Sequence record: SRR20825006_260
Reading direction: 5' to 3' (one strand)
Length of the DNA: 48,782 bases
Both the position numbers and the translations under genes were made by a program. Below the pieces are notes generated by a model that did no database searches, had not been told where the DNA came from, and saw nothing but the letters and a program-made list of their open reading frames with translations. Positions 1 through 48,782 of this stretch are shown piece after piece (within the stretch, counting starts at the first letter, position 1; each line of letters opens with the position of its first letter).

Positions 1-50
1 CGGCGACCGAAGGGAGGCCGCGGGGGGTGCCACTAATTTCTCGCCAGACC

Positions 51-2405
51 TCAAAACGCGAGCGGAATCCTGGTCAACACAGCGCGGCGATCGGGCGTGG
101 CTTCACTGGCCGTGATCGGCTTGCGACCATGATCCTTGTGGTAGACGCCGACGAGCAAGGTGTACTCCTTACGCGCGCGGTAGGGGATCTGCATCTTGTA
201 GCGGTCGATGATAAACGTCCCGGGCTTCCACTCGTGCAGCGGGTAGGTCCCCTCGACGGGCACGTGGTCGAGGTTCTTGAGCTTCTTGCGATGATCCTCG
301 CCATGCATGAACAGCGCCCACCCCACAGGCAGCGGCTCGACCGACTCGAAGACGGTCTCGACGATGATGTGCTCGCCGGGGCGATACCCCTTCTCCTTGT
401 TGTGCTTTGAAGGATCGGCTGGCGAGACCGTCACGCCCACGATCTTGATCTCCTTGTCGATCTTGATGTCGAGCGGCTCGGCGCTCTCGGGCTTCTCGGT
501 CTTGGCGTAGCGCGCGGCGTACTCCTCCTGATGCGTCTTGTAGAAGGCGTTGACGTTGGCGCGCCAGGCGTTCAGGGCGGTGTGTTCTCGCGCGACCTGC
601 TCGGGGGATTGATAGGCAGACTTCTTCTCGAGAGGATCCTTGGAGAGATCGAACAGCTCGGCGGGTTGGGTGCCAAAGTGGTCGATGTACTTTCGCTCGT
701 CGAGGATCGTGGCCATGCAGCGACGCTCGTACCAGCAGTGCGCGAACAACCGGCGCTCCTTGTCGATCGCGAGCAAGCTCTGACCGGGGAAGGTGCCACC
801 CTTGACCTCGAAGCCGCTCAGGTCGATGACCGTCGGCGCCAGATCGAGCTGGCTGGTGCGAGGTTCGACCTCGCGCGGGTTTCCTGCCATGCTCGGGTCG
901 TGCACGAGCATCGGGATATGCAGCCCCTCCTGATAAATCACGTTGTCGTGCTGAGAGCGCCCATGCTCGTTAAAGCCCTCGCCGTGATCGCCAAGAATCA
1001 CGAAGACCGTGTCCTCGTAGCGCCCCTCTTTCTTGAACATCTCGATGACATTCTTGACGAACTGATCCACGTAGTGAACCGAGTTGAGGTAGCGATTGAA
1101 CTCCTCGTTCTCGGTCGTGTACTGCTTGAAGCCGTAGCGCTTTGGCGTCAGGTAATCGTGGTGCGGCGTGAGCGTCAGGTAAGCCATGAAGAAGGGCTTG
1201 TCCTTTGGCTGCTTTTTAAGCCACTTGCGCGATGGCTCGAGCATGATCTGGTCCTCGACGCCAAAGTAGTTGACCTTGTCGAAGCCCTTCTGGCTGCCGA
1301 GCTTTTCGAGCGGGAGGAAGTCCTCGAAGCCCATGTTATCGACGAGTGATTCTCTGGACTCGAAGCGCTTCGTGGCGGCCTGCAAGAACACCGTCGAATA
1401 CCCCTGCTCGCGATAGAGCCTTGGCAGACACTTGGCGGGCAGGCCAGCGCCGAGCGCCTCGGTGATCTTGAGCGTCAGATGCGGAGGAATCCCACACAGC
1501 GTGGACACGATCGCCTTTGACGTGTGCGGCATCACGGCCCAGGCGCGCTTTGCCACGATCGACTTTTTGGCCAACTCCTCCATATAAGGCGTCGTGCCTT
1601 TCATCTCGGGGTTGTAGAGCGAGGTCGCCGAGGCGCGCGTGGACTCGAGCAGGATGAAGACGACGTTGCGCTTCTTCTCGCCAGATTTTGGCGCTAGCGT
1701 GGCCTCGCGCGTATCGAAGCCCGCGCCTGCGGCGTTGCCCGAGCTATCCTCACCACCAAAGAGCGAACCCACGAACGTCAGCGTCGCGTTGCGCACGAGA
1801 TCCGACGCGCCGCCCACCCTGAAGAAGGGCCACACCAGCGTCACCACGACCGACACCGCGAGCACGATCGCCCAACGCTTGGTGCGCAACACGCCGTCCT
1901 GTGCGCCATCCTGCCAGCGAATCCACAGCTTGCGGATCACCCAGGGGAGCGAGAGCGCGAGCAACGTCCCGACGCCGATGCCGATCTTTACCGGGAGCGG
2001 CGTGGACTCGTTGATCAGGTTCCAGGTCTCCTCGCTGCGCTTGATCGCGTAGACGAGCAGGTCGACGTCGAAGGTCGAGCCGGTGACCTGGTAGAAGTTG
2101 TGCGCGACGAGCTCGATGCAGATCCAGGCGACCGTGACGATCTGAGCCAGCAGGATGGCCGGCCAGCGCCAGAGCGTCTTCTCGCCGATGGCGCGAAACG
2201 CGAGCATCCCGAGCGCGCCAAAGGCGCACACCGCCGTCACATCAGAGAGGAGCGTCGAGGGGAGCGCCAGCGCCGAGAGCGCATCATTTCCAAGGATTCG
2301 GACCGTCCTCAAGATGAGAATCAATGCCGAGAGAGGTCCCCACAACCCGAATAAAAAGGCGGCCATCGAAGGGCTCAGCCATTGCAAGCGTTCGCGCGAA
2401 ATCAT
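51..2405 (-). CDS. LTA synthase/sulfatase-family membrane protein with C-terminal beta-sandwich extension
   Basis: About 5 N-terminal TM helices, then alkaline-phosphatase-superfamily motifs NVVFILLES, PHTSKA (Thr nucleophile position), TPHHDY, YVDQFV and ILGDHGEGF. Start moved to ATG 2405 (AGGAG RBS upstream); the ORF track start at 2537 is less likely. Confidence 0.85.
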   Translation of the reverse strand: MISRERLQWLSPSMAAFLFGLWGPLSALILILRTVRILGNDALSALALPSTLLSDVTAVCAFGALGMLAFRAIGEKTLWRWPAILLAQIVTVAWICIELVAHNFYQVTGSTFDVDLLVYAIKRSEETWNLINESTPLPVKIGIGVGTLLALSLPWVIRKLWIRWQDGAQDGVLRTKRWAIVLAVSVVVTLVWPFFRVGGASDLVRNATLTFVGSLFGGEDSSGNAAGAGFDTREATLAPKSGEKKRNVVFILLESTRASATSLYNPEMKGTTPYMEELAKKSIVAKRAWAVMPHTSKAIVSTLCGIPPHLTLKITEALGAGLPAKCLPRLYREQGYSTVFLQAATKRFESRESLVDNMGFEDFLPLEKLGSQKGFDKVNYFGVEDQIMLEPSRKWLKKQPKDKPFFMAYLTLTPHHDYLTPKRYGFKQYTTENEEFNRYLNSVHYVDQFVKNVIEMFKKEGRYEDTVFVILGDHGEGFNEHGRSQHDNVIYQEGLHIPMLVHDPSMAGNPREVEPRTSQLDLAPTVIDLSGFEVKGGTFPGQSLLAIDKERRLFAHCWYERRCMATILDERKYIDHFGTQPAELFDLSKDPLEKKSAYQSPEQVAREHTALNAWRANVNAFYKTHQEEYAARYAKTEKPESAEPLDIKIDKEIKIVGVTVSPADPSKHNKEKGYRPGEHIIVETVFESVEPLPVGWALFMHGEDHRKKLKNLDHVPVEGTYPLHEWKPGTFIIDRYKMQIPYRARKEYTLLVGVYHKDHGRKPITASEATPDRRAVLTRIPLAF

Positions 2406-2542
2406 CCATGCTCCTGTCACGACCCATTCACGATCCTGAAACATAAATAAGGCGGGATCGCGACAAGGGGGGAGTATATGAGCATCGCCCCCCGATTTCA
2501 ACAAGTGAGCAAGGAGCCACAACCCACTGAAAACCAAGCAAT

Positions 2543-3058
2543 TTAGCGCGCGACAGCATCAGGCACATCCTCGAGCCACCCCTGCTCGATGACCCCGTGC
2601 AAGCCGATCAGGATCGCTTCGGCGGCGTCATGGCGAAGCGATGTCGGCGAGGGCAGATCGCTCCAGGAGATCACGGCTCGCGCCATCTGATCGGCGGTCT
2701 CCTTGGCGACCTGACCGCTGGTTTGCTCGCGCTTTAGGAGGAGCTGCTCGCGCCAGACCTCGGCGCCGATGGTCTTGCAGGGGATCTCCCACTTGTCGGC
2801 GAGCTTTCGCCAGAATGTGGCGAGCTCGCGGTCGCCCTCCATGAGGATCATCGAGAGGCCATCGATAGGACGCAGGATCCCGTAGATCGCCTTCTTGAGC
2901 TGCGCGCGGTTGGCAAAATGACTCGATCGGTACCAGCGCAAGCGGCCATCACCGCCGTAGAGCGCGAGCCCACAGCGGAGCCCGAGGTCGATCGCGAGCA
3001 GCGTCTCTTCGGGGGTGTCGTCGTCCTCGTTTCGTGTCGATGTCTGGTCTGCGGCCAA
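2543..3058 (-). CDS. small RNase H-fold (RuvC-like) hypothetical protein
   Basis: LLAIDLGLRCGLA first-strand motif, central MEGD and C-terminal HDAAEAILIG match the RuvC/YqgF acidic-residue spacing. TTG start with GGAG RBS. Confidence 0.6.
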   Translation of the reverse strand: MAADQTSTRNEDDDTPEETLLAIDLGLRCGLALYGGDGRLRWYRSSHFANRAQLKKAIYGILRPIDGLSMILMEGDRELATFWRKLADKWEIPCKTIGAEVWREQLLLKREQTSGQVAKETADQMARAVISWSDLPSPTSLRHDAAEAILIGLHGVIEQGWLEDVPDAVAR

Positions 3059-3927
3059 GGTCTCGCTCCATGTAAGGGTGATAAAACCAAGGTCGACACG
3101 GCCATCAGGGCGGGCAAACGAGGGGGGTCAAAACAACCTCCCACGCGTGGGTCACAGGCACCTTGATCTGAGTGATCTCGTCTTGATCCACGAAAGATGA
3201 TCGCAGTGCTCCGATTTTGGCTCGAACAGGCCCCGAATAAGGGGTTTAAAAGATGCCTCCCGAGGGCGCAACCACGCGAAATAAGGGACTTGCGCGATCC
3301 ACCCCAAACTTTCCCTCTTCTGCCCAGGTTGGCCACTTGCATCATCAGTCACGAGGGTGTAACGATCGTGGGGTGTGGAGAGGGAACTCTTCGCACGACA
3401 ATCACTGGAGCTTCGGTCCAGCAACAGATCACCAGACAGCCAGGATCGGCTGCACGGTCTGCCACTGTGACTGCATGAAACCAGGGCGCCATCGCCAGGT
3501 GGTGCCAAGATCATGGAAGATCGCCGAACCATCGGAAGGAACAGGGAAGTTTCGTCATGCAACAAGCCTCACACAACAGCCAGAAAGCGATCCGAGGTGC
3601 GATCGTCTGTTGGTCGAGGCTCCGCCCTAGAGAGACAGGTTCTCCCGGACAGCGTCGCGTCGCGAACACAGCGTGCCAATACCTATGGCAACGCAGTGGT
3701 TTGTGCGCTCTCACGTCTGCCCCGGCGAACCATCTCGCACGCTGACGAGATCGAGCACGAGAAAGCAGAGCCTGCTACTTGCTAGTCAGGACTTTCGCAC
3801 GATCACGTCGAACGATGAATGACGGTAACGCTCACGGACCCGATGGATGTTTCGCGACCTCCTCGCTGCTTGTCGGCCAGACAACACGAGGACGCGCGGA
3901 CGAATATAGCGACAGGCGCCAAAGACC
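3059..3927. promoter_or_regulatory. dnaA upstream regulatory region / possible replication origin
   Basis: 869-bp divergent intergenic region with 14 GATC sites between 3165 and 3804. Only degenerate DnaA-box-like 9-mers are present (TGATCCACG at 3184; CTCTCCACA on the minus strand at 3374-3382). Confidence 0.4.
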
Positions 3928-5568
3928 ATGACGGACATCTGGCAAGCTGCATTGCGTGACCTGGAAACCAAGGTCAGCTCTCACAACTACGAATCCTGGT
4001 TCAAGAACATCCAGTTCCACCATCAGGAGGGCCGCGTGGCCCACCTGGAGGTCGAGGATGCTTTCTTTAAAGCCTGGATCGAGGAAAACTACATCGACCT
4101 GATCGAGGAGTCGCTCACCAGCGTCGCCGCCGATCAGATGCGCGTCGTGATCAGCGTCGTCGGCGAATACGCCGAGCGCGAGCGCACGCTCGATGTCGCC
4201 ATCAGCGAGCCGCTCGCGGCGCGCGAGGCACGCATCCCCGCAGCGCACGACCCGCAGACCGATATCTTTAACCAGATCGGCTTCTCGCCGCTGCCCGCAG
4301 CGCAAGCGCACATGCAGGCTCCGATGGCTCCCGCAGCCGCGACGCCTGCGCCAACTCCTGCGCCACAGGCAGCAGCACCCACGCCAGCGCCTGCGCCACA
4401 ACGCACCCCGCAGCATCGCGCGCCGACCTCTTACTCGAGCCAGCCCGGCGCGCACCGTCACGCGCCGCTCGCTCCGCAGTCGCAAACCATCGATGGCGCG
4501 CCCGGATACCTGCGCCCCGCACCCTCCTACGAAGAGGCAGTGCGCCACGCAGGGCTTAACCCGCGCTACACCTTCGATGAGTTCGTCGTCGGACCGTCCA
4601 ACCAGTTCACGCACGCGGCCTGCATCTCGATCGCCAATAACCCGGGCACCAACTACAACCCGCTGTTTATCTTTGGCGGCGTGGGCCTTGGCAAAACGCA
4701 CCTGCTGCAAGCGATCGGCCTCGAGGTCCTTCGCCAGGACCCTCGCAAGCGCGTCGTCACGCTCTCGAGCGAAGGCTTCATGAACAAGCTCATCACGAGC
4801 TTGCGCCAGAACGACATGAACTCCTTCCGCACCCAGTTCCGCGACAACTGCGACGTGCTCCTGATCGATGACATCCAGTTCATCGGCGGCAAGGACTCCA
4901 CGCAGGAAGAGTTCTTCCACACCTTCAACGCGCTCCATCACGCTGGAAAACAGATCGTGATGACCTCGGACAAGTCGCCAAAGGAGCTCCCCGGTATCGA
5001 AGAGCGCCTTCGCAGCCGCTTCTCCTGGGGCCTCATCGCGGATGTCCAGCCCCCCGAGATCGAGACGCGCCTCGCCATCCTCGAGAAGAAGGCCGAGGCC
5101 GATGGGATCACCCTCGACAAAGAAGTCGGCATGTTGCTCGCCAGCAGCATCCGCTCCAACGTCCGCGACCTCGAAGGCACGCTCGTTCGCCTGAGCGCCC
5201 AGGCGAGCCTGATGAACCAGCCGATCACCGTCGAGATGGCGCGCCAACACCTGCGTCGCATGAACCTCGAGCAGGATCGCACCATCTCCGTCGACAAGAT
5301 CATCACCCGCGTCGCCGAACACCACGGCATCACCGCCAGTGATATCCGCGGCTCTCGCCGCACGCGCACCATCTCCGAGCCGCGCCAGTTCGCCATGTAC
5401 CTCGCGCGCAAGCTCACCGATCACTCCTACCCGGAGCTCGGTCGCATGTTCGGCGGCAAGGACCACACCACCGTACTCGCCGCTTGCCGCAAACTCGAGA
5501 AGCTCGTCGAGAACGATCAGGACGTCGCCTCCAACATGCGCGAGCTCGAGCTCGCCGTGGGGCGCTGA
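3928..5568 (+). CDS. dnaA: chromosomal replication initiator DnaA
   Basis: LNPRYTFDEFVVG, YNPLFIFGGVGLGKTHL (Walker A), LLIDDIQF (Walker B), QEEFFHTFN, RLRSRFSWGL, NVRDLEG and domain IV FGGKDHTTV. Confidence 0.98.
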   Translation: MTDIWQAALRDLETKVSSHNYESWFKNIQFHHQEGRVAHLEVEDAFFKAWIEENYIDLIEESLTSVAADQMRVVISVVGEYAERERTLDVAISEPLAAREARIPAAHDPQTDIFNQIGFSPLPAAQAHMQAPMAPAAATPAPTPAPQAAAPTPAPAPQRTPQHRAPTSYSSQPGAHRHAPLAPQSQTIDGAPGYLRPAPSYEEAVRHAGLNPRYTFDEFVVGPSNQFTHAACISIANNPGTNYNPLFIFGGVGLGKTHLLQAIGLEVLRQDPRKRVVTLSSEGFMNKLITSLRQNDMNSFRTQFRDNCDVLLIDDIQFIGGKDSTQEEFFHTFNALHHAGKQIVMTSDKSPKELPGIEERLRSRFSWGLIADVQPPEIETRLAILEKKAEADGITLDKEVGMLLASSIRSNVRDLEGTLVRLSAQASLMNQPITVEMARQHLRRMNLEQDRTISVDKIITRVAEHHGITASDIRGSRRTRTISEPRQFAMYLARKLTDHSYPELGRMFGGKDHTTVLAACRKLEKLVENDQDVASNMRELELAVGR

Positions 5569-5608
5569 CCACACAAACGCGCTCTTCACACCACACTGTG
5601 TGCCTTCG

Positions 5609-5649
5609 ATGCCACAAAACCTGGCTTATTTGCTCGGGTTTTGTGGCAT
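5609..5649 (+). terminator. stem-loop downstream of dnaA (putative terminator)
   Basis: ATGCCACAAAACC ... GGTTTTGTGGCAT 13-bp inverted repeat, 40 bp after the dnaA stop, followed by TT. Confidence 0.5.
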
Positions 5650-5709
5650 TTCTGCGTTGGCACAACTCTGGCAAATCTCTTCTTCCATCAACCGAAGGAG
5701 ATAAAAGCC

Positions 5710-6918
5710 ATGACCCGACACACACACGCACTCATTCGCATCCTGAGCGCTTGCTCACTCTTGCTCGCCGCGAGCGCCTGCGGTGAACTCACCGTCGAAG
5801 ACCACGACTCGAGCGCTCCGATCGACACGCCTGCTGGCGAGACCGACACGCCGCCACCGAACACCACGAGTACAGCGAACAACGCGTCGAACACCTAGAC
5901 GCCCGAGCCAGAAGCGCCTGCCAACAATACGACCGACGAGGCACCGGTTCAGACAACACCAGCGATGGAGGAGCAACCTCCTGCCATGGAAGAGGAGCCA
6001 CCGATGATGGAAGAGCCTCCTCCCATGATGGAGGAGCAACCACCCGAGATGATGGAGCCGCCGCTGCCAAACCCTCAGGAGTGCCTCTTCACATCGCCAA
6101 GTTACAACAATGGGATGCGGCTGCTCGATATCATGGCGCCCTCGACGCAACGCCTGACCTACAGAGTTCACGACCTGCCCGATCCGAGCCTTATCACGCG
6201 CGCGACGCTCACCTTCGACACCCATGACGCCGATCATCCAGGGCAAGAGGGCGAGGTCTTTATCAACGGCACTGGAGGCTTGCAGATCCCGGCCAACGCC
6301 GCCTGGGATAACAAGGACAGCACGGCGCGCCTGGATGTGACAGGGATGCTCCAGGCGGGCACGAACACCATCGAGTTTGGCGCCGGTGGGACACAGCGCA
6401 CCTACTACAAGATCGGGCGCGTCGCGCTCGAGGTCGAGGCGCGCGTCACGCAATGCGTCGCTCCTCCAGAACCTCCGCCCGCGCAAGCCGTCACACTCGA
6501 AATGAGCTACCTCGACGCGCGCTACACGAAGCGACAGAACTGGGTGATCCGCTGCAATGATTACGCGTTCACCGCGCGCGGCGACGAACACCACGCCACC
6601 GACTGTGACGGAGATTACGCTCCCGATGGAAGCCGCAAGGGGAAGGTCCACTTCGAGTTCTCGAACGTCACGCCAGCGACCTACGAGGTTCGCATTCACG
6701 CCAGACACACGGAGAACCGCAACCCCAACGGCGCGTTGTTCATCGTCAACGGCGTCGAGAAGAGAATCCTCCAACACGATCCTCAGGGGAGGAAGCTAAC
6801 GACGGTGTGGGGCGAGGCGGCGCTGTCGGGTGATGTGACCGTCACGCTCGACTCTTCGAGGGAGGGTGAGTCGGACAGCATCATCTGGGTCAAGCTCGTC
6901 CCCGTCGCGGCGCCGTGA
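5710..6918 (+). pseudogene. lipoprotein with Pro/Glu/Met-rich linker and C-terminal carbohydrate-binding-like beta-sandwich domains, interrupted by an in-frame TAG at 5896-5898
   Basis: GAAGGAG RBS, ATG 5710 and lipobox ASAC. The frame continues unbroken after TAG 5896 (TPEPEAPANNTT...) into the 5965-6918 ORF. Confidence 0.7.
5965..6063 (+). repeat. coding tandem repeat (M)MEE(Q/E/P)PP
   Basis: MEEQPPA-MEEEPP-MMEEPPP-MMEEQPPE-MMEPP, with ATGGARGAG units in the DNA. Confidence 0.8.
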
Positions 6919-6945
6919 CCTGTGATACCTGACCTCTGATGGCGC

Positions 6946-9363
6946 TCACATCGGGCCATACCACGCGGGATCGACGCGCACGGTAGAGACAAAGACGCTC
7001 TGATCGCCCGTGTGAACTGGTGTGGCGAGCGGACCCCGGAGCTTTTTGGAGACCTCCTCGGGGACGCCAGGGACGTACTCGGTGACCTCGAGCTCGAGCT
7101 GGCTGACGTCCTTCTCGACAATCACTCGGAGCGGTCGCTCGTGTGGGATGAGGATATGCTCGTTATTCTTGATCTCGAGGCATGGTGAGCTCCAACCAAA
7201 GCATGTGCCCTCTTTCACGGTCGCGATCTGGTGCTTTTGCAAGTGCGCGTGGAGCTCGTCATTGTCGAGCCCGCTCGCTTCGGACGGGAGCCAGAAGATG
7301 CGCGCGCCAGAGGTCTCGCGCAGCATCATCACGGAAGCATTTCTTTTGGACTCGATAAGAATCAATGACGCCGCAGGAGGATCATCGTAAGCGACAGGTT
7401 GCGTCCTGGCCCTCGGGTCGAGCGATCCGAGCGGTTTGAGCTCGGGCGACGCGCTGTTCTGTTTGGGGATCGTGCCGGAGGTGTAAAGCGCGCGACCCAG
7501 CCTCTTTAGCGCAGCGGGTATCTCACCGACGGCGCGTGTGGGGTTCGGGGCAAGATCAGTCCCTCGCGCTCGCCTGCCGATCATATCCATCGGCATCATC
7601 GCGAGGTAGACAGACGCCTGGTTTCGCTGATCGTGCTCGAGCACATGGACGTTCGCGCCAACGGGTCGCTCGGGCGACGCGGCCGGAAACGCGAGGATGT
7701 AGACCACGGCAGAAGCGATCAACCAGAGCATCCCCACCCAGAATCCAGTTTTGCGCCCCCACCCTTCCTCGCTCGTCAGCGGCATCAGCGACAACATGAG
7801 CAACGAGACGGGGATCCCCACGATAAGCGAACTCAGCAGCTCCAGCCCATCGATCAGCGACCACAGCAGCGGCAACCAGACGGCGGCGCCAAACAGCGCG
7901 GTGAGCATCGTGACAAGGCGTGGGGCCTTGCCTCGGATCAGGCTCGCCAGCGCGGCGAACACACAGGGCGCGATAAAGATATAACTCACCGCAGGCAGCA
8001 GCACCGCGGTCAGTCCTCCGAGCACCGAGAGGAAGATCCAGTGGCCAAACCAGAGATGGGTTGACTCCCACTCACTCTGGTACGAGTTGAACCCGCAAAA
8101 GAGCAGCACCGTGAGCAAACCATACATCCAGACGACAACCTCGCGGTTCGCGCGCCAGAAGAAGATGTCCCCCACGAACTCACCGAGCACCCAGTGCACG
8201 CCGAGCAGCGCCAGCGCCATCAGGAACAGATAAAGCAATGGCTTGAGCGCGTGACCGATCAGCGAGCGCGTCGAGATGCCCGCGTGGAGCCTGTAGCGAC
8301 CTCCCTGGATCGCGACAGCGATAAGCATCAGCAACGCGAACAACGCCAGACCCGAGGACCAGGGCTCTGGCCACTTCAGCACGAACCTTCCCAACACATC
8401 GAAGTATACCGCGCGATCATCAGGCAGGCGCTTTAGCGAGGTCGAGGTGAGCTGCTCGACCATCTCGGCGGCGTTTTGTCCCTGGTGCTGTAGCGAATCG
8501 AGCGAGAGGTGCTCGAGGTCATCGAGCGGGGTGTGATAATGAGCGACCTCGGCGAAGAACCCGAAGTTGACGCCAGGCTTCGCGTGCTCGCGGTGCACGT
8601 GCAGATCAGAACCGTTGGGTAAGCGCTCGTAGACCGCAGGCGCGAGGCTGTTCACAGCAGGCGCAGACAACCCGTAGGCCGCCTTATCGAGCAACCACGC
8701 GGGTGAGCGCGCCGCCTCGAAGATAAAGCTGCGACCTCGCGTGCCGCGCGCCTCGAGGTTGACGACCACCTTCACGCGCTCCGAGAGCGGGTGTTCATAG
8801 ATCGCCTCGGCGCCAAACAACCCGGTCTCCTCGCCATCAGAGACAAAGTAGAGGACGCTATTCTTGCCATGAACCTCGAGGTTCGAAGCCTTACGTGTCG
8901 CGGCGACCTCGAGCATCGCCGCGACAGACGCCAGATCATCGGCGACGCCAGGACCCGCGCCCACCGAGTCATGGTGCGCCGAGAGCATCACCAGGTTCTG
9001 GTCGTTCTTCAGCACGCTCGGGTGATAGGCGATGATATTGCGAACCTCGGCGCAGCGACCGAAGTTACAGACGCGCTCGCGGTGGATCTCTGCGAACAAC
9101 CCGAGCTCCTCGAACTGCTCGAAGATACGGTCGGCGACTTTGGCGTTGGGCGCGCTCCCCACCACGCGAGGCGTCGTGGTCTGACCTTGCAGCAAGCGCT
9201 CCAGCCGAAGCATCGCGCGTTGCGCAGAGAAGACCTTCGGATCATCCGTGACTGGCCTCGCCGCGGGAGGTTGCGAGCAAAACCAGATCACGACGCAACC
9301 GAGCGCGATGGCATAGAGCCAGAGCGGGCTCAAACGTGCGGACCAGTCTTTTCGGGAAGACAT
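6946..9363 (-). CDS. membrane-anchored M28 family metallopeptidase
   Basis: SAHHDSV-GPGVADD, DGEETGLFGA, NLEARG and HYHTPLD metal-binding motifs, followed by about 8 TM helices. Confidence 0.9.
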   Translation of the reverse strand: MSSRKDWSARLSPLWLYAIALGCVVIWFCSQPPAARPVTDDPKVFSAQRAMLRLERLLQGQTTTPRVVGSAPNAKVADRIFEQFEELGLFAEIHRERVCNFGRCAEVRNIIAYHPSVLKNDQNLVMLSAHHDSVGAGPGVADDLASVAAMLEVAATRKASNLEVHGKNSVLYFVSDGEETGLFGAEAIYEHPLSERVKVVVNLEARGTRGRSFIFEAARSPAWLLDKAAYGLSAPAVNSLAPAVYERLPNGSDLHVHREHAKPGVNFGFFAEVAHYHTPLDDLEHLSLDSLQHQGQNAAEMVEQLTSTSLKRLPDDRAVYFDVLGRFVLKWPEPWSSGLALFALLMLIAVAIQGGRYRLHAGISTRSLIGHALKPLLYLFLMALALLGVHWVLGEFVGDIFFWRANREVVVWMYGLLTVLLFCGFNSYQSEWESTHLWFGHWIFLSVLGGLTAVLLPAVSYIFIAPCVFAALASLIRGKAPRLVTMLTALFGAAVWLPLLWSLIDGLELLSSLIVGIPVSLLMLSLMPLTSEEGWGRKTGFWVGMLWLIASAVVYILAFPAASPERPVGANVHVLEHDQRNQASVYLAMMPMDMIGRRARGTDLAPNPTRAVGEIPAALKRLGRALYTSGTIPKQNSASPELKPLGSLDPRARTQPVAYDDPPAASLILIESKRNASVMMLRETSGARIFWLPSEASGLDNDELHAHLQKHQIATVKEGTCFGWSSPCLEIKNNEHILIPHERPLRVIVEKDVSQLELEVTEYVPGVPEEVSKKLRGPLATPVHTGDQSVFVSTVRVDPAWYGPM

Positions 9364-9382
9364 AAGCAGCGACTCCAGGTCA

Positions 9383-9408
9383 GAGGTTCTCTTTACAGAG
9401 AGAACCTC
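9383..9408. other. intergenic stem-loop
   Basis: GAGGTTCTCT-ttacag-AGAGAACCTC, a 10-bp stem between the 9443 stop and the 9363 start. Confidence 0.4.
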
Positions 9409-9442
9409 ATCATTGCTGGCAGGGTCGCTTCGTCAAGTGACC

Positions 9443-10363
9443 TTATGGCTGAACGTCCTCGCGCGGTATGCCGTGAAACCAGGGATCGCCAAAATAGTTG
9501 TTCCCCGAGTAAGGACGGAACAGGACATTGGGGTTCGCCTCGTTGATCAGCCATGTGTGCCGATCGGGCCTGCTCCACTGCTCGCGGATCGTCTCGGCAT
9601 AGTCATAATCGGGACCTCCCTTCCACGAGTCACCCTCGAGCGAGATGACGAACCAGCCGCGCTCGAGCGCTTCGACCTCGCAAGACGCGCTCCACGCTTG
9701 CTCGGAGGCAGCGGCCGCATCGTCTCGTGGTGAGACATGCACATCGATGGCGACCTCGCATCGCTCTGATCGGAGCGGATGGTCCTGAAAATCGAGCACG
9801 ATCTCGATCTGACGCCCCAGCGCATACGAGGGCTGCGTATACGATTGGGCGAAACGAGACGTGTCGATCTGGACAAACGCCTGATTGGTCAGCAGCGGCT
9901 TCTCGACAATCGTCCAGGTCGACTCTCCATCAGCGTAGCTCGACCTCGGGATCTCCTCGACGATGGCAACCTGCATGAGTTCGCGTCGATCCTCACGCTC
10001 CAGATAGAGGACGCCGTGTTGTTCCTCGAGCGAACCGACCTCCAACACGGAGCGCTGACCACAACCTGAATCACCCGGCTCGTCGTAGACATCCTGGGTG
10101 GTGTCGAGCGCGTGCGTCCCCTCATCGAGATCGAACGTATAATCGAATGTCGTATCATTGCAGAGCGCCGCGGTGATCTGCTGCTGACGCCAGCGATAAT
10201 CCCCCAGAAGCTCCTGCTTTAACACAGGTTCTCGTGCGGCGAGAGCGGCATCATCAGGAGCTTGCTCGCCGAGGCCCCAGGGCGTCCCATCCTGGACAGA
10301 TACAACATCAGAGCACCCTGTCATCGGAGCGCAAAGCATCGACAACAGGAGCACGTGTCTCAT
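9443..10363 (-). CDS. hypothetical lipoprotein
   Basis: Signal peptide MRHVLLLSMLCAPMTGC with lipobox, then an acidic beta-rich mature region. The longer ORF start (10486) lies inside a repeat element; exact start uncertain. Confidence 0.65.
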   Translation of the reverse strand: MRHVLLLSMLCAPMTGCSDVVSVQDGTPWGLGEQAPDDAALAAREPVLKQELLGDYRWRQQQITAALCNDTTFDYTFDLDEGTHALDTTQDVYDEPGDSGCGQRSVLEVGSLEEQHGVLYLEREDRRELMQVAIVEEIPRSSYADGESTWTIVEKPLLTNQAFVQIDTSRFAQSYTQPSYALGRQIEIVLDFQDHPLRSERCEVAIDVHVSPRDDAAAASEQAWSASCEVEALERGWFVISLEGDSWKGGPDYDYAETIREQWSRPDRHTWLINEANPNVLFRPYSGNNYFGDPWFHGIPREDVQP

Positions 10364-10451
10364 CGCATATCGCATAAACATCACCGCTCTTTTCGCATCG
10401 ATAAATATCGCGAAGGTCGTCTCGGAGTATCGTCCGCACATGTTGGCGTGG

Positions 10452-10567
10452 GGGGCGACCTGGCACGATTTTTGGGTGACGGCCAAGCATCACCCGAAGC
10501 ACAAAATCCCATTACTTTCCAAAAATATACACCACAAACATCACCAAAAATCGTGCCAGGTCGCCCC
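10452..10567. repeat. 116-bp intergenic element with 24-bp perfect terminal inverted repeats (REPIN/MITE-like), copy 1
   Basis: GGGGCGACCTGGCACGATTTTTGG (10452-10475) and its reverse complement (10544-10567), with a 68-bp AT-rich spacer. Confidence 0.8.
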
Positions 10568-10582
10568 GAGGGGGTTTCTGGT

Positions 10583-12589
10583 TCACGAGGTCCGGCGAGT
10601 GCGACGCAGGAACACGAGCACGCCAAACAAGAGCAGCGCGCCGCCTGCGGGTGTGTTCTGGTTTTTGGAGGAGCTGCATCCGCATCCAGCAGGGCCATAA
10701 CCGCCATCGGCTTGCGGCGCAGCCGACTGCTCACCATTGCCACCGCCGTAAGTGCCATCCCCTCCCACACGCGACTCATCAAAATCACTCGACATCTCGA
10801 TCGGTGTGACCGCGATCCCGGCGACATCACGCTCGAAACGCTCGATGCCCTGCTGCTCGTAAGCCGCCTCATCCCCGAGCACGAGCATCGAAGAGTAGCG
10901 AGTGATGATCCCATAGGTCCTGGCGAGCGTCACTGCCTCGGTGACAAGAGCGGGCGACTCGCCCATCGTATCGATCTCTTGCTCGAGCTGATTTGCCCAG
11001 ATCTTTGCGGCGAGTGGCGCGGCGAATGTGTTCGGCTCGCCGGGAGAATCGAGCATGGCCGAGAAGGTGTATGCATCGCCAGCGAGGTCCACGCCGCTCA
11101 GTGATAATGGGAGCTGTGAAGGAAGCGCGCCCTCGACCGCGAGTGATACAGTGTCGCCAGGAAAGAGCGTGCGGTACTGACGCGCGTGCCTGCTCGGCCC
11201 ATCGAACAAGAACTTCGCGTCCTGTAAGCCTCCATCCTGTGCGCGCGCGAATAGGTCGAGGAACTGCGCCTCGATCGAGCTGTCCGCGAGCGCGAAGGTT
11301 GCCTCACCGCCTGTGGATTCTGTCAGCGTGTTGATATACCGCTGCGACAAATCCGAGCCGATCCCCAGCGCATACACGCGGTAATCCTGATCGGCCATCT
11401 TCTCATCCAACCTGGTAAGGATCTCGGTTGTGGACGTGACCCCCTCGGTCGGGCGTCCATCGGTCACGAGGAAGATGTCCACGTTGGTGTCGACGCTCGC
11501 GGTCGCGATCTCTGCGGCGAGCTGGAGCGAAGCGTCGATGTTGGTCCCACCGAGCGTTTCGAGGTCGAGGACCCATTGCTTCGCGTCATCGACCTGCTCG
11601 ACGCCTCGCAGCTCACTCTTCCACGCCTGCGCTTCTGTCCCGAAGGCCACCACCGAGAACTGGTCTCGCTTGGACAAACCATCGAGCGCTCGCGCGATCA
11701 TCGCCTTGGAGGTGGTGAGCTTCTGGCCAGACATCGAACCGGAGCAGTCGAGCACGAAGACGACCTTTCGGGGCAGCGGCTCGAGCGTGATCGCAGGCGA
11801 CCAGTAGATCACCGAGTGTGGCGCGATGCCCTCCCGCTCGGGAGTGTAAGAAATCACCGAGCCTTCGCTCGGCTGGGCTGGGGTCAACCGGAGGATCTGA
11901 TCCTCTTCGAGCGCGCCCGAGAGCTGCAAGGTCGCCTCGGTCATGCCGATGCTCTTGCCATCCTCTGAGCCCAACCACTCGAGACCCGACCACTGCTCGC
12001 CAGCAAAACGAACCGTCGCGTCGAGACCGTTTGTAGGTGTGTTCGACAGGCTCAGGTTATGCGAATCGGTCGCGATCCTTAACAACCGCGAGCCATCTGG
12101 CGCGCGCTCGAGCGGCTGTGCATAGTGAACGCGCGCCAACACGCGCTCTTTGTCTGGGTTTTCATCCTCCCAGGGATCGAGGCGGAGGCGATAAAAATCC
12201 TTACCAACATCCTGCAAGAGCAACTTCGATACGGAATCGGTCTGCTCGTAAGCGATCTGCCCCTGCATTCGACCTGTGGTCTCGGCGACGAGCCACTCAT
12301 CAGAATCACCGCGGCTGTATTCGGCCTTGTGAACGACCGCGTCAGGGGGAAGCGGAAAGAAGACCCAGACCCCACCGTTGGCATCCGGCGTGACCTCGAT
12401 GGTGATCACACCATGAGCGAAGTCACCATCGACGGTGACATCGAACGAGACGTGCTCGAAGCGATCCGGCTCTGCACCCGACCCAGTGGACACGCCGAAG
12501 GCAAACACCGAAGAGGATGACGCGAGCGCAGCGAGCGCGAAGACAAGAGCAGCGAGCAAATAGCGATAACGCACGAAAAAAGGCTCCAC
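10583..12589 (-). CDS. secreted VIT + von Willebrand A domain protein with MYXO-CTERM-like sorting tail
   Basis: Signal peptide, VIT-like N-terminal part, MIDAS VFVLDCSGSM...GGTN...LVTDG, and C-terminal GCGCSS-linker-TM-RRTRR. Confidence 0.85.
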   Translation of the reverse strand: MEPFFVRYRYLLAALVFALAALASSSSVFAFGVSTGSGAEPDRFEHVSFDVTVDGDFAHGVITIEVTPDANGGVWVFFPLPPDAVVHKAEYSRGDSDEWLVAETTGRMQGQIAYEQTDSVSKLLLQDVGKDFYRLRLDPWEDENPDKERVLARVHYAQPLERAPDGSRLLRIATDSHNLSLSNTPTNGLDATVRFAGEQWSGLEWLGSEDGKSIGMTEATLQLSGALEEDQILRLTPAQPSEGSVISYTPEREGIAPHSVIYWSPAITLEPLPRKVVFVLDCSGSMSGQKLTTSKAMIARALDGLSKRDQFSVVAFGTEAQAWKSELRGVEQVDDAKQWVLDLETLGGTNIDASLQLAAEIATASVDTNVDIFLVTDGRPTEGVTSTTEILTRLDEKMADQDYRVYALGIGSDLSQRYINTLTESTGGEATFALADSSIEAQFLDLFARAQDGGLQDAKFLFDGPSRHARQYRTLFPGDTVSLAVEGALPSQLPLSLSGVDLAGDAYTFSAMLDSPGEPNTFAAPLAAKIWANQLEQEIDTMGESPALVTEAVTLARTYGIITRYSSMLVLGDEAAYEQQGIERFERDVAGIAVTPIEMSSDFDESRVGGDGTYGGGNGEQSAAPQADGGYGPAGCGCSSSKNQNTPAGGALLLFGVLVFLRRTRRTS

Positions 12590-12672
12590 GAAAGGTTGGC
12601 TTGTTCAAACGCGCACAACCTATCATAAGAGCCCGGAACACTTCAAAAACGAGGCGTTTATTTCACCTGTGC

Positions 12673-13518
12673 TCAGGCTTCTTCGAGACCTTCCGGTTTG
12701 ACGATCTCGAAACGCCCTGGAGGCTCCCAGGAGCCATCGTCGTTTTGCACGGTCATGATCTCGTAACCTTCATCGGTCACCGCGATCGTGTGCTCGTACT
12801 GAGCCGAGAGCTTGCCGTCGAGCGTGACGGCGGTCCAGTCATCCTCGAGGACCTTGAGGCGGTAGGTCCCCTCGTTGATCATCGGCTCGATGGTGAACGT
12901 CATGTTGGGGCGCAGGCGCACACCCGTGCGCGGCTTGCCAACATGTGGAACCTGAGGCTCCTCGTGGAAGTGCTTGCCGATGCCGTGCCCGACAAAATCA
13001 CGCACGACGCCATACCCGAGCTTCTTCTCGGCGTAGGATTGAATGGTGTGTCCGATATCACCCAAACGCTTTCCAGGTTTGACGATGTCGATCGCGCGAC
13101 GCAGTGACTCGAGCGTGTGCCAGAGCAGCTTCTGCGCATCTGGCGAGACCTCACCCACAGGAATCGTCGAGGCGTTGTCCCCATAGAACCCATCCACGAT
13201 CAGGGTCACATCGATGCCGATGATATCCCCTTCCTTCAGGATCACCTTCTTGTCAGGGATGCCGTGGCAGATGACCTCGTTGATCGAGGTGCAGATGCTC
13301 TTGGGGAAGCCCTTGTAATTGAGCGGTGCGGGCGTGGCGCCATGCTTCTTGGCGAACGCCATCTGGAGGTCGTCGATGTCCTGGGTGGACATACCTGGCT
13401 CGACGCTCTTGGTGATGTGTTCGAGGCACTGGCTGGCGAGCCTGCCTGCGCGCCGCATCCCCTCGATCTCGTCCGCGTTTTTGATCTGAATCAGTGGCCG
13501 TTTCTTTTGGAAAAGCAT
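12673..13518 (-). CDS. map: methionine aminopeptidase type I
   Basis: SICTSINEVICHGIP, GIDVT, GFYGD, GHGIG-FHEEP, FTIEPMIN and SAQYEHT. Start set at ATG 13518. Confidence 0.95.
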   Translation of the reverse strand: MLFQKKRPLIQIKNADEIEGMRRAGRLASQCLEHITKSVEPGMSTQDIDDLQMAFAKKHGATPAPLNYKGFPKSICTSINEVICHGIPDKKVILKEGDIIGIDVTLIVDGFYGDNASTIPVGEVSPDAQKLLWHTLESLRRAIDIVKPGKRLGDIGHTIQSYAEKKLGYGVVRDFVGHGIGKHFHEEPQVPHVGKPRTGVRLRPNMTFTIEPMINEGTYRLKVLEDDWTAVTLDGKLSAQYEHTIAVTDEGYEIMTVQNDDGSWEPPGRFEIVKPEGLEEA

Positions 13519-13650
13519 GCTGGAGCGCCTCGATACTGGTCTTTGCTCGCCCGCTCGAACTCTGCGCGACGGCCCCCGGGCGAGGAGCCGTAGCACGGGT
13601 AACACCTACCACCAAACCACGTTCAGAGGAAAGACGCACACCGTCATGGA

Positions 13651-14427
13651 TCAGTAGCACCCGATCAGGACCTCGCCCTCGCGCTTCTCGGCACAATCCG
13701 GCGCGCCGATCTTTGCGACCAGGACATCGACCGTGGCGCCGATGCGCTCGTCCATATTGGCGAGCACGGCCCAGATCGACTTCTGGCGCTCGAGCAGCTC
13801 CTCGCGCCTGGCGCGCGCTGCGGCGCCATCGCTCTCCTCGAGCTCGACGAGTTCACCAGCGAGCGACGCGATCGTCTTCGCCACAGGGATCGCTCTTGGC
13901 CATGCTGTCAGCGCCTTTGGCGGCTTCTCCAACCTCACAGGCGCGGCGCCCTCCTGAAACTCGAAGTAGCCCTCGTGCGTGATCATGTAGTTCCAGGCGA
14001 ACCCATTCCCCGTGGCAAAATAGGCCACCGCGGCTTCAGGGTGATAGAGCGTGACCTCGCCGCTACGGTTGGCGTAGACCAACGTGGCTTGCGGCCCATC
14101 GAAGGGTCCAGCCAGCGGTTGCCCCGCCTCGACGGGGGGGATCTGGGATGCCTTGGCGCGACGCAGCGCCTCGGGAGAGGGGAGCAACGTGATCGGCTCG
14201 TCCTCCACCTCGGGAGAGGTCTCGTTTGCGGCGAGAGAGGTCTCTGACGGCGTGCTCTCGCCGCTCGTGTTCGCGTTTTGATCGGGTGAGGTCGGCTGGG
14301 TCGAGGCGTTCTGCGTAGGAACATCTCCAGGTTGGAACCCGAACTTCATCCCCCCACAAGCGAGCGAGCAGAGCGCCACGACACACAGCACCACCCCCGC
14401 CCACTGAAGACCACGCACATCCTGCAT
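13651..14427 (-). CDS. hypothetical lipoprotein
   Basis: Hydrophobic N-terminus ending in lipobox SLAC, Ser/Thr/Pro linker, coding-like composition. Confidence 0.65.
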   Translation of the reverse strand: MQDVRGLQWAGVVLCVVALCSLACGGMKFGFQPGDVPTQNASTQPTSPDQNANTSGESTPSETSLAANETSPEVEDEPITLLPSPEALRRAKASQIPPVEAGQPLAGPFDGPQATLVYANRSGEVTLYHPEAAVAYFATGNGFAWNYMITHEGYFEFQEGAAPVRLEKPPKALTAWPRAIPVAKTIASLAGELVELEESDGAAARARREELLERQKSIWAVLANMDERIGATVDVLVAKIGAPDCAEKREGEVLIGCY

Positions 14428-14619
14428 TCAAGACCTCTCCAAAGAGGGTATTCGGGAACTCGAGCACCCGGCATCGAGCCCCATTATTCGACTCACGCGG
14501 GTGCATTGCAAGCGCTCCGAAGTCCTCCTCTCTTGCCAACCCGGGGCGATGGCGAGTATCGATGCGTATCTCGGGATACGACACCGCCATCGCCACGCGC
14601 GAGCGAAGGAAGGAAACAG

Positions 14620-15933
14620 ATGAACGGCCTCTCACTGCTCGACACAGGCGCTGCGCTCTTTGGCATCGCAGCTCTGCTCGGTCTGGTCAACCACCACCTC
14701 TTCAAGCTCCCCTTCACTATCGGGATGACCTTCTCGGCGATGCTGGCGAGCCTGTTCGTGATGGGCTTCGACCTCCTCTTCCCCGAGGTCGGCGTGGGGC
14801 CGATCGTGCGCGGGGCGATCAAGAACATCGACTTCACCTACGCGCTGCTCCACGGGATGCTCGGCTTCCTGCTGTTCGCGGGCGCGATGCACACCGACCT
14901 CGAGCGCCTGCGTAGTCACGCCATGCCGGTCCTGGCGCTGGCGACCGTGGGGACGATGCTCGCCACCGCGGGCATGGGCGGAGCCGCTTATTTCCTGTTC
15001 ACCAACCAGGGGATCGGGATCTCATTGATATTCTGCATGGTGTTCGGCGCGCTGATCGCGCCCACCGATCCGGTCGCCGTGCTCGGTATCATGCGCGCCG
15101 CTGGCGCCCCCAAAGCGCTCGAGACAAAGGTCATCGGCGAGAGCCTGTTTAACGACGGGATCGGCGTGGTGATCTTCGCGCTGTTGGTCAGCGTCGCCAC
15201 AGGAGGTGCGGGCGACCACCACCACGGCGCCGAAGCGATGACCGCTGGCTCCGTGGCCTTGCTCATGGCGCAGGAGGTCATCGGAGGCGTCCTGCTCGGG
15301 CTGGTGATGGGTTATGGCGCTTACCGCGCGCTGCGCTCGATCAACCAACCAAACCTCGAGATCCTGATCTCTGTGGCGACCGTGGCGGTGATCAACATGA
15401 TCGCCTTCAAGCTGCACACCTCGTCTCCGCTGGCGTGCGTGATCGCGGGGCTGTTCATCGGCAACCGCGGGCGCTACTTCGCCATGGAAGACACCACACG
15501 CGAACACCTCGATATCGTCTGGTCCTTTATCGACGAGGCGCTCAATGCCCTGCTCTTCCTGCTCGTCGGCATGGAGATCCTCTCGCTCAAGTACAGCCAC
15601 GATATCCTGATCGTCAGCCTGGCGATGATCCCGTTGGCGCTGGGTGTCAGGCTCGTCTCGGTCTCCGTACCGCTCGCGGGGCTGAAAGCGCTCAAGGTTC
15701 ACTTTACCAAGGGGACGACGCGGGTGCTGACCTGGGGAGGTCTCAAGGGGGGCATCTCGATCGCGCTCGCCATGAGCCTGCCTGAGTTCGAAGGGAGAGA
15801 CGCCGTACTGGGCGCGACCTACGCCGTCGTGGTCTTCTCGATCATCGTTCAGGGCACCACCGTCGGTCGCCTGATCGAAAAACTCATCCCCGCTGAAGAG
15901 CGCCAGCAATCAGCCGAGGATGCACACCATTGA
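14620..15933 (+). CDS. CPA1/NhaP-family Na+/H+ antiporter
   Basis: About 12 TM helices with FGALIAPTDPVAV, GESLFNDG and WGGLKGGISIALA. ATG 14620 follows an AAGGAAGGA RBS. Confidence 0.92.
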   Translation: MNGLSLLDTGAALFGIAALLGLVNHHLFKLPFTIGMTFSAMLASLFVMGFDLLFPEVGVGPIVRGAIKNIDFTYALLHGMLGFLLFAGAMHTDLERLRSHAMPVLALATVGTMLATAGMGGAAYFLFTNQGIGISLIFCMVFGALIAPTDPVAVLGIMRAAGAPKALETKVIGESLFNDGIGVVIFALLVSVATGGAGDHHHGAEAMTAGSVALLMAQEVIGGVLLGLVMGYGAYRALRSINQPNLEILISVATVAVINMIAFKLHTSSPLACVIAGLFIGNRGRYFAMEDTTREHLDIVWSFIDEALNALLFLLVGMEILSLKYSHDILIVSLAMIPLALGVRLVSVSVPLAGLKALKVHFTKGTTRVLTWGGLKGGISIALAMSLPEFEGRDAVLGATYAVVVFSIIVQGTTVGRLIEKLIPAEERQQSAEDAHH

Positions 15934-15962
15934 TTTCTCACACGCTCTGGAGGAGCACGCAT

Positions 15963-16538
15963 ATGCACACGAACAAGATCATCCTCTCCCTGGCAGCGGC
16001 GCTCGCGATGACGTCGGCGATCGCTTGCAAGAAGGACACGGTCACCGAGGACACCACGCCAAAGGAGACCTCCACCAAACCCGCCGAAACACCCGAGGAG
16101 ACGACCCCTCCTGCCGAGGCTGATGTCCCGGCACCCGAGCCATCGATCGAAGGTGGATACGCCTGGAATCACATCATCGAGGTGTACGATGGCGAAGAGG
16201 GCGCCGATGAAGAGGTCACCGACTGCCTCGCGCTCAAGAAGGAGGGAGAGGATCTCTCCTTTGCCTTCGAGCTCGTCCAGACCAACGCGCACACCTGCTC
16301 GATGAACGGCGTCGCCAAGGCCGACGGCGAGAACCGCTGGGTCTACGAAGAGAACAACGAGGAGGATGGGTTCGCCTGCCGCCTCGAGATCGTGGTGACA
16401 GATACCGCCATCGAGCTCAAGGACAGCGAAGACTGCCGCAGCTACTACTGCGGCGCGCGCGGCTACATCGACGGCTCGAGCTTCGAGCGCGCCACGCGGC
16501 GCGCCGATGACTTCAGCTGCATGGAATCGAACAACTGA
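15963..16538 (+). CDS. hypothetical acidic lipoprotein
   Basis: GGAGGAG RBS, ATG 15963, lipobox AIAC, PE/T linker and a Cys-containing beta-rich domain (HTC...C...YYCG). Confidence 0.75.
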   Translation: MHTNKIILSLAAALAMTSAIACKKDTVTEDTTPKETSTKPAETPEETTPPAEADVPAPEPSIEGGYAWNHIIEVYDGEEGADEEVTDCLALKKEGEDLSFAFELVQTNAHTCSMNGVAKADGENRWVYEENNEEDGFACRLEIVVTDTAIELKDSEDCRSYYCGARGYIDGSSFERATRRADDFSCMESNN

Positions 16539-16557
16539 TCCTCACACCACGCGCTGC

Positions 16558-19197
16558 TCACCAACGCCCATTAACCCCGAGGTTGGGGATGATCGGCAAC
16601 CCCGAGATCACGCGCTGCTCGCTGTAGTCATACGTGTAGAAGGTGCTCTCGGGGTTGCGACGGTTCGTGGCGTTGAGCACGTCGATATAACCCGCGAGCT
16701 CCAGGCGCTTGATCTTGAAGGACTTCTCCAACCTCACATCCAGCTGCCTGAACGCATCCTGCCTGGCAGAGTTTGGCTTCCCATAGATCGGCTCGTAGCG
16801 GTTGCCGTCGGCGTCATACACGACGTTATCGACAGGCGTGAACGGGAACCCCGAGACCACGCGAAAACGCGCCGACAGGTAGATGTCACGCGGGAACTTG
16901 TAGCCAGCCACCAGCGCCAGGATATGCGTCTGATCGTTGGCGTAGATATCCCACTCATTGGTGAGAAGGTTAAGCCGCTCGGAGCGGCTCAATGTGTACG
17001 CGATCCAACCGAAGGCGCCCTCTTGCGGGTCGAGCTTGATCAAGGTCTCCAGACCATAAGCGCGCCCCTCGCCATCGTTGTCGAAGAACTGATAATCGAA
17101 CGAACCATCCTCGTAGAACTGGAGCTCGAAGTCCTCCACCACGAGGTTGCTCATGTCGCGATAGAACCCCTCGATCTCCACCGAGAGCCGCTTTAGCGGC
17201 CTGACGCCAAAGCCGAGCGAGTATTGCATCGCGCGCTCTTCCTCGAGCTTTTTCGTCCCGAAGTTCGGATCGGTAAACAGCGACTGCGGCGCCTGAGTGT
17301 AGAGCCCGACGCCCCCCTTCAAGGTCAGCTTCTCGTCGAACAACGCCTGCCGCATCGCCAGACGCGGCGCGGGCGCGAGCCTCGTGATCGACCCATAGTA
17401 ATCGAGCCTCAACCCGGGGATGATCTGCGCCCCTTTCCACGGCTGGATCACCAGATCCGTATAGAACGCCGGGCTGACAAACGACCTCGGGTCGAGCGAA
17501 GTGATAAACAGGTTATCCCCAGGATAGGCGCTGTCCTCGGGCGCGTTGTTCGAGAACCCCTCCGAGTCAAAGGCGGAGTCATCGTAAGTCGGAGGCTCGA
17601 CGATCTCGACGTCGGTGTGCGCGATCTCGAAGTTGGCGCCCATGCGAAAGTCCAACCGCGGCGCGAGCTTGATCGTCAACTCCTCGCGGATGATGCTCGA
17701 GAGCTGATCCGTGTCGAAGACAAACCCTCCCCCCTCGAACCTCGTGCCCGCGGTCCCGAACGAGACCGAGAGCGAGTTCTTCATCGGCGCATCGGGCGCG
17801 CTCCAATCCCAGCGAAGCTGCCCACGATAAAAGCTGTTGATAAAGCCAAAGGACTCCTCCTCAGACTCCTCGCCATTCTCATCCTCACCGATCAGCCGCA
17901 ACGCATCACGCGACCCATAGAGCAGCAACTCCACAGTGTGATTGTCGAAGCGCGTCAGCCTCAACACCCCCTGATAATCGTAGTAGCGCGGCAGCACGAA
18001 GGTGAAGCTGTCATCGGGCACGAATGGCCTGGCGAGCACGTCGATGTAACTTCGGCGCCCGGCGATCGCGAAGGATAACCCGTCGATAATCGGCCCCTCG
18101 AGCAGCAACGCCGAGTCCAACAGATCGACCTGCGCGAACCCATGCAGCTTGTCCTCTCGAGGATCTCGCGTCTTGAGGTTGAGCACGCCAGCGGTGGCGC
18201 GCCCATATTGCACGCCGAAGTTGCCAGGGAAGAAGTCCACAGACTCGATCAGCTCGGACTGCACCACGGCAGGACCACCGAGGAAGTGGAACACACCAGG
18301 GACCACATCTCCCTCGAGCAAGATCCTCGTATCCTGTGGCGCGGCGCCACGCACGACCAACTGCCCGCTAAACGCAGGCGGCCTGGCGACACCGGGGAGG
18401 TTCTGCACCACGCGCACGACATCGCCGCGCGTTCCGGGGATGCGGCGCACCTCCTCGAGCGTGATCGTGCGGCGCGTGACATCGGGGGGGATCTTTCGCG
18501 CAGTGGTGCGCACTTCACCATCGACGATCTCATCCTCGGAGATCTCCTCCACAGGTTCTGGCGGTGGCGGCGAAAGCGCGAGCGCGACGGCGACAACCTC
18601 GCCATGGCCAAGTTTGACCTCGACTTCACCAGTCGGGCGCTCCCCCAACGACACGCGAAGGCGATACTTGCCCCCGGGGACCTGCTCGAAGGAGACCTCG
18701 CCATTGGCATCGCTGAAAGCGGTCGCGAGCACATTCTCACCGCCCTCATCCAACAGCTCGACCTGCGCTCCAGGCAGAATCTTTGGATCTCCCTGGCTGC
18801 CATCACTGACCTCGACCACCTTCGCCTCGAGCGTGGAGGGAGGGAGCGCGAAGGTGAGCTTGTACTGGAATGAGATCGCGGCGGGTTTGCCATCGATCTC
18901 GGCTGGCGAAAACGTGGTGGCGAGCAGCGCCTGCCTGGCAGCCTCGCCCAGTGCTTCGTCTGGTGATGACACGACCTTTGCCGCCGAGACCTTGCCATCG
19001 GCGCCGACGGTGATTTCGAGCACGACCTCGCCCTCGACGCCAGCCTTTAGCGACGCCTCGGGGTAATCGACCTCGGCTTGCGAGATCACCTGCGGGGCTT
19101 TCGTGAGCTGCGGCGAGGCGTCCTGCGCGGACGCGCTGCTCGCCGCAAAAGTAAGCAGGCCGAGCGCGAGTAGAATACAGAAGAAATGACGTCTCAA
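16558..19197 (-). CDS. TonB-dependent receptor with N-terminal TonB C-terminal domain and carboxypeptidase-regulatory-like domain
   Basis: Signal peptide, YPEASLKAGVEGEVVLEITVGADG (TonB_C), plug motifs IPGTRGDVVRVVQNLPGV and FFPGNFGVQYGRATAG, beta-barrel ending in Trp. Confidence 0.9.
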   Translation of the reverse strand: MRRHFFCILLALGLLTFAASSASAQDASPQLTKAPQVISQAEVDYPEASLKAGVEGEVVLEITVGADGKVSAAKVVSSPDEALGEAARQALLATTFSPAEIDGKPAAISFQYKLTFALPPSTLEAKVVEVSDGSQGDPKILPGAQVELLDEGGENVLATAFSDANGEVSFEQVPGGKYRLRVSLGERPTGEVEVKLGHGEVVAVALALSPPPPEPVEEISEDEIVDGEVRTTARKIPPDVTRRTITLEEVRRIPGTRGDVVRVVQNLPGVARPPAFSGQLVVRGAAPQDTRILLEGDVVPGVFHFLGGPAVVQSELIESVDFFPGNFGVQYGRATAGVLNLKTRDPREDKLHGFAQVDLLDSALLLEGPIIDGLSFAIAGRRSYIDVLARPFVPDDSFTFVLPRYYDYQGVLRLTRFDNHTVELLLYGSRDALRLIGEDENGEESEEESFGFINSFYRGQLRWDWSAPDAPMKNSLSVSFGTAGTRFEGGGFVFDTDQLSSIIREELTIKLAPRLDFRMGANFEIAHTDVEIVEPPTYDDSAFDSEGFSNNAPEDSAYPGDNLFITSLDPRSFVSPAFYTDLVIQPWKGAQIIPGLRLDYYGSITRLAPAPRLAMRQALFDEKLTLKGGVGLYTQAPQSLFTDPNFGTKKLEEERAMQYSLGFGVRPLKRLSVEIEGFYRDMSNLVVEDFELQFYEDGSFDYQFFDNDGEGRAYGLETLIKLDPQEGAFGWIAYTLSRSERLNLLTNEWDIYANDQTHILALVAGYKFPRDIYLSARFRVVSGFPFTPVDNVVYDADGNRYEPIYGKPNSARQDAFRQLDVRLEKSFKIKRLELAGYIDVLNATNRRNPESTFYTYDYSEQRVISGLPIIPNLGVNGRW

Positions 19198-20333
19198 CGA
19201 TCGACCTCCCCGATCTCGAAGGTCAGGCGTTTCCAGTCGATGCCGAACTGATCATCCCGCACGACGAGGATGATCTCCATCTGACATGGCGCCGCGTCGG
19301 GGCAAACCATGGCGAGGTTTCCGGTCAGGTCGAGCTCGTTTGGAAACTCGAGCAGCGGCCCATCCTCTTCTTCGTTCGGGATGGGAAAGGTGCCAGAGAA
19401 CGCGCTGTAGGTGAGCAGCTCGCGATCAGCGTACCACCCGAAGTCGAAGAACTCCTGACGCAAGGACTCGGGATCGATCGGCATCGCGTCTGGATCATTC
19501 TCATCGGGCTCCTCGACAACGATCGTATCGACCGCATCAGGGTCCATCACCGCGCGCACTTCATAACGATTCCCACGCGGGAGCGATGTGCCCTCGAGGG
19601 GACGCCACGCGTATTCTCCCTCTTCATCGACTTCCCAACCGAGCCTCTCTGCAACTCCATTTAATGAAGGTCTCACTTCGATCGTCTGTATACTCGGATT
19701 ACGAAGTGGATTCTCGGCAAGCGTCTCGACGAAGACGCTCTTCTTGGTGACCTGACTCCACCCTTCTCCCTCGACTTCGACGATGAGATCGATCTCGAAC
19801 CCAGCCTCGCACTGGAAGCTCTGGAGGTGGTCCTGAAGTTCGAGCGCGTCCTCGTCCGTCAACGTCGATAGCAGCCCGAGGAAGCATATGATCTCGGCGG
19901 TCTCTCCATCGATGCCGTGGGCAAAGGTCAGGCCCTCATCACCCTCGCTGGCGCCGATCTCGAAAGGAGGGACCACATCCCAGAACGACGCCTCGACCTC
20001 CTCGCCGAGGAAGTCTGTCAGCGTCTCGTTCATGCGCTCGATGTAAACCTCGCGCGTGATCGGGCACGCGTAATTATCTCTGGGGAGGACGCTATAAGGA
20101 CACCAGCGCCAGGTGTAGGAGATCGCCTGCTCTTCGGGGGTCCAGACAAGCGCCGAGAGCTCGGCGCCATCGGCGGGGATCGTTTGTGGGTCCGCCTTCA
20201 CGCCCAGAATTCGAGGGCGGTCGAGCTGATCATAGCGACCAGGATCGAGGTCATCGCACCCGCAAAAACAAAGCGCGAGCGCGCACAACACCGACATCGA
20301 CGCCCCCCTACGCATCCATACATTCCATTCCAT
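19194..20333 (-). CDS. lipoprotein associated with the TonB-dependent receptor
   Basis: Cys-ended hydrophobic signal (ALCFCGC), LDRPRILGVKADP and VVRDDQFGIDW motifs; 4-bp overlap with the receptor start. The true start may be 20315. Confidence 0.75.
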   Translation of the reverse strand: MEWNVWMRRGASMSVLCALALCFCGCDDLDPGRYDQLDRPRILGVKADPQTIPADGAELSALVWTPEEQAISYTWRWCPYSVLPRDNYACPITREVYIERMNETLTDFLGEEVEASFWDVVPPFEIGASEGDEGLTFAHGIDGETAEIICFLGLLSTLTDEDALELQDHLQSFQCEAGFEIDLIVEVEGEGWSQVTKKSVFVETLAENPLRNPSIQTIEVRPSLNGVAERLGWEVDEEGEYAWRPLEGTSLPRGNRYEVRAVMDPDAVDTIVVEEPDENDPDAMPIDPESLRQEFFDFGWYADRELLTYSAFSGTFPIPNEEEDGPLLEFPNELDLTGNLAMVCPDAAPCQMEIILVVRDDQFGIDWKRLTFEIGEVDR

Positions 20334-20511
20334 GCGAGAGCCTCTCTATTGGAGTAGTCGCGAGGAGGATAACCAATCGCGCCGGGCGACTCAATCTGCC
20401 GTCCAAGACAAAGCACCCACGGCTACTCTCGACCTCCACGAGACAATCGCGCCGAGATTTCCTAAAGTCATCTGCTCCAGGATTCCACGACCCGATTCTT
20501 CCGGCGTACAG

Positions 20512-22350
20512 ATGAACACCGACGCGCTCCTCGCCGCTCTGGAACATGATATTCGCACCTACTCTCCGAGCCGTTCGCTGTGGAAAGACATCTGCGAGCA
20601 GTACGCATCAGGCCTGGACGCGTTGGAGCAAGCTCGCGTCGAACAAGAGGTGCTGCCACAAGTCCTGGCATTGCTCGACGAGGAGTGGTTGCCCAGAGCG
20701 CGCATGTTGGAGTTGGAGAACACGCCAAAACCACATCCCTGGGAGCTCGGGAAAACGCTCTCCTACGACTGGGATTATCACCAGATGCACGGAGACGCGT
20801 TGAGCGAGGTTGTCGAATTGTGTCGTTCAGGGAGACTCGCGCATTACGAGACGCTCGTACTCGGGGAGCTCGGCGAAAAAAAGCTCGAGGAGCTCTTCGA
20901 CACCCTCGATGTGGGTTGCCCGAATGCGAGCACCATCCGGGTGTCGCTCTCAGATGCGCTCGATGATTGGAAGGCGAACATGCCCACGGTGTTCGAGTTG
21001 CTGGAGAAGTTTGTGCTCGGGCGCGCCGACAAACTTCACACGCTCGAAATCGTCGTCCCAGAACGCACGCGCAAGCGCTCGAAAATGATGTCTATATTTT
21101 GGGCGATGGTGACCTCGCTGATGCGAGGATTACCGAAGCTGCATCGCCTCGAGATGCACTTCGGACCATTCAACACGAACGTGCGCGATCGAGGGATGCT
21201 GAGCTCCTTCTTCGGTGAGATCGCGAACAGCACCATAAAGGAGCTCGGGTTGATCAACCTCGAGTCGTTGAGCCGCTCCTTTCTACTCGGCGAGCTCAGA
21301 GAACATCGCGACAAGTTCGAGTCGCTCGATGTGTTGCTGATCAACAGCCTGGGGAGCCTCTACAAGGACTTCTGGCACATGACGCGGTGGCTAAAGGAAG
21401 CCAGGCTCTTTCACAGCCGCCCCAGAGATCCATGGTGGTGGTTTCCCTGGGAAGATGAAGGATGGAAGCTCGAGTCGAATATCACCGAGGCCCAGCTCGC
21501 CGAAGATGGTAGCTCCATCACACTGATCGAACCTCACATCGACGAGATCGAGATCACCTGTGATCGCCATGGCTTATGGCTCGATGAACTCGGTATTCTG
21601 TTGGGCGATGAAACAACCCCGAGGCGCCACGAGCAGATCACCGAGGTGCTCGTCTGGGAGCCTACTGCCGAGAGCTTGGCCTTCTTTCTGAAGCACGCAC
21701 CCGCCGCGTTTCCAAACCTCGAATCACTGAAACTAAAATGCCGAGGAGGTATTTTTCCGCCAGAAGAAGACCTCCCCGAGAAGTGCTGGCCAAAGCTCGA
21801 GCTTTTGGCCATCGAATGCGGATGGGGCAAGGAACTGCTCGAACGCACGAGCTTTCCCGAGCTGCATACGTTGCACCTCGGACACTTTGACATGGCGGAT
21901 ATCGATACGTTGTGCGCGCGCCACGGCTCCTTGCCAAAGCTCGAGAAGCTCGAACTCTACGACTACAACATCAACGATGATGGTGTGCGTACGGACCTGA
22001 TCTTCGTGAGGTTGCGCGAGGCAGGCGTGCTCGGGCGGCTGAAGCACTTCTACATGGACATCAAGGAAGTGGGCGATAACCGTGAAGCAGCCTGCACGAT
22101 CGCAGACCTGGTCTTTGGCGATGAGCTCCCGCTTGGGTGGCGCCGAGAACTCTTCGAGGCGATCCGCGAACCAGCGACAAAGAAGGTGCTCTATACGCTG
22201 CTGCGCCACACCGGCGCGGCGGTCAACTCGAAGATGTCTCGAGAAGAGCTCGACAGGATATGGCCTGAACATGTGCCAGATGAACTCTGGAGCTTCGACT
22301 GGTCCGAGATCTCACATATCAATGACCTGACGCAGTACGATTGTTTTTGA
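20512..22350 (+). CDS. leucine-rich-repeat-like hypothetical protein
   Basis: Repeated (F/W/L)PxLxxLxL units (LPKLHRLEM, FPNLESLKL, WPKLELLAI, FPELHTLHL, LPKLEKLEL). Start set at ATG 20512. Confidence 0.7.
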   Translation: MNTDALLAALEHDIRTYSPSRSLWKDICEQYASGLDALEQARVEQEVLPQVLALLDEEWLPRARMLELENTPKPHPWELGKTLSYDWDYHQMHGDALSEVVELCRSGRLAHYETLVLGELGEKKLEELFDTLDVGCPNASTIRVSLSDALDDWKANMPTVFELLEKFVLGRADKLHTLEIVVPERTRKRSKMMSIFWAMVTSLMRGLPKLHRLEMHFGPFNTNVRDRGMLSSFFGEIANSTIKELGLINLESLSRSFLLGELREHRDKFESLDVLLINSLGSLYKDFWHMTRWLKEARLFHSRPRDPWWWFPWEDEGWKLESNITEAQLAEDGSSITLIEPHIDEIEITCDRHGLWLDELGILLGDETTPRRHEQITEVLVWEPTAESLAFFLKHAPAAFPNLESLKLKCRGGIFPPEEDLPEKCWPKLELLAIECGWGKELLERTSFPELHTLHLGHFDMADIDTLCARHGSLPKLEKLELYDYNINDDGVRTDLIFVRLREAGVLGRLKHFYMDIKEVGDNREAACTIADLVFGDELPLGWRRELFEAIREPATKKVLYTLLRHTGAAVNSKMSREELDRIWPEHVPDELWSFDWSEISHINDLTQYDCF

Positions 22351-22380
22351 TCACTCACGATTGCCAGCAGGTACCCTCGA

Positions 22381-23187
22381 ATGAAACAGATGATGTTGGA
22401 CTACCAAGGCGTCCGCGACGCGGCTCACATCTCGAAGCTCCTCGGCATCGGAGAGAAAACGCCGAAGATCCACGGGGAGATCGAAGAGATCTTCCTGGTG
22501 GCCGGGTCGATCCATATCTTCTCGCTCTTTGTCAGGCACGCGCCCGAGGTCTTCCCGAACTTGCGGAGCTTGCATATCGACAAGCCTGTCCTCGTGGGAG
22601 AGCTACGAGGAGCGCACATCGACGACACCGACGGCGCGCCGTGGCCAGCGCTCGAGCACTTCGAAATCAACGCGACCCACGAGGACATCGCCGTCCTGCT
22701 CGAACAGTACGAGTTCCCGAAGCTGCAAACCCTGAAGTGCTCCAACGTCCCGTTTTCATGTGTCGAGGCGATCATCGAGTACCATAGCTCCTGGCCAGAG
22801 TTTCGCGCGTTGAGCGTGAGCACTCATCAGGCGCCGACGCACCAGCTCTTTAGCGCGTTGCGTGATGCGGGGCTGTTCGATCGTCTGGACAGGTTGGAGC
22901 TTTCATACCGAACCGTCGGAAAGGATCGTGAAGCCGCCTGCGCGACCGCAGACCTTGCCCTCGACGAGAGCATCCCCGAGCCCTGGCGCCAGCACCTCTT
23001 CAAGGCGATTCTTGCGCCCGGTTATAAACCGATACTTTACGCCATCCTCAAGCACGTCGACGCGCCAGTGCACTCGAAGATGAACAAGTCCGAATTGCAA
23101 AAGGTGTACGAGGAGTTCTTTCCAAAGGAGCTGTTTCGCTTCCAGGCCGAAGGCCCCTTCGACCTGACAGCATTCGAGAACTTTTGA
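22381..23187 (+). CDS. LRR-like protein, paralogue of the C-terminal half of the upstream gene
   Basis: Colinear matches to the upstream protein: HAPEVFPNL/HAPAAFPNL, VGKDREAAC/VGDNREAAC, VHSKMNKSEL/VNSKMSREEL. Confidence 0.75.
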   Translation: MKQMMLDYQGVRDAAHISKLLGIGEKTPKIHGEIEEIFLVAGSIHIFSLFVRHAPEVFPNLRSLHIDKPVLVGELRGAHIDDTDGAPWPALEHFEINATHEDIAVLLEQYEFPKLQTLKCSNVPFSCVEAIIEYHSSWPEFRALSVSTHQAPTHQLFSALRDAGLFDRLDRLELSYRTVGKDREAACATADLALDESIPEPWRQHLFKAILAPGYKPILYAILKHVDAPVHSKMNKSELQKVYEEFFPKELFRFQAEGPFDLTAFENF

Positions 23188-23199
23188 TCCGCGGTGGTT

Positions 23200-24039
23200 C
23201 TACGAGTTCGCTCGAGCGAACTCGTGCGCGAGGATGGCGCGCTTTCTCGAACCTCCCCAACGATAGCCGCTCAGCGAGGCGTCCTTTCGCAAGACGCGAT
23301 GACAGGGGATCAAGTAGGCGATGGAGTTTCGCCCGATCGCCTGCCCCACGGCTCGTGATGCCTTTGGCTTGCCGATGCTGTTTGCCACCTGATCGTAGCT
23401 CGCGACCTGGCCAGCAGGGATGCGAAGCAGCGCCTCCCACACCTTGAGTTGGAAGTTCGTGCCCTTGACGACCATCGAGAGCGGCTCGTCAGGTTGCTCC
23501 TCGATCGGCGAGAAGATGCGTTCGCTCCACGCGCTCGCCGCATCCTGATCCTCGATCAAGGTCGCCTCTCCCCAATCCCGGGTGATGATCTCGAGAGGTT
23601 CATCCTCGGATGACAGGAACGAGAGAGCGCACACGCCGCGCTCGGTCCAGCCGATGACGGATTGCCCGAAAGGCCCCGGCGAGGAGCCCCACCTGACCTC
23701 GACGCCTCGCCCGGCGCGAGCGTACTCGCCAGGCGTCATCGCCTCGATGGAGACAAACAGATCGTGCAGGCGGCTCGGGCCAGAGAGCCCGACCTCGAGC
23801 GAGGTGTCGAGCACGCTGCGCGACTTGCCGAGCAAATCGCGCGCATGTTCCAGCGTCAAGCCTTGCAAGAACCTCTTGGGGCTCACGCCGACCCAGCGCT
23901 GAAACAACTTCTGCGCGTGCGCGGGGCTTAAATCCATGAAGTCCGCGAGCTCTTCGAGCGAAGGTTGCTCGAACCTGTTCGCCTCGAGGTGCTCGATCGC
24001 CGCGGCGACGCGTTCGTAGTCCTGGTTCGCCTGCTCCAT
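23200..24039 (-). CDS. bifunctional AraC-type HTH / O6-methylguanine-DNA methyltransferase (Ada-like)
   Basis: HTH region FQRWVGVSPKRF and GLSGPSRLHDLF; GTNFQLKVWEAL; active site IPCHRV. ATG 24039 follows GAGGAG. Confidence 0.92.
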   Translation of the reverse strand: MEQANQDYERVAAAIEHLEANRFEQPSLEELADFMDLSPAHAQKLFQRWVGVSPKRFLQGLTLEHARDLLGKSRSVLDTSLEVGLSGPSRLHDLFVSIEAMTPGEYARAGRGVEVRWGSSPGPFGQSVIGWTERGVCALSFLSSEDEPLEIITRDWGEATLIEDQDAASAWSERIFSPIEEQPDEPLSMVVKGTNFQLKVWEALLRIPAGQVASYDQVANSIGKPKASRAVGQAIGRNSIAYLIPCHRVLRKDASLSGYRWGGSRKRAILAHEFARANS

Positions 24040-24144
24040 CTCTATCACTCCTCGTCTCGGTGTTCTGACCATCGCGTCGATGACGACGAGAAAAATGGCG
24101 CCTGGGCGAAGACAAAACCACCCGGTTCTTGTGGTCAGCAAAGT

Positions 24145-25401
24145 TTATTGCGAGACCACGCGGCCAATCTCGACCTCGGTCGTGACCGACTGATAACTCT
24201 CGCTGCCACCGACGATGTAGTAGGCGCCATTGTAGAAAGGAGCTTGATGCATGTGCGAGCGACCGAGCGTGAAGGCGTGCTGCGTTTTCGAGACCATCCC
24301 AGCAGGAGAGTCCAGGTCGTAACAGACCATCGCGTTGCTGTAATCATAGCCGGACAACGGCACTGACATCAGCCCACCGAGGCGGCACACGCAATCTTCG
24401 GAAAGCGTCGCAGCCATGGTCGAGAGTCCGACGTTGTCCTCCAAAAACACCTCCCATTCACCGGGGTCTCCTGTCTGGGGATCGATCCTGGCGCGCACGA
24501 TATCCTGGTGGTTCATCGTCGCGTTCTGGAAAGGGTTCCCGCTGAACCCATGCAGCAGGTACAGGTGACCGTCATGCACGAAGCTCGCGTGGTGCGAGCG
24601 AGCTTCGGGGAGCGAGGCTTCTCGCCAGGAGGTCACGTGACTCTCCTCGTCGAGTTCACCGATAAAGAGGCTGCTCTGCGCCTGACCAGAACCTGTCAAA
24701 CCACCGCTGACGTAGACGCGATCTCCAGACACGGCGGCGGCGCCATGAAACCTGGGTGCAGGGAGCGGCGTGGTCTCCTCGAAGCCAGTGATTTCCCCAT
24801 CCTCACCGTGCGTGCTGACCAGCACCGTTTGGACCATGCCCCGAGCATCTCGACCGCCGAGAAAGAGGTGTTTGTCGCGGTGAGGAGCATACGCCATGCC
24901 CCCTCTGACGTAAGGCAACTTCGGCGCTTGCTCCCACTCGCCGAGTTCGTTGTTCTCGAGGATCGGCGCGCGCCAGTGATCGTCGAACAAGCCTCTGTAA
25001 TTCGTCCCCGAGATCACATGGAGCGATGCCCCCTGAGGCATCTGGTGGATGAACGTGACGTGGTGATCTCTTGCGGCTCCTGCGAACTCGGTGCCGCTGC
25101 TCCAGCTCCACTCGCGACCGCATGACGTCTCGGCCACAGGACCCATATCACTCGAGAGCATATCCTCTTCGACAGGCATATCCAGCGCGGGTGACATGTC
25201 CGCGAGATCTGCTTCATCGCCAAGATCATCGCCAGCATCCGCCACCTCGCCAGCGAGATCGCCGAGATCGTCGCCAGCATCCGCGCCTGTCCCGAGATCG
25301 ATCAGCGTGACCGTCTCGGGAGGTTGCTCTTCGGGAGGCTGGGAGCATCCTGTGATGAGGAGCGCGACGCAGCACAACGGTACAATCGAAACATACTTCA
25401 T
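24145..25401 (-). CDS. Kelch-repeat beta-propeller lipoprotein
   Basis: Lipobox ITGC, D(A/L/M)G-rich linker, and Kelch-type units APRFHGAAAVSGDRVYVSGG, ARSHHASFVHDGHLYLLHG and GAYYIVGG. Confidence 0.8.
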   Translation of the reverse strand: MKYVSIVPLCCVALLITGCSQPPEEQPPETVTLIDLGTGADAGDDLGDLAGEVADAGDDLGDEADLADMSPALDMPVEEDMLSSDMGPVAETSCGREWSWSSGTEFAGAARDHHVTFIHQMPQGASLHVISGTNYRGLFDDHWRAPILENNELGEWEQAPKLPYVRGGMAYAPHRDKHLFLGGRDARGMVQTVLVSTHGEDGEITGFEETTPLPAPRFHGAAAVSGDRVYVSGGLTGSGQAQSSLFIGELDEESHVTSWREASLPEARSHHASFVHDGHLYLLHGFSGNPFQNATMNHQDIVRARIDPQTGDPGEWEVFLEDNVGLSTMAATLSEDCVCRLGGLMSVPLSGYDYSNAMVCYDLDSPAGMVSKTQHAFTLGRSHMHQAPFYNGAYYIVGGSESYQSVTTEVEIGRVVSQ

Positions 25402-25461
25402 GATCGAACCTCGAAATCAAAAAACCATGAATGGCGTATCCGAGGTTTGAACAGAGCAAGG

Positions 25462-25486
25462 CGTGTGCCGTTAGAAACGGCACACG
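25462..25486 (-). terminator. stem-loop downstream of btaB
   Basis: CGTGTGCCGTT-aga-AACGGCACACG, an 11-bp stem about 26 bp past the btaB stop. Confidence 0.5.
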
Positions 25487-25512
25487 ATTCTACGAAAACG
25501 AGAAGGAGGATA

Positions 25513-26142
25513 TCACTCGGCCAGTGGGGGGATCCTGGCGATGACGAAGTAGCGCCCGGGGCCATACTCGATGTTGTCAGTGAACTGGCTCAGGAAGTCA
25601 TGATCGAGCGGCTGGACGTGGAAGGCCTCGAGCCACTTGCGCAGCGCGGGACCGAATGGTTTTGGCAACCCGGACAGGTCTGCGAAGTCGACGATCACGA
25701 CCTCGCCGCGCGGCGAGAGGCTTTGCCTGGCGCGCTCGATCGCCGCCTCGCGCTCCTGGACCATGGAGAGGCAGTAGGAGAAGAGGACGCGATCAGGGCG
25801 GCGCCCGAGCAAGCTCGTGTAATCGGTGTCCTCGGCAAAGCCCTGCTTCCAGTGAATGCCGGGGACGCGCTTCTTGGCGTATTCGAGCATCGCGTCGCTG
25901 GCCTCGACGCCACCGAGCAAGATGTTGGACTTGCTCGCCTGGATCTTGCGCAGGTTGCGCCCGGTGCCAGGGCCGATCTCGACGAGCGTGTGCCAGGACT
26001 GCTGCGAGAGCTGCTCGAGCACGCGGTCTCGCCCGAACAGATAGTACTTGCGCGTCACGTCATAGAACCAACGCGAGGCGCCGTAGTACTTGTTCAGAAA
26101 GTCGCGGTGCTCGGTTTGTTGTGCTGCTTGAGGCTCGGTCAT
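25513..26142 (-). CDS. btaB: SAM:diacylglycerylhomoserine N-methyltransferase (betaine lipid synthesis)
   Basis: YDVTRKYYLFGRD, EIGPGTGRNL, FSYCLSM, IVDF and WLEAFHV motifs; overlaps the btaA stop. Confidence 0.8.
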   Translation of the reverse strand: MTEPQAAQQTEHRDFLNKYYGASRWFYDVTRKYYLFGRDRVLEQLSQQSWHTLVEIGPGTGRNLRKIQASKSNILLGGVEASDAMLEYAKKRVPGIHWKQGFAEDTDYTSLLGRRPDRVLFSYCLSMVQEREAAIERARQSLSPRGEVVIVDFADLSGLPKPFGPALRKWLEAFHVQPLDHDFLSQFTDNIEYGPGRYFVIARIPPLAE

Positions 26143-27272
26143 GACGCGTGCGAGATCCTGTAGAAGTGAACGTGGCGATACTGGCGCGAGCGGTCGAGAT
26201 CAGTCGCGATCTTGGACTCGTTGTCCATGCGCTTGAAGTGGCCATGGAAGCCCAGGCGATCGACGAGGCAGTCATCCTCGACGGTGCGATACAACATCAC
26301 GGCGCCATCCTTGCTGGTGCGAAGGATCTCTTCGAGCAGTTGGCGCTGGAGCTCTGGCGGCAACCAGTCAGGCATGTCGCACAAGGTGTAGTGCGTCCAG
26401 GTCTTACGAGGCGCCTCGCCCATGACGCTGAACAGGTTGCGGTGGTGATAACGCACACGCGTCGGCGCATGGATCGAGCGCTCCCAGCGCGACTTGCGCA
26501 GGTAGGGAGGCACGGCGTCATCGCGGTCGTGATTGTAATGACCCGCGACGTTCAGCCAGGCAAACCAGTTGGTGTCGAGGTCGGTGACCACGATGCGGCG
26601 CAGGTGGTGCATGATGAAGTCGACCATATTCTGGGCGCCTTCGGCCTCGAGCATCCGCTCTTTTTGCTCGTAGTTCACGCCGAGCGAGATCAACTGGATC
26701 GGCGAGCTGGTGGCGGCCTTGATCAAGGGGCGCTCGAAGACAGGCCCGATGACCTCGTTGATGCTGGCGATGCGCTGTTCGTTGGTCTTGGCCGCGAGCG
26801 AGCGCAGGTAATCGGCGTCCAGGCCGACAATGTTGCGCAAGATCTTGAGGGACTCGGCTGTCAGGCCTTTCTCGTAGAAGTTCGAGGAGAAGCGCTCGTG
26901 GTGACGCTTCCAATAACGCTGCACCCAGTGCGGCATGTAGTGGGCGATCTGTTTGACGACCTCGTAGGGGTCCTGCACGGCGCCATGGCCGAGCAAATCG
27001 TAGAAGGTCTTGTAGGGGGTGAGGCGTTGCGCGGCGGTGATTTTCAGGGCAGCGAGCGCGAGGTGGTGTTGGTTGATATCGACCGCATCGAGGCTGCGCG
27101 CGCGGCGGCTGACCATGCCTGCGACGCCGCACCCTGCACCAGTGATACTCAACACGTTGGAGTCCTCGTCCACCCCGAGGAAGCGCTCGTCGACCTCCGA
27201 ATCCTCGAAGAGGATGTTGTAGACGAAGATCTTGCTAAAGGTGCTCTGGAAAAGAATATCCCGCAACCTCAT
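26139..27272 (-). CDS. btaA: SAM:diacylglycerol 3-amino-3-carboxypropyl transferase (DUF3419/BtaA)
   Basis: VYNILFEDSEVD, SITGAGC, AVDINQHHLAL..LK, NWFAW, PPYL and DMPDW motifs; paired with a BtaB-like gene. ATG 27272 follows AGGAG. Confidence 0.8.
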   Translation of the reverse strand: MRLRDILFQSTFSKIFVYNILFEDSEVDERFLGVDEDSNVLSITGAGCGVAGMVSRRARSLDAVDINQHHLALAALKITAAQRLTPYKTFYDLLGHGAVQDPYEVVKQIAHYMPHWVQRYWKRHHERFSSNFYEKGLTAESLKILRNIVGLDADYLRSLAAKTNEQRIASINEVIGPVFERPLIKAATSSPIQLISLGVNYEQKERMLEAEGAQNMVDFIMHHLRRIVVTDLDTNWFAWLNVAGHYNHDRDDAVPPYLRKSRWERSIHAPTRVRYHHRNLFSVMGEAPRKTWTHYTLCDMPDWLPPELQRQLLEEILRTSKDGAVMLYRTVEDDCLVDRLGFHGHFKRMDNESKIATDLDRSRQYRHVHFYRISHAS

Positions 27273-27455
27273 GACCGGGCTCCTGTGGCTGGTTATAGTT
27301 GAAGCATCGCTCCGAGCCAAATAGAGCGCCCCCATGAAGTCGAGGTTCGGCACACGAACCGCGAGAAACAACGTGGCGTACGGAAATACCGCGCACCCAC
27401 AACCTTCATGATGTAGCGCGCACAAACCCTCTTTCACCCTGTACCCGGGTGTCAA

Positions 27456-27484
27456 TTGAAATTTTCGTGACAAAATCACGACTT
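27456..27484 (-). promoter_or_regulatory. putative Pho box upstream of btaAB
   Basis: The minus strand reads AAGTCGT-GATT-TTGTCAC-GAAA-ATTTCAA: three CTGTCAT-like heptamers at an 11-bp period, about 185 bp upstream of btaA. Confidence 0.45.
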
Positions 27485-27609
27485 CAGGCAGAAGCCGTGC
27501 GCTCGACATGTGCCAGACAGGCGCGCGAAAAAAGTCGCTCGAGGAGGGTTTTCATGAGGCGAGAGCGCACCTGAGCAGGTGCGCTCTCGCCTCACTCGAA
27601 GGGGGATGC

Positions 27610-28329
27610 TCAACCGGCTGTGTTGCCAGCCTCGAGCGCGTGCACCTGGGTGGAGAGCTCGAGCTTGGAGATCTCCTCGGAGAACTTCTCGGGGGTGCCC
27701 GTCAGCAGACCGAAGGTGCCGTAGTGGCAAGGGATCGCGTGCGCGACATCGAGCAGGCGGCAAGCGTGCGCGGCATGGAGCGGCCCCATCGTGAAGTGAT
27801 CGCCGATCGGGAGGATCGCCACGTCGGGTTGCTCGATCTGGCCGATGAGCGCCATATCACCGAAGAGGCAAGTGTCACCGGCGATGTAGAACTTCTTGCC
27901 GTTGGAGAAGGTGAGCACGAAGCCGGCCGGCTCGCCGAGGTAGACGATCTGCCCGTCATCGTTGAACGAGGAGGAGTGGTGCGCGTTGGTCATGTGCACG
28001 GTCACATCCAGCCCGTCGAGCGCGATGGTCCCGCCCTTGTTCATGCCGACGAGCTTCTCCTCTGGCACACCCTTGATGCCGAGCCACGTGGTCAAATCGA
28101 AGATCCCCACGATCGGGCCACTGCAACGCTCGTGCGCGGTGAACACATCCGCGATGTGATCGCCGTGGCCGTGCGTGATGAGGATCGCGTCGACTTCGAC
28201 CTCGTGGAACTCCTCGGGACACGAGGGGTTATTGGCGAGGAAGGGATCGACGAGGATCTTTTTGCCCTCGGGCGTCTCGAACAAAAACGTCGCGTGACCG
28301 AGCCAGGTTACCTTTACACCACCGAACAT
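27610..28329 (-). CDS. metallo-beta-lactamase-fold metal-dependent hydrolase (UPF0173-like)
   Basis: TWLGHA, LVDPFL, THGHGDH, AHHSS, YIAGDT, LPIGD-FTMG and IPCHYGTF. AGGAGG RBS before ATG 28329. Confidence 0.9.
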   Translation of the reverse strand: MFGGVKVTWLGHATFLFETPEGKKILVDPFLANNPSCPEEFHEVEVDAILITHGHGDHIADVFTAHERCSGPIVGIFDLTTWLGIKGVPEEKLVGMNKGGTIALDGLDVTVHMTNAHHSSSFNDDGQIVYLGEPAGFVLTFSNGKKFYIAGDTCLFGDMALIGQIEQPDVAILPIGDHFTMGPLHAAHACRLLDVAHAIPCHYGTFGLLTGTPEKFSEEISKLELSTQVHALEAGNTAG

Positions 28330-28491
28330 GCATACCTCCTGATTGTTGTCTGATTCCATGACGTCGAACGCATGACACACACGCCGCGCACGCCCTCTTC
28401 GATGTCGAGTCGATGCGCGCGAACGTACCACAAGTTCCATTCGCAACGAATGATAGTCCGCTTCAGAGATGCGTCCAGTGGCGCGCGAGGT

Positions 28492-29337
28492 TCAACCTCG
28501 ACGACCTTCGAGCGCGCGATCTCTGGCGGCGCGCAGAGCGCGCACGCGCTTCAAGTCAACCGCGGCGCGCCAGTTCCCATCGCGCTTGAGCCAGCTCCCG
28601 ACGATCACAGCGTGCGCGGCCTTGTAGTGCTCGATGTTATCGGCGGTGACGCCGCTGCCAACGACCACCGGCGCGCCCACACCGTGGAGTCGCTCGACCT
28701 CATCGACGTTTGCCGCGTGGCCAGTGGAGGCACCCGTCACGATGAGCGCGTCCGCGCCGCAGAAGATCGCGCCATGGGCGAGCTCCTCGAGCGAGAGATC
28801 GCGCGTCACCGCGTGCGCGGCGTGCTTCTTCTGCACATCCGCCCACACAGCGATATGCTCGGCCTTCATCGCGCTCCTGGCGCGAAGCAGCGGCCCGGCG
28901 CTGGCGTCGATCCACCCCTCGTCGGCCACGTGCGCGTAGGCAAACGACTCGACGCGCACAAAGCTCGCGCCCGCAGCGAGCGCCACACCGAGCGCCTCGC
29001 GGTTTGCCGCGGCCAACACCTGCACGCCCGTGGGCAAGCCAAACTCCTCGACGACCTTCGCCGTCGCCAGCGTCATCGCGGCGACTGTCTCGGGGTAAAC
29101 CGAGCCCTTGAGGTAGGGGAGATCCTTCATGTTCTCGACGAGGATCGCATCACAACCCCCTTCAGCGAGCGCCTCGGCGTCGCGGCGAGCGGCATCGAGC
29201 AGTGGTCCCATCTCGCCGCTCCAGTTCGGGCTGCCAGGGAGGGCCTCCAGGTGCACCATCCCGATCAATCGACATCGACTCTCATCACCAAGCTTCATAT
29301 CCCGCTCCAGTTGCAGGGCCTCGAATTTTGCTTTCAT
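28492..29337 (-). CDS. BtpA/SgcQ family TIM-barrel protein
   Basis: IGMVHLEALPGSP, LVENMKDLPY, ADVQKKHA, ALIVTGASTG, VGSGV and IVGSWLK. Start set at ATG 29337 (approximate). Confidence 0.88.
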   Translation of the reverse strand: MKAKFEALQLERDMKLGDESRCRLIGMVHLEALPGSPNWSGEMGPLLDAARRDAEALAEGGCDAILVENMKDLPYLKGSVYPETVAAMTLATAKVVEEFGLPTGVQVLAAANREALGVALAAGASFVRVESFAYAHVADEGWIDASAGPLLRARSAMKAEHIAVWADVQKKHAAHAVTRDLSLEELAHGAIFCGADALIVTGASTGHAANVDEVERLHGVGAPVVVGSGVTADNIEHYKAAHAVIVGSWLKRDGNWRAAVDLKRVRALRAARDRALEGRRG

Positions 29338-29386
29338 TTCTGCGCCGCGCGAGTCTACCACGTGAACCACCGCCCGAAACACCCGA

Positions 29387-29497
29387 CGCGATGTGGCACG
29401 ATGTTTGGAACCACGCCGTATCACTGCCACATCATCAAACCCTTCTGGAATGCGCCTTCGCGGGGCCAGGCAACTCCAAACATCGTGCCACATCGCG
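29387..29497. repeat. 111-bp intergenic element with 23-bp perfect terminal inverted repeats (REPIN/MITE-like), copy 2
   Basis: CGCGATGTGGCACGATGTTTGGA (29387-29409) and its reverse complement (29475-29497), 65-bp spacer. The arm shares the GCGAnnTGGCACGATnTTTGG core with copy 1. Confidence 0.8.
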
Positions 29498-29729
29498 GCG
29501 ACCACCAGCCCTTCGCGAACGGCGCTCCGAGACAACGAGGAGGCCAGATTCGTGCGGCGAGCAGCGCGCCGCGATCCCTGCTCTCGCCGCATGCGTACTC
29601 ACACTGTCTTCGCGAGCGCGTGATCCTCGCGAGGAATCCCTGTCGAGGTGCCTTGCCAACAGGATGGCGCGCGGGTCAAAATCATCGGCATCACACGATG
29701 TGCCAGGAAGACGTTATTTGGAGGATGAT

Positions 29730-30752
29730 GTGAAGGTTCTCGGGTTCGAGCTCACGCCATGGGTAGACTTGCCATGGATGGTCAACTTCGAGTCGGTCGC
29801 TGACCCGCTCTGGATCAAAACCAGCATCATGATCGCCAGAGGTGTGTTTGCCAGTGTCCCGAGCTTTCGCATGGTGCGCGAGGGGTTCTCGCTCGACAAG
29901 TTCGACAGACCCGTCATCGTCGTCACCAACCACACAAACTATTACGACTGGCTCCCCTCGAGGTTCTGCCTCTACGACGAACTCGGCGTGCAGCTCTCAT
30001 CCTGGATCAAGCCAAGGCCGTTTAACTCGGGCTACCCCGTGCAGGTCTTCCTCTCGAAGACGGGCAACATCCCGCTCGCCTCGCGAGGTTATATCCTCGT
30101 GGCCGACTACAACGAGTTGTTTGGCGAGCCCCCGGACGCAGAGACCTACCGCGCGTTGAGAGATCACATCGACACGGGGAATCCACTGCCCGATGATCCG
30201 AAGTTCAAGAAAATCCTGAACACGCCGAGGCGGATGCTCGGGTGGTCATTTGACCCGAGGATGCTCCCTTATCGCGAGGCGCTCCAGCGCACATTCGCAG
30301 AGATGATGGATGCCTCGCTGCGGCTTGCCAGGCGAGCCTCGCAATCCAACCAGTTCATGCACGTGTACCCGGAAGGGATCATCTCGAGCAGGTTGATCCC
30401 CGGCAAGATCGGCACCATGCAGCTCGCGCTCGAGCTCGGCGCGGACATCCTCCCCATCGGTGTATCGGGCGCAAGAGAAGCATTCCCCAACGGCCCGAGG
30501 CCCGAGCCCGATACGACCGTTCACGTGCGCGTCGGAGAGCCATGGCGCGTGCCTCGAAACGAATACCCCAGTGATTTTCGCGCCTTTGGCGGGAGCATCC
30601 CCGAGGACATTCGCGAACAACTCCAGGCGCACACCGACGCGTATATGGAGAAGCTCAACGACCTGCTCGAGCCGGAGTATCAATGGATGCCTGATGGCAA
30701 GAGCGACGGTTGGCAAGGCATCGACCGCTTTATCCCCACCAACAAGGGCTGA
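29730..30752 (+). CDS. lysophospholipid/glycerolipid acyltransferase-family protein
   Basis: Catalytic NHxxxxD (VVTNHTNYYD), YPEG, GKIG, LPIGV and VRVGEP motifs. GTG 29730 follows GGAGGA. Confidence 0.8.
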   Translation: MKVLGFELTPWVDLPWMVNFESVADPLWIKTSIMIARGVFASVPSFRMVREGFSLDKFDRPVIVVTNHTNYYDWLPSRFCLYDELGVQLSSWIKPRPFNSGYPVQVFLSKTGNIPLASRGYILVADYNELFGEPPDAETYRALRDHIDTGNPLPDDPKFKKILNTPRRMLGWSFDPRMLPYREALQRTFAEMMDASLRLARRASQSNQFMHVYPEGIISSRLIPGKIGTMQLALELGADILPIGVSGAREAFPNGPRPEPDTTVHVRVGEPWRVPRNEYPSDFRAFGGSIPEDIREQLQAHTDAYMEKLNDLLEPEYQWMPDGKSDGWQGIDRFIPTNKG

Positions 30753-30878
30753 GATCTCGGCTCGCCCCTCTTTTCCTACAATGACGATCGAACGAGCAGC
30801 AGACATCTCGCATGATCCGCGTATGATGCTGTCGATCGTGGCACATGACTTACTTCACTACCTATCGCCCTAGAGATC

Positions 30879-32750
30879 GTGATGGCCATTCAGGATGCAT
30901 TTGGAGAGTTGCGTTCCTTGCTCGCACACGGCGTGAGTTCGCTCGCGCACGATGCCGAACAACTGCAAAAAGTCACCGACCTGCTCGCGCGCGTTTGGGA
31001 GGAGGCCCCGGAGGCCTACGCCGACGAATGGCTCCCCTACCTCTCGAGCGGTGATACCAGGTGGGAAGATGTGCTGATCACGGTCTCCTCGCCCGAGGAG
31101 CTCGAGCGCTGGAGCCAAAACATCATGCCGTTTGCCTGGTTCAGGCTGGATCTGGTGAACCAGAAACTCCCCAAGAAGAGGATGAACCAGCTCGTCGCTG
31201 ACACGGACCTCTCCCGAGTTCGAGAGCTCGACTTGCGCGGCGTGCGCTTGCGAGCCGCAGGCGCGAAGACGCTCTTTGCCTCGCCAAACCTCGGGAGCAT
31301 CACGCGCTTGCGGCTCGCAGGTTGCAGCCTGGATGTGGCATCCGCCGAAGCGCTCGTGAAGTCGGCATCACTCGGCACGTTGGAGCTACTCGACCTCGAG
31401 CATAACAAGCTCAAGGATGAAGGCATCATCACGCTGGCGAAGGGGCTCGATTTCTCGAGAATGCACACGTTGATTCTCACCAACAACAAGGCGAGAGCGA
31501 GCGCTGTCGAAGCGCTCCTCGCCGCAAACATCAGCGAGCTCGAGACGCTCTATCTGGCGGGCAACTCCATGGGCAACAGCGGCCTCGAGCTCATCGCCTC
31601 ATCACCCAAACTCGGGAACCTTCGCGTGCTCGGGCTGACAAGTTGCAACCTCACGCGCAAGGGCTCCGAAGCGCTGGCGGCCTCGACCACATTGACAAGC
31701 CTCGAGGAGCTCGAGCTGACCTATAACAACCTCGGAACCAAAGGCGCCGTCGAGCTCCTCGGCTCCGAGGTGCTCTCCAAGGTCAAGAGGCTGGCGCTCG
31801 ACGGCTGCTCGCTCGGAGACGCGAGCTTCGAGCATGTGGGCACCAACCAAAACCTCGGCGCGCTCGAGCTCCTCGACCTCTCGGGAAACAAACTCTCTAT
31901 AGAAACCATCGAAGCGCTGGCGTCCAACACAGCAATCACAAACATCCGCGACCTCTCGATCACCGCGACGCTCGGAGCGGATGGAATCCGGGCGTTGGCG
32001 AAAGCGGCCTTTGCCCCCTCACTCGAGCGCCTGAACCTCTATAGCATGCGACTCGAGGCCGAAGGAGCCAGGGCGCTGGCCGAGGCGACGACCTTCACCA
32101 ACCTCGAGCGGTTGCTGTTGGGAAGCAACCGATTGGGGGATGAAGGGGTCGCGGCGCTGGCACACAGCCCCAACCTCGACACACTGGTCTCCCTCGACCT
32201 CTCGAGCAATATCATCACAGACGCGGGCGCAGAGGCGCTCGGTCAGGCGACAGGACTTAAAAACCTGCGACACCTTAGCCTCTCGAACAACCTGGTTCGG
32301 GGTAAAGGCGCAGAAGCTCTCGCCAAAGCACCATTCCAGCAACAACTCGAGCTCCTCAACCTCTCCTGGAACAAGCTCGAGACTGATGGCGTCGAGGCGT
32401 TATTGGACGATGGCGCCTTCCCCAAGCTCGAGTTCCTGGGTTTGACGGACAACAACCTCGACAGTGATGTCTGCCATATCATTGCCCAGGCTACACAGCT
32501 CGAGTCGTTGATTTATCTGGGGTTGTCGAACACGACGATTCACGACGATGGCGCGCAGGCGCTCGCTGACTCTGCACACCTGGCGACGTTGGAGGATCTC
32601 GGCATCATCCATCGCGAGCCCACCACGTTGCCGATCCTCAAAAAGTCCATATATATCAGGGATGCGGCCATCTATGGCGACGCGCAGAAATCACACGCGG
32701 CGTGGTGGGTCTGGCTCGACGAGGGCAAAAAGCAACCGCTCGAGTTTTAA
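30879..32750 (+). CDS. ribonuclease-inhibitor-like leucine-rich repeat protein
   Basis: About 17 repeats of roughly 28 aa, LxxLxLxxNxLxxxGxxAL, after an N-terminal FGELRSLL...EWLPYL segment. Confidence 0.9.
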   Translation: MMAIQDAFGELRSLLAHGVSSLAHDAEQLQKVTDLLARVWEEAPEAYADEWLPYLSSGDTRWEDVLITVSSPEELERWSQNIMPFAWFRLDLVNQKLPKKRMNQLVADTDLSRVRELDLRGVRLRAAGAKTLFASPNLGSITRLRLAGCSLDVASAEALVKSASLGTLELLDLEHNKLKDEGIITLAKGLDFSRMHTLILTNNKARASAVEALLAANISELETLYLAGNSMGNSGLELIASSPKLGNLRVLGLTSCNLTRKGSEALAASTTLTSLEELELTYNNLGTKGAVELLGSEVLSKVKRLALDGCSLGDASFEHVGTNQNLGALELLDLSGNKLSIETIEALASNTAITNIRDLSITATLGADGIRALAKAAFAPSLERLNLYSMRLEAEGARALAEATTFTNLERLLLGSNRLGDEGVAALAHSPNLDTLVSLDLSSNIITDAGAEALGQATGLKNLRHLSLSNNLVRGKGAEALAKAPFQQQLELLNLSWNKLETDGVEALLDDGAFPKLEFLGLTDNNLDSDVCHIIAQATQLESLIYLGLSNTTIHDDGAQALADSAHLATLEDLGIIHREPTTLPILKKSIYIRDAAIYGDAQKSHAAWWVWLDEGKKQPLEF

Positions 32751-32752
32751 AC

Positions 32753-33139
32753 TCACTCGAAACCCGAGTCGGGGTGCCCGGTCTTCTCGAAGTCGCTCTC
32801 GAGGAGCATCGCCCCCTCCTGGATATCGACGAGCAACGTCAAGCCCTCGTAAGCCATCAGATCCGCCTCGAGGATGGGACGAGGAGGCAAAAACCTCACG
32901 AGCACCTCCTCGATGGTGACCATCTCAGGATGAAAAGGCTGGCCCGCGCGAATCGGTTGGTTGGCCTTGAGCACAGGCACCATCTCCATCACGCGCGTGC
33001 AATCACAGCAACGGTCATTTTGCACCACGTACACATACGCGCCGCCATAGATCGCGGCCCCCAGCACGACCAAAAGCAACGCGGATAGAATCATCGCAGC
33101 CCAGCGGTACTCGCCGCGAAACACCTTCTTGCTGATCAT
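32753..33139 (-). CDS. small membrane-anchored SAF-domain protein (CpaB N-terminus-like)
   Basis: One TM helix, then VLKANQPIRAGQPF...FLP...G..LLVDIQEGAMLLESDF, a SAF-like pattern. Confidence 0.6.
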   Translation of the reverse strand: MISKKVFRGEYRWAAMILSALLLVVLGAAIYGGAYVYVVQNDRCCDCTRVMEMVPVLKANQPIRAGQPFHPEMVTIEEVLVRFLPPRPILEADLMAYEGLTLLVDIQEGAMLLESDFEKTGHPDSGFE

Positions 33140-33189
33140 GCACGCCTCTTCTTTTCGTGTCGTGATGGTTGCCAGGATTTCGATGATAC

Positions 33190-33237
33190 AACAAAGGGCG
33201 TCCTTGTTGGAGTCTCCAAACGAGGACGCCCTTTGTT
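33190..33237 (-). terminator. intrinsic terminator-like hairpin after phaC1
   Basis: AACAAAGGGCGTCCT ... AGGACGCCCTTTGTT 15-bp stem with T-rich ends on both strands, about 50 bp past the phaC1 stop. Confidence 0.65.
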
Positions 33238-33288
33238 TTCATCACGATACGTGATCCAAAGCGCAAGCAAGTCACATCGACGCGTGGC

Positions 33289-34350
33289 TCATTCTCCGGC
33301 GGCGGCGTGAAGTTTTGTCGTGTTGGCGCCATCGCGCTCGGCGAACCAGGTCGAGATCGTCGGCCAGAGCCCCTGCGAAGCCTTGCTCGAGACCACCGCG
33401 CCGACGTGACCACCATTGAGACGCAGGCACTGCTTGTCCTCGGAGCTGATGCGATCGATCAGGATCTCGGCCGAGGGGAGCGGCACGATGTGATCGTGCA
33501 GGAAGCAGATCGCCAGCGTCGGGCAGGTGATGTTCTCGAGCTTGACGGGTTCTCCCGAGAGCGAGAACTGACCTTTAATCAGTAGGTTATCTCGATAAAG
33601 CTCGTTAATGTAGCGCCTGTAGCAAGTTCCGGGGAACGAGACATTATCATTGCCCCAGGTCTCGATCGCGAAGAACCCGTCGAGGAACTGGTCATCCCAG
33701 GCGCGGTCGATCATATATGTCGCCTTGGAGAGGTTCATCGTCGGGCGGAGCATATGAAACGCCGACTGCATCAGCGGCCAGGGCACATTGCCCGTGGCCT
33801 CGATGAGCGAGTCCAGATCAAAGGTCGAGACGCGCGTCCACGTGGTCAAGATGCCGCCATGATCGAAGTCGATCGGCGCCGCGAGCGCCAACAAGGAGGC
33901 CACATGCTCCGGGCGTCGCGCCGTATAGATCGAGGTCATCGTCCCGCCCATACAATACCCCAACACGTGGGTCTTGTTGTGCGGCGAGCGCTTGGCAACC
34001 TTGCGGACTGCTCGCCCGATGTAACCGTCACAGATCTCATCGAACGTCAGGTAGCGATCCTCGGGTCCAGGCGTCCCCCAATCGATGATGTAGACATCGT
34101 GCCCCTGGGCAACCATCCACTCCGCGAAGCTCTTCCCCTTCATCAGGTCGAGCACGTAGTGGCGGTTGATCAGCGAAGGGACGAGCAAGATCGGGGTCTC
34201 GAACGCCAGCCCCTCGGGACGAGGACGGTAGCGCAAGAGCTTCCACTTGTTCTCGGTCCAGATCACATCGGCGGGAGTTTGCCCCACGGGCGCCCGGCCT
34301 CTGGCCGGCGCCTTGATGAGGTTCTTGATCCTGTCGAATACCTTGCTCAT
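33289..34350 (-). CDS. phaC: class III-type polyhydroxyalkanoate synthase (PhaC1)
   Basis: GQTPADVIW, PILLVPSLINRHYVLDL, YIIDWG, lipase box GYCMGG, HDHIV (Asp) and GGHVG (His); 353 aa, class III size. Confidence 0.88.
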   Translation of the reverse strand: MSKVFDRIKNLIKAPARGRAPVGQTPADVIWTENKWKLLRYRPRPEGLAFETPILLVPSLINRHYVLDLMKGKSFAEWMVAQGHDVYIIDWGTPGPEDRYLTFDEICDGYIGRAVRKVAKRSPHNKTHVLGYCMGGTMTSIYTARRPEHVASLLALAAPIDFDHGGILTTWTRVSTFDLDSLIEATGNVPWPLMQSAFHMLRPTMNLSKATYMIDRAWDDQFLDGFFAIETWGNDNVSFPGTCYRRYINELYRDNLLIKGQFSLSGEPVKLENITCPTLAICFLHDHIVPLPSAEILIDRISSEDKQCLRLNGGHVGAVVSSKASQGLWPTISTWFAERDGANTTKLHAAAGE

Positions 34351-34502
34351 GACTTCTCACCCATCTCTCAGGGGCATGGCATCACGCGAGCGATGCCATC
34401 GGCTTCTCGTCCACTGATTCGGCCACAGTTGTTGCGGCGAGAGCGCGATACAAACATCGCTACTCGCCGATCAACGCAACCTTAAAAACAATACAATATC
34501 AA

Positions 34503-36245
34503 TCACTTGCTGTAGAGGGACTCGAACGAATCATTGAAGCGTTCGTAGACCTTCTTGCGCTTGACCTTGAGCGTTGGCGTCAAGAGCCCGTTCTCGACGG
34601 TCAGCGGCTCGTCGACGATGACGAACTTCTTGATCGTCTCGAAGCGCGCGAGCCCCTGGTTGGCGCGCTCGACGCGCTCGGTGACGAGCTTCTGGAGCGC
34701 CTCGGCGCGCGCATCATCTCCCTTGACGCCATGCTCCTCGAGGTAGGGCTCGATCGCCTCCTCGTGGAGCCACACCCCCGCGGTGATAAATGGCTTGCCG
34801 TCACCATAGGCGACCACGTGCGCGATATAGGGGTCATCGCGGAAGCGGATCTCGATGTTGGCAGGCGGGATATTCTTGCCTTGCGCGGTGACGAGGATCT
34901 CCTTCTTGCGGTCGATGATCTGGAGGAAGCCATCATCGGTCCAACGCCCGATGTCACCCGTTTTGAGCCATCCATCGGCGGTGAAGGTCTCTTCTGTGGC
35001 GCGCGCGTTCTTGTGATAGCCGTTAAAGATGCTCTCGCCACGCGCGAGGATCTCGCCATCTTCTGCGAGCTTGAGCTCGACCGACTGGAGCGGCTTGCCG
35101 ACCGAGTCGAAGCGAAAATCACTGGGGCGATTGAGCGTGAGCGTCGGGCTCGCTTCGGTCAGGCCATACCCCTCGATGATGAGCATATCGTGCGAGAAGA
35201 GGAACTCCTTGACCTCGCGCTTTAGCCCCGCGCCGCCGGAGAGGCAGAACTTGAGGTTGCCGCCCGTGATGGCGTCGAGCTTGGCGCGCTGTGCCTTCTG
35301 CGTGGACTCGTCCATGGCCGCCGTGGCCATCTTCTCGAACATGCGGGGCACGCTCATGAAGACCTCGGGGCGCACCTCGGGGAGCTGCGCCAGCACGTTC
35401 ACAGGATCGGTCCAGTAGGTCACGAACCCGAGCGTGTTTCCCAGGCAAACCTCGCCAAACCCGAAGATATGGCTCAGGGGCAACCAGAGCAGATCGACGT
35501 AGCCCTCTTCGAGCAGCGGCGCGTTGCACTGCATCCAGTCGCGGCCGTTGACGCCGACGTTGCGGTGCGTGAGCGGCACGCCCTTTGGCAACCCGGTGGT
35601 GCCAGAGGTGTAGAGCATCACCGCGTTGTGATCGATCGAGACGTTGTCCAGGAGCTGATAGATCTTGTCGGGGGACTCTTCTGCGAGCGCCCTGCCCTGT
35701 GATCGAACCTGGCTCCAGGCGACGAACTTCTCGGAGACCTTGGAGGCCGATGGCGCGGCCTTGCCTTCAGCGCGCAGCGCCTCGAGTGATTTCGCGACAT
35801 CGAGCGTGTCATTGAGCGCGATGATACGGAGCAACCCGCCCTCGACCTGCTCCCACTGCTCGAGCACGCGGCGAAGCAACTTCTCCGAGTCCACGAACAA
35901 CACGCGCGCGTCGCTGTGCTCGACCACATAGGCGATCTGCTCGGAGGTGCTCGAAGGATAAATCGGGACCATCACGCCGCCAGCGGCCTGGATGCCGAGC
36001 GCTGCCGACATCCACTCGACGCAATTGTAAGCGAGGATCGTGGCGCGATCGCCGAGCTTGAGCCCGATGCTGTTGAGGTAGAGGCCGACGGCCTCGATCT
36101 CGTTGGCGAAGGCGCCCCAGGTGATCGCGCGCCAGTCTCCCTGACCATCGGGAACCATGAAGCGCACGCGGGTGCGACGCTCGGGCAAGCTGTTAAAGAC
36201 CACGCGCGCGGCGGGGTTGAGATCCATGTATTTGGAGACGTCCAT
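34503..36245 (-). CDS. fadD: long-chain-fatty-acid-CoA ligase (AMP-binding)
   Basis: YTSGTTGLPKG, EGYGLTE, SVGKP, GWLKTGDIG, IIDRKKE and LTPTLKVKR. Confidence 0.88.
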   Translation of the reverse strand: MDVSKYMDLNPAARVVFNSLPERRTRVRFMVPDGQGDWRAITWGAFANEIEAVGLYLNSIGLKLGDRATILAYNCVEWMSAALGIQAAGGVMVPIYPSSTSEQIAYVVEHSDARVLFVDSEKLLRRVLEQWEQVEGGLLRIIALNDTLDVAKSLEALRAEGKAAPSASKVSEKFVAWSQVRSQGRALAEESPDKIYQLLDNVSIDHNAVMLYTSGTTGLPKGVPLTHRNVGVNGRDWMQCNAPLLEEGYVDLLWLPLSHIFGFGEVCLGNTLGFVTYWTDPVNVLAQLPEVRPEVFMSVPRMFEKMATAAMDESTQKAQRAKLDAITGGNLKFCLSGGAGLKREVKEFLFSHDMLIIEGYGLTEASPTLTLNRPSDFRFDSVGKPLQSVELKLAEDGEILARGESIFNGYHKNARATEETFTADGWLKTGDIGRWTDDGFLQIIDRKKEILVTAQGKNIPPANIEIRFRDDPYIAHVVAYGDGKPFITAGVWLHEEAIEPYLEEHGVKGDDARAEALQKLVTERVERANQGLARFETIKKFVIVDEPLTVENGLLTPTLKVKRKKVYERFNDSFESLYSK

Positions 36246-36345
36246 TGTTTACCGGTCCTCGCAGTTCGTGCTGTTCATCCTGGCGGCGAGAGGGCTGCTC
36301 GCCCCCTCGCTCCTCGCCGCATCAAAAGTCATGCGACGACAAGGG

Positions 36346-36648
36346 TCACTTCTCCTTTTCCTGGAGCTCCTCGAGGCGCTCCTCGAGGTCATAGATCTTG
36401 GACTGGAGCTGGTTGATGGCGTGGAGCATGCGCTCCTGATCGGTCTTTGTGGGGAGGCCCATGTTGCCCCACATCTGCGTCATCATCTGATTGGTCTTGG
36501 CGCGATTCTTGGTCATCGAGCCGAGCAACATCCCGCCTGGCTTGAGCACGAGCGGGCTCTTCATGACCTCCTCGAGGTACTTCGCCGTCTGGTTCTCCCA
36601 GTTAAAGAATGCCTTCTTCCAGAGGTCCCATGGGGTTTGTGCGTTCAT
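36346..36648 (-). CDS. short PhaE-like PHA synthase accessory subunit (100 aa)
   Basis: AAGGAG RBS and ATG 36648. The W..MGLPTKTDQERM...INQLQSKIYDLEERLE coiled coil resembles the C-terminus of PhaE / class IV PhaR; lies in the phaC1 operon. Confidence 0.6.
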   Translation of the reverse strand: MNAQTPWDLWKKAFFNWENQTAKYLEEVMKSPLVLKPGGMLLGSMTKNRAKTNQMMTQMWGNMGLPTKTDQERMLHAINQLQSKIYDLEERLEELQEKEK

Positions 36649-36745
36649 CGTATTCTCCTTTGACGTATCGCGTGCCGCACTCTTCGATGCGGGCTTTTGG
36701 ATGATCGTTTCCGCGAGGGAAGCGATCGGGTGAATGAGTTTCGTT

Positions 36746-37606
36746 TCAAGGTTCGATGCCAAGGCGCCGAAGCTCCACGGCGTTGGTGAAGTTTGGTTCG
36801 GTGACGCCGGTGGGCGCGGTGGCCCTGGCGACCTCGCCAAAACATTCGAACAAAAAGCCGACCTGTTGCTGCGTGACCGCCTGCCCCACGGCGGGCTCGA
36901 CCTTGACGGTGGTGCGCACCATCATCGCCTGCTCGAAGGTCAAATCAGGCAAGAATAGCTCGCCGGTGTCCTCGACCGAGACCTCGTAGGTGTCCTTCCC
37001 GGCATAAGGGATGCCGTAGAACATCGCGTTGCGCGTGGTCCCCACCGAGACCCAGCTCTTCCCCTTCTCCAGCGGGAAGAGGTAGAGCGCCACGGGCTCC
37101 TCGTAGACGATCAGGGTTTGCCCTTCGGCGGGCTCTTCTTCTGATGAGGCGAGCCCGAGCAGATAGAAGCCATCCTCGTCGCGGCGATAGACGTTCTCGA
37201 TCGTCCCGCCGAGATCGCTGGCGGTGACAAACTGCCCGCTCGGGAAGCTGCTCGCGTACCACTTGCCCTGGAGCGGGTCTGCTTCGAGGCGAGCGATCTG
37301 ATCGCTGGCGGCATCTCTCGAGAGATCCCAGCGGCGCTCGCCAGCGGTGTTGACCTGACCTGCGATATCCACCGCGGGCATCGTGCCGGGAGGATTCACC
37401 AGATAAGAGACGGAGACGCCGAGCGTTTCGGTCAACTCCGAGGCAGTGATTTTGCCATCGAGGTCTGGATAACAGGTGAACTCGACCTGCTCGCCAGTGC
37501 CCATGTAAAGGTCACGATCAGGCGCTGGCGTGAGGTTCTCCTCGCATCCTCCGATCATCGGGAGGAGAGAGAGCGCGAGCGCGCATGCAAGCCTCTTTGT
37601 ATGCAT
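36746..37606 (-). CDS. lipoprotein B of the PHA-linked envelope module
   Basis: Lipobox IGGC. Paralogous to 40288-41301 (CxPxxDGxIT, RxWDL, KW..FP, LLG, FPLE, ECFGxVA, FTxAxExRRL). Confidence 0.8.
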   Translation of the reverse strand: MHTKRLACALALSLLPMIGGCEENLTPAPDRDLYMGTGEQVEFTCYPDLDGKITASELTETLGVSVSYLVNPPGTMPAVDIAGQVNTAGERRWDLSRDAASDQIARLEADPLQGKWYASSFPSGQFVTASDLGGTIENVYRRDEDGFYLLGLASSEEEPAEGQTLIVYEEPVALYLFPLEKGKSWVSVGTTRNAMFYGIPYAGKDTYEVSVEDTGELFLPDLTFEQAMMVRTTVKVEPAVGQAVTQQQVGFLFECFGEVARATAPTGVTEPNFTNAVELRRLGIEP

Positions 37607-37625
37607 CTGTTCTCTCCTTGTGGCC

Positions 37626-39221
37626 CTAGAATCCGTAGGTCAGCTGAAGTCGCAGTGATTGCGCAGGTTTGGCGGAGATGCCCTGCGCCACGTTGTCCAA
37701 CCCTGCAAGTGGGAACAGGACCGCGTAGTCGAGGCCAAGGCCAAACTTATCCCGGCTCAGGTACGTGATCGAAGGATCGAGTTCGACGCCCAGCGGCTCC
37801 GCGCCCCCTGGCGTCGAAGAGCTGTAAATCGCGCGCGATGCGACCGCGGCGAAGTCGAACCTGAGCACCCCGGCGGTCGCCTTCCACGCATCCCAGCTGA
37901 TGTGTGGGCGCAAGTAGAAGGCGCCCGTCACCGTCCCGATGATCTCTCGGAAGAGGATCTGATCGATGCGATAGTCGGGGTGAAAGCGGAAGTTGTTGAC
38001 CGAGTTATCGTAGGGCGGGTTTGCCTGCGAACCCTCGAGATCGCCGGGTCGCCCGGGCGTTTGCTCGAGCGATGGCGAGGCGCCAAACCCATAGGCAGAA
38101 TCACCGCTGGCGACGCCGAGATCGAGGCCGCCCTTAAAGCGCCCCTGGTGTGGACCGAAGTCCGTCTCGAGCGCAGCACCAAACTGCGTCGAGAGCGACG
38201 GAACATCGAAGCGCGTCCCTGGCACTACAGAGGTCTCACCGATCCTCGCGCGGAGCACAGCGACCTCGCCCTCGACGCGAAAGTTCGGCCCGACAAGGCG
38301 AAGCCAGACATCGTAGGCTTGCGCGCTGAAGTTGCGTTCGATGACCTGCGCGTCGTCGATCTCGACTGGCTCGGTGGTCGGCACGTAGGTGGCAGGGATA
38401 TCGTTTCGCTGCCAACGATGCGAGAACACGGCGCCGTAATCGAAGGTGACCTTGCCCGCGTTGTTGCGGCGGTTTAGCGCGAGCGCGTCGCGTTGGCGCA
38501 GGAACGCGAAGTTGACCGTATGCAGATTATCACTGCGCCCGAGGTCGATCTCTCGCGTCTCGACCTTTCGCGTCGCCGTGGGACCGACCCAACCGATATC
38601 GTAGGCGACCGCGACGAAGTGATTCCAACGCGAGGTCACGAACGCGATGCGATCTGCGGCGTCGCCCGAGTCACACTGGAGGCAATCTCCACCGTTGGAG
38701 AGCATCCCCAAACCCCAGGTGTTCCCCATACGTCCTGCGGCGATCACACCGAACGGCGTGAGCGCCTCGCCCCAGACGCGCTTGAGCCGAAAGACGCGCT
38801 CTCTGGGAGGATCTTGCGATGTGGTCGTCGAGGGAATCCCGCGCGGCGTCGAGCCGAGCGTGAGGTTATCGACCACGTCGATGCGCGAGTTCACGCGGAC
38901 CTGGCCGAACGGCGCGTAGAGCGAGAGATCGGTGCGAAAGCGCGCGTCCGAGTGATTCAAACGTTGCGCGGTAGGATCACCGAGCGGCACGGGATAGAGC
39001 GGCAACCCCGATGGCGTCAGGCCATGATCGAGGTCGAGGTTGTAGAGCGACTCTCCGCGCAACCTCAAGAAGCCGCTGATATCCACAGCCGACTCATTGC
39101 CGATGTTATCGAGCCCCTGACCGATTTCGGAGAACTCGGTGGCGCTAGCCGAATGAGACGTGCACATCAGCGCGATGAGCGTGGTGATGGCGGCGAGGTT
39201 CTGGAGCAAACGATGGCTCAC
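37626..39221 (-). CDS. outer-membrane beta-barrel protein (TIGR04551-like)
   Basis: Signal peptide, SGFLRLRGE, KRVWGEALTPFG..AGRM..WGLGML.N.G, FRFHPDYRIDQILFREIIGTV, amphipathic strands and terminal TYGF. GTGA overlap with the upstream stop. Confidence 0.8.
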   Translation of the reverse strand: MSHRLLQNLAAITTLIALMCTSHSASATEFSEIGQGLDNIGNESAVDISGFLRLRGESLYNLDLDHGLTPSGLPLYPVPLGDPTAQRLNHSDARFRTDLSLYAPFGQVRVNSRIDVVDNLTLGSTPRGIPSTTTSQDPPRERVFRLKRVWGEALTPFGVIAAGRMGNTWGLGMLSNGGDCLQCDSGDAADRIAFVTSRWNHFVAVAYDIGWVGPTATRKVETREIDLGRSDNLHTVNFAFLRQRDALALNRRNNAGKVTFDYGAVFSHRWQRNDIPATYVPTTEPVEIDDAQVIERNFSAQAYDVWLRLVGPNFRVEGEVAVLRARIGETSVVPGTRFDVPSLSTQFGAALETDFGPHQGRFKGGLDLGVASGDSAYGFGASPSLEQTPGRPGDLEGSQANPPYDNSVNNFRFHPDYRIDQILFREIIGTVTGAFYLRPHISWDAWKATAGVLRFDFAAVASRAIYSSSTPGGAEPLGVELDPSITYLSRDKFGLGLDYAVLFPLAGLDNVAQGISAKPAQSLRLQLTYGF

Positions 39222-40291
39222 GGTGACACCTCGTCGTCTTCGCTCGTCACACCGGGGGTGTCGTAGCCACGAGGCTCGACGGAGACATCCTCGTCAGGTT
39301 GCGCTGGCGCGACCGGCTCGACCACAGGCTTCACGTTGTCCACAGGAGTGGTGGTCGCGGGCGCCTCGAGATCCTTTGCCAGGAACGCGGCGAGCGCGTC
39401 GGTCGAGGGGTGATACGCCTCGATCATGGGGAAATGCCCACATTGACCGAAGACCTCGAGCTCGGCGTTTGGCAACTGACGCACGAGCTTCTCACCGACC
39501 CACAGCGGCGTGACCTGATCCTCGCGTCCCCATAACAGGAGCGTGGGCTGGTCGATCTCGGAGTAGCGATCCTGGACGAGTTCGTAGCGCTGTCCTCGCA
39601 CCGCGGCGAGCGCTGCGGCGCGGGTGCCAGGGCGATCGAGCTGCGCCTCGACGTCCTCGACGAGCGCCTCGGTGATGATCGTCTTGTCGTAGAACGCGCC
39701 AGAGATCTTGATCCCTGGCTGCTCCTTGTAAAAGAGCGCGAAGAGCACCTCTCCGAGCGCGGCGGTGCGAGACCAGAGGAAGAAGGTCGGAAGCTGCTCG
39801 GCGTAGACCCAGGCGTCATAGAGGACCAGGCGACGGAAGCGGTCCGGCGCCTGTAGGATCGTCGCCAACGCCACCGAAGATCCCCACGAGTGCGCCACGA
39901 TGGCGACAGGCTCCTTGACCTCAAGGTGTTCGAGCAACCCGAGGATGAGCTCGCCCTGTGCTTCAGGGGAGTAATCTCCGCGAGGGCGATCGGTCCAGCC
40001 AAACCCCTTGAGGTCGAGCGCGATGACGCGATGTCCCTGCGCGGTGAGCACGGGGATGATCCCACCCCAGGTGTTAAGCGAGGCGGCGAACCCGTGGACG
40101 AGCACCACGGGCGCCTTCCCCTCCTTGTTCACATCGACGTAGCGCACGCGCGCGTCCTCGATGGGCGCGAAGGTGGCGTCCTCAGGCTCTCCGGGCATGG
40201 CGCCCTGGTGATGCGCGAGGCAACCCGAGAGCACCATGGCCAGAAGTGCGCACGCCATGCGCATCACATATGGGTGGGTGGCGAGGTTCAC
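39218..40291 (-). CDS. lipid-anchored alpha/beta hydrolase (esterase/lipase/depolymerase-like)
   Basis: Lipobox LSGC, oxyanion VHGF, nucleophile AHSWG, WGREDQVTP (Asp) and CGHFP (His). 4-bp overlaps at both ends. Confidence 0.85.
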   Translation of the reverse strand: MNLATHPYVMRMACALLAMVLSGCLAHHQGAMPGEPEDATFAPIEDARVRYVDVNKEGKAPVVLVHGFAASLNTWGGIIPVLTAQGHRVIALDLKGFGWTDRPRGDYSPEAQGELILGLLEHLEVKEPVAIVAHSWGSSVALATILQAPDRFRRLVLYDAWVYAEQLPTFFLWSRTAALGEVLFALFYKEQPGIKISGAFYDKTIITEALVEDVEAQLDRPGTRAAALAAVRGQRYELVQDRYSEIDQPTLLLWGREDQVTPLWVGEKLVRQLPNAELEVFGQCGHFPMIEAYHPSTDALAAFLAKDLEAPATTTPVDNVKPVVEPVAPAQPDEDVSVEPRGYDTPGVTSEDDEVSP

Positions 40292-41301
40292 TGCGCGAGC
40301 CTCCTGACCTCGGAGGCGGTGGTGAACTCGACCTCGTCCTCGTCATCCTCGCTCACGATGGTGGCGACGGTGCCAAAGCACTCGGAGACAAAGGCGTAGG
40401 TGCGGATCTTGGTGGTGTAGAAGCCGATGGTGCGATCGAGCTCGACGCGAACGCGCAGGACCTCGAGGTCGCCGTAAGGCGTGCGGAGCGTGCCCCTGGC
40501 GTCGACCTGTGAGGAGTACTCCTCGTCGTAGATGCTGTAGACCCCCTGCGCCAAGCCGGAGACCTCGGAGTCCGTGGTCCAGGAGGCGTCCACCTCGAGC
40601 GGGAAGGAGAGGATCTCGACGGGAGGGTCGTAGGTCAGGTTGGTCTCGGAGAAGCCATCCTCTGGCGACACGACGCCGAGCAAAAGCAGCGCGTCATCGG
40701 TGATCTGGAAGACGCCGAGCAAATTCGACGAATCACTGAGCGGCGTGACGTAAGACGCGTCGGGGAAGTCGGTGGAGAACCACTTGTTCTTGGGGTCACG
40801 CGCCTCGACGATCACGAGGTGATCGTTGGCGAGTTCGACGTTCAGGTCCCAGATGCGGTTGCCATTCTCGCCCATTTCGCCAGCGGTGTTGACCTCGGTG
40901 TCATTGGCGACCTTGTAGGTGGCGCGAAGACCAGACCGAAGCGGCACCTCCTGGCGCGTGATCACCCCGTCCTTGTTGGGGCGACAGACCCTGGGGTCGG
41001 CGTTGGGCGTGCCCATATCGCCTTGCGAGGTGTTGTTGCCGTTCATGTCGATGACATCGCCGCCCATATCGGATGGGGGCGTCGTGATGTTCATGTCACC
41101 GCTGGAGGTGTTGTTCGCGCTGGTGTTGTTCTCACCGCCGAGATCGTCGCCAGCCATGTCCTCGGACATGTCGGGGACGAAAGAGGTGAACCCCTCGTCA
41201 TCGCGCGGATCGTCTGTGGGGACGCACGCGGTGGCGAACGCGGATAGTGTGGCAATGCAACATACGCAGAGAGCGCGCATGAATGGGTGCTTCATCGTCA
41301 T
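40288..41301 (-). CDS. lipoprotein A of the PHA-linked envelope module
   Basis: Lipobox ATAC, DM/NNT low-complexity linker, and a domain paralogous to 36746-37606. Confidence 0.8.
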   Translation of the reverse strand: MTMKHPFMRALCVCCIATLSAFATACVPTDDPRDDEGFTSFVPDMSEDMAGDDLGGENNTSANNTSSGDMNITTPPSDMGGDVIDMNGNNTSQGDMGTPNADPRVCRPNKDGVITRQEVPLRSGLRATYKVANDTEVNTAGEMGENGNRIWDLNVELANDHLVIVEARDPKNKWFSTDFPDASYVTPLSDSSNLLGVFQITDDALLLLGVVSPEDGFSETNLTYDPPVEILSFPLEVDASWTTDSEVSGLAQGVYSIYDEEYSSQVDARGTLRTPYGDLEVLRVRVELDRTIGFYTTKIRTYAFVSECFGTVATIVSEDDEDEVEFTTASEVRRLAQ

Positions 41302-41338
41302 ATCGAACCTCGCAGGAGACGCTTCGTTGCGTCAATGC

Positions 41339-41539
41339 TGCAATGCAAAATATGCAGCGTGGAGAATGGTTAACAACGGGTGGTATGAATGTCAACTGTT
41401 TTTGCAGCTGCAAAAAACAGTTCTTTGGCCGCCTTACGTGCTGTGGCGGTGAAAAAGTCGGGCCTTTCAATGGGAGACCCCATAAAGTATGCTGCCGCGA
41501 TGCAATGAGCGCAGCGCGCGACGGCTGCATCGCAACGCA
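41339..41539. promoter_or_regulatory. cluster of putative PhaR operator boxes in the divergent promoter
   Basis: TGCAATGCA 41339, palindromic TGCAGCTGCA 41403, CGCGATGCA 41496, TGCATCGCA 41526 and CGCAACGCA 41531. Confidence 0.6.
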
Positions 41540-41568
41540 ACAAAAACAAGGATTTCCGGGCTGGCGCC

Positions 41569-42273
41569 ATGATCACGATCAAAAAATACAGCAATCGTCG
41601 TCTCTATGACACATCTCAAAGTCAGTATGTGACGCTCGAGGAGTTGGCTGACCGCATCCGCGATGGCGCGGACGTGCGCGTGGTGGATGCCAAGAGCAAC
41701 GAGGACCTGACCCAAGGCGTGCTCGCGCAGATCATCATCGAGAGCCGCGGGGCGGGGAAGTTGTTGCCGACGAAGATGCTCATGCAGCTTATTCGCATGG
41801 AGGATGACGTGTTGGCGGAGTTCTTCGGGCAGTACATGTCCTGGGCGCTCTCGATGTATTTGCGTATGAAGCAGACGCGCCAGCGCATCTCGCCATTCGG
41901 TCAGCAGTCGCCGTTCGGCGCGCCGAATCCGTTCTCGCAGTGGCTCGGCAGCCTGTACAACTGGCCTGGGTTCCAGGGACAGCAGCCCGACTTCCCGATC
42001 GATCCCTCGAACGCGCCGCCCTACCCCACGCCAGGCAATATGCCGGACTTCGAGCCAGAATACGAACCGGAGCCCACGCCAGAACCAGCGCCCGCGCCAG
42101 AGCCCAAGTCTGCGGCAAAGGCCCCCAAAAAACAGGCGCCCGTGGCGCGAGCAAGCGCCGAAGAGCCCGAGCCGGAGGAGAAGTCCGACGAGGTCTCACA
42201 GATGCGCCAGGAGCTCGACGAGCTCAAGGAGCTGCTCAAGCAAGTGGCGCTCAATCAGGCGAAACAATCCTGA
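41569..42273 (+). CDS. phaR: PHA synthesis regulator PhaR
   Basis: IKKYSNRRLYDTSQSQYVTLEEL...VVDAKSNEDLT..VLAQII, the canonical PhaR DNA-binding domain, then a Pro-rich linker and coiled-coil tail. Confidence 0.92.
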   Translation: MITIKKYSNRRLYDTSQSQYVTLEELADRIRDGADVRVVDAKSNEDLTQGVLAQIIIESRGAGKLLPTKMLMQLIRMEDDVLAEFFGQYMSWALSMYLRMKQTRQRISPFGQQSPFGAPNPFSQWLGSLYNWPGFQGQQPDFPIDPSNAPPYPTPGNMPDFEPEYEPEPTPEPAPAPEPKSAAKAPKKQAPVARASAEEPEPEEKSDEVSQMRQELDELKELLKQVALNQAKQS

Positions 42274-42301
42274 TTCCAACCGATTAACACCCCTCCTTTT
42301 G

Positions 42302-42523
42302 TGCAGCGCACACTCCCAACCTTCACGCTCGAGAGGATTTTTATTGCGACGCAACAAAAATCCTCTTGACGCAGCGCAACATCATCCCTATACCTTTTGA
42401 GCGTGGCCGGGGAGCCAGGGCGTTTCCAGTAAGCACCTGCCTGCCATAGCAACGGTGAAACGACGACGACTCGATGCGTTCTGGCTTCCCGCGCCGCACA
42501 TAAACAACGAATTTTGCAACGCA
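42302..42523 (+). promoter_or_regulatory. sigma70-like promoter with PhaR-type boxes upstream of the phasin-like gene
   Basis: TTGACG (42366)-N17-TATACC (42389). Boxes TGCAGCGCA 42302, TGCGACGCA 42345 (centre of a 35-bp near-palindrome, 42332-42366), CGCAGCGCA 42370 and TGCAACGCA 42515. Confidence 0.65.
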
Positions 42524-42598
42524 ATAGTAGCGCCGCAACATCGCGGCGCGTGCCGGCCCCACCGCGGGCTTTGCCGGCCAACGAGAAAGAGGGATGTC

Positions 42599-42874
42599 AT
42601 GAGCGAGAAAGCCACCAACTTCTTTGGCAAGTACACCGAGCAAGTCAACGCCATGTTCAAGGAGCAAGCTGGTGTCGTCGAGTCGATGACGAGCGAGTGG
42701 AACAAGGTTCGCGGCCAGGGCCTCGAGCAGGCGCAGGTCGTCATGGAGGACTACGCCAACCTCATGAAGCTCTCCTTCGAGTACCAGTCCACCCTCTTCC
42801 AGGACATGCAGAAGATGTCGGCGGATGCCATGCGCAACACCGCCGAGATGATGAACGTCACAAAGAACGCCTGA
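42599..42874 (+). CDS. putative phasin (PHA granule-associated protein), 91 aa
   Basis: GAGGGA RBS and ATG 42599. All-helical amphipathic Met/Gln/Glu-rich sequence between phaR and phaC2, under PhaR-type boxes. Confidence 0.6.
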   Translation: MSEKATNFFGKYTEQVNAMFKEQAGVVESMTSEWNKVRGQGLEQAQVVMEDYANLMKLSFEYQSTLFQDMQKMSADAMRNTAEMMNVTKNA

Positions 42875-42935
42875 GCGCCTTTGCGGACGTGACTTGTGGG
42901 CGCGAGCCTTAGGCAAATCCAGCAAGCTCGTGCTC

Positions 42936-43002
42936 CGAGGGGAGCCTCGACCGCGGTGTCCCGCCCTCGCAGGGGACGCTGCGGGGAGGCTCCCCTCGTT
43001 TT
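42936..43002 (+). terminator. intrinsic terminator after the phasin-like gene
   Basis: CGAGGGGAGCCTC ... GAGGCTCCCCTCG with further internal pairing, followed by TTTT. Confidence 0.65.
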
Positions 43003-43136
43003 ACGTTCACGTCTCGCTGCGAGGTCCTCGCGCGATCGAATCGATAAGACCATCCAGCCAGGCAAGAGGCGACGAGGCGCCGCGAATCGTTTCGCGCTCG
43101 TTGCCCAAAAGCCCAATCCAGACCAGGAGTTGTCTC

Positions 43137-44360
43137 ATGGAGACCGCCAAAGCAGCAGTTCCGTTCACGCCGCCACCGACCATCGCGGCGACCCCGAAGG
43201 ACACGATCTTTCGTGATGGCACCGCGTCGCTCTACCGCTTCCGCCCCACACCCGGCGGCGACGCGGACGCGACCAACATCCCCTTCTTGCTCGTCCCTTC
43301 GATGATCAACAAGTGGTACGTGCTCGATCTGCGGCCCGGGTTCTCGATGGCCGAGTCGATGGTCGAGCATGGCATCGACACCTACCTGCTCGATTGGGGG
43401 ACGCCAAACGACGAGGATCGCTACCTGAACTGGGAGTTGATCATCGCCAAGCTGGCGCGCATGGTCCGCCGCGTCAAACGCCACACGGGCGCCGACAAGG
43501 TCGCGCTGCTCGGCTACTGCATGGGCGGCACCCTGAGCAGCATCTACACCTCGCTGCACCAGGATGATGTCGCGGCGTTCATCAACCTGACGGCGCCGAT
43601 CGACTTCAGCAAGGGTGGCCTGCTGCGCACGCTCGTGGACGAGAAGTGGTTCGATCCTTACGCGATGACTGCGGCTGGCAACCTGCCCGCGCCTCAGATG
43701 GAGTCGGGCTTCACCTCGTTGCGCCCGACGAGCAAGTTCTCCAAGTGGATCATGTTCGCCGACAAGCGCAGCAAGCCTGGGTTTGTCGAGTCCTTCAACG
43801 CGCTCGAGCAGTGGGCAGGGGACAACATCCCCTTCCCCGCCGAGGCGTACCAGACCTACATCCACGAGCTCTACCAGCAGAACCTGCTCTATAAAGGGGA
43901 GCACTTCGTGGGTGGCAAGCGCGCCGACCTGGCAAACATCACCTGCCCTGTGCTCACGGTGGTGGCAAGCCGCGATACGATCTGTCCCGCGGAGGCAGCC
44001 ACGGCCATGAACGACCTGGTCAGCTCCGAGGATCAGAGCGTGCTCACCATCGGCGGCGGTCACGTCGGCGCGGTGGTCGGTTCGCGCGCGCCAAAGCAAC
44101 TCTATCCTGCCGTCGCCGAGTGGCTCATCGAGCGCTTTGGCAAGGACGCCGCGCCCGCGCTGCGCGAGGTGGACGCCGAGGAAGACGCCGGCGAGGAGCT
44201 CGAGCCAATGGAAGCGCGCACGCGCGAGCTCGAGGATATGACCGTGGCGCAACTTCGCCGCGTTCTGCGCCAGCATGACATCGTGACCTCGGGCAACAAG
44301 GCCGAGCTCGTCGCGCGCATCGTCGCGCACGAGTTCGGATTGAGCGGCGAGGACGAGTGA
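43137..44360 (+). CDS. phaC: class III-type PHA synthase (PhaC2) with C-terminal SAP-like domain
   Basis: AGGAG RBS and ATG 43137. LLVPSMINKWYVLDL, YLLDWG, GYCMGG, RDTI and GGHVG; tail LEDMTVAQLRRVLRQHDIVTSGNKAELVARI. Confidence 0.88.
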   Translation: METAKAAVPFTPPPTIAATPKDTIFRDGTASLYRFRPTPGGDADATNIPFLLVPSMINKWYVLDLRPGFSMAESMVEHGIDTYLLDWGTPNDEDRYLNWELIIAKLARMVRRVKRHTGADKVALLGYCMGGTLSSIYTSLHQDDVAAFINLTAPIDFSKGGLLRTLVDEKWFDPYAMTAAGNLPAPQMESGFTSLRPTSKFSKWIMFADKRSKPGFVESFNALEQWAGDNIPFPAEAYQTYIHELYQQNLLYKGEHFVGGKRADLANITCPVLTVVASRDTICPAEAATAMNDLVSSEDQSVLTIGGGHVGAVVGSRAPKQLYPAVAEWLIERFGKDAAPALREVDAEEDAGEELEPMEARTRELEDMTVAQLRRVLRQHDIVTSGNKAELVARIVAHEFGLSGEDE

Positions 44361-44522
44361 GGCCTGCTATCGCCTCGCCGATCGATCCTGCCGATCTCGG
44401 CATAGGGAAATGGCCGGGTAACCTGTAAGATTTCGCTCCAGAGAATGAAAAGTCCCGGCGTCTGGCGCCGGATTTCTGGAGGGTGCGTGTGTGTACCCTC
44501 GCTTGCAAGAAAGGAAGAGAAG

Positions 44523-45287
44523 ATGAACCTGAACGAGATGCACATCATCGTCACGGGCGCAGCCAGCGGGCTGGGCCGTTGCTTCACCGAAGAGCTCGTG
44601 CGCGGCGGCGCCAAGGTCATGGCCTGTGACCTCAACGAAGAGGGCCTCGCGGCGCTCAAGTCGGAGCTCTCCGAGCAAGGCACGATCGAGACCTTCGTGG
44701 CGGATGTCTCCAACGAAGAGCAAGTCGTGGCGCTTGTCCAGGCGACCGCGGACGCGTTCGATGGCAAGGTCAACGGCCTGGTGAACAACGCCGGGATCTT
44801 CCGCGACTCGCTGCTCGTCTCCAAGAGCCGCAAGACCGGTGAGATCCGCAAGATGAGCCTCGATGACTGGCAAAAAGTCATCGACGTCGACCTCACGGGT
44901 CCTTTCCTTTGCACCCGCGAAGTCGCCGCGCACATGGTCGAGAACGGCAACAAGGGCGTCATCGTCTCCATCTCGTCGGTCTCTCGCGCGGGCAACCGCG
45001 GTCAGTCGAACTACTCGGCTGCAAAAGCTGGCCTGGTGGCAGACACCAAGCTGTGGGCCGAGGAGCTCGCGCGTTACGGCGTGCGCACGGGCGCAGTTGC
45101 TCCTGGCTTCACGCAGACGCCTATCCTGGACGCGATGCGCGACGAGATGCTCGAGAAGATCGTCTCCGGCGTGCCTCTTCGCCGCACGGGAACGCCCTTC
45201 GAGATCTGGCAAGCGGTCAAGTTCATCATCGAGTGTGACTACTTCACCGGCCGCTGCGTCGACGTGGACGGTGGCCTCACGGTCTGA
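44523..45287 (+). CDS. fabG: 3-oxoacyl reductase (SDR; FabG/PhaB-like)
   Basis: TGAASGLG, NNAGI, SISS, YSAAK and VAPGF motifs. ATG 44523. Confidence 0.85.
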   Translation: MNLNEMHIIVTGAASGLGRCFTEELVRGGAKVMACDLNEEGLAALKSELSEQGTIETFVADVSNEEQVVALVQATADAFDGKVNGLVNNAGIFRDSLLVSKSRKTGEIRKMSLDDWQKVIDVDLTGPFLCTREVAAHMVENGNKGVIVSISSVSRAGNRGQSNYSAAKAGLVADTKLWAEELARYGVRTGAVAPGFTQTPILDAMRDEMLEKIVSGVPLRRTGTPFEIWQAVKFIIECDYFTGRCVDVDGGLTV

Positions 45288-45306
45288 TGAATAGGCGCCT
45301 CGCGCC

Positions 45307-45381
45307 CAGCTATTTATTTTTGAATAGCTGAACAAATGTGGCGATGTCGCTCCCTCGAGGAGCAACATCGCCACATTTGTT
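45307..45381 (+). terminator. tandem hairpins after the reductase gene
   Basis: CAGCTATT...AATAGCTG (45307-45330), then AACAAATGTGGCGATGTCGCTCC...GGAGCAACATCGCCACATTTGTT (45331-45381) followed by T's. Confidence 0.6.
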
Positions 45382-45549
45382 TTCAGGGTGACCGAATGAT
45401 TCCGCAGTCCTTTTCGAGCGTTTGCAGAAGCATTTTGGGGCATCGGCCAAAGACTGTTATCCTCGGACGTACTTTCAGATATGCGCTCGAGCGACCGGAT
45501 TGGAGCTGGTTGCGCCGCGCCACGTTTACCTTCGTCATGGAGAGGGGAC

Positions 45550-47721
45550 TTGAAAACGCTGCGATATACCGCGCCTTTGCTACTGTTTGTTGTCGGACTT
45601 ATCGGCTGCGGACCTGATGAGGAGGCGTCGAACAACACCTCCGCGAACAACGCCAACAACACATCGGCCAATAACACCGCGTCTGGGAACAACACGACGC
45701 CTGCAAACAACACTGCCGCGAACAACACCGCCACAAATAACACCGCGCCGTGCGCGCCGGGCACCCAGGATTGCATGTGCAGCGAGAGCGATGTTTGCGA
45801 TGGCGCCCTCGTGTGTATGGGCGGCATGTGCACCACCGACCCAGGTTGCACGCCAGGAGAGGAGGGGTGCACATGCGGCGAGGGAGACATGTGCGAAGAC
45901 GGCCTCGCCTGCGAGCAAGGCATGTGTGTCATGCAAGAGGCGGCGCCTCCATGTGCTGAGAACGAGCGTGTTTTGGAGGGCGAGTGTGTCGCGTGTGAGC
46001 CCGGCTCGACGCGACCTGCGGGCGATGATCCTTCGGGCGCGGACACCGAATGCATGGCATCGGAGTGCGCCGAGAATGAGTTCGTCGAGGATCACGTGTG
46101 CACGCCATGCGCGCCAGGCTCGGTCCGCGCCGCGGGCGACCTCACCACGAGCGATGATACCGCGTGTGAGGCGATCGCCTGTGCGGCGGACGAGTTTGTC
46201 GAGGCCAACGCGTGCGCGATGTGTCCTGCTGAAACCACAAATGACGCAGGAGATCTGGCGACTGGCGAGGACACGCTCTGCGATGATGACTGCACAGGTT
46301 CGGTGGGCGTTTACTGCTCGGACTTCGAGGAAGCGTTCATCAAGGCGAGCAACCCGAACATTGGCGATCTCTTTGGCAGCACGGCGGCGCTCTCGGGCGA
46401 CACGCTCGTGGTCGGCGCGTGGGGAGAGAGCAGCAACGCCACAGGTGTGGGCGGAAACCAACTGGACGAGAGCGCCTCGCGCTCTGGCGCGGTGTATGTC
46501 TTTCGAAACACCAACGGCGTCTGGGCTCAGGAAGCCTATATCAAGGCATCGAACACCGGCGAGAACGATGGATTCGGTCGCGTGCTCGCCCTGGATGGAG
46601 ACACGCTCGTCGTGGGCGCATTTAGCGAAGAGAGCAACGCGACAGGCGTCGATGGCAACCAGGGCGACAACTCGCTCTTTCGCGCTGGCGCGGCGTATGT
46701 CTTTAGACGCAATGGCACCACCTGGACGCAGGAAGCTTACCTGAAGGCATCGAACACGGAGTCGAACGATGTCTTTGCCTCCGCCATCGACATCGAAGGA
46801 GACACGATCGCGATCGGCGCGTCCGGTGAGTCCAGCAACGCGACGGGCATCGATGGCAATCAGGCGAATAACTCCAAGGCCGCGAGCGGCGCGGTCTACA
46901 CGTTCACGCGGAGCAACGGCGTCTGGACACAGGAAGCCTACATCAAGGCATCGAATACCGAGGGACAGACGAGCTTCGGTCTGGCGGTCGCGCTGGAGGG
47001 AGACAGGTTAGCGGTGGGCTCGCCGCGCGAGCGAAGCAACTCCACAGGCATCGACGCCGCGCAGAACACCGATGGCAGCAGCAACGGCGCCGTGTATGTC
47101 TTTGCACGCACCAACGGGGTGTGGGAGGAGAAGACCTACATCAAGGCGTCGACCACAGACTTTGGAGACCGCTTCGGGAGCACGCTTGCCTGGAGCGGTG
47201 ACTTGCTCGCAGTGAGCGCGCCTCAGGAGGACAGCAACGCGACAGGCGTCGGTGGCGATCAGGCGGATAACTCGATCGAGAACTCTGGCGCTGTCTACCT
47301 GTTTCGAGAAACAAACGGGGTCTGGGAGCAGGAGGCGTTTGTCAAAGCATCGAATACCGACGAGGGGGATTTGTTCGGGACGACGCTCACCGTGTGGGGT
47401 GATTATCTCGTCGTGGGCTCGCTCAACGAATCGAGCAGTGCGACCGGTTTAAACGGAGATCAGGCCAACAACTCGAGAGATTTCAGCGGCGCGACCTACA
47501 TCTTCAAGCGCTCGGGAGATGTCTGGGCGCAGACAGCCTATCTCAAGGCGCCGACCTCTTCGACGAGCATGTTCTTTGGCTCGGCGCTGTCGATGGATGC
47601 GGGGCTGCTGGCGATCGGCGCGTATGGTGAGCGGAGCGATGCGACAGGCGTCGATGGCATGATCAATGGAACGAACCTCTCCCAAAGCGGGGCGGTCTTC
47701 TTGCGCAGGCTCGAGCCCTGA
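45550..47721 (+). CDS. lipoprotein with NNT linker, Cys-rich repeats and FG-GAP (integrin-alpha-like) beta-propeller
   Basis: Probable TTG start at 45550 after GGAGAGGGG; lipobox LIGC; 2+3 Cys-rich repeats; seven repeats of (Y/F)IKASNT..D.FG...AL.GD.L.VGA..E.SNATG...GAVYVF. Confidence 0.85.
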   Translation: MKTLRYTAPLLLFVVGLIGCGPDEEASNNTSANNANNTSANNTASGNNTTPANNTAANNTATNNTAPCAPGTQDCMCSESDVCDGALVCMGGMCTTDPGCTPGEEGCTCGEGDMCEDGLACEQGMCVMQEAAPPCAENERVLEGECVACEPGSTRPAGDDPSGADTECMASECAENEFVEDHVCTPCAPGSVRAAGDLTTSDDTACEAIACAADEFVEANACAMCPAETTNDAGDLATGEDTLCDDDCTGSVGVYCSDFEEAFIKASNPNIGDLFGSTAALSGDTLVVGAWGESSNATGVGGNQLDESASRSGAVYVFRNTNGVWAQEAYIKASNTGENDGFGRVLALDGDTLVVGAFSEESNATGVDGNQGDNSLFRAGAAYVFRRNGTTWTQEAYLKASNTESNDVFASAIDIEGDTIAIGASGESSNATGIDGNQANNSKAASGAVYTFTRSNGVWTQEAYIKASNTEGQTSFGLAVALEGDRLAVGSPRERSNSTGIDAAQNTDGSSNGAVYVFARTNGVWEEKTYIKASTTDFGDRFGSTLAWSGDLLAVSAPQEDSNATGVGGDQADNSIENSGAVYLFRETNGVWEQEAFVKASNTDEGDLFGTTLTVWGDYLVVGSLNESSSATGLNGDQANNSRDFSGATYIFKRSGDVWAQTAYLKAPTSSTSMFFGSALSMDAGLLAIGAYGERSDATGVDGMINGTNLSQSGAVFLRRLEP

Positions 47722-47784
47722 GCGAGCCCTATCGCGATGATGTTTTGTTGGATCACCTGGTAGGTTTCTCATACTCTCGAGAAG

Positions 47785-47812
47785 CGCCTGGAAACACCTG
47801 GGTTTCCAGGCG
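47785..47812. other. intergenic stem-loop
   Basis: CGCCTGGAAAC-acctgg-GTTTCCAGGCG, an 11-bp stem after the FG-GAP gene. Confidence 0.45.
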
Positions 47813-47859
47813 TGTTCTGTCCTCGAAGGTGATCCGACCATCCACATTTTATTTGGCTC

Positions 47860-48420
47860 ATGCGAATCCGAACATCCATCACACACACACGCTTCGCGGT
47901 CATCACACGGCTGATGTGTTGCGCTGTGTTGCTTGGCAGCATCCTGACAGGATGCGCTTCGTATGATGCGGAACCCTTCGACCAGGATCGCCTGCTCGAG
48001 GATAACGCGACGCCTCCCCCTGCAAAGCTGACGCGAGAGGAAGTGGACCGTTATTCGGAGCAATGCGAGAAACAACAAGAAGATCAGGTCGGTTTTTTTC
48101 CTCCACCATCTGACGAGACTCGCCTCCGCTTCGAAGAGGCGATCCGCGCCTACAACGAAGGGCATTATCTTAGCTCCGCGCGCGAGATGGAGGCGTTGTT
48201 CGAGGAGACGCGCAACCCGACGCTCTTGCTCAACGCCGCCCGCGCATACGAACGCGCGAACGAGACCACCTACGCGATCTATTGCTACCGACGTCTGATG
48301 CGTAGCACGCGGCTCGATCGCCAGATCTGCAATGTCGCCGTCGCGCGATTGAACGAGCTCGCGGAAGCTGAACCCACCGAGGATTCGAGCGTCGGCGAAG
48401 ACGAGACCACGTTCGATTGA
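47860..48420 (+). CDS. TPR-like lipoprotein
   Basis: Lipobox LTGC and TPR-like helices FEEAIRAYNEGHY...PTLLLNAARAYE...AIYCYRR. Confidence 0.7.
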   Translation: MRIRTSITHTRFAVITRLMCCAVLLGSILTGCASYDAEPFDQDRLLEDNATPPPAKLTREEVDRYSEQCEKQQEDQVGFFPPPSDETRLRFEEAIRAYNEGHYLSSAREMEALFEETRNPTLLLNAARAYERANETTYAIYCYRRLMRSTRLDRQICNVAVARLNELAEAEPTEDSSVGEDETTFD

Positions 48421-48451
48421 TGTTTTGCTCCGACGCGACCGTCGGTGCCGA

Positions 48452-48531
48452 GCGAAAATAAGGGGGCGCGGGGTTTTCCAGACCGTTTGAGATTCGATCG
48501 ACTGGAAAACCCCGCGCCCCCTTATTTTCGC
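48452..48531. repeat. perfect 30-bp inverted repeat with 20-nt spacer between convergent genes
   Basis: GCGAAAATAAGGGGGCGCGGGGTTTTCCAG (48452-48481) and its exact reverse complement (48502-48531). Confidence 0.9.
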
Positions 48532-48553
48532 GTGCCGCTCTGGCGGAACACGA

Positions 48554-48782
48554 TTACGACGTGGTCTCGTCAGTGAGTGACGCCCAAAACACATCCTCGT
48601 CGCTCGCGTTCAAGAGGATAGATGTCGCCGCCTCGATCGCGGCGAGGTCGAGAATCTCCAACCTCTCTGTCCGCTGTGGATTGGCGCCAAACTTTTGCTC
48701 GAGCAGCATGCCGAGCAACCTGCGACCCTCTTCGAGTCTGCCTTGCTCGAGTCCTTGCTCGAGGCCAGCTTTGTTGCCGCGC
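48554..48782 (-). CDS. 3' end of an Rpn/YhgA-like (DUF4351-type tail) protein, truncated by the window edge
   Basis: Not in the ORF track. Manual translation gives RGNKAGLEQGLEQGRLEEGRRLLGMLLEQKFG...LEILDLAAIEAATSILLNASDEDVFWASLTDETTS*, with GLEQG repeats plus the L..KFG motif typical of such tails. Confidence 0.65.
   Translation of the reverse strand, partial: RGNKAGLEQGLEQGRLEEGRRLLGMLLEQKFGANPQRTERLEILDLAAIEAATSILLNASDEDVFWASLTDETTS

Follow-up and report, generated by a model that had tools for sequence, protein, structure and literature searches.

A conserved four-gene envelope module beside polyester-synthase genes in Myxococcota

Polyhydroxyalkanoate (PHA) metabolism is usually viewed as a cytoplasmic cycle. 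What, then, is the role of four genes for predicted envelope proteins that lie among PHA genes in a 48,782-nt stretch of DNA (sequence record SRR20825006_260, hereafter the window)?

A four-gene module in a polyester locus

The minus strand between positions 36746 and 41301 carries, as open reading frames and in this order, lipoB (40288..41301), encoding a probable lipoprotein of 337 aa; a gene for a lipobox-bearing serine hydrolase of the alpha/beta fold (39218..40291, 357 aa); a gene for a TIGR04551 outer-membrane barrel (37626..39221, 531 aa); and lipoA (36746..37606), encoding a lipoprotein of 286 aa with an IGGC lipobox and an all-beta domain shared with LipoB. The original prediction of translational coupling relied on two GTGA overlaps and a 19-bp gap, all of which are present: at the lipoB-hydrolase and hydrolase-barrel junctions a TGA stop overlaps a GTG start, and 19 bp separate the barrel gene from lipoA, whose ATG is preceded by AAGGAG. 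We compared the window with 80 related loci, all from Myxococcota MAGs and with no cultured carrier among them. The gene order is identical in all 63 judgeable loci (61 intact, two with a fragmented barrel gene). A 4-bp overlap was found at 39 of 66 lipoB-hydrolase and 54 of 71 hydrolase-barrel junctions, and a barrel-lipoA gap of at most 30 bp in 65 of 74 cases, with gene starts picked by an in-house heuristic in which overlap was not a criterion. Since the overlaps recur across loci, the tight packing of the module is not due to chance, and it suggests that translation of the four genes is coupled. Scans of the window against Rfam and for tRNAs gave no matches; between 33000 and 45500, a promoter scan returned no sigma-70-like sites and a terminator scan nothing convincing within the operon.

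Downstream of lipoA follow, on the same strand, three genes with a likely connection to polyester synthesis. The first (36346..36648) encodes a small PhaE-like protein, of 100 aa if an internal ATG is the start, which resembles the C-terminal part of PHA_synth_III_E (E 4.5e-4, under the cut-off); a PhaE-like gene occupies the same position in most type I loci. It is followed by a gene for an acyl-CoA ligase of the long-chain type (34503..36245; AMP-binding, 1.3e-65), whose best NCBIfam matches, FadD11-like and long-chain fatty-acid-CoA ligase, are both below their cut-offs, and by phaC1 (33289..34350) for a class III-like PHA synthase with a GYCMGG box (TIGR01836, 295.4 bits vs. a cut-off of 365.3). 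Divergent from lipoB, on the plus strand, lies phaR (41569..42273; PHB_acc_N, 7.4e-27; TIGR01848, 103.1 bits vs. a cut-off of 109.45). A small gene at about 42599-42874 (plus strand) was considered a phasin candidate from its position only, a label that no Pfam family backs. Further along this strand are phaC2 (42894..44360 as listed, the true start probably being further in), whose product has a C-terminal SAP domain (PF02037, 2.6e-9), reaches 271.7 bits with TIGR01836 and is 45% identical to PhaC1, and a gene for a short-chain dehydrogenase of the ketoacyl reductase type (44445..45287; NF006072, 315.4 bits vs. a cut-off of 298).

The proposed link between module and polyesters would be in doubt if the module mostly occurred where phaC is absent, and the opposite was found. 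A PhaC-like gene is nearby in 73 of the 80 loci, in two different arrangements; of the 67 loci judgeable for its position, 55 have one downstream of lipoA within 3.6 kb. Seven loci lack such a gene in the fetched DNA, five of them being cut by contig ends; a downstream stretch of 6.8 kb or more that is free of a PhaC-like gene is seen only in L016 and L019. In the second arrangement (type II, about nine loci), another acyl-CoA ligase gene as well as PhaC-like and DUF3141/PHB_depo_C-like genes are found upstream of the module. Thus, the four genes stay together and are co-inherited with polyester-synthase genes across Myxococcota. Gene packing and co-inheritance are the evidence for the putative outer-membrane complex of barrel, lipoproteins and hydrolase that was originally proposed.

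PhaR-type palindromes in the divergent promoter region

The intergenic region between phaR and lipoB contains the palindromes TGCAATGCA (41339..41347), 37 nt upstream of the lipoB start codon, and TGCATCGCA (41526..41534), 34 nt upstream of the phaR start codon, and three further ones precede the phasin candidate (at 42302, 42345 and 42515; 42302..42523). These five of the window's 12 palindrome matches form a cluster around phaR (41339-42523), and many loci have a site at about 21-25 nt from where phaR is estimated to start. Overall, a TGC-N3-GCA palindrome is present in 46 of 47 phaR-lipoB intergenic regions, with 76 sites in total compared to 3.5 on average and at most 12 in shuffled sequences, and a density of 7.0 per kb in these spacers versus 0.56 per kb over the whole loci. 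The strict form TGCRNYGCA fits 67 of the 76 sites; both this form and TGCAATGCA match the motif YGCRNYGCR reported for Sinorhizobium meliloti PhaR (bioRxiv 10.1101/2025.02.17.638283). By sequence, these palindromes are putative operators of a PhaR regulon, and their presence in 46 of 47 divergent promoter regions further backs the link to polyester genes. A nested inverted repeat in the same spacer (41394..41422; an 18-nt perfect palindrome at 41399-41416 inside 10-nt arms), whose core has TGC-N4-GCA spacing, was also considered as a conserved operator and discarded, as it is absent from the 46 other loci.

Taken together, the module is probably the envelope part of a longer conserved operon, predicted to be under PhaR control and comprising lipoB, the hydrolase, barrel and lipoA genes, the phaE-like gene, the acyl-CoA ligase gene and phaC1.

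Predicted structure and location of the module proteins

The barrel protein matches TIGR04551 along almost the entire profile (positions 3-518 of 519) with 318.1 bits at a cut-off of 300, in agreement with its original designation as TIGR04551-like. It carries a signal peptide ending in ASA and has the C-terminus ...TYGF. An AF2 model (pLDDT 83.5, pTM 0.81) has 18 long strands, and the best 15 Foldseek rows are all the alginate exporter AlgE (E 5e-15 to 2e-13, TM 0.48-0.63), which in Pseudomonas aeruginosa is likewise an 18-stranded monomeric outer-membrane barrel. As modelled, the TIGR04551 barrel is therefore an 18-stranded, AlgE-like outer-membrane barrel. In line with this, an Atlas feature search returned 'Alginate export family' clusters at 0.98. 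In contrast, the two barrels are just 11-12% identical in sequence; the window protein has no Pfam match, Alginate_exp included, and a scan of 71 barrel family members at E<=1 gave no family, Alginate_exp (PF13372) appearing in one of the 71 at E 0.038. Sequence and profile searches against the PDB yielded nothing useful, the profile search having no match at E<=10. A FadL-like barrel was rejected: the FadL family has 14 strands and an N-terminal hatch, whereas our model shows 18 strands and lacks a hatch domain, and FadL is absent among the Foldseek matches listed.

The likeness to AlgE extends to gene organization. AlgE is encoded with lipoprotein partners (AlgK) and a periplasmic polymer-cleaving enzyme, a layout that the module resembles. 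However, its lipoproteins are not TPR proteins, none of the 36 window proteins scanned belongs to an alginate family, and the neighbours are PHA genes, so that the context is polyester rather than polysaccharide synthesis. The AlgE-type fold is that of a known polymer exporter, with a resemblance to carboxylate-specific porins as well. Of the original proposal that an outer-membrane barrel conducts the products of the hydrolase, the barrel fold stands; as the closest fold, AlgE, exports an anionic polymer, import would not be implied by the modelled structure.

The hydrolase has the AHSWG nucleophile elbow and the lipobox (LSGC) noted before, together with a Ser135-Asp258-His286 triad. C24 of the lipobox, H66-G67 (oxyanion HG), H134-S135-x-G137, D258 and H286 are invariant in 61 orthologues, and the window protein additionally ends in about 50 P/V/E/D-rich residues, a tail that is missing from most of them. 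With its match to Abhydrolase_1 (PF00561; E 2.3e-33, 116.3 bits vs. a cut-off of 25.8), it is a predicted serine hydrolase of the alpha/beta-hydrolase fold. No NCBIfam cut-off is reached, and the scores for intracellular scl-PHA depolymerases (NF050089, 59.2 bits vs. 300) and mcl-PhaZ (TIGR02240, 42.2 vs. 250.6) are far below theirs. The PDB profile ranking is headed by CumD (2.4e-39), PlaF (6i8w, 9.8e-32) and BphD (1.6e-31), which are also the best sequence matches, followed by a PHB depolymerase (8ynv, 9.9e-31); the profile also matches a lipase (4opm). The module hydrolase shares its capped alpha/beta fold, Ser-Asp-His triad and HG oxyanion motif with PlaF and the MCP (C-C bond) hydrolases CumD and BphD, but these enzymes are cytoplasmic or helix-anchored rather than lipoproteins encoded in an envelope operon. 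The earlier suggestion that the enzyme releases acids or oligomers gained no support, as C-C hydrolases and the phospholipase PlaF are no more distant from it than PHA depolymerases are.

LipoA and LipoB had been described as paralogues with a common domain of about 240 aa and conserved Cys motifs near both ends, and this description holds. BLASTP aligned them with 74 of 250 positions identical (30%, E 2e-30), and the lipobox Cys (C21), C45, P47 and D50 (CxPxxDG) and E254, C255 and G257 (ECFG) are invariant in a 56-row family alignment. In LipoA, the lipid Cys is followed by a conserved C-G-[ED]-N-x-T, and Cys45 and Cys255 are conserved. In LipoB, a signal peptide and Cys26 are followed by a linker of about 74 aa, acidic and rich in D/G/N/T/S, and then the shared domain; its lipobox in the window, ATAC, is atypical, with the Cys aligning to the invariant lipobox Cys. 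A tree of 29 of the 57 eligible loci plus the window separates the paralogues into two clades of 30 rows each with 100/100 support, LipoB forming a clade of its own, which indicates that both have been retained since before these lineages diverged. LipoA and LipoB are thus anciently diverged paralogues with an all-beta domain outside known families: neither Pfam nor NCBIfam gave a family for LipoB, and a Pfam scan of all 56 family members at E<=1 matched none, LolA/LolB-like and DUF1329 included. The domain has 803 representatives at 50% clustering. All 464 relatives of LipoA are unnamed or hypothetical, and the sole pointer to sorting proteins is one Atlas cluster automatically named 'outer membrane lipoprotein-sorting protein family'.

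A sequence search of LipoA against the PDB gave nothing useful, and its AF2 model (pLDDT 90.2) matched no PDB structure at E<=1e-3; LolA and LolB are absent among the matches listed. The best hit has E 3.4e-3 and TM 0.34-0.47, which lends little support to the proposed binding or shuttling of hydrophobic ligands. The best matches are small all-beta lipoproteins resembling YmcC (2in5, 3fzx, 4fvs); with E 3.4e-3 to 7e-2, TM 0.26-0.47 and 7-14% identity, the match is too weak to assign them to the same fold family. An LptE/LptD-like arrangement with the lipoproteins as a plug of the barrel was rejected by inference, because the lumen of an 18-stranded barrel is too narrow for a 240-aa domain. Among nine long lipoprotein relatives no fusion to the hydrolase or barrel was found, and these are tandem domain copies or upstream ORF extensions, plus P0388. 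In P0388, a C-terminal fragment of the barrel is read through into the lipoprotein frame.

LipoA, LipoB and the hydrolase each have a signal peptide and lipobox as in bacterial lipoproteins and are predicted to be lipidated. An in-house regular expression found a lipobox in 75 of 80 LipoA, 58 of 63 LipoB (those with the N-terminus present) and 61 of 70 hydrolase orthologues, the latter with Leu at +2 in 51; Lys at +2 occurs in none of the scanned proteins. Eight of 12 inner-membrane lipoproteins of Myxococcus xanthus are reported to have Lys at this position (PMC3222651). The invariant lipobox Cys, the lack of Lys at +2 and the barrel C-terminus ...TYGF suggest an exported location.

Uptake of ester-linked acids and alternative functions

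The reading that we tentatively prefer is that a PhaR-controlled envelope leg takes in and hydrolyses ester-linked (hydroxy)acids, which the presumably co-transcribed ligase and PhaC1 would then store. Soluble ester-linked (hydroxy)acids from outside the cell, most economically oligomers freed from exogenous PHA or alternatively fatty esters, would diffuse through the barrel and be cleaved by the hydrolase, tethered at the periplasmic face by a short conserved linker, while the two lipoproteins may serve at the periplasmic mouth of the barrel, either as a scaffold or by holding the substrate. The free acids would cross the inner membrane to be trapped as CoA thioesters by the ligase and polymerized by PhaC1 and the PhaE-like protein, with PhaR releasing the operon when polymer is present. 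FadL-FadD uptake likewise pairs an outer-membrane channel with an acid-trapping acyl-CoA ligase and needs no dedicated inner-membrane transporter; in contrast, the module barrel is 18-stranded rather than FadL-like, and its ligase is FadD11-like below the cut-offs. A further parallel is P. putida PP_0765/PP_0766 (DUF1302/DUF1329), an outer-membrane barrel with a beta-rich envelope partner, located near fatty-acid genes and reported to be required for growth on fatty esters (bioRxiv 10.1101/2020.07.04.188060). The module proteins differ in having no Pfam match to DUF1302 or DUF1329; a hydrolase of its own and a second, paralogous lipoprotein also set the module apart, as does its place in a PHA locus. 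As another precedent, extracellular PHA depolymerases are reported to have Myxococcota among their often predicted hosts (bioRxiv 10.1101/2020.05.08.085522).

Several observations speak against uptake. Besides the exporter-like barrel fold, a long-chain-type ligase would be a poor fit for 3-hydroxybutyrate, and the predicted hydrolase scores under every PHA-depolymerase cut-off, with C-C hydrolases and PlaF no less similar to it. The putative PhaC1 and PhaR fall below NCBIfam cut-offs, and the modelled lipoprotein fold offers no clue to a ligand (best E 3.4e-3). No predicted inner-membrane transporter is part of the window's module; a sodium:solute symporter gene directly upstream of lipoB in L029 and L050 was rejected as a regular partner, since just these two of the 80 loci have it.

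A more specific form of uptake, which we regard as somewhat doubtful, is polymer-to-polymer salvage: predatory or scavenging Myxococcota would import oligo-hydroxyalkanoates from the granules of other cells through the AlgE-like channel, cleave them by a tethered oligomer hydrolase aided by a new lipoprotein fold family, and directly re-activate and re-polymerize the monomers under PhaR control. If true, salvage would make sense of puzzling PHA hydrolases in the periplasm, such as PhaZ1 of Rhodospirillum rubrum, which resembles the module hydrolase as an exported hydrolase in a PHA gene set (PMC12983893). No specific relation in sequence emerged between the two, and the module hydrolase differs in being predicted to be lipid-anchored and always accompanied by the barrel and two lipoproteins.

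The phylum-wide association of an exported hydrolase, a channel and two lipoproteins of a new domain with a PHA synthase, behind PhaR-type operators, suggests an undescribed envelope step. It places TIGR04551, for which a literature search by name found no paper, in a biological context, assigns it an AlgE-like fold of 18 strands as modelled, and defines a new domain of about 240 aa. Among the papers listed by searches on Myxococcus or myxobacteria and PHA, none likewise dealt with the four-gene module, which may bear on storage-polymer and bioplastic handling by abundant wastewater and sediment Myxococcota.

Two alternatives appear unlikely, and about equally so. In the first, the AlgE-like barrel and AlgK-like lipoproteins would release a polyester-derived product (oligo-hydroxyalkanoates or membrane-associated short polyester), which the hydrolase trims or frees in the periplasm. 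The barrel's structural matches and Atlas clusters are as expected for export, and barrel, lipoprotein and periplasmic hydrolase form the general layout of polymer secretion systems; in synthase-dependent exopolymer systems, glycoside hydrolases and lyases trim or release the product in the periplasm. Membrane-associated PHB has also been speculated to be the substrate of R. rubrum PhaZ1 (PMC12983893). On the other hand, the module and its flanks lack genes for a membrane-embedded synthase, a copolymerase or an exporter of the inner membrane, both PhaC1 and PhaC2 belong to the ordinary soluble type of synthase, the Pfam family of alginate exporters is all but missing from the barrel family, and the acyl-CoA ligase of the operon consumes free acids and thus fits intake.

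In the second, the module would have no specific polyester role; a general porin and a lysophospholipase or lipid esterase would serve outer-membrane lipid upkeep or nutrient entry and be co-regulated with storage genes in nutrient imbalance. The hydrolase profile's matches to the membrane-bound phospholipase A1 PlaF and the lipase 4opm are consistent with this, as is the module in L016 and L019 away from any adjacent PhaC-like gene; moreover, many genes outside PHB metabolism, transporters included, are reported to be under PhaR control in S. meliloti (bioRxiv 10.1101/2025.02.17.638283). However, the same-strand, gap-poor run with phaE-like, ligase and phaC1 genes recurs in 55 of 67 judgeable loci, and the link to PhaC-like and ligase genes is kept in the second arrangement, a persistence through rearrangement that would be unexpected for a merely co-regulated housekeeping module.

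Least probable of all is that the hydrolase acts as a periplasm-side depolymerase or oligomer hydrolase in the cell's own PHA cycle, with the barrel and lipoproteins handling the products, even though the module, between two phaC genes and adjoining phaR and PhaR-type operators, recalls the position of phaZ in Pseudomonas pha clusters. R. rubrum PhaZ1 is comparable in being periplasmic, and its expression is reported to be higher during polymer degradation (PMC12983893), but granules lie in the cytoplasm, without an encoded route to the periplasm, the hydrolase has no specific similarity to depolymerase families, and type II loci already have a cytoplasmic PHB_depo_C/DUF3141-like protein beside the module.

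Four-gene module and neighboring polyester genes

The four genes lie on the minus strand in the order lipoB (40288–41301, 337 aa), hydrolase (39218–40291, 357 aa), barrel (37626–39221, 531 aa) and lipoA (36746–37606, 286 aa). In the window sequence, both upstream junctions (lipoB–hydrolase and hydrolase–barrel) read GTGA and lipoA is preceded by a 19-bp spacer with AAGGAG; ORF calls and junction sequence thus bear out the layout of the original prediction, with its two GTGA overlaps and 19-bp gap. The junction overlaps are kept across related loci. The proposed identities of the products also held, i.e., two paralogous lipoproteins (30% identity over 250 residues, E 2e-30), a putatively lipidated hydrolase (Abhydrolase_1 at 2.3e-33, AHSWG, LSGC lipobox) and a TIGR04551 barrel (318.1 against a cut-off of 300). 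Elsewhere in the window, none of the three families has an additional paralogue.

Downstream of the module, and on its strand, come genes for a small PhaE-like protein, an acyl-CoA ligase of the long-chain type and a class III-like synthase, PhaC1, which has a GYCMGG box. Upstream and divergent lie phaR, the gene of a small candidate phasin, a further PhaC gene (PhaC2) whose product ends in a SAP domain, and an SDR gene of the ketoacyl-reductase type. PhaC2 (42894–44360) shares 45% identity with PhaC1; its SAP domain (PF02037, 2.6e-9), a DNA-binding module that PhaC1 does not have, could perhaps link polyester granules with the nucleoid.

A search for related loci with one genome per species yielded 275 confirmed stretches, the best 80 of which were analyzed; all of these are titled MAGs from Myxococcota or ‘delta/proteobacterium’ bins. 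The order lipoB–hydrolase–barrel–lipoA is intact in 61 of the 63 loci with enough upstream DNA. The two exceptions, L042 and L078, are long-read MAG contigs with a fragmented barrel gene spread over several frames, which could be assembly frameshifts or pseudogenes. A PhaC-like gene is present in 73 of the 80 loci and lies at most 3.6 kb downstream in 55 of 67 judgeable ones. Five of the seven loci without it end at contig ends, and only in L016 and L019 is a PhaC-like gene missing from a downstream stretch of 6.8 kb or more, with phaR still present in L019. In a second arrangement, found in about nine loci (type II), a different acyl-CoA ligase, a PhaC-like gene and a DUF3141/PHB_depo_C-like gene precede the module. 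Because this arrangement retains both synthase and ligase genes, their linkage to the module outlasts rearrangement. A sodium:solute symporter gene is located immediately 5′ of lipoB in only two type II loci, L029 (4967–6454) and L050 (4077–5987); in L029 its frame reads into lipoB without a stop.

PhaR-type sites upstream of lipoB

The PhaR-type palindrome TGC-N3-GCA was detected in 46 of 47 phaR–lipoB spacers, including that of the window, with 76 sites in total, against 3.5 on average and never more than 12 in composition shuffles. Site density amounts to 7.0 per kb in the spacers versus 0.56 per kb across whole loci, and 67 of the 76 sites fit the strict form TGCRNYGCA. The extended spacer consensus, approximately TGTTGC-N3-GCAACA, agrees with the EMSA-tested S. 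meliloti PhaR palindrome W2N2-YGCRNYGCR-N2W2 reported in a preprint (bioRxiv 10.1101/2025.02.17.638283), and the extended motif is found 5′ of operon genes in four of nine type II loci. The window contains 12 matches, an unremarkable total that was reached in 3 of 100 shuffles. Five of them fall inside 41339–42523, with two between phaR and lipoB and the other three ahead of the phasin candidate gene; the signal in the window is this clustering near phaR and not the total count. We infer that PhaR probably controls the whole unit from lipoB to phaC1. A simple search of 33000–45500 for promoters and terminators was of little help, detecting no sigma-70-like site and, within the operon, no convincing terminator.

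The 267-bp phaR–lipoB spacer of the window also carries a nested inverted repeat (41394–41422), in which a perfect 18-nt palindrome (41399–41416) sits inside 10-nt complementary arms. Its core spacing, TGC-N4-GCA, is unlike the N3 of the PhaR-type sites, and the repeat was not found in the 46 other loci. It is possibly the site of another regulator.

Structure and location of the module proteins

Searches with the barrel sequence against PDB and Pfam returned nothing. Its AlphaFold model (71 orthologues; pLDDT 83.5, pTM 0.81) has 18 long strands. Entries for the alginate exporter AlgE fill the first 15 Foldseek rows (E 5e-15 to 2e-13, TM 0.48–0.63), ahead of other 18-stranded channels (MOMP, OccK/OpdK and chitoporin) and general porins. 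Independently, Atlas returned ‘alginate export family’ clusters (0.98). The barrel, as modeled, is thus AlgE-like; strand number and the listed fold matches speak against a FadL-like one. Conservation peaks in the long segment joining strands 13 and 14 (residues ∼372–433), and a loop between strands 5 and 6 (residues 176–190), N-G-G-D-C-x-x-C-D-S-G-D, is nearly invariant; we infer that both shape the pore. The two cysteines of this probable pore loop, C180 and C183, may form a disulfide or a metal site.

Neither lipoA nor lipoB matched a Pfam or NCBIfam model, and 56 family members searched against Pfam at E ≤1 gave nothing. All 464 lipoA relatives in a 90%-clustered protein set are unnamed or ‘hypothetical’, the named ones being from Myxococcota, and a domain profile retrieved 803 of 1.84 billion representatives at E ≤1e-3 and 355 at ≤1e-30. 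The confident AlphaFold model of lipoA (pLDDT 90.2) is almost wholly antiparallel beta. Foldseek found no PDB match to it at E ≤1e-3; YmcC-like lipoproteins come closest (E 3.4e-3 to 7e-2, TM 0.26–0.47), followed by weak matches to lipocalin/FABP-type barrels. In Atlas, lipoA retrieved the family's own clusters, one of them auto-named ‘outer membrane lipoprotein-sorting protein family’, and a sub-threshold DUF3108-like lead (0.81). The domain is not filed in any family.

Invariant columns in a 56-row alignment including lipoB are the lipobox Cys, C45-x-P47-x-x-D50 and E254-C255-x-G257. Some relatives from the profile search are lipoproteins carrying the domain in tandem, with three copies in P0241 (789 aa) and P0250 (892 aa) and two in P0294 (725 aa), so that it is a modular, reusable unit. 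In a tree built from 30 domains of each type, taken from the window and 29 of the 57 eligible loci, A and B separate with 100/100 support, indicating an old duplication of which both copies have been kept. Within residues 21–57 of lipoA (36746–37606), C-G-[ED]-N-x-T stands directly after the lipid Cys, with N24 and T26 at least 90% conserved, and the invariant stretch C45-x-P-[ND]-L-D-G-x-I-x-x-x-E57 resembles, in our own reading, positions 3–12 of an EF-hand calcium loop; EF-hand_5 was detected, weakly (E 0.14), in one of 56 family members. In 53 of 58 lipoB orthologues a small Cys-rich unit, C-x2-4-[DE]-C-x-S-G-x-C-x3-9-C, follows right behind the lipobox. An acidic D/G/N/T/S-rich linker replaces it in the window and in L001, L044 and L079; the remaining misses are the frameshifted L042 and a unit variant outside the search pattern in L049.

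Among 61 hydrolase orthologues, C24, H66-G67, H134-S135-x-G137, D258 and H286 are invariant, which makes up a complete triad and an oxyanion motif behind the lipobox. After the lipid Cys, the linker is short and conserved (C-L-x-[FH]-H-x-G-x-M-P-G-E-P). Matched against PDB, the family profile is about equally close to several enzyme types: the C–C hydrolases CumD (2.4e-39) and BphD (1.6e-31), PlaF, a membrane phospholipase (9.8e-32), and the PHB depolymerase 8ynv (9.9e-31). None of the NCBIfam equivalog cut-offs was reached, those of both PHA-depolymerase models included, and 1655 relatives bear generic names only; the sequence singles out no substrate. In the window, the hydrolase ends in a P/V/E/D-rich tail of ∼50 aa (39218–39380), which most orthologues, at ∼295 aa, do not have.

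A lipobox was recovered by regex in 75 of 80 lipoA, 58 of 63 lipoB and 61 of 70 hydrolase orthologues, the misses mostly being odd −3 residues or truncated ends. Lys at +2, which 8 of 12 M. xanthus inner-membrane lipoproteins were reported to carry (PMC3222651), is absent from all three sets of orthologues. As the barrel, moreover, has a signal peptide and a C-terminal ...TYGF, the module proteins are likely located in the outer membrane or periplasm.

Possible function and further features of the window

Each component is of a known broad kind: the barrel is predicted to be AlgE-like, the hydrolase belongs to the alpha/beta class and the other two are lipoproteins. The four-gene combination and its placement in a PHA operon appear undescribed. 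A literature search for ‘TIGR04551’ found no paper, and searches for Myxococcus, myxobacteria or Myxococcota with PHA terms gave, among the matches listed, none on the module by title or abstract start.

We tentatively propose that the module serves intake and salvage. Ester-linked (hydroxy)acids would pass inward through the barrel and be cleaved by the tethered hydrolase, with lipoA and lipoB as scaffold or holders; the ligase would trap the freed acids and PhaC1 polymerize them. In favor of intake, the operon ligase consumes free acids, and the logic of an outer channel plus a ligase parallels that of FadL/FadD. Further points on this side are the P. putida DUF1302/DUF1329 pair, reported to be required on fatty esters (bioRxiv 10.1101/2020.07.04.188060), the frequency with which Myxococcota were predicted as hosts of extracellular PHA depolymerases (bioRxiv 10.1101/2020.05.08.085522), and a report that most Myxococcota bins from activated sludge contain PHA genes (PMC11821767). 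Against intake count the nearest barrel fold, which is an exporter, and the long-chain appearance of the ligase; the hydrolase bears no depolymerase signature, and an inner-membrane carrier is not regularly present at module loci. Export or turnover of an envelope-associated oligo-polyester is an alternative that we consider unlikely, and a general porin with a lipid esterase, merely co-regulated, has a similarly low probability. Mobilization of the cell's own polymer on the periplasm side, likened to R. rubrum PhaZ1, for which such a role is itself reported as debated (PMC12983893), seems the least probable.

Elsewhere in the window, an 879-aa protein (16558–19197) combines TonB_C, CarboxypepD_reg and Plug domains; unusually, a TonB C-terminal domain forms the front part of this receptor-like protein. 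A DUF3419 protein (2.3e-58) adjoins a SAM methyltransferase (25513–27509), a pairing reminiscent of BtaA/BtaB, the betaine-lipid pair. The gene at 3928–5568 encodes a DnaA that has its full set of three Pfam domains, and the chromosomal replication origin may be close to the window.
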